From Podarcis erhardii (lineage: Eukaryota): a DNA stretch of 64,000 nt. The position numbers were made by a program, and so were the translations under genes. The stretch lies in assembly GCA_964252035.1 (NCBI GenBank), contig OZ176213.1; one strand, given 5' to 3'. The notes under the pieces are model-generated. The model did no database searches. It had not been told where the DNA came from and saw nothing but the letters and a program-made list of their open reading frames with translations. Positions 1-64,000 of the stretch are shown here, piece after piece (within the stretch, counting starts at the first letter, position 1; the number at the start of each line of letters is the position of its first letter).

Positions 1-1306
1 TTAGTCTATTGCAGCAAAAACAGCCAGAGACCTTAGAAAGGAGCACATTTATTATGCCCTAGGTTTTTGTGGGCTCAGGTCCATGAAACCTTTTGCCATA
101 ATAACTGTGTGAGAATTTAAGGTGTGGTGAGCCTCTAGTCCAAAACAGGAGGACTACCTTCAATGGCTAATTCACAGATGTGGACTTCCCATAAAAGTCT
201 TCTTAGGCACCCTCCCGCTTCTCCCAGCCCAAATTAGGGAGGGAGGAGGTGGGGAGACAAAAGAAATCTCCAACGGTCTTGGTGCAACCTCAAAGCTGCC
301 TTCACAACCACAGAGGGGATCCTCTGTTACTGGACAATCCACAGCTGTTATTTTGGGATGCCTGTAGCTTCCTTAATTTATGTCGAGTAGGAGGCACTAT
401 GTCTCTGAATCCCAGTTGCTGGGGTTTACAAAGAGGGAGAGTGCTGCTGTTGCACTCTCATCCTGTTTTGAGGGCTTCCCATAGGTATTTAGTCAGTCAC
501 AGTGTGAGAACAGGGTGTTGGACTAGATAGGCCTTTGGCCTGAACTAGCAGGACTCTTCTTATGCCAAATTATGACTTAATTACAGATGGGATAGCTCAG
601 CTGGTTGCTCTGGCACAGCTCTCATTCATGTCAAGGGATTTGTGCAGGTGTGCTATTTAGTACCAGACAGGGCACATAAAAGGGCATGTTGGGTTTTTTG
701 AAAACATCATTGTGACCCATAAATAGTACCGTTAAATAGAACAATGGGTAGAAACCTAGGAGTCATCGAATAAGAGGTTAGCACACTGAGGTACAGGGTC
801 CCTCACATGAAAAACACCAGGCCAGTGACTGAAAAAAAAGTTGAAAGAAAAACAATGCAGAACTAAGGTCAGGACCTGTTTGAAGGCCTCCCAGAGGCAT
901 CTAGTTGACCACTGTAAGAATAGGGTGCTGGATTACATGGACCTTCGGCCTGATCCAACAGCCAGGCTCATGTTGCTCAGATGTCAGGTAGTAGACCAGA
1001 GAAAAACATATGGGGTGTGGGTGGGTGACTATGAAGATGTCACCAGAATATAGTTCACCATTAGGCAGTTTATAAAGAGGAGATGGAGGTGTACCTCCTT
1101 CTTCTCCATACAAAGCCAGCAGGCTATTATTATAAAAAAATAGTGAATCCACCGTTTGCCTTTTCAGAGTCTAACCTCTGTTCAACAATTATAATGAACA
1201 AACATGTTCTGAAATTGCCTCTGTGGCATTCCCTCTGCAGGAACAGATACCTTCAGCACCGCTTACCTGGCTTGCAATGTGGAAATCACATCAGATAAAA
1301 ACAAGC

Positions 1307-1341
<35 letters not shown>

Positions 1342-1879
1342 AGAACTACATCTTGCAGGAATACTCTCCCTACAGAGTACCAAAGGAACCCCTCCCATCA
1401 AAGGCAGGCAGGCAGGCAGAGCCTCTGGGAGCCAGATGGCTGAAGAACTGCATTAAGCAAAGCCAGCACCTCCTTGCTGTCTCAGCAAAAGGAAGGTTAT
1501 TGGAGAGAAACTGAACAGCAAGAGCATGTGGGCAAGGACTGAGCTCCCTGCTAAAGCACAGAAGTGCCTAGTACACATAATTGTATACTTAGGAGCCATC
1601 AACCACTCAACTGCCCTCCCTAGCAAGTGGCACTAGATCCTCCTTGTTGCACCAATATTTCCCCCCACCCTTTTCTCATCCTCTATTACAGCCAAGCTGG
1701 GGCTGAAGTCCAGCCAACTCTTCTCCACCAACCAGGCAACAGGCTCCCAGGATTTATCATACCAGATTTTGGGATGTGGAAAGAAAAGCGAAAAGCCACA
1801 CAGCTGCAAGATCAGATATTTTAAAAACAACAAGGATAAAATGTCTCAACAAATAAAATATGCAGTGCAATTTTTTTAA

Positions 1880-1990
1880 ATAGAGGTTGGATGGCAATCT
1901 GTCATGAATGCTTTCACTAAGACTCCTGCATTGCAGGGGGTTGGACTAGATGACCCTTGGGACCCCTTCCAATTCTACGAATCTACAATC
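1880..1990 (+). mobile_element. CR1 LINE 3' terminus
   Basis: GGGGGTTGGACTAGATGACCCTT..CTTCCAATTCTACGAATCTA. Confidence 0.7.
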
Positions 1991-2774
1991 ATCCCCTATT
2001 TCCAGGCTCACTCTTCTTCAGGGGATCAACTACAACTGATCTCTTGGCACCCCTTCTTCTCAAAGTTTCCAGCTGGGGTACAGAAGACCTGCAACTAATT
2101 GTTGCAGTGTCCTCCTGTTCAGTGTCCCAGTCAGTCAATCATGCCCTTCTCCACAATACTCCATTCTGTTAACTCTCCACCCAGTTTTCAATCCCCCCTA
2201 CCCACACTTAACAGTAAGGGAAAGGACTGGGAATCTTGTTTCTGTTGTTACACAGAGACATGCTGCTGCAAGCCCATCATAAGTAAAACACCAGGCCGAA
2301 AATCCTCTAGCCCAGTTCCAAATGAATGAGGGCAGGGGACTGCCTCTCCCCATGCACCTTGAAGATTACCCCCACCCCAGCCCTCCTCTCCAGTTGCAGG
2401 CTCAGGTAGGTGGGGCTCATCTTGCTGCCCAGGGTGAGTTAGATTTCTTGCTCCTTGATTTTGCCATGAAATAAATAGCTTAAAAATGGACTGCAATAGT
2501 CTTGCCCACTACACCTGTGTAAACTAACATCTGTTGTGAACCAACAGGATTGCCAGATCTGAAAAGTAACCGGCTATGTTACAGTGTAGGTAAGCATGCA
2601 TGTAGTTTTTCCAATAAAGCCAACTCCTGTTTACAGAGACCCATGGAATATTGAGACAAGTGCAGAAACAAAAGGAAATTCTGCTAAATTAAACATTTCA
2701 GTTAAATGGGTCATATAGAATTGAAATTCACCAGGTCCAGGGCATAAGGAGTTAACATGAAAAACATCATATGG

Positions 2775-2917
2775 CAGCCTTCCCCAGCCTAGTGCCCTCC
2801 AAATATGTTAAACTACAATCCCCATCAGTCCCAGCCAGCACAGCACAGCTGTATTATGTTGGGCTGATGGGAGCTGTAGTCCAAAACATCTGGAGGGCAC
2901 CGGGTTGGGAAAGACTG
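2775..2917. mobile_element. Older hAT-type palindromic MITE (relatives near 14267-14770, 33489-33590, 41358-41455, 44487-44572)
   Basis: CTACAATCCCCATCA/TGATGGGAGCTGTAG palindrome with a degenerate TSD (CATATG core). Confidence 0.7.
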
Positions 2918-4099
2918 GCATATGATACACCAGGTTAAAACTATCAACTTTGCCCTGGACACAATCCACTGGGCTCTCCTGCTGTAGCTAAGCTCCCATT
3001 CATATAATCAAGGCAAGAGAAAAGAATCCCCAACAGAGGATTTGTTTGATTTTTAATGGACTCGGCTTGCATAATTTCAATCCTTGTAAAAAGAAAAAAA
3101 AATCACCAGCAGCAACCCAATAAACCATACAGACTATTCCAAATACATCACCCTCAACAAAAATTTTATTGGAAGTTAATTTGTCTTGCTTTGGACACAT
3201 TTGTAACCTATTTCCAAGCAAGCGTCTTTAATAAAACAAATCCAAATGCTTGGCTAGAACTTCATGAATAGTAAATATTCAAATGTCTAGCAAAAACCTA
3301 ATGAATAGTAAATGAACAAAAGGTAGTTAGGTATAAAGCCACTTTTATACATGTCTGGAATGCCACACTATAAATAAATTCACTATATTCCAATGAATCA
3401 GCTAGATTAACAATACTTGCTTTCATTGTAACTGAGACATTTTTAAATAGATGATTATCTTTTCCATGACAAAATGTACCTATCTAGAAGTAATCTGATA
3501 TTATTTTAAGAAATTGCAGAATACTGTGAAATTCTCATGATAAAATTATGTGGTCCCATGGCTAAAATTCTAGTTTTAAGCTATCATTGTTGTGGAAGAC
3601 AGTAGCCAAACCTTCTACAAGAAATCCTTTAAGCAGCAGGCTCTGCTAGGGGACATAAAGTCTGAAGAATTCCCCCACTTATTTCTCTTCAGCAATAACT
3701 GGGATACAGTGTAAATTAAAGTTTTGCAGCATTGCCTTCTCTTAAGGTGGGACTGTTGGCAATCAATTGCTTTTTCGAAAGGAAAGGAGCTCCACGGTTC
3801 TTGCTGGTAACTCAAATACAATAAAGTAAAAACCCAGAGCCAGTATTTTTGCCGCCAAAGAGAAAAGGAACCTTCCTGTCTCCCTAGGAAAGATGGCCTT
3901 GACTCTGCCTTCCCACATCTTCCACAATTCAAAGAAAATCCACTGACAACGGACGGTAGGAACGACTGTAGAATCTATAGCGCAGGAGCCCCAGACAGGC
4001 CCCCTCCCCAAATAGGATGGAAGGCCCTCGCTGCGTTTCGCCACAGCCCCCCCTTCCTCCCGACCCAAATATTGTCTCTGTCGGGAAGCACTTTAAAAT

Positions 4100-5200
4100 G
4101 ACTGGCTGATTCCAAAAAGCCCCCCCCCTTCCCGCCAACAGCAAGCAGATGGGAAATTCCTGGGCCCCCGAAAGCAAGATCGTCCTTCAAACTACACCCC
4201 GCCCCGCAATCACCTTGGGTGCAACTTCCGTAATGCTTGTGCAAACCTCCTTTTCCTGGCCGTTTTGCCCGTCTAAACGGCGCGCCTCTCCCCCTCCCGC
4301 GTCAGTGACACCAGTGACAAAATGGCAGCCCCTGGAAGCTGGCAGTCATGTTCGGCTCGCTCGCACGCACGCACGGCGGAGGGAGGCAGGCGGGCGGGCG
4401 GGCGGGCGGACGCCCCCTTTGGCTCCGAGGCGGCTAAGCGCCACCGTCCATCCCCCCACCCCGTCCGTTCCCGTGATCTGAGCCCAAGCGTGCGCATGGG
4501 GGGGGGAAGGAGGGCGCGGGGTGGGTGGAGGCGCTTCCTTGCTTCTCTCTCTCGCTCGCTCGCTCTGCTGCTCCCGCCGCCCGGGAAGGAAAAGGTAACC
4601 TTCTGCCCATGAATTATGCACCGCGCGCAGAGATTCCTGCGGGCGGGCGCCGCGATCCACAGACACTCCCCCGCCCAGCTTAAGACCGAGCATGTCCCCC
4701 AACCCCATATTTTTTTGTTTTGTTTTCTAGGCGTCCGTGCAGATTGCGTTCTCCTCCTGCTCCTCCTCGCGTGGATCCAGAGGGCTCCTCCGCTTCCCAG
4801 CCCAGCCTCTTCTCTCCTTTGCAGTTCGACGGGGGGAAAGATGGCGCCGTGTCCTACTTCGGAGTGAGTGTGTGTGGCCAGCGCCAGCGAGGAGACCCAA
4901 GTTAGGCAGAGGCTTTCCGCGGGGCGGAGGCAGAGAGAGAGAGAGACCGAGGAGTGCGCTCTTCCGACGGAGCTCCCGACCCACAAGCAAGGCGGATCCG
5001 GCGTCCCCACGAGCGCACACACAAAACACGCCCGCGGCCAGAGACGCGTCTGCCCGCACAAGCCTTAGTCAACACCCGCGACGGAGAGAGAGGGAGAAGC
5101 AGAACTGCGCCGGTGTGTGTGCCATAAAAAGCGCCCCCCCCCCCTTTCCAGACTTCTTTCTTTTAAAGTTTAAAGAGCACGTTACATAAATCTGCAGGTC
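4100..5200. promoter_or_regulatory. Second CpG island inside ANP32A intron 1 (candidate internal or antisense promoter)
   Basis: High CpG density. YY1-like motifs AAAATGGCAGC (about 4319) and AAGATGGCGCC (about 4838). Plus-strand splice-like signals at 4594/4595, 4824/4825 and 4863/4864. Confidence 0.55.
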
Positions 5201-5899
5201 AGGTTCTTGCGCTTGTCTAGGGGCCCGAAATCGCAGAGAGCTGCAGCTGCTGCTGCTTCCGAGGCAAGGGGTAGTAAGGGAGATGGGGGCGAAAGGAGGC
5301 AGGTGACAGATCCATTTCCCCCACTACCGCCACCAGCACGCTGGAACCAAACTGCGTTATGATTTTAAAACCTTACGTAAATGCCCCCACCCCCGCGTTA
5401 GCGGAGGAAAACATCTTTAAAGAGGGTGGGGTTGGGGAGGGGGGGGGGGACTTGCTTCCCCAGACACAGGCGAGTTCTTGCAAAAGAATGGGAGGGGGAG
5501 ATGAGAGCTCGCACTCCGGTTCCGAAGCCATCGTCTTTACGCAGAGTAGAAGCCACCCAAATCTCTCCCCACGAAGACCAGCCTTCGAAACGGGCAACCT
5601 TAATTTCTCCTTGGGCGGCGGGGCGGGAAGGATGCAGCGCCTCAAGTTCTCTCCCCCCCCCCCCCCAGCCCCAACCTTACACAGGCTGAAGTGTTTTCTT
5701 CTGTTGCAAATAGGCACCAGGGGGAAAAACGGAGCCCTAGAAATCGCCCGGACGAGGCTGGGAGACTTTACAAAATGCAGCTCCAACCTCTTCCTCGCTC
5801 GGACAAAGTTTCAGCTTTATTTAGAGGCAGAAGCAGAACAACATCCCAAGTCCAGCCCCGAGGAAAAGGGGGGTAACTCAACCAGTCAGCAACCCCCGC

Positions 5900-7400
5900 T
5901 TCCTTTCGCCCGCCTTTTTGTGTATCTTGTGTTTGCGTGAGGATGGTGGCTCCATCAGGGGCTGCTTCGGCCGCCAGCTTCCTTGCCCTCTTCGCTATAT
6001 CGGAGGGTTTAAGCCCCCCACCCATCTTCCAACCCTTGTATTGAATGCAAAGTCCCCCTACCCTCCCAAAAACTATGCCTGAGCTTCGCAACATCTGGGG
6101 AGGGGAGGATGAGAGGGAGAGAGAAAGGGCGCGTTCATGAGGACTACAAAGTTGCAAATATGGCTCCCCAGTCACCCTCGTCTGATCCGCTGCGAAGAGG
6201 CAATGAAAACTGGTGATCGCCCCCCAAGTCGCTCACAGACCCCCCCCCCCAACCTGCCCGGCTCCAGAACCTGATCCTAGCAAACTCCTCCAGTCCCCGC
6301 CGGAGCGCAGCGCCAACTCGACAAACCATTATTATGCCGAGGCTTTTGCGACGCGCTTTCCCGGGGCGCTATTTTCCCTGCCACCCGGGCAACCAAACAC
6401 GAAGGAGACTTGCCTTGGAAACCGGGTGGTAATTTTTCTTACCCCCCCCCCCCGCCCCATCTTTGGTCAGACTCGAACGCGTGAGCTTTTGGGCACCCCC
6501 CCCCATGTGGGTACACACAGCCACGCGCGCGCGCACATACACACCGTGGGCACCTCAAGGGCAGCAAAAGCACCCACGACGGCAGCTGGCACAGACGGCG
6601 CCCACCTCTCCCCACGGCGAGCGTGCCCCCTTACTCCTGATGTATTGGCTCTCTTTTTTGCAAGCTGCCCCCCGTACCAACACCTTCTCACAAAGCCCCC
6701 CGCCCCACATTACAAAAATAAAATAAAAATCTCCTTGCACAGGCTTACGTCGGAGGGCGTCCTGTTCCGCAGCTCTAAGTGGATCCTTTTCTTCATGTCC
6801 ATGTCCCTGATTCAGCAGGAGGCTCGCTCCGTCTCGCTGCGCTGCGCTCGGCTCCCTCTTTTGTATTGACACCAATGGAGCAAGCCAGGGACCCCCCCTC
6901 CCGCCCCCCCGACCAAAGCCAGCGCGCGAGGCAAGAGGGACTTTGAGCGCTCAACCAGCTCCGCTCGGAATCCCCCAACGCGGCCAACAAGCGCGCACAC
7001 TAACCTGATAACTGCGGGGGCGGGCGCTTGCCGAAAAAAAAGCTCCTCCGTTACGGACGTGCGCGAGAGCCAACCGGAGTTCGGGGAGCGCACACGCGAT
7101 CCAATGGGGAGCGACCAAGGGCGGCGGGGGCCAATGGGAGAGTGCGGCACGGTCGGCCAAGGAGGACAGCCCGGTTGGGAACCAGCGAGCTGAGGCGCAG
7201 TCGGGACTAGCCGCGGAAGGCGACGGGTGGAAGAGCTGCCGGAGGCTGGATTCGACGAGCGAGCAAGCGAGGAGGGGGCCTTTCCCGCGCCGGGGTGTGC
7301 GTGTGCGCGCATTTGCGAGGACGGTCGGGGAGGAGGACCAGCAATGGGGAGGGGCTGTTAAGCAGAAATGTGTGCGGTGGGGTCTGTATCAAAAAGTGGG
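5900..7400 (-). promoter_or_regulatory. CpG-island promoter of ANP32A with CCAAT boxes
   Basis: GC- and CpG-rich segment around exon 1. CCAATGG motifs at 6872, 7101 and 7131, plus GC-box-like runs. Confidence 0.75.
6749..6802 (-). CDS. ANP32A: ANP32A coding exon 1 (acidic leucine-rich nuclear phosphoprotein 32 family member A); the rest of the gene lies beyond the left edge
   Basis: The reverse strand reads ATG GAC ATG AAG AAA AGG ATC CAC TTA GAG CTG CGG AAC AGG ACG CCC TCC GAC | GTAAGC, giving MDMKKRIHLELRNRTPSD plus a canonical phase-0 donor. This is the ANP32 N-terminus. The A paralogue is assigned from synteny with SPESP1 and NOX5. Exon 2 (VKELVLDN...) was not found in 1-6748. Confidence 0.93.
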
Positions 7401-10400
7401 TTACTGGTGGGTGGGTAGGAGCACTGCTGACCCTGAGATGAAAGGGGTGGGGATAGAAGGGAGGGACGGAGGGAGGGAAGAGGCTGGGGATGCGATGGGA
7501 GCGCTTAAAGGTTGTGGGGCTGTAGAAATGGGAAGGGCGAAGTTGTGGGTCTGCGTTAAGGGTTAGGAAATGAACGGATTCAGGGAGGGAGCGAGGTTAG
7601 TTTGGATTTGGAAGGAGGGCTGCCTGGGAGTCATTATGGGATGGGAAGAGGATATAAGTGATCTGGGAATTATTTAAAGCTTAGGAAGCATAGGTCGTAA
7701 TTTCTAATGCATGAAGCCTGTACTTTAGAGCAGCGGATGCTCTGAAATTGAAAAGACGAGGCTAGATCCAGAATGGGGCTGGGAGTTGACAGGTGGGTTA
7801 GAATTTTTGGCAGGGGAAATAGTTCAGGGAGGTGTGTTGTGAAATGGGTTGCTCTGTTGAAAAGAGTTGAAGGAAATTAGATAGAAGACTGAGAGTTTCT
7901 TGAGGGGGGGATCATTGTGATGGGGAATGGCTGGACAAATCCTAGCTCCATATTGCCCTAGCATCTAGAAATGTGGCACTGTCTCCTAGAAATATAAACA
8001 CTTCTTTTCCAGTTGTAGGGTGGGTGTGGCTCCTGAAATGAGAGGGCTGGCTTTGAATACAGGAGTCAAGTGGGAAATGAGTAGAAAGAAATCTTGCAAG
8101 AAAGTGACAGTGTTCCCCAAGATAACAATAATTGCTGTCAAATGTTGATAGTTTTCATGGAATAAAAACTATCTCAGAAATAAGAGGTGGGGGACACTTG
8201 TTCTTTCTGTCTGATGAGGATAGGAAAAGAAGCAATAGTAGTCAACTACAAAAAAGGTAGAGCATATGTTTAAAGATTAGGCGGTCCCCTTATATGAATA
8301 GTTCAGCAATGGTGTAAGCAAGGGAATGTGAGGAAAAGGCGGTGTTTTAAAGTTGCTGGTGGTATTATACAGTCAGCAGCACTGTTGGGTAAGCAGGAAC
8401 TGTGCCTTGAAATGATGCAAGTAGGTCTAGGCAGAATTCCTATTGGGCAATGAGCAACAGTATTGGAAGGTGTTTGTTAAAGTTAGGGCTGAATGTAGGG
8501 CTGGTACTTCGAAATAAAATAATGCATGCCAGGACTGAGTTGTTTACATTGAGGGAGAATTTGGGGGCTGTCAAATGGGAACTGCTGCAAGAGAGCTGTA
8601 TCTCAACTATGGTGTCTGATACAATAATTTTTGCAAGTTCCTTTCCCCTGCATTTCCAGCTAGGGACAAAAAGAAGGCAGAATCCATCAGAAGAAATTTT
8701 GAAGCAACAGAAGGGGTGTACTCCAATGTGACTGCATTTCCTCCCCTAATATCCAGGCTTGTTTGAAAAGAGGTGTGGTTGGTTTGGGAGGGTTGTCTTT
8801 TGTTGGCACCCTTGCTGTTGGCCTATCTTGTTACACTTCTGCTTTCCAAGCAGTGTCACACGTCTCTTCCCTTTCATTGCACCTCTTGTACTACTCCCCA
8901 GAGTGAAGAGGAGATCTTTTGGTAATCACTGGGGTATTTATAAAAGGAATGCTTGGTACTTGCAAGCTCACTTTCTTTGGAGGACTTCCAGGACTTCAAG
9001 CTGCAGGATCAGAAATAAAGTTCATGTGGGAATGCTATTTAAACAGGGTCATACTGTTATGTTAATTGCTCTTGTCACACTGACGAACCTTCAGGTATGG
9101 ACTTGTGTCTCTTCTCCTTCCTCCCAAGGCTTGAAATCTTGCTCTTGGTCCTCCCAAGCAGCGAGGAGCCTAATCAAGCATGATAAACTAGGATGCTAAG
9201 TTGGATTTCTTCTTGAAATCTTCTTGAGTTTCATATGTTTAAAATACTATAATGGATTTTAGTGGAGGGCTGACTTTCTATATTTTCACATGTGATAATT
9301 CAGGGAAGATTGGCAGGATGCAATTCACCCTTCAGTGAAACCTCTAAAGAACCAAATAAGTTGCATCAGTGTTCTTAAGTTGGTCTCTGTGTTACCCTTT
9401 TAATTGTCAATATCAGCATATTCCAGTGGTAGAACTGTTTTAAAGTTCAATGGTTCAGTCATCATAAAGTGACTTTGGTATTCCAGCATTCTCCTTTTCA
9501 GGCAGTGCATCAGGAGAGGTCTGCTGAGCTGTTTGGCTATTTTAACTGGAACTGGCATAGTCAACAAGTCAAGGGATGGATTTTCTGTAAGACTTCCTAA
9601 AGATCAGTTGGCTATGGACCATATCTTTTATCTAGTCTTGTAGAGAGGTTAGGGGAAGGTCAGCTCGGAGGAAAAGAACATAAGCCACAAGGACATGTGG
9701 AGTTTGTTGGCATTTTTTAAAGCCCCATGAGTGAGCTTCAAGAACCATGAAATACACAGCACTTGAGCTCAAACATTTACTTTGCATTACATAGCGACAG
9801 TAAGAGAGGTGACAGCCATGATTCTGGGGCCAAATGATTAGATGACAAGCAACTGCTAATATTTCTGCCTAGCCTCAGTGCTTGGGAACCCAAGCTGTAG
9901 TGCACGAACACTCGCATTACTGCTGCTCTTTCTCAGTTTTCAGTATGCAACGTGCTTTATAGTCTTCAGCTGTTAGGACTAAAGATTCAAGTACCCACAA
10001 AATTTAAGTCTTAAAGGAGGATGGTATCTGGCATTGAATCTCTGAAAAATGTTAGCATAAATTAAGCACTTGCAGAGCTGTAGGCATTCTTGTCTTCCTC
10101 CCCGCCCCCGCTTTTCTGTTTTTGCAGGTATGGGGAAAACAGTGATCAGAAGATCACTGTTTTGCAAGCCTTGTACAATTTCATAAGGTTCTGCTGTTTT
10201 GCCTCTAAAACCAGCACTGCGAAATAACAGCTTTTTGTAAAAGTGTGATCACACCAAAGTTCAGTGAGAAATACAAATGGAAATGGTTGCTCTCTCCCTT
10301 GCTGCAGGAACCCATTATTCCAAAGGGAATTAAAAGCACATACTTCTTACTTTTTTTGGCACTCCTTCCCCCACTGGAACATAAGTGACTTCAAATGAAA

Positions 10401-11033
10401 GTGTATGTACTTTTTCACAACCGTTAATGCATTTCAGGCTGCTGCAAGAGGATAAAGGGAAGAGCTTGTTTTCTAAACTAAGCTGGACTGAGGCAACAGA
10501 ATGGGTGACATAATGTGACATAGGGCAACTTTTCATGACAACTGTGCATTTTTTTCATAAAAAGCAAAAAAATGTACAGCATAGTGACCATTTTCAGATA
10601 TGGAGCATTTGATATTGCACATGTGTGCATGTGCACAGCCAATTGAAGTACTTCTATTAGAGCATGGTGTAATCTATTTTCCTTTTTGTATTAAAGGAGA
10701 ATTTTAAAATTGTGTTTTTAAATTAAGGGTTCTAAACAAAATATCTTAAGATTCTAATGCGATATAATTGGACTGAAAGACAAGAAATATATCAGTTTCC
10801 TGATTCCATCTGAAAGTTTAATATAATGCTCTTTTCAGATTCAGGGCAAATGACATGTTTTCTAACTTTTAGCAAGCAGCTTGTGGGTATAAACCTCTAT
10901 CCTCTAGCTTCCATTTCAGTGGGGCGTGTGGAGGTCTTCTGGTTTGCTTTTGGTGAATGTACTCCTATCTGCTGTTGTATTAGGGCAGCCTTTACTATGC
11001 TGGTTGTTGGCTGATGGAAGCTATAGTCTAAAA

Positions 11034-11175
11034 CAGTGTTTCCCATACTTGGGCCTCCAGCTGTTTGTTTTTTTGGACTACAATTCCCATCATCCCTCGT
11101 TAGCAGGACCAGTGGTCAGGGATGATGGGAATTGTAGTTCAAAAACAGCTAGAAACCGAAGTGTGGGAAACACTG
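11034..11175. mobile_element. hAT-type palindromic MITE
   Basis: TIR CAGTGTTTCCCA/TGGGAAACACTG with a perfect 8-bp TSD GTCTAAAA. Confidence 0.9.
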
Positions 11176-11203
11176 GTCTAAAACATGGAGGGCACCAGGT
11201 TAT

Positions 11204-11544
11204 TGTTCAGGCATTATCTGAGGCCCTTCTTTGTGTGCCTCAGTGGGAGGTCTGGAGGGTGGCAACACAAGAATGGGCATTTTCAGTGGTGGCTTTCATG
11301 GAATGCTTGTCCCAGAGAGGCTTGCCTGGCACCATCATTACATATATTTAGTCACCAGGCAAAAGCACTGCTTATTAATCAGGCCTTTAGCTTTTAACAT
11401 GGCCTTTCTGCATGGGTGGTATGTTTTAATATGGGTTGTTTTATTTTTGTTTTTGCTGGTTTTAATGTATTTATGTATTTATTTTTTACTTAAAATATTG
11501 TATGTCGCTTTGAGTTGCTGTGATAAAAAAAGCAACTAAGTGTC

Positions 11545-11587
<43 letters not shown>

Positions 11588-11590
11588 GAC
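11204..11590 (+). mobile_element. Degenerate L2-like 3' end with (AAT)n tail
   Basis: TGGGCATTTTCAGTGGTGGC motif and tail structure like the other L2 copies. Confidence 0.55.
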
Positions 11591-14500
11591 AAGCACCACT
11601 ACTGCTTGTCACCCTTACTGGTGCTCATGGTGCAGCATCCTTTCTGTGATGGCAGCACTCTCACTTCAGAAAAGTCTGTTAAACCAGCTCAGTTTTTTAT
11701 CACCAACTTTGGTGTTAACATGGAAGTGGCCTTTCAAGGAGGATGATCTGATGTTGTGTTTGCTGCTTTGTCTTTCTATTGTTATAGGGTTGTTGTTTAA
11801 GTATTACCATTGCTATATGCAATATAAGATGTCTAGAACAAAAATTTATTTCTACACAAAGAATTAAAGCTTTGTAAGATAACACTAAATACTTCATCAA
11901 ACAAAAATCTATAACAGCATACTCCTGCAAATATTTACTCAAAAGTACCACTGTGTTTGTTAAAGGACTTTCTAATGTTTTTAGAATTGCAGACTAAGTA
12001 TCTTGAAATACCTGTACTTGTTTATTAGCAGAGATGCATGTGTCATTCAGACTTCATTTAAAGTTGGTTTTTTTCTTCCCTCTTATTTTTACAATCCCAG
12101 TTAATTTTGAAAATTACACTATTTTCTGTATTTTATGAAGGCATTCTTTAATAAAAACTGTTATTGAAGAGGATAATTTGAAAGCTGTCATTATTTCAGT
12201 TGTAGTCAAAATATTACACATGAAACTATAGAATTATAGAATTATAAGGATAACCCAAAGGAAATTATGTTTAATATTGTTTGGTGAAATATTTCTATCC
12301 TGTCTCTTAGTTGAAGCCACTGTAAGAGTCTTAACATAATTTTGAAATGATAAAAAACTGAATAAAATCCAAAAGAGACTAGTGTTGTCAGCAACTATAA
12401 GAGAGAGTAAAATGATCAGCTGTATGCAACCTAGAAGCCATGACAGTGGGATAAGGTGAACTGACACCATCCACCTCTATGTTGCCACCCACCATACTGC
12501 ATAAGGTAGAGCGCTCCCACCCTGACCTAAAGATCTTCATATCTTGTGGGAAATGCTGCTTCAAAAAGTAAAAACCAGGACACCCAAAAAGTTGTTGAAC
12601 TTTTTTTTTACATAAACACAAAAAACCCCTTCATTACCTTACCTAAGATCCAGGACAAAGCATGCCCCCCTCTGAAATTCTGGTAATGTATGGGAAAATC
12701 AGGACATAAGGCAGCCCTAGGTTTAACAAGACAAGCTCTTTAACTGTGCCCATAAGCAAAGTGGCAGCTGGTGTAGCTGTTTAAGCACTAGCAGAATATG
12801 CCCTTTAACTTGTACAAGTTAGCCTAGCTGCTGGAATTTGAACCAAATGAAGTTTCCAAACAGCCTTCAAAGGCAGCTCCAGGTAGAAGGCATTGCAGTA
12901 ATCTAAGATGGATGCTATCAGGAGTATGAATAACAAGCTAGGTTTTCTTTCTCCAAGGTGGTTTGCAGCTGTCATTCTAGCTCAAGCTCTTAAAATATTC
13001 TATGAGCTACAGAAGACACCAGGGCATCTGTCAGCAAAGGTGGATTAGCAAGAGCACACCCAGGCTATAAACCTGATGTTTTAAAGCAAGAATCTGTAAT
13101 TTTTCAATTGGGCTGGGGTGTGGGATAGGGTTGGGCAGGCCTGGAGGCAAGTGTAGATGGAGCAATGTTAACTTTGCACAGTATGCGATATTCCTGCCAC
13201 GTCAGGTTTGTAGACCCACAGACCACTCCATCAAGACAAGAAGTTGTTATAACAATTCAAGGAAATTCCAGCAAGACAAAGGCATTCAGAACCATGCAAG
13301 GCCAGGAAGGGGCAGATTGCAAAACAACAATGTTCTTTTCAAAGTCAAAAGCAGCATCAAAACAAAGTCACTGAAACCATAGACAATATAAGTTAGAGGG
13401 CTGCATTCAGCTCCATAGGCTTGAGGTTACCCATCTCTACTTCAGGAAATACAGCCTCATCCGTAACATGTCAAATTCCTATATCTATAGTTGTCTGGCC
13501 TGGGAGCTTCTTACCTGGCTTGAACTCAGTGTATTGGCCTTCATCCAGCCCATTATTGATTCAAGGACCTGTTGAGGGCATCAACCTGAACAGGATGAAA
13601 CAGAATTGCGTGTCACAGGCATGTTGGTGACATTCCAAATCTTAGCACTTTAGTGTAGATGTCAGAACAGTGTAGAGGACAAGATAGAGCCCCACTTTAC
13701 AGGTGCTATAGATCAGAGCAGCAGACCTCCAACCATCGCCTAAAACCAATCTGAACAGCCGTAAATGGTACTAGCCAACTAGTTCACAAGGCTACTGGTT
13801 GATGGTACTGAAAATCACCTAGAAGTCTGATAAACTACTACCTTACTCAAAATAGATGACTCTGCCCTGAAACAATGTGAGGCTGTGCAATAAACTTCAC
13901 CTACCTTGAAAGCAACGTCCTAGACTTCTAGCGACCACTTCAGCCAGGCCAGTTGCGCAAATGATGCTGCAATGGATAGGAATGATTTAGGAGGTCAAAT
14001 ATGGCTAATCCTTCTGAATGTGAGGAAGGGGGCTCTGGGGAACAAGGGAGGACATAAGAGGAGGGAAATGGGAAGGGGGTGGGCAGTGTGCTGAAGGGGG
14101 TAGCTTTGGAAGGGAGATCTTGGATGAAGGGATGGGTGAGATGGGTTGGTGGTATGAGATGAAAGAAAGGGGGTTTGGGCAACCACTGCTTGTGTTTGGG
14201 GAGACAGGAATAGAGGTGAAATAAAGGATGGCAGTCAGTGAGAGGCTGGGGGTATAATGCCCTCCTGCACAGCCTTCCCCAGCATGATGCCCTCCACATG
14301 TTTCTGTACTTCCAATTCCCATTAGCCTCGGCAAGTATGGCCAAGAGTCAGGGATGATGGACGTTCCAGTCCAAAACATCTGGAGAGCACCAGCTTAGTG
14401 GAAGCATGGTAAGACAGTGTTGTGCATGAGGAAATATGTACCAGGGCGGGTGGCGTAAAGAGTGAAGATTAGCCAACCCATGGCATCTTCCAGGTGATGG

Positions 14501-14759
14501 AACTCCCAACTGCTCCGAGTCCCTGCCAGCAGGGCCAATGTTGGTCAGGTGGGAGTGAGAATCCAACAACATCTGAAGGGTACCAGGTTGGGGAGGAATA
14601 ATTATAGAGAGGGCACAACGGGGCAGTGTTTTGTACGTGTGTGGCGAATTAAGTCAACTGGAGGGAGGGCGAAATTCCCTCCCCTCCGCCTTATCAGGGA
14701 CGGGGGGGGGGGGGAACATGCGAGGCCTTCCAGGTGTTCGGACTCCCACCAGCAAACAT

Positions 14760-15420
14760 CTGGGGAGCCGCCCTCCTCCTGCGGTATAAAAAAGGCCCTT
14801 TTAAAAGGGCGGGCGACGGTGGTGGGGTGTCCGTGAGGAGGAGGTGTCCGTAGGGGAGCGCACAGGAGCCCCGCTCCTTCTCAGCCTGTTGGGAGCCGAG
14901 ATATTTGGGTTCTCTGAGGGGAAGGAAGGCGGCTGAGGGGGAAACGAAGAAGAGCCCGCGCCGCCGGGTTCCTTCCCTTCGCTCGAGGAGGAGGGGGGAG
15001 GGGCGGGCGAACGGGCGACGGTTGCTCTGGGGTTCCCGCTGCCGCCGCCGCCGTCTCCCGCCATGAGGAGCGCACGCCCGGAGGCCTAGTAGCCGCGCGC
15101 CTGTTGCGAGAATGGTGGGGCGGCGGCGGCGGCCCTGGCTCCTCCTCCCGCCGCCGCTTCTGCTGCGGGCCCTCCTCCTCCTCCTCCTCCTCGGCTTCCT
15201 GCTGCCGGGAGCACCGGCCCAGCGTGAGTGAGTTGAGGCAATGGCGAGCGCCGCCTTCGCTCGCTGCTTCTCTGGCCAAGCATGGAGGGGACTCCCCCCC
15301 CCCGCACCCTGAAGAGGGAAGGGGCGCCCCCCAAATCGGCCCCCTCACCAGCTCCTGGCGCCCCTGAGTATGGCCTGCTCCTGCTGACTCGAGGGGCTGC
15401 CTGGATGGGGTTAATAGCCA
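14760..15420 (+). promoter_or_regulatory. CpG-island promoter of the SPESP1-like gene, with TATA box
   Basis: CpG-rich island containing TATAAAAA at 14785-14792, a 16-bp palindrome at 14795-14810 and the signal-peptide exon at 15112-15223. Confidence 0.7.
15112..15223 (+). CDS. SPESP1: SPESP1 exon 1 (signal peptide MVGRRRRPWLLLPPPLLLRALLLLLLLGFLLPGAPAQ)
   Basis: Basic n-region, long hydrophobic h-region and APA cleavage-like motif. Followed by C|GTGAGT (phase 1). Not present in the supplied ORF track. Confidence 0.72.
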
Positions 15421-17689
15421 CAACGAGGACTTTGGCACCTTAAAGTCTGATAGTTGTTATTATATCCGATTCTAGTCCTCCGCAGAGGGCACCTATCATT
15501 AGCTTCAGTGGGTCTGCTCTGAGACGGGCTAGCCTTGGCTATTACAACCCTTTATTATTAACAATCACGAGGTATTAGTTTTTAAGATGCTACAGGACTT
15601 GCTGCTCTATTTTTATTCCCCCGGGAAAGATGAGTAGGGTTACTCCTCTGGAAATGATTTCACTTTCTGATGTGCTTCTCACTCGGTGTAGGGTATGTGT
15701 GTATATATTGTCGGCATCCATCAGTCTCGAGATAAAATGGAGTGCACCTCCAGAGGTGAAGTCAAACCACTGTGATAGTAGCACTGAAGTGATATCCTCG
15801 AGGCACAAGCATGGGCGGTGTGTGTGGAGGTCCTGGGCTGTCCAAACAACAAGATCCCTCTCTGCCTCACTTAAGTGTTCCAAAGGAAAGCAGAGCAATA
15901 CCTTTGGCATCAACTGTGCTGTACCAGTTGCTGGAAGGAAGCGAACAAAACACTATCCAACTGCCCTTGGATCGCCACTCTGGATTTGTGAAGGGTTTAC
16001 TCCTTCAGCCTTTTCATGTCCCAAAGATGTCCCCAAAAGCAGCAGAGGTTTAGGATTCCTTCTGCTAGATAAGCTACCTTCCCAGGCTCATGAGCCTTGT
16101 ATGCCTCCTTCCAGCAACTCCTGTAGCCAAGCTGGTGCCAAATGCATTGCTTTCCTTTGGACCACATCAGCGAGGCTGAGAGCGGGGTCTTGTTGTCTGG
16201 GCAGCCAGCTCAGGACCTCCATACACACTGCTTAGGCTTGCGCCCTGAGGAGGTCACTTCAGTGCGCCCAACACAGTGGTTTGACTTCACCTCTGGAGGC
16301 ACACTCCATTGTGTCTGAAGACAGACGGATTCCAGCAATATCCATAATTCTCCTGAATAATCTTGACCACCTTACAAGGCCTAGAAAAGGGCAGGAATGA
16401 TAGTTAGCATTTATATAAGTGGGAACCCAATGCCCAATTAATGTGAGTGTGCAGTTCTCTCTCTCTCGAGAGTGTTGGGCATTGGATTTCCACTTATATA
16501 AATGCTAGCTATCATTCCTGCGCTGGAATTATTTTACATTTTTAAATGTATGTTGTCAATCAGTATTATGTATGCAGGCTTCCTCTAAAGAAGTAAGCCT
16601 CTTTCTGTGGTCCCTATATCAGAGATAACTAGCCTGGCTTTGATTTCCACCCAGGTATTGCAGAGGATTTTTTTTGTGTGTGTGTGTGTGTTATTAACAC
16701 CATGTAGTATCATTGCCACCTCCTAGAATTTATGGACTACTAGTTACTTGCTTCAGCAGTGCTGCAAAAAAGTTTAACAGAAGGAGCCACATCAATAGGG
16801 TGACTGTGATCAAGTATAGTCATTGGTACCAATTACTCTTAAGAGCATATATACCTTTGCCTTCCTGTTGTTATTTAAATGAAAGACTTTTTGTGTTGCA
16901 AACCACCTTACCAGTCAGCAAAAGGCAAGTGATTAAGAGAGACAGGGACAGAATATAAACATTTTCAAAAATTTCAGGGAGCATAAGCAGTCATCCATTT
17001 GGCAATCCAAATTCATCTTGAAAGAAAGTAGGTTTTCACAATACTTTAGCAGAGAAGTCCTTCCCCCTGTGTGGTGTTGTTGCTTAGTCGTTTAGTCGTG
17101 TCGGACTCTTCATGACCCCATGGACCAGAGCACGCCAGGCACTCCTGTCGTGTGTTAGTAAAACACAATTCAGATGTTCAAGGGGTGAGAAGAGCCTCTC
17201 CTTCAGATATTCAAGAGCAAGCAGGCTTATAGTAGAGGAGATGGTTCACATCATTTAATTAATGGAAAACAGATAACTAATTTCTCTAAAGAATCCTGGG
17301 AACCATAGTTTGCTAAGGATGCTGGGAATTTTAGCTTTGTGATGGGTAAACTACAGCTCCCAGGATTCTTTGGGGGAAGTCATGTGCTATAAATATATGG
17401 CGTGTATGAAGTCACAGTCCAGTTCTGTGCTTAAGTTTTCTTTTAAGTATTTTTCAGCTCTTCACCTTTATGAATTGTAGCTAATAAGCTTTACACCAGG
17501 TGCCAAATATGTCTGCTTCCATAGCAGCTCTAAAGTTTTCCTACTATTGAAAGATGCTTGGCCAGAATAGATACAAGAGTCTCCAAAGAAGTACCATAAC
17601 TGGACCTACAGTAGGAAAAAGCCTCTCTATATTCCCTAGTGTTTGAAATTGGTTGGTTTGACTATTATTACATAGTGGTCAAGAGCCTT

Positions 17690-17749
<60 letters not shown>

Positions 17750-20700
17750 AATGTTATTATTTGTACCCTGTCCATCTGACTGGGTTGCCCCAGCCACTCT
17801 GGGCAGCTTCCAGCATATAAGATGGAAAGTGAAGTACAGTAAAGGGAAAGGGGGAAATACAAAAAACCGAGGAATCTCTTTCTTCAAACTTTTTTTTTAA
17901 AGGGGGATACTCCCTCTGTCTTCCTATTGTAGTACATACTCAAACTTGGTGACATTGATTGGTTATACCATACATTCAGTTCTGCATATAGATAAATAGA
18001 TACTGCCTATATATTTTTTTACTTTTTTGACATTTGTTAATTTAAGACTTTTTAAAAAAGAATTTGCCTCCCCTTTCAGCATATAAAATGACTTTCTAGA
18101 CTAGAAAGATGGACAGGAAGGTTGAATGTCAAGTTGCAGCCGATCAGGCTGTTCATCCAACATTATTCATAGCAGTTTGTGAGAAATTTTCAAAGATGAC
18201 AGCTAAGTACCAGTCAATTTTCTTGACAACCCAGGTCATCTTCGCTTTCTTCCATTTGCATTTGTCCCCCAGAGGCAGCAAAATATAAGGCAGCCACCAG
18301 AGACTTCCTGTTTTCTAAATTTGTGTGTGTGTGTGTGTGTGTGTGTGTAAGTTGACCTGGTTCCAGCATTACTAATCAGCTAACTCTTTTAATGATACCT
18401 TTTAAAGATACAAATGCTCTGCTTGAACTTTCTTTTTATCCATTTGGGCTTTCTATTTATTCTTACGGTGTTATGTCAGAGATGCTAAGCAGTCTGTCTG
18501 TTTTCCATTCACTGAGAAATTTAGAGCATTGTCTAGACAAGGGTAGTGTCAGATTTCTTTTGAAAAATTAGTTTTATGTTTTATTTATTGCATTTTAATA
18601 ATTGTACACTGCTATAAATCCCCCCCAAAAAGGTAAATCAATTGCACATACACTTAAAATCAAGAGCATAATTTTCTTCCTTGGGGAAGATTAGAATTTT
18701 CTACTTTTGAGAATCTGTTCCTAAAATTCTCATGCATATTGCAATCCAGATATTTTCCTCCCAGAACAGAATAAATAGGAACCTGCTAACTTACTGTTCA
18801 CATTAGAGAAGGAAACAGGAACACTTGCATCAATAAACACTCCATTCAGAGGCTCAATGTTTCTGCTATCTGTGATGGAAACTGGGCCTTAGCCTACCAA
18901 AGTATACTCAGAGTAGACCTACTCAAGAGTATGATTTGGTTGGATATACGTAATTCTCCCCTTCCCCCATCTTTTCCCTTCTTCATTGATGTGCACATGT
19001 GTGTGAGAGAGATGGAGGCAAGAAGAAGTTTTCTTTTTCTTCACTGAGAGTATTTTATGAACTTCACAGACAAAATAATCTAGATTTGATACCTATTTTG
19101 CTTTCATTGGCCTAAAACTTTTGAGCATATTTCATTACCTTTCAAAGTTCTAAATACCCTTTTATAATTTCGTGCATGCTGAATATGTTCACCATGTTTG
19201 TATGTGTCACCATGATGCGTATGTGTGAGTGTTTAGAGCCTGTTGCAGGATGGATGGTGGTTAACAGATTGAGGATGAATCCCGACAAGACAGAAGTACT
19301 GTTTTAGGGCGGACAGCGGGTGGGTGGGGGTGAGGGAATCCCTGGCCCTGAATGGGGTAACTGTGCCCCTGAAGGACCAGGTGCACAGCCTGGGACTCAT
19401 AGCTGTCCATGGAGGCACAGGTCAATTCTTTGTCCAGGGCAGCTTTCTACCAGTTCCATCTGATATGCCAGCTGAGACCCTACCTGCCTGTGCACTGTCT
19501 TGCCAGAGTGGTACATGCTCTGGTTATCTGACTACTGCAATGCGCTGTATGTGAGGCTACCTTTGAAGGTGACTCGGAAACTACAACTAATCCAGAATGC
19601 AGCAGCTAAACTGGTGACTGGGAGTGGCCACTGGGACCATATAACACTGGTAAGAAATGATGTACACTGACTCCCAGTACATTTCTGAGCACAATTCAAA
19701 GTGTTTAAAGCCTTGTATACTTGAAGGAGCATCTGCATCCCCATCGTTCAGCCTGGACACTGAAGTCTACCTATGAGAGCCTTCTGACAGTTCCCTCACT
19801 ACAAGAAGTGAAGTTACAGGGAACCAGGCAGAGGGCCTTCTCAGTAGTGACACCCTCCCTGTGGAGGGAGATAAAGAACTACACAACTTTTAGAAGACAT
19901 CAGAAGGCAGCCCTGTATCAGGAAGTTTTTAATGTTTGGTGTTATATTATGTTTTTATATGAGTTGGAAGCCATCCAGAGTGGCTGGGGCAGCCCAGCCT
20001 AATGGGGTGGGGTAATTAATAATAATAAAGAAAAATTCAAAACGTAGCTGGGCATCAAACCACAATATCTGTGTAATCAATTCATATATTAAAATTATTT
20101 TCTAAAGTTTCTTTTGACAATATTGTTTCAAAATGTTGAATAAAATTCTAGTCCATCTCCTTGATTCTCTCTTGGTATCCCTCCATTTGAAAAATGTCAC
20201 TTCCAGGTCATTTGAAAAAGGTCACTTCCAGTCTGCCTTTCTATTGTTTTTTTTTAAATAATAATAATAATCATTTGTGTTTGCTACCCTGGCTCCTTTG
20301 AGTGGGGGAGGGGGATATAAACAACAACATCCCAAAGACTTTGGACCACATATTAAAAATGATGTGTTTGGCCTCTTTGAGAGTACCAGCATTGTAAAAT
20401 TAATCAAAATGTGGTGAAAACCATGGTGTTTAATTTTCTTTTCTTTTCTTTTCTTTTTAGGTGTGCATCATACTTTTGACAATATTAAAGAAATGCAGGT
20501 AACATTAATTTTAGTATTTGGGGAAATGTCTTTGGTCTGTCCATGAAGACTTTCTGGAAACTTCAAGTTATCTCAGGGTTTTGTCTGGGACCAGCTGATG
20601 GGTTGACATTACACTGTCAGCTTCACTTTGTCCTTTTTTTCTGGGCTCAATGCAAAACTCTGGCTTTGTCCTTTACAGCAAGAAAAAGCTGGTGGGGTCG

Positions 20701-23700
20701 GGGGAAGCACCTAAAGTGAACAAAAAAAAGGAGAACAGGTCCTGGTGCTCACTAGTACAAAACTTTATTTTATCTCAGTGCATTTCAGAGTGAAACACTC
20801 CTTCGGGAGATTTAAAAGCTTGCAAGGTCCTAAAATTCAGAAACATCTCACTTCTGGGTTGGCGCCTCCGGCAATGGCGGAGTTCCTCCGATCGGGAGGA
20901 ATTTGCTCCGTGGAAATCAGGGTCTGACCGCCACGGCGAAGGCGGAGACCCACTAAAATCACAGGCGGGAGAAGCTTGTGAACGTGGGATTCGGCTGGCA
21001 CCCTTTGCATCTCCCCTCCTCGCAGGGAAACCCAGTTTTGGGGATCCGGAGCGACGTGGGGTAAGTGACGCGGTGCTTCAAATTGACTGCTTTTTTCATG
21101 GCTGTTGCTGGAGAGCGCTGACTTTTTCCTGTGGACAATTTGACTCTAAACAACTACCCGTGAGTAGAACGGAAAATTGGATTTACAAACGTCTTAATTT
21201 GGTACCGAAACAGGAAGGTTTCAAACAGGAAGTCCGCCTTCCCCTTTTGTAAATAGATTGAAGCAAAGAAGCTGCAAGCTAAGGTCTTGGAAAGCCTTAT
21301 GTAAAGGATTAAACTTCCATCGATTAAAATCATTAAACCCCCTTGGAAGCAGGAGAAGAGGGGGGAAATTTTGGATCGTATAAGCCTGCAGGAGAGAGCG
21401 ATAAAAATTAAATTACCACTGCTCTGAACCTGGAAATGGGCTGCCAGTAGATTGACGTTTTGGGAGAGTTCATTGACTGTGAATAAAACGTATGTTGACA
21501 GTTAGTTAAATAAGAGAAATATATTGTTTCCATTGCCCTCTTCTGCATTTAAAAAGGAGGAAAAGTAACTTAAAATTGAAAGTAACTTTACTTTTGGAAC
21601 TGTGCTTGAAAGGATTGATACAAGTGGAGACTGTTTTCCCTCTAGAGGAAGCTTTTGAAACTGTTACAAGAGTGGAGCTGGGGAATCTCCAGCTGCAGGA
21701 TAAGAACTGTGAGAATCAGGGATTGACCTTGGACTATTTAAGAATGTCGACAGGAGAAGCCTTAGTGATTGCATTATGTAAGATAAAGCTATTCGTTGGA
21801 ACAGCTTCACAAGAAGACGGATGTTATGACTACCAAAATTGATAACTTGGGATAAAAAGTGATTAATTTGGGACAAAAAGTGAGCACCAATACAGAAATT
21901 ATTCAGGATTTGCTACAGGAATCTACTATAGCAGAACAAAATGTGGAGAAGGAGAAGGAGAAAGTTGTTGTTGTCAAACCTAAAGTAATACAAGTGGGAG
22001 CCTCAGCTTTACAGAAGCAAATTGAGGACTATAAGTTGAGGCCTTTTATGATTGAATCTAGAAAAAGTCAGATTTTGAGGATCGGAGCCTGGCCTGGACT
22101 GGAGAAGGAAAGCTGGAAATATCCCTCCATGCAGGGATTAACTGACTTTTAGGACATGGGCTTGGGTCAGGAGGAGACTGGAGTTCGGGGGGGGGGGGGC
22201 TTTGGATTTGGAGGAATCTTGAAACATGTCCTGAAATACTTTATGGATTTTAGCTGTAACTATGGAAATTTGGCTGACCTGTCGCGAAGGAATAAAAGTA
22301 TTGTTAGGTCATAGTTTCCTTGAGATCTGCTCTATAGCATCAAAGAATATAAAGAAGATCTGCAGAAGGGACTTGGAAAAGAGTTAAGAGCCTCGGATAT
22401 AAGATCTCCAGGTTGATGGCCTGTATGGAGTTGACGGAAGTGACTGGCAGAGTCCGAGACCGGGGAGAGGAGATGGTGGAAGAAGATTGGGAAATTGAAA
22501 GTCTATATATAGAAATATTGTAAAATTAATGAGTGATAGAAAAATGTTGGAATGAAATTTTATGGCCTTAGTAGAAATGTTATAAGGAGTTAAGCTTAAA
22601 TAAGTATATTAGTTTTAACGGAAATAAGATTAAAAATATGTTAAGACATTTATATGATAGAAAATAGAGAAAGATGGAAAGGAATTGCTGAAACAATTAA
22701 TAGAAGTGGAATACAAAAAGGGAGGAGAGAGGAGGTCGATGAAACAAGGGAATGAAAGATAGAGTATGGAAAAGGTATGATGTATGCTTTAAAATTGTTT
22801 TTGTTTTGTTTTGTTTAGCTTATTGTGTTTAGTTTAATGTGTTAAGGTTGTGTTTTGTATTGTTTATATATTGTATTGTATTGTTTTTTCTCTTTTTTGT
22901 TTTCTTTCTCTTGTCTTTTTTCTTTTCTTTCTTTTTTGTAAGCTTTAAAAGTAATAAATATTATTTTTTTAAAAAATAAAATTCAGAAACATCTCATTCT
23001 TAAAATCTGAACATTACAAAAACCAGCTTGATAATGTGGTATCAGAAAAGTGTATTCTATATATACATCTATGTATATACATCTATGTATGAATTACTTT
23101 TCAAGCTTCTAAGGAGAAGTTGGATCATTCTGAAATGCGTTGAACTACAATTCAGAGTTTTGTACCTATGAGCCTCAGAGCTTGTTCTCCCTTATGCTTT
23201 GATCTTTAAAGCCCTGAGCAATCTAGGAACTGAGTATTTTAGGAACCTACTCTTCCTGTACAGATATGCCTGGAAGCTTCCATGTCTGAGACCCTTCTCT
23301 CAATGAAATGTAGGCACAAGGACAATTTTGATGAGGTTGCCCAGATTGACTAACTGATGGGTAATTTGTTGCTCAAGTTGAGGCAAGTTTTTTAAAAAAT
23401 CAAGTCCCCCCCCCCCAGTTCCAATCCTTAGAGGATGTGTTCCTTCTTAATAATTCCTGTTGTTTTGTTGTTGTAATTTATTTTGCCATTTTATGAGCAG
23501 CTGCACCTGCTGTAATTCCCTCTTCTATGCAACTATGAAAAGTGCAGGAGCCCTGACTTCTCTTTTTCCTGGGAACCCTAGTTCACGATGTGGCAGAGAG
23601 GTTGTCTGGGAGTGAAGGAAGGCACGGTGTCTGTGAGGCAAGGTAATTCAGATTGTCTTAGGGCTGTTGACGGCTCTCCCATGCCGTGGTGAGATTTTCC

Positions 23701-25740
23701 ACAAGATGCCGTGCCTCTCCCTCTGAGGAAGTCTCCCTGGGGTTTTAATTGGGCAGGATCCTGACACCTGGCCATAGTTTTTATTTTCTTCCTGTGCTAA
23801 ATATGTTGGTATCAATTACCGTACATCCTGGCACATGGGGCTTATTTGGACATATGCCAAATGATGGGAAATCTTGCTGTTGCAGTGAAGTAACAGTCAT
23901 CTGGGAATGACTAGGGTTCTTACTTATTTTGCAGATCGCTCTGAACCCAACTATGACTGTGCAGATTTCATCAGAGACAGCAGACAATCTTCAAGCTCTA
24001 GGTAAGCACTCATCTTTTACTTTTCCACAACACCTTTGAAAATCCTTGCTACAGAATTATTTTGAAAGGTCCTTTTCAGAGAAGCCAGTCACTAGAAAAA
24101 TGGATCGTTGTCTCTGTTTCCATGTTCTAAAACAAGGAACATCAATTCTAGGCAGAACAAGACCTATGACCCAATGCTGTGCAACACATGGGTTGTGGTT
24201 TGCTGCAGTGTAGAGTGGGCCTTAGAAACTGTTGCACTTATAGAGTAGGAGAAAGTGAGCAAGAGATGGGTCCATTTGTGGTTTACATGACCTCATTTTC
24301 TGCTTTACAGAACCCTCTCATATATTTGAAGTGGAAACAACAAACGAAGAAGAGAAGACTTTGAATAACCTTGTAGGCCTTTTGCAAGATATGGTGAAAA
24401 ATATTCCAACAGCATCAGCGCAAGGACAAACACCAAAACCAACAGAAACCGCAACTATCGTAATATCCCACCCAGAGCCTTCCCACCCAGAGCCTTCTCC
24501 ATCTGAAACAGTGGGCACAGTTTTGCTAAACCTGAATCCAAAGACTGAGGGAATACAAGTAGAGACGTTGGAAACAGTTGCCCTGACCAATGAAAATACC
24601 CCAACTACCTCAACAGCATTTTGGGACCTCCGAAATGACGCAGGTGCATCAGTCGTTTTACATTCTGATATAGTCACTCCGGAAGGAAATACTGAAGAAC
24701 AAACTGAGACAAGTGTATTTTATTCTGCTGAAACTACTCCAGATCAATCACTGGTCAGTGTGTCATTTTTGTTGGAAACGGATACTACCACGCAAAAAGC
24801 TATGACTTTTGATCAGCTAACAAATGGAGCTTTGGCAAGTCTGGTGGAGTCTCTAAGGAACGTGAGAAAAATGCATGTGAAACTAACTCATACCAGTAAT
24901 GAATCAAAACACGGTGAAACTGCTGTGACACAATCCCCAGAGAAGTCTGTAAGTGCAGAAATCTTGGAGTTGATTGACAGACTCATTGAAACCATTAAGA
25001 ATGCACCTAGCGCAGTTATAGAAGATCCAGCTCTCAATACCTATCTTGGAAAAGCAGAGAGCTACCTAAAAAGTGCTCTGGAACTAGCGGGTGAAGCAGA
25101 GAAGAGGTTGGGAAAGGGAAAAGCAGAGGAGGTGGTGGAAGTAGTGATTCCTTCCACAGGGTCTGAGAATGTGACAGTGGTGATTCCTTCCATGGAGGCC
25201 GAGAATGTGACAGTGGTGATTCCTCCCTCAGAGTCCGAGAAGGTGACAGTGGTGACTCCTCACAAAGAGTCTGAAAAAGTGACGGTGGTGATTCCTCACA
25301 CAGAGCCTGAAAAGAAGGTGGAAGCGCAGGGTCCTCCATTGGGCCAGGAGTGGGTGGAGACAGAGAATAAGGTGGAAGTAGTACTTCCGCCCTTGCCATC
25401 AGAAACTGTGCCCGTATCGACAGTGGCAGTTCAGTTGCCTGCATCTCCACCTGAGTCTGTAGCAGAAAAGGCAGAAGAGGCACAAATGGAAATGGGGAAG
25501 TTAAAAGCATTCATTAACTTGCTGTATGGTTTCAGTCCCCACCTAACTGCATATGCACAGAATTCGGCCAATAAAAAAGTTGGTGAGGACATTGTTGATA
25601 GAGCAATGGCAGTCCTTCATGCCATAAAAAGCATTTTCTGTGGAAATCCTGAAGGGCAAAGCAAACTGATGTTGCAGCAGTTGTTAAAGGAAGACATGGA
25701 GCTTGTGAGACAAGCCATGAAGGAAAAAAGAGTCTCTTAA
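15112..25740 (+). CDS. SPESP1: Sperm equatorial segment protein 1-like, join(15112..15223,20461..20498,23935..24001,24311..25740), 548 aa
   Basis: Four GT-AG exons with phases 1/0/1 sum to 1647 nt, an open frame ending in TAA. N-terminal signal peptide. The last exon has blocks resembling human SPESP1 (EEEKTLNNLVGLLQDMVKNIP; STAFWDLRNDAGASVVLH; YLKSALELAGEAEKRL; KAFINLLY; AMAVLHAIKSIFC). The position between ANP32A and NOX5 matches known synteny. Confidence 0.82.
15736..16310. repeat. Long inverted repeat (arms about 15736-15948 and 16096-16310)
   Basis: AATGGAGTGCACCTCCAGAGGTGAAGTCAAACCACTGTG... recurs as a reverse complement ending at 16310. Confidence 0.85.
16391..16521. repeat. Near-perfect 47-bp-arm palindrome (hairpin)
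   Basis: Arms 16391-16437 and 16475-16521 differ from perfect complementarity at 3 positions. The loop is 37 nt. Confidence 0.9.
17073..17150 (-). mobile_element. Bov-B LINE extreme 3' end
   Basis: TTAGTCGTTTAGTCGTGTCGGACTCTTCATGACCCCATGGAC is the reverse of the Bov-B 3' terminus. Confidence 0.7.
17690..17747. repeat. (AAC)n microsatellite; others: (CAG)n about 1309-1340, (AAT)n 11546-11586, (GT)n 18323-18348, (ATTT)n 38208-38250, (CT)/(CA) 48670-48714, (GT)n 57681-57724
   Basis: Seen directly in the sequence. Confidence 0.95.
19232..20028 (+). mobile_element. L2-like LINE 3' fragment
   Basis: GACTACTGCAATGCGCT..CAGAATGCAGCAGCT RT-end motifs and an AGAGTGGCTGGGG..(AAT)n tail shared with other copies in the window. 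Confidence 0.8.
20461..20498 (+). CDS. SPESP1: SPESP1 candidate micro-exon 2 (38 nt, (R)VHHTFDNIKEMQ)
   Basis: Very long TTTTC pyrimidine tract ending TTTAG and a CAG|GTAACA donor. Phase 1 in and phase 0 out fit both neighbours. Confidence 0.62.
20851..22976 (+). mobile_element. L1-derived non-autonomous element (HAL1-like): CpG-rich 5' UTR, decayed ORF1, L1-type 3' end, no RT
   Basis: Flanked by a perfect 20-bp direct repeat TAAAATTCAGAAACATCTCA (20831-20850 and 22977-22996). ORF1-like pieces at 21576-22152 include ESRKSQILRIGAWPGLEKE. T-rich 3' UTR, AATAAA at 22953 and an A-rich tail. Confidence 0.75.
23935..24001 (+). CDS. SPESP1: SPESP1 candidate exon 3 (67 nt, IALNPTMTVQISSETADNLQAL)
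   Basis: TTATTTTGCAG acceptor and G|GTAAGC donor. Phase 0 in and phase 1 out fit exon 4. Confidence 0.7.
24311..25740 (+). CDS. SPESP1: SPESP1 terminal coding exon
   Basis: The TTTACAG acceptor at 24310 opens into the 469-aa ORF of the track. SPESP1-like blocks are present, and ATTAAA follows at 25880. Confidence 0.9.
25135..25314 (+). repeat. Coding minisatellite, 5 x 36 bp (V-T/E-V-V-I-P-x-x-E/G-S-E-N/K)
   Basis: Units start at 25135, 25171, 25207, 25243 and 25279, e.g. GTGACAGTGGTGATTCCT...GAGAAT. Confidence 0.9.
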
Positions 25741-25879
25741 GAAGACACATTTGTTTCTTGGTTAGGGTAGATATTTTTCATCCAAGTTATGTATCACTAG
25801 AGATCAGTTTTGTTGTTTGTAAGATCCATTTACATATATACATATATATCCATCGTTTGTAGCCCTTTCCAAATCTAGA

Positions 25880-25885
25880 ATTAAA
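25880..25885 (+). terminator. Candidate SPESP1 polyadenylation signal ATTAAA
   Basis: 140 nt after the stop codon and followed by T-rich sequence. Confidence 0.5.
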
Positions 25886-28699
25886 TGCTTATTTTTAAAT
25901 ATTTTTGTTTTCATTTTTCATCCTCAGTTTGAATTGATATTCAGGATACTCACTGTGGAGTGTGAGTTTATATTTAAGATAATTTAAGTCACCAGTTAAG
26001 GTTTAATGTGAAAGGTTATTCAAGGGACCACCTGAGTTAAGGCACAAGATTATTACAGAAGCTGGTTTTCACCAGAGAAAGGAGTATATGTACTTCTTTT
26101 AAATGTCCTTTTCCCTCCCATGTCTAAAATAATGTTTTACAGTGCAATCCTGTGCATGTTTAATTGATTGCTTTTTAACATGTTTTTAAGCTGTTTCTAT
26201 TCTAGTTGTAAGCCACCTTGAGTCCCAACAGGAGATAAGGCAGGTGATGATGATGATGATAATAATAATAATAATAATAATAATAATAGCAGCAGCAGCA
26301 CAATATAAGGCACTTCTTGCCTTCAGAGGTCACCATAGCAGTGTGGTGGTGGTGTTATAAAAAGAGTTTTCTCAATGGATCAGACAAGGGCCATGTAGTC
26401 CAGCACCCTGATCTAGCATTGACCAGATACGCCAGGAAGCTCACAAGTGTTTTTGATGGTAATGACCATTTCTTGTTGCTTGCCCCTTGTGTTTGGAAGT
26501 GAGGTATTTTGCCTCTATAGATGTAGGTTCCATTTTTTAGCTTTACTAGCCAAGAGTCGCTGATAGATCCAGTCTGTGTGGATTGGCCTCATGGTTTCGT
26601 TTTGTTTCTAAATAATGTTGCTAGTGGTCTTTCAGCAAAAATCCCTGTAAGAACTGTGTGTTATATGAAGATGGTAGACAAGAGTGGAAGGAGAATATTA
26701 AAACTAACAAAATGTAGCGCAAAGGCAATAAAATTCCAGAAGAATTAAATATTCCTGGCAGTAATGGAAGAGCTATATGATCCCTCCCCCCAAAAAAAGT
26801 CTATGATCATGTGGAATTCTGATTGTTTAAATTCTTTCTCCTTTGTTACTCAAATGAATAGTGGAAACAAATAGATTTAAATAGGTTACAGTTTGTCCTA
26901 CTACTTACAAAAGGTTTCATGGACAAGAAGAGGCTAGTCATTATGCTTTTGTTTCTGCATACAGCTAGTCATCAACACCTGTTTCTGGGTTGTTGCCTAA
27001 ATTAGAGCAGCCTTCTCTGTCTTGTTCAGAGTGCAGTCTGACTTGACTGTTCATCAGCAAAGAAGATACTAAATTTTGCATCTCAACAAATGGCATTTTC
27101 AGTATTCAAGTATGTTTAAAAAGTATGTTTAAAAATACTTTTTTGTACCATAGGATCTCCTATGGTACACTAGGTTGCATCTTTTTTTATACTGAGTTAG
27201 AAAGTGCAAGAGATTCTGTAAACTGCTGGGAAGGGAAAGAAGTCTGAGGAGCTAGACAAAGAAGTCTCTGGGACAGACGTTGCAGGTAACACACAGCTTT
27301 TTTTGTCTACCCCTGAAGTGTGTGGCTTGACTAGCTTGCATGAGTCTTCTGGAGTTACTCATTTTTATGGTCTCTTTATGCTCTCTGCTTTGATGTATAT
27401 CATCATGTGAATTGCTAGATAAATCTGAGGCAAGGATGTGTGTGCTGATGAATGAATTGTCCTTCCTCTGGGCAAGGAGGTTAAATTAAATGACCCTTTG
27501 GTCCCTACCCGTCCTGTGATTTGGGTGAGGTACATCATGAAAATCTCATTTCATGAAGTTTAAGGATGGTGGTTATTTTTGCCAAGGGAAGTGGATCATT
27601 ACTTGGCCATGAGTGTTAATAGTCATGCTCAGCTGAAAGAGAACAAACTTATTTGAGACTTAAGTCAATGATACTGCATTAAATGGCATTCACGGTAACA
27701 GTCCTCCCCTGAATAATGTGATTTCCATCAAATTGCAGTCTGACAAAAAGAGAGCAGGGTGAAGGTGTGCACATATTTCTGCAGTGTTTTTCAGTGTGCA
27801 CAGAGCTATAAATTTTATAGCCACAGCAATCTTCCAAGGTAGGTTACATTGAGGCTCAGACTGACTACTCAGTGCATTTCATCACAGTAAACCTGCTTCT
27901 CTCATGCCACAACAAATCAACATTTGCCATATTATACCACTGGTGGCTCTAATCTGGTTAAGTAAAATACACATAAACAATTTCTCCTTCAGGCTGGGCT
28001 TTACCTTCCAAAACAGGCAGCTTAGCTCTCTCACACATTATAGCATCTTTTCTGCATCAAAAAGAGAAAAATATAAGTAGCTTCCTTGCTGTTACCTGGT
28101 TTTGACATTCCCATAGCAACCCACCTCCAACTTTGGTGTCACAAGCTCACCCATCATCTGTTGCTTTACAAGCAGGATTCTGTTCAAAGATGAGTAAAAA
28201 GGCTGTGACATGAATGGGACATATTTTCCTGTGTGTTTCTGACAGCTAGAAAATAAAGGCACAGCATGACTCAGGTTGTGTGGACATGATCCAATCTTGC
28301 AAAGGTTAGGTACTTTAATTAATGTAAAGAAAAGACAGGTGTCATCACAATCAGCTGCATTTTAAATATAATGCAGCAATAAATAGCCAATCTCAAGCTG
28401 AGGATAATGCAGAAGAAAAATTTGTCATGAGATGAGAATCTTGATACTTAAACAAACAGGCAGAGGTTTAACCAAATTGGTTGGCTCAAATCTATGCAAT
28501 AGGTAATAATACAGCTGCTTCTCTTAGCTATCACAGTACCAAGCAAGAAGATGGTGTATTTGTTTAGTTGCTCACAGATAAGGCACCAAATAGTGTGATG
28601 ATTTGGCACTAGCGTCACTGTCACTGAAAGTAACAAAGGGTTCAGATCTGTAATGGAAGACTTGTGAAGTTCACCAAATGTGGCATCCACTTTTAAGTC

Positions 28700-29295
28700 C
28701 ATGGGGCTTTAAGCACTCATGTGAGCAACTTGAGCTGAGCCAAGGAACTGGTGCAGCTTTTTTGGAACAGAAATTACATGAGTTCTAAATGGAATTCGTT
28801 GGTGGCTGTATTTTGGCTCAGTTGAAGTTTCTGAGTCACCTTCGAGGGCAGCCCCACGTAGAGTACATCCCAATAATTCAGTGTATAGCCTACCAGAGCA
28901 TGGAGTAGAATGGCCAAATAATTGCTGTCCAAAAGGGGACATGGATGGCAAACCAGGCAGAGCTGGAAATAAGCCACCAAGGCCACCTGAGCCACTAGCG
29001 ACAATGTTGCATCCAAGAATATCACCAACCTACTGGTCTGCTCCTTCCGAGAGAGTGCAGCCCATAGGACAATTCCCATGGCACTAAGCAATAGCTCCTC
29101 ATAACAGCTTTCTGAAAAAAACTGCCTTGAAATTAGGAGCAGAACCACTGCAATACAGTGCCCCCAACCTCCACATCCCAGAGCCACTCCAGAAAGATAC
29201 CATGGTCAGTGTATCAAAAGGTGTTAAGAGGCCAATGAGAATAAGCAGGATCCCGCTCTCCCCACCTCTCTTGATGAAAGTCATCAACCTGGTAA
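28700..29295 (-). mobile_element. Old L2/CR1-clade LINE RT fragment, interrupted by the L1 insertion (continues after 31228)
   Basis: The minus-strand translation resembles L2 RT (..LLILIGLLTPFDT..; LVDDFHQER spans the insertion site). Confidence 0.65.
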
Positions 29296-31208
29296 GCCTG
29301 ATACGGACAGCTTAAACATAAAAAATTACAGACCTATCTCATTGCTGAACAATGATTATAATTTTTTTGCGGGAATAATGGCAGACAGACTCAAAAATTG
29401 CTTAAAAGATCTCATACATAAAGACCAAGCCGGATTCCTCCCAAATAGACAGTTAAAGGATAATGTCAGACATATTATAAATATCATAGAATATCTAGAA
29501 GTTAAAAATGAAATACCGGTGGCATTACTGTTTATAGACGCTGAAAAAGCGTTCGATAACGTTTCATGGCAGTTTTTGTTAAAGTCTATGGAGGAAATGG
29601 GGATAGAGGGCAACTTCATAAAAGGCATAAAGGTGATCTACTCTAACCAAACAGCTAAATTAATTGTTAACAACAATCTGACAGACACATTCAGCATTAT
29701 GAAAGGAACAAGACAAGGTTGCCCTCTCTCCCCTTTACTATTCATAATGGTTCTAGAGGTCATAGCGAATAAGGTGAGATACACGCCAGAGATACGGGGC
29801 ATTAAAGTTGGAACAAAGGAATATAAGTTGAAAGCTTATGCGGATGACCTAGTGTTATCGTTAGAAGAACCACAAATAAGCGTCGGTAAAGTTTTGGAAC
29901 AATTAGATGAATTTGGCAAAGTATCAGGTTTCAAACTAAATAAAACAAAGACTAAAATGTTGGTGAAAAATACAGATAGGAATACACAAGAGAACATAGA
30001 ACAGGAATGTGGAATTAAGATTTCAAAAAAAATCAAATACTTAGGTATTTGGTTAACTTCAAAAAATATCAATCTAATTAGCGATAATTATACACCTATG
30101 TGGAAAGAGATTAAAAAAGACCTGGATATATGGAATAGGCTAAAACTTTCATGGTCTGGAAGGATGGCGGCAATCAAAATGAATATCCTGCCATAAATGC
30201 TGTTCTTATTTCAAACCATCCCAGTAATTAGGGGCTCTGCGATCTTTAAAGAATGGCAAAAAAGTATTTCAAAATTTATATGGCAGGCAAAGAGGCCAAG
30301 AATTAAATTTCAAATACTAACAGATAGGAGAGAAAGAGGGGGCTTTGCCATACCAAACCTAAGATTATACTATGAGGCTTCCAGCCTGTGTTGGCTTAAA
30401 GAATGGATTACTCTGGAGAATTTAGATCTGTTAGATCTAGAAGGCTTTAACAATAGGCATGCTTACTTGTGGCTAAATAAAGGGAAGGTCCATAAAGGAT
30501 TCTCCAATCATATTTTCAGAGGAGCACTGCTTGAAATTTGGAAAAAAATAAGAAACTTCTAGAAAAGAACACTCCTTGGTGGTTATCCCCAACAGATATC
30601 TTAACAATAAAAAAGGTAAACATGGAAGTGAAAAGGCTAACATATGAAGACATATTGATTAAAGCGGAAAAAGGTTGGAAGATCATGAATTGGGGATGAA
30701 ATTAAAAGAAAAGACCAAAATTTATTTCAGTACGCGACAACGGCAGCTAGGATATTGATAGCTCAAAAATGGAAATCAGTTGAGATTCCCACGATTACAG
30801 ATTGGCAAACAAAATTATTTGAATATGCAGAATTAGCAAGAATGACAAACAAAATCAGACATCAAAAAGAAACAAAGTTTACTGAAGAGTGGAGTAAATT
30901 TGTGACGTATATTGAAAGAAATTGTGGTAAATTAAAAATTACAGCAGGTCTAACATAATCCTTGTTATGCGTAAATTTTGGAAATGGAAACTGCAGGAGA
31001 AGAAAAAATGTAAGAAAACCGTAGCAGGATAGGAGGGAGGTCAAAATGTGTGTTAACGCAGTGTAAATAAGTGGATGATACTTAACAGTGATTGATAAGA
31101 GTGTTTACTGTTTATTTTTATATGCCCTTTTTTCTTCTGTTATATGTTTTTTGCTTGTGTGGAAATCTCAATAAAAAAGCAAATAAAAAGAAAAAAAAGG
31201 GAAAAAAA
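29296..31208 (+). mobile_element. 5'-truncated L1-clade LINE (ORF2 reverse transcriptase fragment, inactivated)
   Basis: RT motifs DAEKAFD, GTRQGCPLSPLLF and YADD in ORF 29342-30196. In-frame stop at 30194, later frameshifts and a deletion, and a poly(A) tail. A 20-bp TSD GAAAGTCATCAACCTGGTAA lies at 29276-29295 and 31209-31228. Confidence 0.95.
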
Positions 31209-31631
31209 GAAAGTCATCAACCTGGTAAAATGAGACACAATCTTCTCAGTCTCTTGAGATAGGTATGAATTCCAGGGAAGCACTCCAGGTACAAATGAAG
31301 GGCTATAACTCACCTCAGAAGCAGATTTCAGAGTATGTTTAGTTTACTATTCTGTTTTTACCAGCATGTGGATGCCATTCATATTTTCTGCCTACTATAC
31401 TTTCTGGCAATAAAATCTTTGCTGTCACTAGGGTGCAATATCTAATTGCTCACAAAACACTGAATGACTGTTCTCTTTAACTAACATGTTCCGCCATACC
31501 TGGGATGGTTCCTTCACATTACTTACAATGCAAAGTTCAGATCAGAAATCTTAACAACCAGCCCAAAGTTGACTGCAAAAAAATAATAATAAGAAATTAA
31601 AGGTCCTGCTGGTTTCCAATTTCTTAGCACC

Positions 31632-31751
31632 ATGAACTTAGATGATGACACAAAGTGGCTCGAGTGGGTAGCCAAACAGTTTGAAAGTATCGCCGGGGAA
31701 GATAAAGAGATCGACCTGGAAGAATTCAAAGCTGCTCTCAAGGTGAAGGAG
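31632..31751 (+). CDS. NOX5: NOX5 coding exon 1 (MNLDDDTKWLEWV...KVKE, EF1)
   Basis: Acceptor TTCTTAG at 31627, GCACCATG start context and a GC-type donor GAG|GCAAGT. Confidence 0.9.
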
Positions 31752-34700
31752 GCAAGTTTTGTCAAATGGGGTAGGAAACCCAATTGGGCTGAGGATTGTG
31801 ACAATGCAATGATGTTTTTGCTTAGAACGGCCCCTGTGTGAGGAAATACTGTGAAGATATTTGGCTTCACCCCTTTTTGGGGAGGGAATTTGTGCATATA
31901 GATTTGTTCATGCGTACTTGGAGATGCTTAATTGGGAATGGTGTGCAGAAGAAGGGTGGCTGATGGAGACTAGGAGGTTATGGGCAGAGAAGGAGGGTGC
32001 TGAAGAGCAAAATCAGCAGGGCGGGGGGGGAGAATGCTGGCATCAGTAGGGACTGAAAAAGTAAGGGAATGTTGAAGATTGGGGGATTTGGGGTTAGGTC
32101 AGAGTGGGGGGCCCATTTTTCAGAACCTATTTTTAATAACCAGCCAGATCTCCCTTTATCTGAAAGTCCCCAGTTCACTAATATTTCAAGTACTCAATTG
32201 CTTCTATTCCCATAATATTGAAGTAAGGTCTAAATAAAGACTAGTGAGAAATTGGAGGGTGTGTGTGTGTGTGATTTCCACTCCTGGATTAACCCCCACC
32301 CCCCAGTTGACTTTGCAAACATTTTCGCCCTCTCCTATAGTCCTTTTTCGCTGAGCGTTTCTTTGCTTTGTTTGACTTGGATGGAAGCGGCACCATCAGT
32401 TTGGACGAGCTGCTGGAGGCCTTGAAGCTGCTGGTACATGGAAGTGAAACAGACAAACTCCGGTTCCTCTTCCAAGTTTATGATGTGGACGGTAAAATTC
32501 CAAAACAGCACCCTTGTTCACTTGCATTTTGTCAAAACAATATCACTGTTCTACTCAGCATTGGCACTTTAGGGCAATAACTACCAATGCTCCTGGCTTG
32601 GTCCATTCACATGGAATGGTAAATGACTACAGCAATGTTTTATTATCAGATCAGTAATGTTTTTGTAACAGACATAAATGTAGCTTTTATTTTGGTGCAG
32701 AACTTTATTTCTGTTTTAGTGCCAGTATAACTTGATTACATCTCACTGTATCTTGAAATAAGTCTTCAGAAATTGTATCAAATCGTGGGCTATGAAATAT
32801 GTTGGAGCATTTACAAAGCTAGCCCAGCATGTCCAAATCCATTGTGTTGGTTGTTTCTTCAGTGCATAAAATAATGGTTATGAAAAAGTCCTCAGGGTTT
32901 TTTTTAGAGGCAAGAATATTCTTGTTAAAAGCGATTTCATATTTGTGTGTGTGAGTGTGTCGTTGTTGGGCTTGCCTTTGTCACTACTGCCCATTCACAC
33001 CACTGCTTGCACACCTGGAAGCAACAGGTGAACAGGCAGCAACAGGAAGGAAAGGGAAGCAAGAAAACCAGAACCCCCCATGCCTCTCTGGGCCTCAGAC
33101 AAGCTCTGCATGGGCCTGTGTTGTGGTAATCCAACCTAGAGGCTCCAACTGCCTTAAATCTTGCCTGTTGCAGATTTATTTGATGCCGACTGGAGATCCT
33201 CTTCCACTGTAGGCAGTGGGTCCATTGAACCTGAAGAATTGCGTACGGTCTTGGAGTCATGCCTGAAGGAGAGTTCAATATCTTTGCCAGAGAAGAAATT
33301 AGATGACCTCACGTTAGCCCTTTTCGAGTCGGCTGACTCTGACAACAGTGGGTCCATCACCTTCGAGGAGCTCAGGGAGGAACTGGAGCGCTTCCCAGAG
33401 GTCATGGAGAACTTAACCATAAGGTATTTTCTCTTCCACCTCCTAATCCAACTTTTCTCAACCCACCTAATGTCCTCCAGATGTTTTGGAGAAGTCCCAC
33501 CACTCCCAGCATCATACAGTCATGCAGGCTGGGGTCCATGGGAGTTGTGGCATTAAAACAGCTGGAGAGCACCAGGTTGGGGAAGACTGTATCCTGTAAC
33601 CCCAAATTACCCCCTGAAAATGCTGCTTCACTGTCCTCCAGCAGCAGTAAGGCGGCACCGGGGCTCCCTCATCCTCAGTTCCGTCTTACAATTCCTTCTG
33701 CCACTTACAGGAGGATCCATCCCATCAAACCAACACTTATTTTTATTTTTTTTTATTTATTTACATCCTGCCTAATTTTCAAAAGAAACTTGAGGCAGGT
33801 AACAAATCCAGCCAACACAATGATATTGACATATATAAGAATCCCCGTTAAAACACCCAGCATGAGATTAAAACAGTAACACAAAACACCAAAACTACTG
33901 TAACATATTCCAAAACAGCTATCACAAACAAACATCAAAGAGAAATAAGAGAAAGACGGACATGTTATCTGAAGGCCTTCTTAAAACAGGAACTCTTTTT
34001 TTTTACCAGCTGCCTAAAATTATGCTGGGGCAGGGCCTGACACACCTCGCTTTTCTTAATTTCTCTAGTTTTAGGAAGTTGTGCACCCATCAGACCAAAA
34101 GCTTGGGCCAAAGAGCCTGGGAAATACCAGCAGCAGAAGCAGAAAGAAGGTGGTGGTGTCAGGTTTCAGTTGCCATCTCTGCAGCTGGGTGGCTGGGCTC
34201 ATGAGAGTTGTAGCTGCAAGCAGCTGGAGGGCACCATGTTGGGGAAGGCTGCTTTGAACCATTGACTCAGCCTAGACAGGTCATTTTCATTGGCAGCCTA
34301 AGAAATATTTTCCCCTTTGACACCTTGAAATATTCTTGCCAGCAGCACCTGGGGTTTAGAAATAATTACCCACCCCTGCTTGCTTCCTAGGCGAAGAAAC
34401 TCGCTCTGGGAGCCTCTTTGAAGGAAAGCTGCACCCTTTTCCCTCAGCTGCAGCTGCCTGCATTCTCTTGGGGATGAGCTGCATTCCCCTGCTATGTTTC
34501 AGCTCTGCGTAATTGGAACTCTTGAGCCTGCTGCCGCTGCTGTCAGCTGTCATTGCAGCGGAAATCTGCTGCGGCTTGCAACACTGGGGCAGAGAGGACT
34601 TCGGTTTCCTTAGCAGATGAAAAACAGCCAAAGCATCTTGTGGCACCCTAAAGATTAACGCATTTATTCCCGCAGAAGCTTTCATGGATGAGAGCCTGTT

Positions 34701-37700
34701 TCGTTGGATGTGCTTGGCTGTGGGTTCTGCCCAGCGAAAGATGCCGCGATAAATCGGTTCCCATCTTTTAAAGGTGCCCCAAGTCTCTCTCGCTGATTTG
34801 GTTGCAGGGAAAAAACTAGAGCAGCTGTCCCTCTGGAATTCACAAAGGATCAGTGGTCGGAAGGAGAAAACTCCCTTCGGAAAAAGAGAAGGGCTGTATC
34901 TTTGTCTCTAGCTGCTTCCATGTTGGAGCCCTCTAGCGCTGCTGGGGTGTTGCTTTTCTGCAATTAACCAGAACCAAAATAAAAACTTAGTTTAGAGCCA
35001 TATTATCTAGCAGTAACCTTTCCAAGACGGGTCCTTTGCTTACTCATAAGCAAGTCCCATTTATCATGGATTTTCAGCATCACGATTTGAGTGTTTTGTA
35101 CTTGCAGGTTCAGCCTGTTTTGTTGTTGGCTCCTGAGAGAGAGCCAGAGGGAAATTAGCAATGAATCGCCTCTCTGAGCTATAGCCTCCGTGTCAGTTTC
35201 TTTTTCCAAAGCAGTGCCATGCCTATCCGTGACCTGGTGCCAGATGTGGAATCATCGGAAGACAAACCAGACACCCCACAGGTCAATGACCTTGAGGAGC
35301 AGGCAGGTTCCCCTATAGGGGTCCTCTGGGTTGATACCTGCTTGGAACTGTAAGAGGAGAATGGCGGCACCAAAAGTTCCAGTTCCAAGCCAAAGTGCAA
35401 TGGCATAGCATGCATCTATAGGCCCAGTGTGGGTAAGGAACCCTCTTGTAAGGCATCCATGAAACTCATTCAGTACCAGAAGTAGCTGCCAGGATGATGT
35501 CTAGGATGCCAAAGTATGTAAGGTCATCCTCTTGAGCCTTCTAGTTGCTGGAAGCAACACAGGTCTCTGGCTCCTTGCTCCTGAATCTAGTTCCTTCTCT
35601 TTATACCATGCCTAAACTCCCTGTCATGCTAAATGTTAGACTGCTGCCTGACCTGGCGCCTGGATCATATTTTGGACCTAAACTGCTTGACCTTGGTTTG
35701 CCAGACTGTAATACACCTGCAATCCTGCTTAAGCCAACTGGGACCCAACCGCAACTGAGTTGCACTAGAACATGGCAGTCCTGTGGCTATAGAGACCAAT
35801 ATGGGAGAGACATGTTTTGTTGCAACTGGGGCAGATGAAGGCATCTGGGTTTGCCGCTGCAGATGCACTGTGGCGTTTCTTCTCTCTGCACTCTTCCCAG
35901 CAGTCATTCCTCCTCTGGTCACTGCTTGAGGATATATGATCTGTCTCCAGGCACTGCAGTCGTCCACAAAGGATACCCACAAGGCAGTGTTGATGTTGCC
36001 AGCTTTCATGTCACATTTGCAGACATATTTGTAGCACAGAGCTGGTCTGCCAATGGACCTGGGGCCTGAAGCCAGCTCCCTGTAGAGCATGTTCTACCAT
36101 CTTCCGTTCTGTGGATGGCAAATGACAAAATAGCAGTGAACGTCATGGTTAAAGAAATAGGAATGTGTGGAAGCTCACGAGCTGACTGATCACACACGTG
36201 GAAAAACTGAATCTGAAATATCTGCCTGAAATACAATAAAGCCTACATCTGGAAGCGAAGAATGTCAGTTCCAGAGAGGAGCCAAGGCAGAACCAACCTT
36301 TACCTATTGCTTTATTTGAGAATTCCAGAGGGCTTAGACAAAGTCCAGTGGACTTTTCTTTGCGTTGAGCATGTGGCAAGGACTAAGTCATGCCAAATCT
36401 GGGGTCTGCTGTCCAGTTCGGTGCTTTACTTGTCAAGCGATCCTTGGGCATCACACAATGGCTTCTCTAGTCTAAAAGAGGCACGACAGGCTGCAGCAAG
36501 AGGTTCTATCGAGCAGATCCTGCATCTTCTGAAATTTCCTTATGTGATAGCAGTCCTCTGGTACTCGAGTGAACCAGCAGGTGGCTCTGTGTGATCACTG
36601 AGGCTAGAAGCACATGCTGTTCACAGAAGCCAGACCCCCCCCCCGAGCTATCATGCTCCAGTATCTGAATACATATTGCCTCACCCAAGGCAGAAACATC
36701 CACCCATTGGCCATTCTTCAAGTCAGCCCACATATTCTTGTTCCCAGTAAGCCACAGTTCAGCTGCACTGTGTAACAAAGCTTTAGAACAGCAGCCACAG
36801 ACAACTCGTGCAAGTGAGCCAAGCCACATGCTATGTGGGAAAGTACATTTCCCTCTGTGCTTTTCCAGTTCACCTGCCAATCTGCCCCTGGGAGAAACTA
36901 CAGTGGTACCTCGGGTTAAGAACTTAATTCGTTCTGGAGGTCCGTTCTTAACCTGAAACTTCTTAACCTGAAGTACCACTTTAGCTAATGGGGCCTCCCA
37001 CTGCCGCCAAGCCACTGCCACGCAATTTCTGTTCTCATCCTGAAGCAAAGTTCTTAACCTGAGGTAATATTTCTGGGTTAGCAGAGGCTGTAACCTGAAG
37101 CGTCTGTAAGCCGAGGTACCACTGTATTTTCTAACCCCCAAATGGCAATCCGTCATGCTGGGAGGTTGAAGAAAACAACTCAGTAACAGTGGTTGTGTTA
37201 CACCATATGTTGAAAGCACATGACTTTCCCCAAAGAATTCTGGGAACTGTAGTTTGTTAAGGATGCTGGGAAGTATAGCTTCTGAGGGGGTAAACTACAG
37301 TTCTTGGAATTCTTGGGGTGGAGGGAGTCATGTGCTTGTAAACAGAGGGGAGAATGTTCTTAGATGTCCCCTCTAAAGAGCCTGTGGGAAAGCAAAAGGT
37401 TGTGGCAGAAGTAAGATTATGTGAACATTAATTTTGCCCACCCAATATCAGGTCTATTTCTTGGTATATTTAGGAACCTAGAAGAGCCTGTTGGATCAGG
37501 CCAGGGGCCTGTCTGGTCCAGCATCCTGATTCTCACAGCGATCAACCAGATGCCTGTGGGAAACCTGCAGGCAGGATCCGAGCACAAGAGCCCTCTCTCC
37601 TCCTGTGGTTTCCAGTCCTGCCCTCTGTCCCTTCCTTTATCCCACCAGCCCCAATAGGCAGCAGCTGCTGCTGCTGCTGCTGAGCTCAGGGTTATGCAAG

Positions 37701-38205
37701 CTATGTAGCCCAAACAGGTCTACTGAGAACCCCAAGGTTTGTAGACACTGAAAAATATTTACAAAGAAAACCTAAGAGGCCCCCGCCAAAAAAGAAAGAA
37801 AGAAAGAAAACTCAGTTCAGTTAAGGTTTCACTTGTGGTTTATAGAGTCCTGAGAGCTCTATTTGCATTCATGGGTTGAAAGCAAGGCTTACGTTCTAGT
37901 GAGCGATTAAAAGAGCAACTGTTTGCAGTATGATATGTGCATCGGGGAGAGATGCTCTCCTGAAACTTTTGTGAACTGCTGAGTATGGCTAAGCTGGAAG
38001 GTGTATGCTTCATTAGGGCGTGTTGAATTTTCAAGCTTTCAAATTCCAAAAATAACTTGGGAACTCAAAAGATGTTTTGCTTAAATCAATATAATTCAGT
38101 TTTGCTTGGTAAGTAAGATGTGTGAAAAATTGCCTTAAAAACAAAGATTGCCAAGTACTTATATGTTATATATTATTATTAGTAGTAGTAGTAGTAGTAT
38201 TCAAT

Positions 38206-38249
<44 letters not shown>

Positions 38250-38676
38250 GCATTACCTGACATTTTCAGAAGGCAGGCTTAAAATTATTGAGTTTTCAGA
38301 TAGCAGTTTGTGCTTATTCATCAGACGTAGACTTACCAAGCTGCATGTTGTCCAGTCACATCAATAATAGCAGATTCATATTCTTCACACCCCAAACCAT
38401 ATTTTTAAGACCGCTTGCTGAAAAAATTTGCAAAAATTAAGTTTCACCCCCTAAAATCAGGGAGAGGGCCTTCTTGGTAGTGGCACCTGCCCTGTGGAAC
38501 AACTTGCTATCAGATGTTAAGGAAATAAACAACTACCTGACTTTTAGAAAACATCTGAAGGCAGCCCTGTTTAGGAAGGTTTTTAATCTTTGATGTATTT
38601 ATTGTGTTTTTAATATTCTATTGGAAGCCGCCCAGAGTGGCTGGGGAAACTCAACCAGATGGGCAGGGTATAAATA

Positions 38677-38728
<52 letters not shown>

Positions 38729-41700
38729 TTATATGGCATGCTTCATGGTCTCTTTTCTCTGGGTCTTTCTCTCCCCTCTCGCAGTGCTGCAAGCTGGTTA
38801 AAGCCCCCCACTGCGCTCAGGAAGAGCCACGCGCCACGCTACCTGCGCCCAGCCTATTGGCATAACAACAGGAGCAAGCTTCTCTTCCTGGGCGGCTACC
38901 TGTGTGTGAACATCATCCTCTTCACCTTTGCGGCCTTGAAGCATGTTGACTCTGGCCCCTGGATCATGTTGGCCAAAGGCTGCGGTCAGTGCCTGAACTT
39001 CAACTGTGCATTTATAGTGGTGAGTAACGCGATGTATTCATTATGTAGTGAATGTCTTAAGCATACAGAAGTGGCCGTGGTGGGTCAGAGCAGAGGTCCG
39101 GCGAAAAGACGGCGCCAGAACAAGTTAATTCTCTCTGTTTGTATTCTATGCTGCTCCTCTAAGGCTAATAAAAACCCACAGGCTCCAATAAGTAACTCAG
39201 GTGGTGAGTATCAGCAAGATCTGAGCCACAGTAGGGCTACTGAGAAACAGGAAGGCAATATTGGCCATGCTGGGGAGAACCTCAAGTTTTACAAAAGTAC
39301 AATAAGTCTTTAAAATATTTTTTCAACCCATTGAGGACTGAAGATACTCAATAAGTTGAGTGTTAGTTGGAAAAACAAAAGAAGAAAAGGTTTGGGAATG
39401 CAATGGAGTGTCTTGGAGAAGGGCATGGCTGGCTCGGCTACCATGATACTCCATTCCATACCACCACCACCTATGGTTCCTATGGAAAAGAACACTTTGT
39501 TGCAGGTCCCCTTATTGATTTCTGTCAAATCTCGCCTGTTGCTGCTTACGTGTGCTTTGAATGTTTGAAATAAACAGATTCGCCTAGTCCAGCATTCTGT
39601 GTCTGACAATGCCCAATTCACAAGCATCCTTGGCAGCCATCCTTGATTTTGTCCAGGCTCTGGAAGATGCTCATAGCCAAGAAGTGGAACACAAGCTTTG
39701 CATGCATAGCTTCAATTCCCTGGCATCTCTAAATGGCTGGGAAAGCACATGGGCTTTTTTTTCAGCTGGAACTCACCAGAACTGAGTTTTGTCACCTCTT
39801 TGGTGCATTGCGTCACCTCTGTAGCTTTGCGGCACTTTGGCATACCACTTTGTGTTGCACAATGGAGGCTGTGTGCGGGGGTGGCACAGCAATTGGTGTG
39901 GTGTAGGGTGGCAGTAGTGTGGTGGGTGCTCCCCTAAAATAAGCTTAACAAGTTCTGTCACCTCTTTTTCTAGAAAAAAAAAGCCCTGGAAGCTGTATCC
40001 CTGATGCTGCGAAGAGCCACAACCAGTTAGGCTATATAGCTAGAACAGGCTTCCTCAACCTCGGCCCTCCAGACATTTCAAGACTACAATTCCCATCATC
40101 CCTGACCACTGGTCCTGCAAGTTAGGGATCATGGGAGCTGTAGGCCAAAAACATCTGGAGGGCCAAAGTTGAGGAAGCCTGAGCTAGAAGGACTAAACTT
40201 TTGACTCACTATAAATCCATTTCATATGCTGGTGGAGCACTGTCCTTTTAGAAGCATGCCTGGTGCAAACATGTGGCTCTTCAACTAACTTCTACAGCTA
40301 TTTTCTCCCCCCTTGAAGGTGCTGATGTTGCGCCGATGTTTGACCTGGTTACGGGCTACCTGGGTAGCCAGACTTCTGCCTCTAGACCAGAATGTCATTC
40401 TGCACCAGCTAATCGGCTATGCAGTAGCGGTTCTAACAGCAGTTCACACAGGGGCCCATGTAGCCAACTTTGGTAAGTGACAGTTTTCTAATTATTTATT
40501 TAAAATATTTTTATACAGCCTTTCAATCCTACCATGTGTCCTTTGAAGTAACAGGTAGGCCTGGGGGTGGGGGTGGCTCTCTGAACTTTCCACCTCCACC
40601 ATAAGGACATAAGGAGAACAATGATTTTACCCACCCATGGGCTGCTCTCCTGTGTTTTCCCTGTGGTGCTTGCATCTTTTTTTAGGCTACAGAAAACCTG
40701 ACATTTTTAGAGTCCAATAACACAATCTCCACAGGTGTAAATGACTTAGCACTAATCCCCCCTTTTTTAAAAAAAGAAGTGTGGTTTTTACACGTGCAGT
40801 GATGTCTATTGCCTTGCATATCCACATAGGCACACTTGAACTACTGCCTTTCCCCATGGTGTCATTTTATCAGTATGTTGCTTTCCCCCCCCTTAATCAG
40901 GATTTTAATTTGCGCTAAAACACCTATTTTTAAAAACTGAAATATTCACACGCAATAGTGCGTAAATCAGAAATGTGTGGGTTTTTTGCATACGTTAATG
41001 TATCATTGTGTGTTGTTTCTAAAGGCTGCCTGCTCTAGCATTTCTGGACGGTACCATTTTATCATCTCGTTCGCCCACCCCAATCTTCCAAGTTGCTCTA
41101 AAACTCTTTGAAACACCTGTTTAAGGTTTTTGAAGCAACTGTGCCATAGCAGTTAAATAAAAATGTGCTTTAGTGCATACCTGGACAGTTGTTTATAATC
41201 AAATTGTTTAAAGGTCTAGAAGATGCATGCTCTGGTTCTTCTCCAACATCTTGCTCCTTGCTCATATGCTTTGATGTGGGCAGAACGGATCAGGATGTTC
41301 ACATACAAAAAGTGCTATCTGCTTGAAGAAAGTGTGTGCACTCCCTACATTCCCTGCCTACACAAACAGACATACTGTCTGCTCCAACATGCCAGGGGCT
41401 TATGGGAGTTGTAGTCCAACTATCATCTGGATGATACAAGGTTAGCAAAGGCTGTCTTAGAGCTTCATGGTTCATATCATAATAATATGTCATCATCATA
41501 ATAATTTATTATTTATACCCCGCCCATCTGGCGGGATTTCCCCAGCCACTCTGGGTGGCTTCCAATAAAATATACAGTAATGCATCAAACATTAAAACAT
41601 TAAAAGCTTCCCTAAACAGGGCTGCCTTCAGATGTCTTCTAAAAGTCTGGTAGTTGTTGTTCTCTTTGACATCGGGTGGGAGGGTGTTCCACAGGGCGGG

Positions 41701-44700
41701 TGCCACTACCGAGAAGGCCCTCTGCCTGGTTCCCTGTAACTTGGCTTCTCACAGTGAGGGAACTGCCAGAAGGCCCTCGCCACCGGACCTCAGTGTCTGG
41801 GCAGAACGATGGAGGAGGAGCCGCTCCTTCAGATATACTGGACCGAGGCCGTTTAGGGCTTTAAAGGTCAGCACCAACACTGAATTGTGCTCGGAAATGT
41901 ACAGAATGCCGTTATTGCGGTGCTAGAATTCTCTTAGTGGAGGTCTTTCTCTCTCCCCTATAGTTAGAATGTCTCAGATCAAAGGCACTTATCAGCTTTG
42001 GGAATACCTCTTCACCACCCGGCCTGGGATTGGCTGGATTTATGGAACTGCCTCCCTCACAGGCCTCATGCTGCAGCTCCTCATCGCCCTTATGCTGGTG
42101 TGCTCTAGTACTTTCGTCCGCAAGGGTGGCCATTTTGAGGTGACGTGCTTGACTTCCTCCTCCTTCCTGTTGCTTACGTCATTTGCCTTGTGAGTCAAGT
42201 AACTCCCAAGTGTCAGTGATCTCTTTTGAGCTTTGCTTATTTTAAATTATCGATGTGCTCTTCGTCCAGTTTTAACTTCAGGCTCATCCACATTTCCAGT
42301 TGTCCAGTGGAAACTTCAATCCACAGAAAAAAATGATTGACATTTGAACCGATTCAGCGGGACACAGTGGGTTTTCCTGGGGAAAGTGGTGGGGCAAGCA
42401 GAAGTGTAGACAAGCCCTTAATCGTTCAAAACACCGCCTTGCTCTCTTGAATAAGTAAGATGCCCTTCTTTGTCACCAGCAGGTCTTCTACTGGACTCAC
42501 CTTTCTTACATCTTCATTTGGGCTTTGCTAATTGTCCACGGTCCTAATTTTTGGAAGTGGTTTGTGGTACCTGGATTTCTTTTCCTCTTAGAGAAGATCT
42601 TCGGTGTTGCCATGTCACACGTTGGAGGACTGTACATAGTGGAAATCAACCTCTTGCCCTCAAAGGTTTGCTTCCCAAACAATGATGAATTAAAAGGGGA
42701 AATGTGTGAAAATACCTAATTTTCCGGAAAGAGTAGAAGTGGAAGTGAGGTGGCTTGAGCATCTGATTTGATTTCCCCGAGCTTACAAAGCATTCTGATT
42801 TGTTTCAGGGAGGTTATAGGATGTTGTATCAATCCCAGAGTTTTCCATGCATTTTTAACATCAAATTCCTTACCCCAGAAATTCATAGCATCCTAGAATT
42901 GCAGAGTTGGAATGGACTCCATGGGAAATCTAGTCCAACCCTCTGCAAAGCAGGAATCACAGCTAAAGAATCCCTGACAGGTGGCCATCCACCCTCTGTT
43001 TAAAATCCTCAAATGAAGGAGAGTTCACCACCTTCCAAGGTAGTACATTTCACTGTCAAACAGCTATTACCATCAGAAAGTTATTTCTAAGGTTTAATCA
43101 GAATCTCATTTATGGTCAGGTTGTACTTTGCAGAGCAGGAGAAAACAAGCTTGCTCCATCTTTCATGTGAATGCCTGTTCAGATATTTGAAGAAGGCACT
43201 CATATCACCTCTCATCCTTCTCTTCTCCAGGCTAAACATACCTAAATCCCTCAATTGTTCCTCATAATAACAATCATTCTGAATAGAATTATTTTTGAAT
43301 GGATTTGCTGTGCAAGAGCACCAAATCCACTGGAAGGCTGTATGCGTACCATACATTTAAAGCACATGACTTCTCCCAGAGAATCCTGGCAATTGCAGTT
43401 TACTCCTCACAGAGCTACAGTTCCCAGCACCCTTTACAAACTACAGCTCCCAGGATTCTTTGAGGGGGAGTAATGGACTTGGAATGCCTAGATCATGCGC
43501 AGCCTCATTGTGCAACCTGAATTTGCTGACATGCGACAGAATCCCAACCCGCTAAATAGTGATCAACTAGAATCCTCCTATGAGCTGGGCATTGTGCTTC
43601 CAGGTCATATGCAAACAAGTTGTTCCCTTAGTGATGGCATTTCCCCTCTTCACATGTGCCCTATCTTTCTCTTTTGGATCCAGGTGACTCATTTGGTGAT
43701 CAAGAGACCTCCGTTTTTCCACTACAAACCTGGTGACTACGTGTACCTGAATATCCCAGTCATAGCCAAGTATGAATGGCATCCATTCACCATCAGCAGT
43801 GCTCCAGAGCAACCAGGTAGATCTCAAGCCAGCCGGAAAGCAGCCTGGGCTGGGGTTTAAAGGCAAGGGCATCAAACAGCCCACACCAACCTGGCGCCCT
43901 GCAGGTGTCGTGCACTCAGGTCCTGCATGCATGTTTCCCATTGAGGCACCTGGTTGGCCACTGTGAGGAGAAAGCATTGGACTAGATGGATCCAGCAGCT
44001 TGATCCAGCAGCCAGGCTATTCTTGTGTTCTTCTTCTTCTTATTATTATTTAATGAATTTATATGCTGCCCTATACCCAGGGGTCTCAGGGCAGTTCACA
44101 GAATAAAATCAAGATATAAAACCACACAATACCTAATAAAAATAAAAACAGCAACCCAGTACCCTTCCACACACAAAAAACTCCCACATTTTAAAAGGGC
44201 ATAGGATGTAAATCGGATCAACCAAATGCCTGGTTAAAAAGGAACGTTTTTGCCTGGTGCCTAAAGGTGTATAATGAAGGTGAACTTCCCTGGGGAGAGC
44301 ATTCCACAGATGGGGAGCCACTGCAGAGAAGGCCCTGTTCTTGTGTTGCCACCCTCTGGACCTCTTGAGGAGGAGGGCCTCAGAAGAAGATCTTAGGGTC
44401 TGGGTAGGTTCATATGGAAAGAGGTGGTCCTTGAGGTATTGCGGTCCTGAGCCATTTAAGGCTTTATAGGTTAAAACCAGCACTTATGCCAAGTCCTCCT
44501 ATCAGTCCCAACCAGCACTGCCAGAAGCTATAGTCGAAAACATCTGGAGGGTATCAGGTTGGCGAAGGATGGTGTAAAAACCTTGATATGTAATTCATCT
44601 GGTCCCATTGTCTGTCATGCCAGGAAGATAGAGTCCCATGCTATTGTCCCAGAGCAGGGCTGTACAGATCTACTGAAGCAACCCACATCAATGCTGCAAT

Positions 44701-47700
44701 AGGTTTCTCTCTGCAGAAATATTGATAAAGTCACTTCTCTCCCTAATCCCCTTCTTGTGAGCCAGGCTTCATATTCCCATTGGTTTGTATGTGTTATGAA
44801 ATTAACGTTGGTCCTGTTCCTACTCTTTTCAAAATCAAGTTTCCAATATTCCAAAAGGCTTGCAAAGCTTCGATCAGGCTCAGGACGTTTCAGGTATAAT
44901 CCCTTTCCTGGTGTCTCCAGCCCACTCAAACCTTGACATCTCATCCTTGAGGCTGCTGTAAGTAAGTGGTGAGTTCCTGCCTCTTAATTTGGGAAAGGTG
45001 GCCTTGATCCACTTCCTGCTATGAGGTGGGTTACCTCCTGGCTCTTGGCTCAGTTTAATGAGGACGGCTAAGGATGCTTATGTTTCTCACTGGGTAACCT
45101 TCTGCTTTCTCTCCAAAGGGACCATCTGGCTGCATATACGGTCCCTGGGACAGTGGACCAACAGGCTATATGAATACTTCTGGAATCAACAGGAGTGTCA
45201 TGACCACAGGTCCGAATGGCTACACAGAAAGGCAAAGGCAAAGAAGAAGAACAGGTCCCAGAAATGGGTGCAGGTTTGCGATTAAAACAACAACAACTCA
45301 GTAACCATGACTGTGGTGTCTTCAGTGGCATTTAAAAAATCTTAATGGGTTGATTCTAAGTTAAATTCTGTGGCATTGCACTGGATGAACATGGTACTGG
45401 GGGGTTATGGAGTGGGGGGGTAGAGGCAAAGCTGAGGCTCTGGGCATGCTTGGACTTTAATTGCATAGAGAAATCATTTCCGTGGAGCAAGGTCTTTTGT
45501 GGGGAGGGGGGGTTACAATTTGTGTAGGCAGAATACTGAGCACAACCCATCACTGACTCACCCAGCCCTTGTCAACTTGTGGACAGCAACACAGAGCTGA
45601 AGCAAAGCCAAGAGGGCCGCAGGTCAGATCCTGCAGCTCACCATGAACTTTTGTTCCAGAAATGTCTCTTTGGCTCCTCTGACCTGGACCAGCCTGTGGC
45701 CAGCAGTTCCGATGAGATGGTTGAGATCTTATCTTATATGCCCATCAGGCATCCCAGCTGGGAGACTGCGAGTGTCGGAGCAGCCAGCCAGTGCAAGGAG
45801 GGGAACACACAACCCAGAAGAGGAAAGGTCTGGCTTCTCCTGGCAAATATGTGTACATTCCATCCTTGATAGATCTGCCCCTCTCCCCCACAGAAAGGCA
45901 TACTTCAGCTCTTGCTATGTGGCAAGGAATCCAGAGGCTGTGTGGAAGGGTTTAGTTTCCTTCAGGAGTGAGGCTACAGGAGGCTTAGGTGATTCCTTGA
46001 ATCTTGACAAATGTGCAAGGAGAACAGAGCAGAAGCAAACAGACTCCTAAGACAGACATGGAAAATTTTCACCAGTTCCCCTGTGCTTCCAGGCCAGCAT
46101 CATATAGCACTAAACTCATAGCTCTATTCCTCTGTTTCTGAATGAAAAAAGTTCAACTTCTTTCATCTCTCCTTGCAGAGTGCTGGTTTCAGACTTACAG
46201 GTAAATTGGCCTCTTAAGAAAACTTGCATTAGGGAACACTGTGAACTGGCAGGGTATATTGGTGTGCTTTTTCTGTATATATATATAAAATTTGTTTCCT
46301 TATTCTTTGTTAAATAATTAAAAAAAAAATAAAAAGAGAAAGGAAAAAAATGAGAAAGCAAAAGAAACAATAATTTACAGTGCAACCCACCCCTAAATAG
46401 GGCTCTTTTTTCTAATGGGATATGGTGGACCTTTCGCTAACAAGAACATATTCGTTAACAGATTCCTGGCAGGCTTAGTGAGAATCAGAGACTCTGTAAC
46501 ATCAAGGTAAGATCTGCTGCTGCTCTATGAAATGCCTTGAGCACCCACAAGCAGGCCAGGTTCTGTACAGAGTTTAGAAGCATCTCTTCCCCAGAGACAT
46601 TGGGGGTGGGGGTGCAGGAGGGAGCAACCAGGTATCAGGAGAAAGCTCAGGGTGTATCAAGTAGCTGAGTACAGAAGTCAAAGTTTGTAAGGCTTAATAA
46701 ACGGGCAGGCAGGCACTTGAAGAAAAAAGAGGTGGGAATGTGCCCTGGGCAGAGACAGAAGCATATTAGCACCTCCAACACCACAGTTTCTCTTAGCGTG
46801 TGTCAGGTGATGCTAAGCTAAAATGTGGGAGAGGGCTTTGGGACAACGTTCCCCCTCTTAAAAAGATGTCTCCTCACTTTTGATGCAGTTTAAATCTCTC
46901 TCTCAGAGGGAGAGGAAAGCGAAAGCTTTGCTTGCCCTCCGTTCTGTCACGTAGCCAAATCTAAATAGGCTATATCTGGTGTTGCGGTGACATCATGTTT
47001 GTTACACAATCCCTGATGGGCTGGGATCATGCAGAGAAGAAGCCCTTCCAAGAGAAAAGCTGGCAGCAAGACAGCAACCAACAGGAAAAGCGATGGCCGC
47101 AAAGAGGTGTCCCAGAAGGGAGGGACAGTGGCAGCTAGTGGCAATGGCAGGGGTAGCGAATCCCTAGGCAAGCCAGGCCCCAAATGCAGGCCAGGGTTCT
47201 GAACTCCCACAGTTGTGAATTCTTCCTTATCACTAAGAAGATTATTCACTGAAAGCTCAGTTAACTCTGCAGTCACCAAGGATAAATCATAACATAACAA
47301 GCCAGATTTACCACGAACAGGATCAAATCAGTGCCGTGCCGTTACCTCCCCAGTGTTACATCGATGGTCCTTATGGGACTCCCACTCGAAGGATCTTCAC
47401 ATCAGAGCATGCCGTTCTGATAGGAGCAGGAATTGGGATTACACCCTTTGCCTCCATTTTGCAAAGCATCATGTTCAGGTTGGTCTGCTGCAGATTAGAA
47501 TCAATTCTTTTGTCAAAGTTGCAGAACCTGCATTTTTTTCCCCTTTCCAAAAACTAGTTTTAGAATGTGCAATCTTTTATTTGATCAACATCTTCTGCAA
47601 GGGTGAGGAAACCTTTTCAGTCTGAGAGCTATATTCTCACATGGGTACCTCCTGAGGGTCAGGGCAAAAGCAGGTGTGTCTGTACCCTTGTACAGCAGAC

Positions 47701-48670
47701 TAAATTCCAGCCACAAAAATGCCAGAGGTCATTACAGATGATGCATCTCTACAGTCTTCATTCAGGTAAGCAAGAGGGATTATCGCAGGTCAAGGACACA
47801 TTCCAGCCTTCCCTAAACATTCAGGAAGTGTAGCTCTGGGGAGGAAGTGTGGCTTACTGAGAATCTTCATGGATACGGTAAATAGAGAGATCTGCCTTTG
47901 GTTCTTGGAGGTCTGCATTCCACCCCAAACCCTCTCCCAGCCTGAGGTTTCCCACCCCTGGTCTACTGTCAAAAAGGCAGTATGATTCCAAACCTTGTCT
48001 ACTTCTTGTAAACCAATACACAGAACTTTTAAAAATGGTTGCAACTTTTTAAAAAATCGCTATTGAACTTTCCAAGTAATAAGCAACAGCCATTCCTGGT
48101 TGTATTTGTTAATGCCAGCTGCTAAGAAAGGCTGGCGATTCTCTGCTCACCTCAAAAGATACCCTATAATTTTTCTTTCTTTCTTTCTAGACACCGTATG
48201 CGAAAGCAAACCTCTTCTAGCCAGGAAAACATGAAACTCCTGAAGGTGAGGTGGCGTCCTCAGCTGTGGCTTGGACGTTTGTGCAGAAAAGCATTTTTTG
48301 CTACAAAAACAATGAACAGCAGTAGCAGTAAGTAAAACCTTCTTGTCTTTAGGTTGACTTTATCTGGATCAACAGAGACCAAAAATCATTTGAATGGTTT
48401 GTAAGCCTGCTGACCCAGCTGGAAATCAATCAGGCTGAAGAAGACCCTAGCAGTAGGTGACCATTTTTTGTCCTTGTCTTTCTTTAACCGTGACCCAAAC
48501 TGAACACCATCCTCAAGAGGATGAACCAGAATGATGCCACCTGAGGCTTCCAAACTTAAACTGTGGGTTGGATATATTTTGATGGGAAAACTGGACTTAA
48601 TTCACACATGAACCATCCTAAACCCCCCCCCCAGCATCCTTTATCCCTCCCTCCCTCCCTCTCCCCCCCC

Positions 48671-48719
<49 letters not shown>

Positions 48720-49591
48720 CTTCTCTTAGTGGGGTACCAGAAAACCTGAACTGGCTCAAAACACAGAATTTCTCCAGGCTTTTCCTTGTTGAAATGTAAA
48801 AAAAACACACATGCAAAATACCATGTTTCAGTTGACCTCTCAATATGATTTCAAAGAAATGTGTGATGGATCATTGAGGGGTGGGGGCTGTGCAAGGTAT
48901 GCCCACTGCCTGCCACCACCAATGCTCCTGGCAGCCATGCCACCAGCATGTTCAGCATGCATGAGAAGGTGGCACTCTGTGTGTGTACCAATGAACCAGC
49001 ACAGAATTTCTCCACATGCGGTAAGATCCTAGGCCAACCAGAGTGGTGCATCTAGTTATCTCCTGCTTTGACTACTGCAATGCACTCTACGTTTGAAGGT
49101 GAACCAGAAACAACAGTTAATCTGGAACGTGGCAGCTAGACTGGTGACTGGGAGCGGCTGCCGAGACCATATAACACCGCTCTTGAAAGAACTACATTGG
49201 CTCCCAGTACATTTCCAAGCACAATTCAAAGTGTTGGTGCTGACCTTTAAAGCCCTAAAGGGCCTCGATCCAGTATACCTGAAGGAGCGTCTCCACCCTC
49301 ATTGTTTAGCCTGGACACTGAGGTCCAGCTCTGAGCGCCTTCTGGCAGTTCCCTCACTGCAAGAAGTGAGGTTACAGGGAACTTGGCGGATGGCCTTCTC
49401 AGCAGTGGTGCCTGCCCTGTGGAACGCCCTCCCACCAGATGTCAAGGAAATAAACAACTACCTGACTTTTAGAAGACATCTGAAGGCAGCCCTGTTTAGG
49501 GAAGTTTTTAATGTTTGATGTTTTATCGTGTTTTAAATATTCTGTTGGGAGCTGCGCAGAGTGGCTGGGGAAACCCAGCCAGATGGGCGGG

Positions 49592-49637
<46 letters not shown>

Positions 49638-50754
49638 CCAGGACCTCGCCCACCTCTTATGTGGAGGAGCTTTATGCACATATATGTTGCCCTGCCTGTG
49701 TAGAGCCACATCTCATGAGGGCCAAAGATGGGAAGGGGCTATAGCTCAGTAGAAGAGCCCCTGCTTTGTAGTCCCTGGTGGCATCTCCAGGTAGGGCTGG
49801 GAGAGGTTTCCTGAAGCCCTGGAGAGCCACTGCTGCCAGTCAGTGTAGACAATACTGAGCTATATGGACCCAAGGTTCTCAGTCCGTATAAAGCAGTTTC
49901 CTCTGTTCCTATGCAGCTGGTGGGTAGAGGTAAGGGTCACAAACTCCTGAACCCCCCGCTTCAGATATCTTTCCATGTTCCTTCTAATGTGCAGACCGCT
50001 TCTTGGAGATGCACTTGTACATGACCTCTGCGCTTGGCAAGAATGACATGAAGGCTATCGGCCTGCAGATGGCGTTAGATCTCCTAGCCAAAAAGGAGAA
50101 GAAAGACTCCATCACGGGCCTCAAGACAAGAACCCAGCCAGGGCGCCCAGATTGGAACAAGGTAGACTTCACAAAGCTACTTTTAACATAATTTACAACA
50201 CCTCCCCCCCCCAAAAAAAACCCCGGTGCCCCATGTACGTATTTAAGCTGCAGCTCCCATCAGTCCCTGACACCAAAACAGCTGAATGGCACAAGGCTGG
50301 TAAGACTGATTCCCAAGCATCCTTGTGGCTGTGGTGTGAGCTGCTTTTAAAGAACAGATTCTAAGTCAGTATTTCAGCCTGCTCAGTGGGTTCCCTTCGG
50401 CCAGGCAGCCTCAGCCTAACTGACCCCACAGAATTGTTGTGAAAATAAAATGGAGGCGGGCGGAACCTTTGGAGGAAGGGCAGAATAAAAATGCATTTTT
50501 TTTATTTAAAAAATGCATTTGAGATGTATTGGGGGAGCCCAAGGCGAGGCCAGCACCTTCTTCTGAAGCTTGAAAAGAGAGTTGTTAGATTTCTGTCTTG
50601 TATCTCTTTCCGGTACCCCCAGCTCTTTCAGAAACTAGCGAAAGAAAACAAAGGGAAGGTCCATGTCTTCTTCTGCGGCTCTCCAGCTCTTGCCAAGGTC
50701 ATCAAAGCTCATTGCGAACAGTTCAACTTCCAGTTCTTCAAGGAGCACTTTTGA
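31632..50754 (+). CDS. NOX5: NADPH oxidase 5 (EF-hand Ca2+-activated), join(31632..31751,32341..32491,33213..33423,38785..39019,40319..40472,41964..42139,42483..42665,43684..43816,45119..45273,46462..46506,47354..47478,48191..48245,48353..48452,49995..50161,50623..50754), 713 aa
   Basis: Fifteen phase-consistent exons total 2142 nt. Motifs seen: four EF-hands, heme-ligating His pairs (HQLIGY..HTGAH; WTHLSY..VHG), FAD motif HPFTISSAP, NADPH motifs DGPYG, GAGIGITPF and FFCGS, and a terminal Phe. Confidence 0.96.
32341..32491 (+). CDS. NOX5: NOX5 exon (SFFAERFF...DLDGSGTISLDEL...QVYDVD)
   Basis: CTATAG acceptor and G|GTAAAA donor. Contains EF2 and the start of EF3. Confidence 0.95.
33213..33423 (+). 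CDS. NOX5: NOX5 exon (GSGSIEPEEL...DSDNSGSITFEEL...ENLTI)
   Basis: CTGTAG acceptor and AG|GTATTT donor. Contains the end of EF3 and EF4. Confidence 0.95.
34610..34800. mobile_element. Penelope-like element terminal fragment
   Basis: TCTTGTGGCACCCTAAAGATTAAC..TTTATT..AAGCTTTCATGG resembles squamate Penelope ends. Recognition only. Confidence 0.4.
35200..36130 (-). mobile_element. RTE-clade LINE 3' fragment
   Basis: Minus ORFs LYRELASGPRSIGRPALCYKYVCKCDMKA..W and a C-terminal zinc-finger-like FICPSCNKTCLSHIGLYSH. Confidence 0.8.
36901..37124. mobile_element. Tc1/mariner-type MITE family A
   Basis: TIR CAGTGGTACCTCGG/CCGAGGTACCACTG flanked by TA. Opposite orientation to the copies at 56878, 58710 and 61824. 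Confidence 0.9.
37475..37640. mobile_element. CR1-related repeat end (AGAAGAGCCTG..GGATCAGGCC family; relatives near 400-570, 760-1200, 26377-26580, 56510-56830, 63180-63380)
   Basis: Mutually similar blocks recur across the window. The family assignment is from recognition only. Confidence 0.55.
38461..38728 (+). mobile_element. L2-like LINE 3' end with (ATT)n tail
   Basis: Similar to 49380-49632 and 19820-20028. Confidence 0.8.
38785..39019 (+). CDS. NOX5: NOX5 exon (AASWL...AYWHNNRSK...AKGCGQCLNFNCAFIV)
   Basis: CTCGCAG acceptor and GTG|GTGAGT donor. Encodes TM1-TM2. Confidence 0.95.
40046..40181. mobile_element. hAT-type palindromic MITE
   Basis: TIR CAGGCTTCCTCAAC/GTTGAGGAAGCCTG with a perfect 8-bp TSD AGCTAGAA. 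Confidence 0.9.
40319..40472 (+). CDS. NOX5: NOX5 exon (VLMLRRCLTWLR...HQLIGY...HTGAHVANF)
   Basis: TTGAAG acceptor and G|GTAAGT donor. Contains heme His residues. Confidence 0.95.
41499..41893 (-). mobile_element. L2-like LINE 3' fragment
   Basis: Reverse-complement match to 49200-49600. Confidence 0.8.
41964..42139 (+). CDS. NOX5: NOX5 exon (..TTRPGIGWIYGTAS...RKGGHFE)
   Basis: CCCTATAG acceptor and GAG|GTGACG donor. Confidence 0.95.
42483..42665 (+). CDS. NOX5: NOX5 exon (VFYWTHLSY...HGPNFWKW...NLLPSK)
   Basis: CAGCAG acceptor and AAG|GTTTGC donor. Confidence 0.95.
42881..43265 (-). mobile_element. CR1 LINE 3' fragment
   Basis: Minus ORF EEQLRDLGMFSLEKRRMRGDM..FKYL and the CR1 3' motif TTGGACTAGAT..CTTCCAACTCT in reverse. 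Confidence 0.85.
43684..43816 (+). CDS. NOX5: NOX5 exon (VTHLVIKRPPFF...EWHPFTISSAPEQP)
   Basis: ATCCAG acceptor and G|GTAGAT donor. Contains the FAD-binding motif. Confidence 0.95.
44040..44490 (-). mobile_element. L2-like LINE 3' fragment (second subfamily)
   Basis: Minus ORF MLVLTYKALNGSGPQYLKDHL...RAFSAVAPHLWNALP. Confidence 0.75.
45119..45273 (+). CDS. NOX5: NOX5 exon (TIWLHIRSLGQWTNRLYEYF...RSQKWVQ)
   Basis: CTCCAAAG acceptor and CAG|GTTTGC donor. The 3' boundary is less certain than the 5'. Confidence 0.88.
46462..46506 (+). CDS. NOX5: NOX5 45-nt exon (IPGRLSENQRLCNIK)
   Basis: TTAACAG acceptor and AAG|GTAAGA donor. Matches the short ...CNIK exon that precedes CYIDGPYG. Confidence 0.92.
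47354..47478 (+). CDS. NOX5: NOX5 exon (CYIDGPYGTPTRRIF...GAGIGITPFASILQSIMF)
   Basis: CCCCAG acceptor and AG|GTTGGT donor. Contains NADPH-binding motifs. Confidence 0.96.
48191..48245 (+). CDS. NOX5: NOX5 exon (HRMRKQTSSSQENMKLLK), shortened
   Basis: TTTCTAG acceptor after a long pyrimidine tract and AAG|GTGAGG donor. Phase 2 in and phase 0 out fit. Confidence 0.92.
48353..48452 (+). CDS. NOX5: NOX5 exon (VDFIWINRDQKSFEWF...EEDPS)
   Basis: CTTTAG acceptor and A|GTAGGT donor (phase 1). Confidence 0.94.
49041..49632 (+). mobile_element. L2-like LINE 3' fragment with (TAT)n tail
   Basis: ORF 49093-49518 ...NVAARLVTG...LHWLPVHFQAQFKVLVLTFKAL. Confidence 0.85.
49730..49912 (+). mobile_element. 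tRNA-derived SINE (relatives at 60055-60165 and 61340-61440)
   Basis: A-box-like TAGCTCAGTAG head and a CCAGTCAGTGTAGAC..CTGAGCTA..GGACC body repeated at 60055-60165. Confidence 0.6.
49995..50161 (+). CDS. NOX5: NOX5 exon (RFLEMHLYMTSALGKNDMK...GRPDWNK)
   Basis: GTGCAG acceptor and AAG|GTAGAC donor. Confidence 0.95.
50623..50754 (+). CDS. NOX5: NOX5 last coding exon (LFQKLAKENKGKVHVFFCGSPALAK...FKEHF*)
   Basis: CCCCAG acceptor and TGA stop at 50752-50754. Confidence 0.95.
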   Translation, partial: LFQKLAKENKGKVHVFFCGSPALAKVIKAHCEQFNFQFFKEHF

Positions 50755-51003
50755 GCAGCATCCCTGGGCCATCCTGGACTGCGATGTTAAGGCTGCAAGC
50801 TATGCATGAGTTAAGTAGGCAATGTGATTTGTGGAAGAAAACATTTGTGGAATAGTTCACCAAGACCCCCAGCTATTTTCAAGTGGTCCTTAGAAATGTT
50901 TTTGATAACTGTTGTCCTAGGGATACTTTGTGAATCAACCCTTCCTCTCTGTGTTTGAATGTTCCAAACTACACATTGTGGTTAATCATGTAATTTGCCA
51001 TTG

Positions 51004-51009
51004 AATAAA
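51004..51009 (+). terminator. Candidate NOX5 polyadenylation signal AATAAA
   Basis: First AATAAA after the stop codon (about 250 nt downstream). Further AATAAA near 51946 and 51986. Confidence 0.55.
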
Positions 51010-51982
51010 AAGACATTTCTTTCCGAAATAGCCAGCGTGAAAGGCAGTTGTCTGGATTGGGAGGGAGGTCAGCATGGGGAGGGGAGGGGGCTTGAACACT
51101 TTGTTCCCTGCTGTGGTCCCAATCTGGATCCCTCTACACACACACACACACACCGGGTTCTGGCCCTTTCTCTTCTCTCTTGCAACTGTATGCAAGAAGG
51201 AGGAGAAGGGAACGTCTCCTGCAGAGTCACCATTGCAATGGGAAAGGACAGTGGGGAAAGCTCAGCTGAGCAGACTCCTTCGAGGCAGAAGAACATGTTC
51301 AGTTCAGGGTGAGGAACAGCAGTGGCACTGGCTCGGGATGCTTTTGCCAGCTGCATAGCACAACCCACCCCAGAATTCCTTGCAATGCCACAGAAGACAC
51401 TCCCAGCTCACACATGCATGCCTGGCTCATTTGAGCGTGCGCACCCCCCCCCCAATATTGCCACTCTAAGGCCCTGCTCTCTGTGTCTCAAAATCTGCTT
51501 TATGATGCCTGCAGGGCCAGCAGCACATTGTACCCATTTCTTGAGCAGATTTTGAGAAGCCCCTGCCCCCTGCTTTCCTGGAGTAGGCTGCATTTCCACC
51601 ACCGTCAAAGAGTAGTTGAGAAGAGCTCCATCAACTTGGTGCCACGGGCTCCCTATTTCCTATCCTTTCCTGGGAGAGAAAATATCCCCCTTCCTTCTTC
51701 CAGGAAGCGCTCCTCCAAGGGGCAGGCGATGATTCCAGCTGCTACCTGCTATCCCAGGCAGGCTTGGACTGGCAAAAGGAATGAAGAAATGCCAGAGGAG
51801 GAGGTGGAGGAGGGCAGTGTCTGTTTGTTGAGGCCTGGAAAGCAGGAGCTGCCTAGGGGCGAGCCAGGACAACCTTTCTTCTTCCTCCTCCTCCTCCTCC
51901 TCCTCTACCAGTGTTTGACAAACATAGCTGCCCTCATTTTAAGTTAATAAACAAGAGATTCTTGCTCAGTGAGTGTAATCCT

Positions 51983-52641
51983 TGTAATAAACAAAAATCT
52001 GCCCTTATTCCCTTATGGGGGACACAAGAGCCTTTACAGAGTCCTTTGTAGGTTCTCCATCGGTTGGAGAAAATAACAGAGGCCAACCAGAGAATACTGA
52101 GAAGCAAAGCAGCTCGTAAGCCTGATCTTTATTGAACTGTTGCAACAGGGTGCCCCCTTCACACGCAGGAGGAGGAGGAGGACCCAGAACAAAGGTGTGC
52201 CTGCCCTTATATAGACATTTTAAATTGTCTGCCCTGGAGTCCAAGGCAACCCCCAGATACATCATACCTACATCACAGAAAGGGCAGTCTACAACAGAAA
52301 TGTGAGCGTGTTGTTTATCTCCTGTCTGGCAGACCTGTTAATGGTCACTTGATTGGATACCCTGGGGAGCCTGGCCAGTCTTTTGTAATGACAAATACTT
52401 AGTTCCTGAGCCAGGTCACAGGCTCACCCTATTCATACACAGACATACCCTTAAGACAGGATTTGTGAATGAAAAGACAATGGGGAGGCTTTTCCATTTC
52501 CTTCGACCTTGCAGAGAAATATTTGAGGTCAATTTGGGAGTCAAAATGGTTTCAGGGCTGTTTTCCTGTGCTGCTTCAGACATGTGGTTTATATATTTAT
52601 GTATGTGTTTGCTTGGTACATTTATGAACATTTATTATACA
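51983..52641 (-). mobile_element. Probable solo LTR (endogenous retrovirus-like)
   Basis: TG...CA termini with imperfect inverted ends. On the minus strand CCAAT (52356), TATATAA (52213) and AATAAA (52133) occur in U3-R order. No clear TSD was found. Confidence 0.55.
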
Positions 52642-54063
52642 AGATCTTAACTTTTTTTATTTCATCCTGAAGCCACTGTCTCGTGTGGGCTTGGCTGGCA
52701 ATGGTGCCCCCACCACCCAAGCTGCTTTCTGGGCAGGTTAGTTCCACATTTCCCCCACCACCACCCAAAAACAATTTCATCTTTCCAGCTTATCTGCTTC
52801 TATTTGCCCAGCACTGGCATCACATACTGGGTAAGACACTGGGAGGCAAATCGGGAAAGTGCCTGGTTCAAGTCTTTCCTTAGCTGTGACAGCACCAAGT
52901 GGCCTGGGCCAAACCACCCCTCCCACCTTGCAGCCTCAGCCTTCCTTTCTGTAATACAGGGGAAATAGAGATGGATAGCAAGTGATGGCAGCAAGGTACT
53001 GGATGTGAAACGCTTTGAACATTTGAAAGTGCCATATAAATGCAAAATACTTTTTAAATAGACTTTTTAAGCGCAAATGCCCCCTAAAGTGGTTCACAAC
53101 CATTTACAATACAAATCCATGAATCCCAAAATAAAATAAACATTTAAAGTATTCAAAGTGCACATTACCAGCATAATATACAATTAAAATTTACTAATCA
53201 GCCCCCCTCAAAATACTGTATTTTTGAAAAACCGAGGTTTTAAGAGCTGTTTAAAATCAAATTATTATTTCCCTGTGCCCCTTCCCACCTGCTCAAAATG
53301 TAAAAATGTTCAAAGTGTGTTTTAGCCCCCCCTACATTTTTAAGCGCACTTCCTTCCTCTGCCAACATTAATTTTCTTCGCCACCAGAGGGAGCCAGCAC
53401 CTCACCATTCAAAATATCCCTCCTTGAGAGAGAATTCATGTGACTCAGTCAGCAGATGTATGAGTAATTGGAAGGAGATTTCGCTTCCAACCACTCACTT
53501 AATATAAAGCGTGCAATCCAGGGATTTTCACAGCTACTTTCACAGCATAAGAAGCAATTCTTCTGCAGAAGCAGATTGTGATTCCCCACCCCACCCCCAA
53601 AAAAGCAGGGGGTGCAGAAAAGTGCCTTATTCCAGGTCAGACAGTCCATCTTGTCTGCCACTTTTACCTGTTCTTCCCATATTCCCATTGCAAGCAGCTG
53701 CCAGGGCTGGACTTTGATGGGTGCTGCTAGTACAAATCAGATTCGGTCCAGCTGTGCCAAACTTTCCAAGGTAGTACCAACATCTCCATTTGTGAGCACA
53801 GAACAAAGCGGGAGCCTTCTCTGCTTTTTGGTCAAGTTAGCCAACCTTGACCACAGTCTCTTCCGGCCAAGGGATCCATCCTGCCCTGCCTTCTTAGTTC
53901 AGAGGCCTCATATACCATGGCAGAAAAACCACATAGGAGGTCCCACATGTGGGTCATAGGAGTAGTCAGGAAGGCACCCCCCAATCAACTAAATAAAGAA
54001 AATACTTAACTAAAAGTAGAAATTGTAGAAAGATTTTTCTGGACACGGGGTCAAAAGAAAGTA

Positions 54064-54302
54064 TAGTCGTATCATGGAAGTCCAATGGAATCTGTTCCGG
54101 AAGTCCGTTCAACTTCCAAAACCAAAGTGCAGCTTCTGATTGGCTGCAGGAAGCTCCTGCAGCCAATCACAAGCTGCGGAAGCCCCATTGGACGTCTGGG
54201 TTCCAAAGAACGTTCACAAACCAGAACACACACTCACGGGTTTGCGGCATTCGGGAGCCAAAACGTCCAAGTACCAAGGCGTTTGGGATCCAAGGTCCAA
54301 CT
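54064..54302. mobile_element. Tc1/mariner-type MITE family D
   Basis: Degenerate TIRs (TAGTCGTATCATGG/CCAAGGTCCAACTG) between TA dinucleotides. Central palindrome TGATTGGCTGCAGGA..TCCTGCAGCCAATCA. Confidence 0.65.
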
Positions 54303-55780
54303 GTAATTTAAAACAACTGTTGTTAAGACATTTCATTCTGAATCTGCGAGATAGAGCCAGACAGAGGACGCTGGCAGGTGGGTGTCCTGCCCCCTTCTAA
54401 CATAAATCCCAGCTACGCCCATGGGACTGGCAGCTGTTTGTTCTGTAATTAAATTGGTGTTAGAGTTAGATTCAATATCCCCCACTAAGAATCCTGTGAC
54501 TCTGGAGGTAAGAAGAGGTTCAATGGCCTTGACAAACTTAACTTGGATTTCACAATCTCTTTGGGAGAATGGTCCTTTGCATCACCAAAAAGATGGTCAA
54601 GTACAGGTGATGTGTTGCCACAGAAACTGAATAGCTGGAGATTCTTCTGGAAGGGGAAGCATATTTTTCTTCTTCCCTCAATCCCCTTTCTGGAGGCGAT
54701 GTCATCAAGATGCCTCCTGTTTGCAGGGCAGCCTTGAAACTGGGCCTGAGAGACACACAACAAGAGGCTTGACTTGCTCTTGATAAGAAACCTTGCTCGC
54801 CCCCAAGAAACCTAATGGGAGCAGGATCCACTGGAGTGTTGACACTGTGAACCTTCCATCCTATGCTGAGCTTGTATAAATGGGTATATAAACTTCAAAT
54901 CACAGAAATCTGCGTTTCTGTCCAGAAGTCTGTTGGGTCGTATGCAAAGCCTACCTCACCTGTGGCCTTGCTGGCTGCTAGCTGTAGGAGAGAGAGAAAA
55001 GGGGGAGCTTGCAAGAGAATGCAAAACCCACAGACATTTTACAGGGTCCAGACCTCGCCGTTTCCATGCAGACTTCTCTGCAGGCTGCCTTTCATTGCAA
55101 AGAAAATAGTGGGCGGCTGGGCAAAGGGGTGGTGGAGGAGAGCTGGCCTAATCTTTGCTTTCGCTTGCTTTTTTAAAAAAAGAATTAAATAAAAATAAAA
55201 CGAAGGCATCCACCCACCATATTCAGGAGAGCAACTCAGCAACATGGGCACAGAAAGCAGGGGCTCGGGGACTTTGGCTTCTCTGGCTGAGGTTCTCTCT
55301 TTATTATCAATTGCCCACAAGGGACCGATTGCATCCCTACACAAATACTCCTGCTAAACCACATTTCCCGGCAGATTTATATGCCGTTTTTATGATGGGC
55401 CTGTGCAATATGCTGACTCCTCTGTTTGCAGGGAGGGGGCAGAAAATCATTCGGAGGAGACATTTATTTTATGGCAAAATCAGCCATGAGTAAAAAAAAG
55501 GGGGGGGTTGCATGGGTACATGTATATCGAATAAACTGAAAATGAAAAGCGTGCAAGGGGGAATGTGGTACAACCCGAACCTGCCCATCATGCTCCATTT
55601 GCCACACCAAGGGATACATGACTTCTGCTAATGGGCACATCCTTGTTGGTTCGCAGTAGCTCTGCTTGGCAGGGCCTCCTTGGAGTGGAATGAAGGTGGA
55701 ATATCTACTGACAACCAGAGAGAGAGAGATGGGCTTTTTAAGAACATAAGGAAAGCCCTGGTGGATTGGTCCAAACGCCC

Positions 55781-56455
55781 ATTATTGTAACTCGCTCTAC
55801 ATGGGGCTGCCCTTGAAGCTGTCCCAGAAACTCCAGCGGGTGCAGAATGCTGCGGCGAGACTCCTTACGGGGTCCTCACTGCGGGATCACATTCACCCAG
55901 TGCTATACCACCTGCACTGGCTCCCGGTGGAGTACAGGATCAGGTTTAAGGTGCTGGTTTTAACCTTTAAAGCCCTATACAGTCTAGGAACCTGGTACCT
56001 ACAGGACCACCTCTCCTGGTATGTCCCACGGAGGACCTTACGGTCTTCAAACAAAAACATCTTGGAGGTCCCAGGCCACAGGGAGGTTAGGCTGGCCTCA
56101 ACCAGAGCCAGGGCTTTTTCGGCTGTGGCCCCGATCTGGTGGAACGCTCTGCCACAAGAGACTAGGGCCCTGCGGGACTTGACATCCTTCCGCAGGGCCT
56201 GCAAGACAGAGCTGTTCCACCAGGCCTTTGGCCAAGGCACAGTCTGACCCCCTCCTTTGGTAATCCTCATAGAACTCTAGCCCAATGGTTGCCATTAATT
56301 TGATTTTGAATTGATTTTAGAATGAATTGATTTTAGAATGAATTGATTTTAGAATGCATTTCAATTAATTTGATTGTGATTTTATGTAAGCTGTGTTACT
56401 TTTATTGTTGTTAGCTGCTCTGAGCCCGGCTTCGGCTGGGGAGGGCGGGATATAA

Positions 56456-56505
<50 letters not shown>
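55781..56505 (+). mobile_element. L2-like LINE 3' fragment (third subfamily) with (TAT)n tail
   Basis: ORF 55801-56247 QKLQRVQNAAARLLTG...LHWLPVEYRIRFKVLVLTFKAL. Confidence 0.85.
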
Positions 56506-56506
<1 letters not shown>

Positions 56507-56877
56507 TAGTTCAGCATCCTGTTCTTTCAGTGGCCAACCAGATGCCCCAATGGGAAGCCTGCAGGAAGGACCTGAGCACAAGGGCACTCTCCCCTTTGTG
56601 CTCCTCTGCAACTGGTGTTCAGAAACAGACTACCGCCAACAGTAGAGGGAGAACATAGCCATGATGGCTAGCAGCCAATGAGAGCCCTCTCCTTCACAAA
56701 TACATATGTCCAATCATCTTTTAAAGCCATCCAGGTTGGTGGTCATCACTGCCTCCTGTGGCAGTGAGTTCCATAGTTTAACTGCATGAAGAATTACTTC
56801 CTTTTGTCTGTCCTGAATCTTTCACTAGTTTTTATTATTTGGTATCTTTTTTTAAAGTTATTGACATTAATACATTA

Positions 56878-57053
56878 CAGTGGTACCTCGGGCTACATAC
56901 GCTTCAGGTTACATACGCTTCAGGTTATAGACTCCGCTAACCCAGAAATAGTACCTCAGGTTAAGAACTGTGCTTCAGGATGAGAACAGAAATTGTGCTC
57001 TAGCAGCGTGGCGGCAGCAGCAGGAGGCCCCATTAGCTAAAGTGGTGCCACTG
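56878..57053. mobile_element. Tc1/mariner-type MITE family A, internally deleted
   Basis: TA-flanked CAGTGGTACCTC..CCACTG. Lacks the right-hand part of the full copies. Confidence 0.85.
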
Positions 57054-57678
57054 TATATTCATCGCACTGCCTGTTCTTCCATCATCATCATCATCAGGTG
57101 TTTTTTCTTTCTTTTTTTTAGAAAAATGAAAAATAAACTCAAATGACTTACAATGCAATGCAAAAATTAAAACCAGTACAAAACTAAAATAAAATAAAAG
57201 CCTAAAAAACATTCATATACACTCCCTGTCCATCCTAAAGGAGGCTGCAGTATTTAAAACTCTCCACGTTAAAGGCCAAAGGCTTGGCTGAAAAGAAATG
57301 TTTTCACCTAGCACCCAAAATGTTCAGCGGTGGGTCCCTGAGAGATGAAATACTGAGGGATGTACAGTCATGTGTGAACAAGAATCTTCAGGAAACCTAG
57401 CTAACGAAAGCTTTTTGCCCTGGTGATGGCCATGGGCAGAGGAGCCGACCTTGCTACTCTCCTCAGGACACACCTGGGGCCACTGTGGACCGCAGTGGAT
57501 TCATTTGTTTCTGCCTGCAACAATCCTACCTGTTTTCCAGGGCTCTGTGCAGGCAGATAAATGCCTGAAACGGGCTGGCATTTCTGAAGGCTCTCCACGT
57601 ACATCTGGCTCCAGTGACGCATCCGTCTTCTTCGATTGCTTCCCATTTTTGCTCACAGGGGAGCCCTGCTCTGTTCCT

Positions 57679-57726
<48 letters not shown>

Positions 57727-58709
57727 TGGGATTCTACATGCATGGATTGGTCTGTCCCTTTCATCTCCAGAAGAACTGAAAAGTCCTTCCGCTCAACACA
57801 CCGCACAGCAGCAGCAAGACGGAAAGGAGCAGTAAGAGGCCTTTTCCTTGCCGAACAAAATAGTGTTACATGCCACACCAATCGCCAAGTGGTAGGAGAC
57901 TCCAGGGGTTCCAGACTCTTACTGAGGGTTCTGTTTCCTTGGAATGATGGAGACTGTCGTGTCTTTAGGAAATATGGGCTGGATGTAGACACATCAAAAA
58001 TGTGTTTCAGGAAAACGCGTTGCAAACCTCAATGTGGGAAATCACCTTGGCGAAAGACGGGACTCCACAGCGCCATCTGGTGTCACCGTGTTATAACGCA
58101 TATAAAGCAGTTTTTCTTTACTAATGTAGCTGAGTCCCCAGTTTTGTTTACATATATATACAACCTGAGAATAAGATGGAGGGGGCTCCCAGTGTTAACA
58201 CCCCTACAGATCTTGCTTCTTCTTTAGTTGCAGTTTTGGATCCAGCACAAAGCAAAGCATGTCTCTTGTGTATCCAGTTTCCAGCCTGCTTCCAGCTCGG
58301 CTCACATACTCTGCCTCTCCTACCTACTATGGTTCTCCTACCTAACAGCTAGGTTCATGGAGTCACAATGCCATTTACCTTTCCCACTTTCTTAGTTAAT
58401 GCTGTTGTTGTTTTGTTGTTTATTGTATTATTTTATAAATTGGCTATAAAATCTAAAATACATTTTTTAAAAAAGGTCACTTAAGTGGAAAACCCGCTCT
58501 TTAGTGCTAAATCAGATCAAACATCAGTCCGGATAAAATCCAAATTGCCATTTGCTCCAATCTAAAGCTAAGGAGCAGGGAAAGGAGTGGGGCAAGGGGG
58601 AAACTGCTTGAACCCGTGCCTAGAAACCGTGAGACAAGAGGAAATGTGAATGAGCCCTGACTGGAAGCAGAGACACGTTTGCAGGCACAAACAGTATTGG
58701 AAGCTTATA

Positions 58710-58951
58710 CAGTGGTACCTCAGGTTACATACGCTTCAGGTTACATACGCTTCAGGTTACAGACTCCGCTAACCCAGAAATAGTACCTCGGGTTAAGAAC
58801 TTTGCTTCAGGATGAGAACAGAAATCGTGCTCCGGTGGCGCGGCAGCAGCAGGAGGCCCCATTAGCTAAAGTGGTGCTTCAGGTTAAGACCAGTTTCAGG
58901 TTAAAAACGGACCTCCGGAATGAATTAAGTACTTAACCAGAGGTACCACTG
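58710..58951. mobile_element. Tc1/mariner-type MITE family A
   Basis: TA-flanked TIR CAGTGGTACCTC/GAGGTACCACTG. Confidence 0.9.
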
Positions 58952-59574
58952 TAACCATTCCAATATCACAATTCATGAGCACAAATAATCATGAATGCAC
59001 AATGAACAGTACATCTTGGGTCCCCATGTCTGGTCTTTACTGAGCATTTGTTTTGATTTTTTTGCAAGACAACAATCATTCACCCAACCTTCATCCTGCT
59101 TCGCTTGTAGGGTGTTCTTACAACTTCCTGCTAGCAGTTTGTTCTTCCCACACTTTCCAGTTCATTTCACTATCTCTTTCCAAACCGTAACAAGACGGAC
59201 TCTTTTTAAAAGCGGCTCTGGGCCCATCTATATCTCAGCTTAATGTAGGTTATGAAGCCCTTGTGCCCCCCTTTAATTCCCCCTCATCCATGCGGCGTTC
59301 TCCTCCAGCTACGCCGCTTCCCTGAATCTGGAGATTCCTGATGTAATCAATGTTGCTCCCCTATTTGGATTTTCACTAGGGTGGCAGAGCGCTTTAATCT
59401 GTAATTGCACAAACCTAAATTCCATGATACACACTTGAATCCTGCAAAATAAGAAGAGCCTGGAGGCACCATAACATTTGCTCTCCAGTCCTAACAGAAG
59501 CTTCGTGGTGAAATATCTGCATACAGAGGTCCCAGGTTCTATCACAGCCTCTCCAGGTAAGGCTGCCAGGAGAT

Positions 59575-60053
59575 AGGTAAAGGTAAAGGGACCCCTGACC
59601 ATTAGGTCCAGTCACAGATGACTCTGGGGTTGCAGCGCTCATCTCGCTTTACTGGCTGAGGGAGCCGGCCTACAGCTTCCGGGTCATGTGGCCAGCATGA
59701 CTAAGCCGCTTCTGGCGAACCAGAGCAGCGCACGGAAACGCTGTTTACCTTCCCGCCGGAGCGGTACCTATTTATCTACTTGCACTTTGATGTGCTTTCA
59801 AACTGCTAGGTAAAGGGACCCCTGACCATTAAGTCAAGTCATGGCCGACTCTGGGGTTGCGGAGCTTATCTCACTTTATTGGCCGAGGGAGCTGGTGTAC
59901 AGCTTCTGGGTCATGTTACCTATTTATCTACTTGCACTTTGACGTGCTTTCGAACTGCTAGGTTGGCAAGAGCAGGGACCGAGCAACGGGAGCTCACCCC
60001 GTCACGGGGATTCGAACCGCCAACCTTCTGATTGGCAAGACCTGGGCTCTGTG
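59575..60053 (-). mobile_element. Sauria SINE, tandem partial dimer
   Basis: (TTTACC)n tail in reverse, AGATAAATAGGTA core and tRNA-derived head GGTTCGAATCCCC in reverse. The second copy restarts at about 59810. Confidence 0.9.
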
Positions 60054-60294
60054 ATATTCCTGCCTGAAACCCTGGAGAGCCCCTGCCAGTCAGTGTAGAC
60101 GAGACTGAGCTAAATGGACCAAGGATTTGACCCGGGATAAAGCACTTTCCTTTGTTCCTACTTGCCTAAAGTTAAGCTGAGATTTCAACCGGGGCTGTCC
60201 AGCTCATCGCCCCTGGTCTTTGTCACACCATTCTACACATGCTATAGACATATTTAACCATTTACATATCCAGCCCTGAGTATTTACGGTGTGC

Positions 60295-60480
60295 ACAAAC
60301 TTCTAACAATTTCCAGATCTCCAGGAGGGAGCAGTGGGAGGTGGGATCTGTCTCCATCCATCAGTCATATTTTGCCGGTGGGCCAGGAGGCACTCCCTGA
60401 CAGGCTGTTGTGATGTGAGGAAGATGTGAGTTGTCGCTCCACAGACACAGCTGGGGGCAGATGAAGGCAGTGAGCTAAGT
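60295..60480 (-). mobile_element. RTE-like LINE 3' remnant
   Basis: Shares GGGGCAGATGAAGGCA with about 35829-35845. Confidence 0.45.
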
Positions 60481-61184
60481 GGCTGATGCATAATTGATGC
60501 TAATTGATCTGCCGGCCTCCAAAGGGCCGCAGATGCAATGCAAGGCCAGGCAGCAGCCAGGCAGAGCAGCAGGGTCTGGCCTCACCTCCCTGCTCTGCAG
60601 CTGCAGCTCCCAGCCTTCTGAGCATGCTCCAGAGAGGGCCTGCAAAAGAGCATTGTGCCATAGCTTCTTTTTGGGGGGAGTTGTTCAGACAAGCTGCCGT
60701 GCTTTATTTAAGAATACAGAAAGCTGCCTTCTACCAAGTCAGACCACTTGCCCGTCTATTTCTAATTTTGCATTTAGATTCCACCTTTTTTCTTTCCTCC
60801 AAGGAGCATACATGGTTCTCCCCCACCTCACTTTAAAAAAAATAATATTAAATTTTCCATTTTAACAATCCAATGAAAACCACATTAAAACATTCCAAAT
60901 TATCATACAATCAAAAAAGCCAAACAATCATGCCAAATTATGTATCTTTGGGTGGCTTCCCATGCTCTGAAGTTCAGGGAGTGGTGATCTAATAGTGTAC
61001 TGCATCCCTTAATTAGTCCAATAGTCCCAATGAATATTTCTGATGTTGATCCTTCATTTATTTTTAACAGCCTCTGAGTTCGTTTAACAAGCGGGTTAGT
61101 CCTTTGTAGTTCTGTGTGAAATATTTTAATTTTCTTCTTCATTTTCCTGTTGTAATCCAGTGTTCTCATCTACTTTCACTCCTC

Positions 61185-61325
61185 CACCTCATTTAATCCC
61201 CACAACAACCCTGTGAGGTAGGTTTGGGTGACAGGTAGGGACTGACCCAAGAGCTTCCTGGCCGAGTGGGGATTCGAACCCTGGTCTTTCCCAGGTCCTC
61301 GTCACTCTAACCACTATGTCACATC
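61185..61325 (-). mobile_element. MIR-like CORE SINE remnant
   Basis: CTCATTTAATCCCCACAACAACCCTGTGAGGTAG core and GGGATTCGAACCC B-box. Confidence 0.65.
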
Positions 61326-61823
61326 TAGCTCAACACTGATTTCAGCCAAGGAGTCCTACCTGGAGATGCTGCCCAGGGGTTGAACCTGGCACCTCCCACA
61401 CACAAAGCAGATGCTAAGCCACCAAGCTATGACCCTTCCCTGTCATTTATGAAGCTTTATTTCCCTTGAGAAAATGTCACCCTCCAAATGGGAATGAAGG
61501 ACACACACAGCGTCTTCATCTGCAGCTTAGGAGAGAGGAACCGCACTTCTCGTGTCAGAAGCTCTCACGGGCTGGAGGGAGTCTACTTGGTGAGAGGCTT
61601 TATGTGTTGGACTCAGCTGGCAGAGACAACTGGGCACCTGCAACTCCCATTAGCTCCAGACAGCACAGCTGGTGCATCCAGATGCTCTGAGGGCTGAGGT
61701 GTGTTTGTGTGTGGAATGGATGGAGAAATCCATATCACATGCAAAAAAAGACTTTGCCTGGAGACAAATGGTCTGTGTTTACTTTCAGAGAGTTGAGAGT
61801 CCTTTGAAAGAGGGATCCTTCTA

Positions 61824-62049
61824 CAGTGGTACCTCAGGTTACATACGCTTCAGGTTACATACGCTTCAGGTTACAGACTCTGCTAACCCAGAAATAGTGC
61901 TTCAGGTTAAGAACTTTGCTTCAGGATAAGAACAGAAATCGTGCTCCGACGGCATGACGGCAGCAGGAGGCCCCCATTAGCTAAAGTGGTGCTTCAGGTT
62001 AAGAATGGACCTCTGGAACGAATTAAGTACTTAATCCGAGGAACCACTG
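61824..62049. mobile_element. Tc1/mariner-type MITE family A
   Basis: TA-flanked. Abuts the next MITE through the TA at 62050-62051. Confidence 0.9.
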
Positions 62050-62051
62050 TA

Positions 62052-62380
62052 CAGTGGTGCCCCGCAAGACGGAAAACTCGCTAGACGAAAGAGTTTTCTG
62101 TTTTGGAGGTGCTTTGCAAAACGAATTTCCTATGGGCTTGCTTTGCAAGACGAAAATGTCTTGCGAGTTCCTGCGGGTTTTTTTCCCTCCCCCCCCCCTT
62201 TTTCTAAGCCGCTAAGCCGCTTATCCGCTTATCTGCTAAGCCGCTAAGCCGCTAAAAGCCGCTAAGCCGCTAATAGCGCTAATCCGCTAAGCCGTCAATG
62301 GGCTTGCTTCGCAAGACGAAAAAACCGCTAGACGAAGAGAATCGCAGAACGGATTCTTTTCGTCTTGCGAGGCACCACTG
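62052..62380. mobile_element. Tc1/mariner-type MITE family B with internal (TAAGCCGC)n array
   Basis: TIR CAGTGGTGCCCCGCAAGACG/CGTCTTGCGAGGCACCACTG, TA-flanked. Confidence 0.9.
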
Positions 62381-62511
62381 TACTTAGATGTGGGTAGACT
62401 AAGCCAGGCAGGTCCGACAGGTTTCTGTAAGGCTTCAAAGGCCTGTAAAACTTGCTGGACCAGATAACAACAGCAGAAAAGGGGAAAGGCATTCCTGCAG
62501 GATGGACAATG

Positions 62512-62678
62512 CAGTGGCATAGCGTGGGTTGTCAGCACCCGGGGCAAGGCAAGTAATTTGTGCCACCTAACCCGTGGATTTTAGGTAGGGGCAGAGAGCT
62601 GCGAGTGCAAGCGCACCCCCCCAGATGTTGCGCCCGGTGCGGCCATCCCCCCCCTGCACCCCCCACGCTATGCCACTG
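62512..62678. mobile_element. hAT-type MITE
   Basis: 17-bp TIR CAGTGGCATAGCGTGGG/CCCACGCTATGCCACTG with a perfect 8-bp TSD GGACAATG. Confidence 0.92.
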
Positions 62679-63399
62679 GGACAATGATGCCTTTGTTCAT
62701 CTTACCACTTTTGACTCTTAAAAAAAGAACAACGATTGTCTCTACTTTCCGCATCGCAATTTCCACGCATGCCTGGACGGTGACCCATTGCTGCTGCAAT
62801 CCCATTTAGCACACCTCTTCCCCATTAACCTTGGCAGAGCAGCGCAGCAAAACAGCAGCTGGAACTCTCTGGAGAGCCAGCTAATGTACAAGGAAGGCAA
62901 AGGGCAATGGTTTTAACTGGGCCGCCTTTAACATTAACCTGAAGTCTTGGCTTTAAAACTTTTGCCTGGAATCACGTAGCTGTGCAGTTTCAGTTGACGG
63001 CACCTGACTCAGGGTGCTAGCATAGCTCTCGTTTCCTGTAAGGTGCCAAGGGGGCAGGATCAAACCAGGGCCTCCAGCAGCCAGCCTTTGGTGCCTCTCC
63101 ACTTGCACCACCGGCAACCCTTTGGGAGGTATTTGTAATTTAGAGAAAAAGGGGACAAAGAGGAAACATAATAGAACTGTAACAAAAACTCCCTTTCTCC
63201 TAACTCCTAGAACTCATGGACTTCAAGTGAAGTTGAACACTGGAAAACTGGGGGCAGATCAAATAAAGGACATGCAGCACATTTGTGGAACTCCACCCCA
63301 CCCCACCCCACCCCACCCCACCGAGGGCCACCAACTTGGATGGCTTTAAAAGAGAATTGGAAAAATTTATGGAGGATAATAATACTGATGATGATGATA

Positions 63400-64000
63400 A
63401 ATTATTTATACCCCACCCATCTGGCTGGGTTTCCCCAGCCACTCTGGGCAGCTCCCAACAGAATACAGTGGTACCTCTAGATGCGAACAGCATCCGTTCC
63501 GGAGCACCGTACGCATCTAGAAGCAAACGTAACCAGCGACGGCACGTCTGCGCACGAACACATCGCTTTTCACCGCTTCTGTGCATGCGTGTGACGTCAT
63601 TTTGAGCATCTGCGCATGCGCAATCATCAAAACCCGGAAGTAACGCACTCTGTTACTTCCAGGTTGCCGCGGAGCGCAACTCGAACACGCTCATCCTGAA
63701 GCACATTCAACCTGAGGTATGATTGTATTAATAATAACAAAGCAATAAAACTTCAGACATTAAAAACGTGCCTAAACAGGGCTGCCTTCAGATGTCTTCT
63801 AAAAGTCAGATCGTTGTTTATTTCCTTGACAACTGATGGGAGGCCATTCCATAGCCACTACCAAGAAGGCCCCCTGCCTGGTTCCCTGTAACTTCTTGCA
63901 GTGAGGGAACTACCAGAAGGCCCTTGGAGCTGGACATCGGTGTCTGGGCTGAACGATGAGGGTGGAGACGTTCCTTCAGGTATACTGGGCCGAGGCCGTT
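63400..64000 (-). mobile_element. L2-like LINE 3' fragment interrupted by a MITE
   Basis: The tail at 63400-63465 and body at 63726-64000 match 41499-41893. Confidence 0.8.
63466..63725. mobile_element. Tc1/mariner-type MITE family C nested in an L2 fragment
   Basis: CAGTGGTACCTC...GAGGTATGATTG between TA dinucleotides, splitting an L2 3' end. Confidence 0.8.

Follow-up and report, generated by a model that had tools for sequence, protein, structure and literature searches.

The window, a stretch of 64,000 nt from Podarcis erhardii, carries the SPESP1 orthologue of a lacertid lizard in four coding exons on the + strand. We assign a probability of roughly nine in ten (0.88) to the overall explanation, a lacertid SPESP1 whose four exons encode a 548-aa secreted precursor with a conserved 35-aa N-terminal stretch. 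The gene model comprises the following features:

14750..15250, no strand assigned: small CpG island around SPESP1 exon 1 (GC 0.64–0.75, CpG o/e 0.75–0.89)
15112..15223, + strand: coding exon 1 (ATG at 15112; 37 codons plus 1 nt, ending in phase 1; GTGAGT donor at 15224)
20461..20498, + strand: coding micro-exon 2 (38 nt, phase 1 to 0; AG after a polypyrimidine tract, followed by GTAACA)
23935..24001, + strand: coding micro-exon 3 (67 nt, phase 0 to 1; AG acceptor, followed by GTAAGC)
24311..25740, + strand: coding exon 4 (1430 nt including the stop; AG acceptor; Pfam PF15754 match; covered by RNA contigs)

The exon lengths of 112, 38, 67 and 1430 nt sum to 1647 nt, giving 548 codons plus the stop. 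The required frame is open in each of the four exons, the intron phases across the joined exons run 1, 1-to-0, 0-to-1 and 1 with canonical AG/GT sites, and the codons split at the joins, C/GT and G/AA, encode R and E. The four-exon, 548-aa model proposed in the first-pass annotation is reproduced exactly in coordinates, splice sites, phases and frames, and its N-terminus equals those of the best Podarcis relatives, which correspond to the exon 1-2-3-4 join. A transcript without exons 2 and 3 would be 105 nt shorter and still in frame, as had been calculated before, with C/AA as the junction codon. Translation of exon 1 yields, as judged by eye, a basic n-region, a poly-Leu core and a small-residue GAPAQ end, a pattern that is kept in relatives; the translation equals the leader of the Podarcis proteins P0001 and P0002 apart from four extra Leu. 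The CpG island spans this signal-peptide-like exon, as had been claimed, and is distinct from the ANP32A island (~4000–7500). Micro-exon 2 encodes the 12-aa peptide VHHTFDNIKEMQ and micro-exon 3 encodes 22 aa with an internal Met (MTVQISS); profiles of these peptides match within the window at E 4.5e-6 (exon 2) and 3.9e-11 (exon 3). Exon 4 comprises the SPESP1 family region together with a variable block of 12-aa repeats and a helical C-terminus that is conserved. The agreement of the exon model with the annotated Podarcis N-termini and with the profile matches is far beyond chance. A look-alike of the exon 2 peptide on the minus strand (16532–16555, E 2e-4) was discarded as a chance match of 8 codons between stops in an AT-rich intron. 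Promoter and terminator predictions, being based on a bacterial consensus, have no bearing on the eukaryotic SPESP1 gene.

Searched alone, exon 4 matches the Pfam profile PF15754 (SPESP1) with 34.4 bits, above the curated gathering score of 27 (E 1.8e-8; positions 6–285 of the 322 in the profile). A profile of the squamate relatives, run against 1.84 billion representatives, matches SPESP1 of platypus (E 8.4e-11) and of two rodents (E 3.4e-9 and 1.6e-5) as well as the named SPESP1 of a crocodile, a turtle and a skink, and 22 of 22 matches belong to the SPESP1 family. Both searches bear out the earlier naming of the gene. All 33 relatives obtained by word search are squamate, the best being Podarcis models of 556 and 543 aa. 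Alignment of 26 amniote sequences reveals that C524, L485 and L538 plus neighbouring residues are invariant or nearly so. The AlphaFold2 fold was made on P0001, a near-identical database protein standing in for the window's 548-aa protein, and predicts helices at 464–552 with low confidence. Based on the 26-sequence alignment, this model reaches a mean pLDDT of 44 (~25–30 in the micro-exon stretch) and a pTM of 0.20, and is therefore uninformative on the 35-aa stretch and unfit for fold searches. A profile search of the PDB returned no match at E<=1.

As in other amniotes and presumably also in human, SPESP1 has ANP32A on one side and NOX5 on the other. The first exon of ANP32A is found on the minus strand (~6761–6795); at the P. 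muralis locus, an LRR gene is found upstream and NOX5 4.2 kb downstream of SPESP1, and the ibis locus has an LRR gene upstream, too. A single genomic region spanning both NOX5 and SPESP1 has been described (PMC11554360). Transcripts in this neighbourhood cross gene borders, as indicated by an alligator model that fuses SPESP1 exons to NOX5, and the upstream LRR gene model of P. muralis ends just 1.5 kb from the SPESP1 ATG. The exon at 15112 might, on these grounds, be part of another unit, for example as an alternative first exon of ANP32A or NOX5, with the SPESP1 leader located elsewhere. We consider this highly improbable, however: the exon encodes a textbook leader, more than 10 squamate and turtle models have its counterpart ahead of the same micro-exon peptides, platypus, skink and turtle share with the window a phase-1 donor following the leader, and the usual ANP32A first exon is ~8 kb off in its own CpG island.

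RNA-derived contigs came from two related lizards, organism A (X1) and organism B (X5 and X9), and none from the window's species; the RNA runs were compared over one 6-kb stretch, outside of which exon 1 lies. The GT..AG joint 20498>23935 is present in the contigs of X5 and X9, and the joint 24001>24311 in those of X1, X5 and X9. Both junctions had been predicted from the genomic sequence, and the spliced contigs show that SPESP1 is transcribed in related lizards. In one bulk RNA data set (X23), no reads fell on the SPESP1 exons. The X5 and X9 contigs extend ~121 and 24 nt, respectively, 5′ of exon 2, and these additional nucleotides do not match 20300–20423. For the window's species, we infer the exon 1–exon 2 junction 15223>20461, which is supported indirectly. 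The Logan-contig proteins P0007, P0014, P0020 and P0027 were rejected as evidence on the upstream exons, being ORF calls that start inside the last exon.

The contigs of organism A add one further feature upstream of exon 3:

23643..23934, + strand: 5′ extension of exon 3 in organism A, corresponding to the end of intron 2 (X1 contig; non-coding, with an in-frame stop)

Here, a 1293-nt contig with a depth of 338, averaged over the whole contig so that local abundance may differ, joins 23643–23999 to 24309–25242 and lacks exons 1 and 2. Upstream of 23643, X1 contains only one other contig, which is separate (341 nt, depth 4.8). In-frame translation of 23643–23934 encounters stops, and the first in-frame ATG is the Met of MTVQISS. 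The extension represents either an alternative start or a retained intron, and this dominant transcript contig of organism A, which begins within intron 2 and lacks the signal-peptide exon, matches the "truncated" models of Zootoca and Elgaria. The main lacertid transcript could, in principle, arise from an internal intron 2 promoter near 23643, omit exons 1 and 2 and start translation at the exon 3 Met without a signal peptide, leaving the four-exon form as a minor product. This would account for the X1 contig, which continues without a break from 23643 into exon 3 and has 24001>24311 as its sole splice, for exon 2 being covered by no X1 contig, and for database models that begin at MTVQISS (Zootoca) or within exon 3 (Elgaria). 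We nevertheless regard it as unlikely. The organism B contigs use the exon 2–exon 3 junction and run further upstream, signal-peptide-bearing models are known from Podarcis, Rhineura, geckos, snakes and a turtle, and the intron 2-derived extension carries upstream ATGs in addition to the in-frame stop and may be a retained intron. Mammalian SPESP1, moreover, is an acrosomal protein of the secretory pathway (PMC5320423).

We return to the four-exon precursor as the preferred reading. The first-pass annotation had warned that automated annotation could truncate the protein, and the models of Zootoca, Elgaria, Pogona and Varanus indeed lack the signal-peptide exon. Most models are annotated as 'uncharacterized' or misnamed; many entries from reptiles that go under 'uncharacterized', 'FKBP5-like', 'mucin-2-like' or 'rickA-like' prove to be SPESP1. 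The view that the signal-peptide exon and the micro-exons are hidden did not hold, with RefSeq models of two congeners already carrying them. The four-exon model is not new, the same N-terminus being present in the NCBI models of P. muralis and P. raffonei.

Two regions of the locus differ among close relatives:

25140..25310, + strand: tandem repeat in exon 4 (36 nt, equal to 12 aa; 4.8 copies; Tandem Repeats Finder)
20831..22976, no strand assigned: L1-like insertion in intron 2, outside the gene product (an X1 contig joins 20830>22977)

The copy number of the 12-aa repeat varies among species, and organism B has one more copy than the window, visible in the RNA contigs of X5 and X9 as a joint that goes back 36 nt. 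SPESP1 protein lengths among relatives range from 543 to 837 aa. Organism A has an empty site for the intron 2 insertion, the X1 contig joining its two flanks with a 20-nt overlap.

We examined the micro-exons across amniotes. Turtle SPESP1 contains micro-exons of 38 and 67 nt, identical in size and phase to those of the lizard, and the micro-exon profiles match the turtle locus at E 4.4e-5 and 1.1e-11. Homologues are also found in alligator (38 and 64 nt) and ibis (30 and 70 nt), among the reptiles and birds in which a search had been proposed. The 35-aa segment is likewise encoded in geckos, snakes, an amphisbaenian, agamids and a monitor. Mean pairwise identity amounts to 0.52 and 0.45 in the two micro-exons versus 0.33 in the first 150 aa of exon 4. 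Platypus and rodent have only the flanking phase-1 intron, in which protein and nucleotide profiles detect no micro-exon relic, and both micro-exons are missing without trace from the gap-free 8.7-kb phase-1 intron of Tiliqua. The divergent ibis copies are found by nucleotide but not by protein profiles of the micro-exons; the evidence for absence in platypus, rodent and skink is therefore mainly that of the nucleotide profiles, and very diverged relics are possible.

The segment is common to squamates, a turtle, alligator and a bird, which is at odds with a narrow lineage-specific gain, one of the two options initially considered. The 35-aa segment is the standard sauropsid form, lost in a skink. 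The segment may be ancestral to amniotes and have been lost on the mammalian stem, as later in skinks, rather than gained on the sauropsid stem, and we see the chances of this history as even. Tiliqua demonstrates that loss is possible, having no micro-exons while geckos, lacertids, snakes and others keep them, and the segment equals the protein core in conservation. Against this history, the platypus and rodent introns show no relic although nucleotide profiles find the divergent ibis exons; no non-amniote SPESP1 to polarise the change was found in the profile search of the 1.84 billion representatives, and one gain and one loss are equally parsimonious. Going beyond this, it is conceivable, if rather doubtful, that the 35-aa stretch acts as a functional module at the N-terminus of mature sauropsid SPESP1, retained for ~280 million years and lost independently in mammals and skinks, and that lacertids possess in addition a signal-peptide-less isoform from an intron 2 start. 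If true, one gene would give rise to a secreted acrosomal form and a non-secreted form.

In the mechanism that we propose, transcription would proceed on the + strand from the small CpG-island promoter, and splicing of the four coding exons would yield the 548-aa precursor. Exon 1 would supply a putative cleavable signal peptide directing the protein into the secretory pathway, with presumed cleavage placing the conserved 35-aa stretch, encoded by the micro-exons, at the N-terminus of the mature protein. By analogy with mammals, SPESP1 may then reach the acrosome and help to organise the equatorial segment for sperm–egg fusion. The 35-aa stretch is flanked by the same phase-1 boundaries at which, in mammals and the skink, the signal-peptide exon is spliced straight onto the large exon.

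The analysis provides a correct, evidence-backed SPESP1 model for this lizard. Our literature searches yielded no account of reptile SPESP1 or of its exon structure, nor of the small comparative point made here, namely a sauropsid insert of two micro-exons after the signal peptide, its absence in mammals and its loss in a skink. This exon layout is useful for studying the evolution of amniote sperm–egg fusion proteins; the view of how the protein works is unchanged.

Comparison with known SPESP1 genes starts with the two NCBI models of congeners, P. muralis LOC114584774 (556 aa) and P. raffonei LOC128402030 (543 aa), both labelled 'uncharacterized protein'. They share with the window the signal-peptide exon, the two micro-exon peptides and the junction residues R and E, and exon 4 is 94–96% identical. 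Compared to both, the window encodes 4 more Leu in the putative signal peptide; it has one 12-aa repeat fewer than P. muralis and one Lys more than P. raffonei. The 2.1-kb L1-like insert in intron 2 is absent from a related lizard. In the turtle Emydura macquarii (XP_067412186, 423 aa), the gene likewise consists of four coding exons and agrees in phases and splice-site types, but the leader is longer, the repeat block is absent and identity to the lizard protein is ~35%. The skink Tiliqua scincoides (XP_066491484, 837 aa), whose protein is named SPESP1, uses the same phase-1 donor and acceptor, but joins the leader directly to the large exon and shows a huge repeat expansion.

Mammalian SPESP1 (platypus XP_028921347, 376 aa; rodent models of 356 and 393 aa) resembles the lizard gene, with its putative signal peptide, in the phase-1 intron that follows the leader, one large exon opening with E-E-K/Q-T/N-L...V..LQ and a conserved Cys-containing C-terminal helical region, and belongs to the same family by profile. 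Unlike the lizard gene, it has two coding exons, as the first-pass annotation had stated for mammals; this layout is borne out by platypus and a rodent, whose intron is the same phase-1 one. It also lacks both the 35-aa segment and the 12-aa repeat block. The mammalian proteins are ~200 aa shorter, with only ~24–28% identity. Mouse knockouts and antibody inhibition have established a function of SPESP1 in equatorial-segment integrity and sperm–egg fusion (PMC5320423).

We verified the SPESP1 reading frames in the window one exon at a time. The gene comprises four coding exons:

15112-15223, plus strand: exon 1, ATG at 15112, GTGAGT directly after 15223
20461-20498, plus strand: exon 2, long polypyrimidine tract and AG before, GTAACA after
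23935-24001, plus strand: exon 3, AG before, GTAAGC after
24311-25740, plus strand: exon 4, AG before, reading frame open to the stop codon at 25738-25740

The exons sum to 1647 nt (112 + 38 + 67 + 1430), corresponding to 548 codons plus stop, with phases of 1, 1-to-0, 0-to-1 and 1 and split codons for R (C/GT) and E (G/AA). Splice sites, lengths and per-exon frames thus bear out the coordinates, phases and 548-aa frame proposed in the first-pass annotation. Its further proposals that skipping both micro-exons (exons 2 and 3, encoding a 35-aa stretch) retains the frame and that the signal-peptide exon lies in a CpG island likewise hold: the shortened frame lacks 105 nt, and a 500-bp island surrounds exon 1 (GC up to 0.75, CpG o/e 0.75–0.89). 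An 8-codon upstream ORF (ATG...TAG) at 15063-15089, out of frame relative to the SPESP1 ATG, would be a 5′ UTR element provided transcription begins upstream of 15063.

The translation of exon 4 scores 34.4 bits against the Pfam SPESP1 profile (PF15754; curated cutoff 27), in agreement with the proposed identity. A word-based protein search returned 33 relatives, all of them squamate, led by Podarcis raffonei (96%) and P. muralis (94%), which places the source of the window among lacertids closely related to Podarcis. We further built a profile from 17 squamate sequences and searched it against 1.84 billion representatives at E<=1e-3. Only 22 matches were obtained, none from other families; those that can be named are squamates, a turtle (Emydura), crocodilians, an ibis, platypus SPESP1 and two rodent SPESPs, and the few others are Logan/ENA records resembling reptile or bird sequences. 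Synteny fits the assignment. The first coding exon of ANP32A (MDMKKRIHLELRNRTPSD) lies at ~6761-6795 on the minus strand inside its own large CpG island (4000-7500), about 8 kb from SPESP1 exon 1; an LRR gene is found upstream of SPESP1 in both P. muralis and the ibis, and NOX5 follows 4.2 kb downstream in P. muralis. In P. muralis the LRR gene model (275 aa) terminates as close as 1.5 kb to the SPESP1 start codon, which suggests that ANP32A has an alternative first exon farther upstream, close to the SPESP1 island.

Splicing was assessed by comparing window positions 20300-25900 with three small exon-containing runs of related lizards (X1 from organism A; X5 and X9 from organism B) and with the raw RNA run X23. 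Two of the proposed junctions were observed as GT..AG joints: 20498>23935 in contigs of X5 and X9, and 24001>24311 in all three runs, which hold RNA, since their contigs are spliced. Upstream of exon 2, the X5 contig (1682 nt) carries about 121 further nt and the X9 contig 24, none of which match 20300-20423; this sequence is therefore spliced to something farther upstream, consistent with exon 1 (15223>20461), which lies outside the compared stretch. X23 yielded no reads on the SPESP1 exons within 20300-25900. The gene call and the observed structure are correct, and the results as a whole show a spliced, transcribed and conserved SPESP1 gene.

Organism A displays a different transcript. A 1293-nt X1 contig runs continuously from 23643 through exon 3, with 24001>24311 as its sole splice; it stems either from an internal start or from a retained intron. 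Its depth of 338 is a whole-contig mean, so isoforms cannot be ranked from it; upstream of 23643 there is just one further X1 contig, a separate one of 341 nt (depth 4.8), and exon 2 is covered by no X1 contig. The extension from 23643 is non-coding, with indels between species and stops in the exon-3 frame, so that the first in-frame ATG is the Met of MTVQISS. This transcript, which matches the Zootoca and Elgaria models, would yield a protein without signal peptide. Also within intron 2, an L1-like insert (20831-22976) is missing from this related lizard, in which an X1 contig connects 20830 to 22977 with 20 letters fitting both sides. The joint looks like an empty site with target-site duplication, and the insertion is therefore recent; every RNA run covers the 3′ part of the insert (22357-22917) very deeply, as expected of a multicopy repeat.

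The 35-aa stretch was found in amphisbaenian, geckos, snakes, agamids, phrynosomatid and monitor, and also in Emydura, Alligator and ibis. In the turtle locus the micro-exons measure exactly 38 and 67 nt (sites AG/GTAAC and AG/GTAAG); they measure 38 and 64 nt in Alligator and 30 and 70 nt in ibis. SPESP1 has two coding exons in platypus (5001-5074 and 20570-21630 of locus L003) and in the rodent Perognathus, the layout given for mammals in the first-pass annotation. Platypus, skink, turtle and the window all have a phase-1 intron after the leader; mammals therefore differ solely by the absence of the two internal exons. Micro-exon protein and nucleotide profiles gave no match in the gap-free platypus, rodent and skink loci; the nucleotide profiles do pick up the divergent micro-exons of the ibis (E about 2e-4). 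In the skink Tiliqua, where the leader is spliced straight to the large exon over a single 8.7-kb intron, the absence is a secondary loss within squamates. Given this distribution, the stretch is not specific to lizards. The two scenarios raised initially, a lineage-specific gain (here on the sauropsid stem) and a loss on the stem of mammals, require one event each and are equally parsimonious, because the profile search (1.84 billion representatives, E<=1e-3) found no non-amniote relative. Judged by mean pairwise identity, the stretch is no less conserved than most of the protein (micro-exons 0.52 and 0.45; first 150 aa of exon 4, 0.33; repeat block, 0.13; C-terminus, 0.61).

The Alligator GenBank model KYO20928 is a chimera (29365-32431 and 44562-47215 of locus L005): through a splice at 32431 it connects the SPESP1 micro-exons and the beginning of the large exon with EF-hand exons of NOX5, which lie 12 kb farther downstream. 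It reflects either transcriptional readthrough or an artefact of annotation. In the ibis Theristicus (locus L006, 33850-34725), alignment of the turtle protein with the large exon passes through frames 1, 2 and 1, and the SPESP1 models comprise only 128–149 aa; the gene therefore looks frameshifted or decaying, with micro-exon homologues still recognisable.

In mammals, SPESP1 maintains the position of both the equatorial segment and its fusion-related proteins, and sperm–egg fusion is severely reduced in the mouse knockout (reviewed in PMC5320423). By analogy with this mammalian work, the leader would direct the lizard protein via the secretory pathway to the acrosome, where it may hold the equatorial segment and fusion-related proteins in position; the 35 extra residues would lie at the N-terminus of the mature protein. 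For the near-identical protein of P. muralis, AlphaFold2 gave a poor model (mean pLDDT 44; 25–30 across the 35-aa stretch), with helices confined to the conserved blocks, and a PDB profile search (E<=1) found no relatives of solved structure.

The anticipated truncation by automated annotation applies to part of the public models. Those of Zootoca (from a Met) and Elgaria begin within exon 3, those of Pogona and Varanus have different leaders without signal peptide, and the majority of relatives' records are labelled ‘uncharacterized’ or misnamed (FKBP5-like, mucin-2-like, rickA-like); the P. muralis and P. raffonei models carry all four exons. Several snake isoform models (P0028, P0030-P0033, P0036; 256–406 aa) are missing the conserved middle of the large exon, which suggests removal of an intron from inside it. 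A divergent SPESP1-like protein of Anolis (P0041) lacks the micro-exon segment and starts with a leader of its own, and one Phrynocephalus (agamid) genome contains three SPESP1-like models (P0029/P0038/P0042); these are possible lineage-specific duplicates. A 36-nt repeat in exon 4 (12 aa, VTVVIP..ESE-type; 25140-25310) varies in copy number, with one extra copy in organism B and different expansions in P. muralis, Zootoca, Rhineura (610 aa) and, most of all, skink (837 aa).

In the models of P. muralis (556 aa) and P. raffonei (543 aa), the leader, R, the 12-aa and 22-aa micro-exon peptides and E are the same as in the window, and exon 4 follows. The upstream exons are accordingly not hidden from annotation, and the four-exon structure is not new, two congeners having already been modelled so. 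Compared with both, the window carries four more Leu in the CTC run of the leader (15160-15195; 7 versus 3), a length polymorphism within the hydrophobic core of the signal peptide; it has one 12-aa repeat fewer than P. muralis and one Lys more than P. raffonei. What the comparison adds is modest: the pair of micro-exons is pan-sauropsid, missing from mammals and lost in one skink.

Follow-up and report, generated by a model that had tools for sequence, protein, structure and literature searches.

Loss of the zinc-binding CxxC motif and shortening of the INS2 loop in an intact lacertid lizard NOX5

The NOX5 locus

The window analysed in this work, a stretch of 64,000 nucleotides from the lizard Podarcis erhardii, hosts the coding region of NADPH oxidase 5 (NOX5). 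The spliced gene model was guided by the NOX5 protein of Podarcis lilfordi (P0362), to which it is identical at 761 of 769 residues. The coordinates are collected in Table 1. The introns are of the GT-AG type throughout, except for intron 1, which has an apparent GC donor at 31751/31752 (GAA followed by GCAAGT).

Table 1. Coordinates of the NOX5 coding features in the window
Feature	Position	Strand	Remark
NOX5 whole coding region	31632..50751	+	16 coding exons, 769 aa, no internal stop
Coding exon 1	31632-31751	+	
Coding exon 2	32341-32491	+	
Coding exon 3	33213-33423	+	
Coding exon 4	38785-39019	+	
Coding exon 5	40319-40472	+	
Coding exon 6	41964-42139	+	
Coding exon 7	42483-42665	+	
Coding exon 8	43684-43816	+	
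Coding exon 9	45119-45273	+	
Coding exon 10	45660-45827	+	
Coding exon 11	46462-46506	+	
Coding exon 12	47354-47478	+	NADPH-binding GIGITPF exon, equivalent to human 519-560
Coding exon 13	48191-48245	+	shortened INS2 loop HRMRKQTSSSQENMKLLK, without CxxC
Coding exon 14	48353-48452	+	VDFIWINRDQKSFEWF...; joint 48245>48353 found in an RNA-like contig
Coding exon 15	49995-50161	+	
Coding exon 16	50623-50751	+	

The encoded protein has the parts expected of a NOX5. Three canonical Dx[DN]xSG loops of EF-hands are found at model residues 52, 88 and 132, the ferric-reductase transmembrane part carries the haem motif HTGAH in exon 5 (one His pair, inspected by motif), and the dehydrogenase domain contains HPFT for FAD binding and GIGITPF, CGSP and the C-terminal Phe for NADPH binding. 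Precomputed Pfam annotations of P0362 list the EF-hand, ferric-reductase (PF01794), FAD (PF08022) and NAD (PF08030) domains. Human NOX5 (PDB 8U7Y/8U85-87) has the same EF-hand, six-helix haem, FAD and NADPH domains with near-identical cofactor motifs; in exon 12 alone 40 of 42 residues are identical to the PDB human chain (E = 1e-21). The window protein is 99% identical to those of other lacertids, which are nested in a squamate NOX5 clade. The initial annotation had described the catalytic motifs and the reading frame as intact, and the uninterrupted 769-residue model with its cofactor motifs bears this out. The window holds no second copy of exons 13 and 14.

Exons 10 and 11 belong to INS1 (the PhosR region). 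Of the two, exon 10 is found in P0362, is shorter in P0365 and is missing from the Zootoca protein P0359, which suggests that this phospho-regulatory insertion is alternatively spliced.

A short exon 13 without the CxxC motif

In human NOX5, INS2 (residues 564-578) is a NOX5-specific insertion in the NADPH-binding domain; in the published model, the CXXC motifs of the two subunits together coordinate Zn2+ at the interface of the dimer (Cui et al. 2024, PMC11088703). The human C568S or C571S substitution destabilises the dimer and lowers activity, and the chelator TPEN inhibits the enzyme (PMC11088703). The same study reports conservation of INS2 and the CXXC across NOX5 orthologs, proposes that Zn2+ and redox signals regulate the enzyme through this motif, and names another dimer contact, in the FAD-binding domain (FBD) and linker, involving F422, H424, R426, R530 and R531. 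The initial annotation, citing cryo-EM work, had described this CxxC as a zinc site important for stability and activity, in agreement with that paper.

Exon 13 of the lizard gene is 55 nucleotides long. It is preceded by a polypyrimidine tract and the acceptor AG at 48189-90 and followed by GTGAGG, with the donor GT at 48246-47. Its first base finishes the Arg codon opened by the exon ending at 47478, and the remaining 54 nucleotides encode HRMRKQTSSSQENMKLLK, which is 18 residues with no Cys at all; exon 14 then opens with VDFIWINRDQ. The corresponding human segment, residues 561-587 in the PDB chain (8u7y and others), is HQKRKHTCPSCQHSWIEGVQDNMKLHK and carries C568 and C571. A HMMER comparison with that chain aligns the lacertid dehydrogenase domain from end to end (E = 2.6e-106) and places one 9-residue gap in exon 13, with the flanks aligned on both sides. 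The gap falls exactly at human C568-P-S-C571-QHSWIEGV, and the residues aligned with the human CxxC position are S-S-S-Q. The coordinates, the peptide and the 9-residue difference from a 27-residue human segment, as first annotated, were all reproduced.

Could the missing residues be encoded nearby? Three-frame translation of the introns flanking exon 13 gave no homologous CxxC-coding piece, in line with the earlier reasoning that a missed exon cannot supply the motif. The sole match was CQSC at 47511, a chance occurrence that is non-homologous and not in the right frame, and it was rejected as a hidden or alternative exon. The statement that the exon contains no internal GT donor needs correcting: a GT does occur inside it at 48196 (CGT-ATG), although this one precedes the gap and is unused.

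The INS2 CxxC, which provides two of the four zinc ligands, is absent from the NOX5 of the window, and so is a full-length INS2: the linker measures 18 residues, against 27-28 in human and alligator and 12 in NOX2 and the cyanobacterial csNOX5. With S-S-S-Q in place of C568-P-S-C571 and an exon 9 residues shorter, a zinc site of the human type cannot form in the lizard protein. We have thus confirmed that this lacertid NOX5 naturally lacks the zinc-binding CxxC, as had been proposed, given the 55-nucleotide exon, its spliced joints and the proteins of related species described below.

The short exon in other organisms

In order to examine the exon outside this assembly, Logan contigs were placed on window positions 47200-48600. 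Contigs of three related organisms (A, B and C) cover 47200-48425, and none of them has an indel or substitution in exon 13; that of organism A shows 0 differences from the window, and those of B and C show 14-15 intronic differences and three small intronic indels. In an RNA-like run of organism E, a 219-nucleotide contig joins 47478>48191 and a 146-nucleotide contig joins 48245>48353, both with GT..AG ends. These contigs are spliced mRNA with the short exon 13; the RNA label of this run (X15) is the tool's guess, and the GT..AG joints argue for transcripts. In this run the short exon is joined to both of its neighbours. The NOX5 proteins of Podarcis lilfordi and Zootoca vivipara have the same 18 residues as the window, and that of the amphisbaenian Rhineura has the same exon length.

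One annotated protein departs from this pattern. Podarcis muralis P0389 (UniProt A0A670JGN2) runs past the 47478 donor into the intron (47479-47510, LVCCRLESIL) and then joins in the middle of exon 13. This is a mis-splice of the annotation and not biology.

The contigs also contain hints of a further locus. A second contig in three organisms (runs X1, X4 and X5) matches 48351-48425 only, with two differences (48381 A>G and 48395 T>G) and unlike sequence upstream; the main contigs of the exon 14 region also end there, at 48425. Lacertid genomes may accordingly contain, outside this locus, a partial second copy of the 3' part of NOX5.

Distribution of the motif across NOX5

An exhaustive HMMER search was seeded by the exon 12 sequence. 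Nearly all representatives that reach past exon 12 have a C-P-x-C some 8 residues on, an exception being the gecko Sphaerodactylus (P0019). A word search with a bird NOX5 (P0010, residues 545-700) gave birds and one catfish entry as its best 120 matches. A profile (A2) built from the mollusc-like full-length P0097, the gecko fragment and the window exons retrieved full-length lacertid and cordylid proteins, and a last search seeded by Podarcis NOX5 yielded proteins from a wide range of tetrapods. From all these proteins we took the linker between ...SIMxR and VDFIW and aligned it.

The CxxC is kept in 221 of 235 segments from the two wide searches. C-P-x-C is found in alligator, neognath birds, 13 of 15 amphibians, coelacanth, gar, sturgeon, sharks, a hemichordate and bivalves, and the vertebrates among these share a near-invariant 28-residue exon, YRMRKQN-CPNC-xYSWCExLKDNEMKLRK. 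None of the 25 squamate sequences has the motif. These cover Lacertidae, Rhineura, a cordylid, a skink, six gecko species, six snake species and four iguanians. The first Cys is replaced by Ser in nearly all of them and the second by Gln in most; the resulting S-x-S-Q spans Gekkota, Iguania and Lacertoidea, and snakes mostly read S-C-S-H. The motif is likewise absent from all 10 turtle sequences, where the first Cys has become Asp, Asn or Tyr in 9 of 10 and the protein is otherwise conserved; in Chelonoidis most of the exon is missing, in what looks like a mis-annotation. Single-species losses are found in Protopterus, Microcaecilia, Leptobrachium, emu and a few teleosts.

The initial annotation had named a CxxC commonly missing in non-mammalian NOX5 as an observation that would refute it. 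This objection applies by half: the motif is missing in all squamates and turtles sampled, and sporadically in others, but most other non-mammalian lineages keep it. These alignments qualify the published claim of a conserved CXXC in NOX5 orthologs (PMC11088703).

The palaeognath entries P0024 (emu), P0023 (Rhea) and P0003 (ostrich) look degenerate or mis-annotated near this exon. That of the emu reads CPRRGHSRC, and its following exon is altered too (VDFIRISRDQQHFEWL). NOX5 may be decaying in ratites, judging by these entries. In a fish, Pangasianodon gigas, the 878-residue 'hypothetical protein' P0151 carries two copies of the C-terminal 200 residues of NOX5, probably through a tandem duplication or a fusion in the annotation.

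Order of the losses and deletions

A maximum likelihood (ML) tree was built from 52 NOX5 proteins after removing the INS2 columns. It agrees with the species tree, with SH-aLRT support of 100 for Squamata, 94 for turtles with archosaurs and 91 for Rhineura with Lacertidae. The state of the CxxC changes five times on this tree, two of the changes falling on the stems of Squamata and Testudines.

Since the motif is absent in 25/25 squamates and most of them read S-x-S-Q, we infer that the cysteines were lost in the squamate stem, a placement drawn from the sequences of six major clades. Geckos, iguanians, the skink and the cordylid have a loop of 26-28 residues, of ancestral or near-ancestral length, and no cysteines, so the cysteine loss would have come before the deletion. 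The lacertid deletion amounts to 10 residues when counted against the ancestral 28 and to 9 against the human 27. The 10-residue gap is common to Lacertidae and Rhineura only, the Rhineura peptide (HRMRKQASFSQENMKLLK) being nearly the same as that of the window, and therefore arose in their common ancestor. Snakes have a different deletion of 5 residues, and the gecko Heteronotia one of 2.

The turtle loss of the first Cys is independent of the squamate loss: the residues that replace it differ, the loop mostly retains its full length, and CPxC persists in archosaurs, the sister group. The initial annotation had left room for a zinc-site loss that was recent or special to this genome, and this does not hold, both cysteines having been replaced already in the squamate stem.

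Constraint on the loop and on the gene

Mean pairwise identity was compared, group by group, between the INS2 exon and the rest of the dehydrogenase domain. In groups that keep the CxxC the exon is the better conserved part, with 0.83 against 0.75 in amphibians and 0.76 against 0.71 in the other keepers. In squamates the order is reversed (0.51 against 0.71), as it is in turtles (0.74 against 0.84).

Differences were counted as near-fixed if shared by at least 90% of squamates on the one side and at least 85% of other vertebrates on the other. Only 4 were found in the whole alignment: T14A, A112S, the first Cys to Ser, and M678L. No compensating squamate-specific substitution was identified among these 4, and linking any of them to the interface would take a structure. 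The interface residues FFHYK and TRRIF are conserved in squamates, and the terminal branches of lacertids in the ML tree are short (0.01). Taken together, the alignments indicate that strong constraint acts on NOX5 as a whole, relaxation being confined to the INS2 loop.

Discussion

In this work, we have described a lizard NOX5 that differs from the human enzyme at a site for which a structural and regulatory role has been proposed. We consider it very probable that a zinc-bridged contact was lost long ago, that the loss was tolerated and that the loop then decayed, all within a lacertid gene that is itself intact, expressed and not decaying. According to this account, both cysteines would have been substituted in the squamate stem (N-C-P-N-C to T/A-S-x-S-Q), abolishing the inter-subunit Cys4 zinc site. 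The INS2 loop, once released from the constraint of that site, would then have drifted. The ancestor of Lacertidae and Rhineura would have dropped 10 residues in frame and the snakes 5 residues separately, while turtles would have lost the first Cys independently. In this way the lacertid loop would have become shorter by about two thirds and been left without its zinc-binding CxxC.

What would such a protein do? The path from Ca2+ and the EF-hands through NADPH and FAD to the haems appears to be untouched. With the electron path preserved and the Ca2+ switch likewise, the lizard protein should still be a Ca2+-activated oxidase. It would do without zinc- or thiol-dependent stabilisation at the INS2 dimer contact and, if it is a dimer at all, would be held together by the FAD-binding domain/linker interface, where the conserved FFHYK and TRRIF make a single-interface dimer possible. 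A homodimer prediction for the Zootoca dehydrogenase domain (two copies of P0359 400-711), run without controls, gave a score of 0.00, which speaks neither for nor against a dimer.

Comparison with more distant oxidases is helpful here. In the dehydrogenase domains of both cyanobacterial csNOX5 (PDB 5O0X) and NOX2, the linker from the GIGxTPF helix to the next strand has 12 residues and contains neither a CxxC nor a zinc site, and INS2, which at full length adds about 15 residues to this linker, is therefore an add-on of animal NOX5 that lies outside the catalytic machinery. The 18-residue lacertid linker has covered two thirds of the distance back to the 12-residue state. That said, csNOX5 and NOX2 are not orthologues of the lizard protein, which is a true animal NOX5 that has lost the insertion secondarily. 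Work by Magnani et al. in 2017 reportedly found csNOX5 to be active.

The idea that the short exon is an artefact of assembly or annotation, or a rare allele, with 27-30 nucleotides really present, can be set aside almost completely. It has no direct support beyond the reminder, given by the mis-spliced Podarcis muralis protein, that annotations of this region are fallible, and the same 55-nucleotide exon is found in contigs of three other organisms, none of which shows a longer form, and in a spliced RNA-like contig; the proteins of Podarcis lilfordi, Zootoca and Rhineura agree in length. Only slightly more credible is the view that the whole of NOX5 is under relaxed selection and heading towards a pseudogene in this lineage, an early sign of which had been suspected in the initial annotation. 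Such a fate has precedents, in that mice and rats have lost NOX5 (PMC10458973), and the palaeognath entries look degenerate around this very exon. Against it stand the intact 769-residue frame with all cofactor motifs, the spliced transcript contigs, full-length genes in 25 squamate sequences across the whole order, and the short lacertid branches with just 4 near-fixed squamate differences.

A functional shift, in which removal of the CxxC was selected in squamates, and again in turtles, because it changed the oligomeric state of the enzyme or released it from zinc and redox regulation, deserves more thought, though we regard it as rather unlikely. The motif has been proposed as a Zn2+ and redox regulatory handle (PMC11088703), its loss occurred twice in whole orders and was never reversed, the remaining protein is strongly constrained, and a possible setting can be named, e.g. 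sperm. The loop left behind, however, varies freely in squamates (0.51 identity and three separate deletions), which resembles drift, and the sporadic losses in a lungfish, a caecilian, a frog and some teleosts suggest that the site is simply losable. What counts against a tolerated loss, the reading that we prefer, is the harm done by human C568S and C571S together with the lack of an identified compensating change: as single-Cys mutants of the human protein fail, an uncompensated loss would be expected to hurt. Yet all lizards, snakes and turtles sampled are without the Cys pair and have an otherwise intact gene, so the zinc site would seem to be dispensable in nature.

Whether squamate and turtle NOX5 is zinc-free and fully active, with an oligomeric state or regulation unlike that of the human enzyme, is to our minds evenly balanced on the sequences at hand. 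If so, we would expect a monomer or a single-interface dimer that responds neither to zinc chelation nor to oxidation of thiols at this site. The Cys4 zinc bridge would then be a dispensable regulatory add-on of animal NOX5 and not a structural necessity. Hidden compensating changes would be implied, and these could explain the failure of human C568S and C571S.

These proteins are already public as NADPH oxidase 5; as a natural variant that is zinc-free and has a shortened loop, the lizard protein is unreported. In full-text searches of the literature, the absence of the NOX5 CXXC in reptiles was not reported, and the cryo-EM paper alone linked NOX5 with the CXXC. The only structural study of human NOX5 thus calls the motif conserved and finds single Cys mutants crippled, while two reptile orders are without it, and the human regulatory model should not be assumed for reptile NOX5.

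Natural variants of this kind could help to separate the roles of the zinc site (stability, dimerisation, and zinc or redox regulation) from the needs of catalysis. They form a convenient series, from a full-length loop without the Cys pair (geckos such as Gekko, iguanians such as Anolis, and turtles; the cordylid Hemicordylus also lacks the motif) through the 5-residue deletion of snakes (e.g. Pantherophis) to the 10-residue deletion of lacertids and Rhineura, with alligator and birds as close controls that bear the CxxC. Four of the snake proteins (P0397, P0402, P0424 and P0431) have a Cys and a His two apart at the old CxxC site, and this S-C-S-H could in principle offer metal ligands, to judge from its residues; the His is replaced by Q in Protobothrops and by R in Thamnophis.
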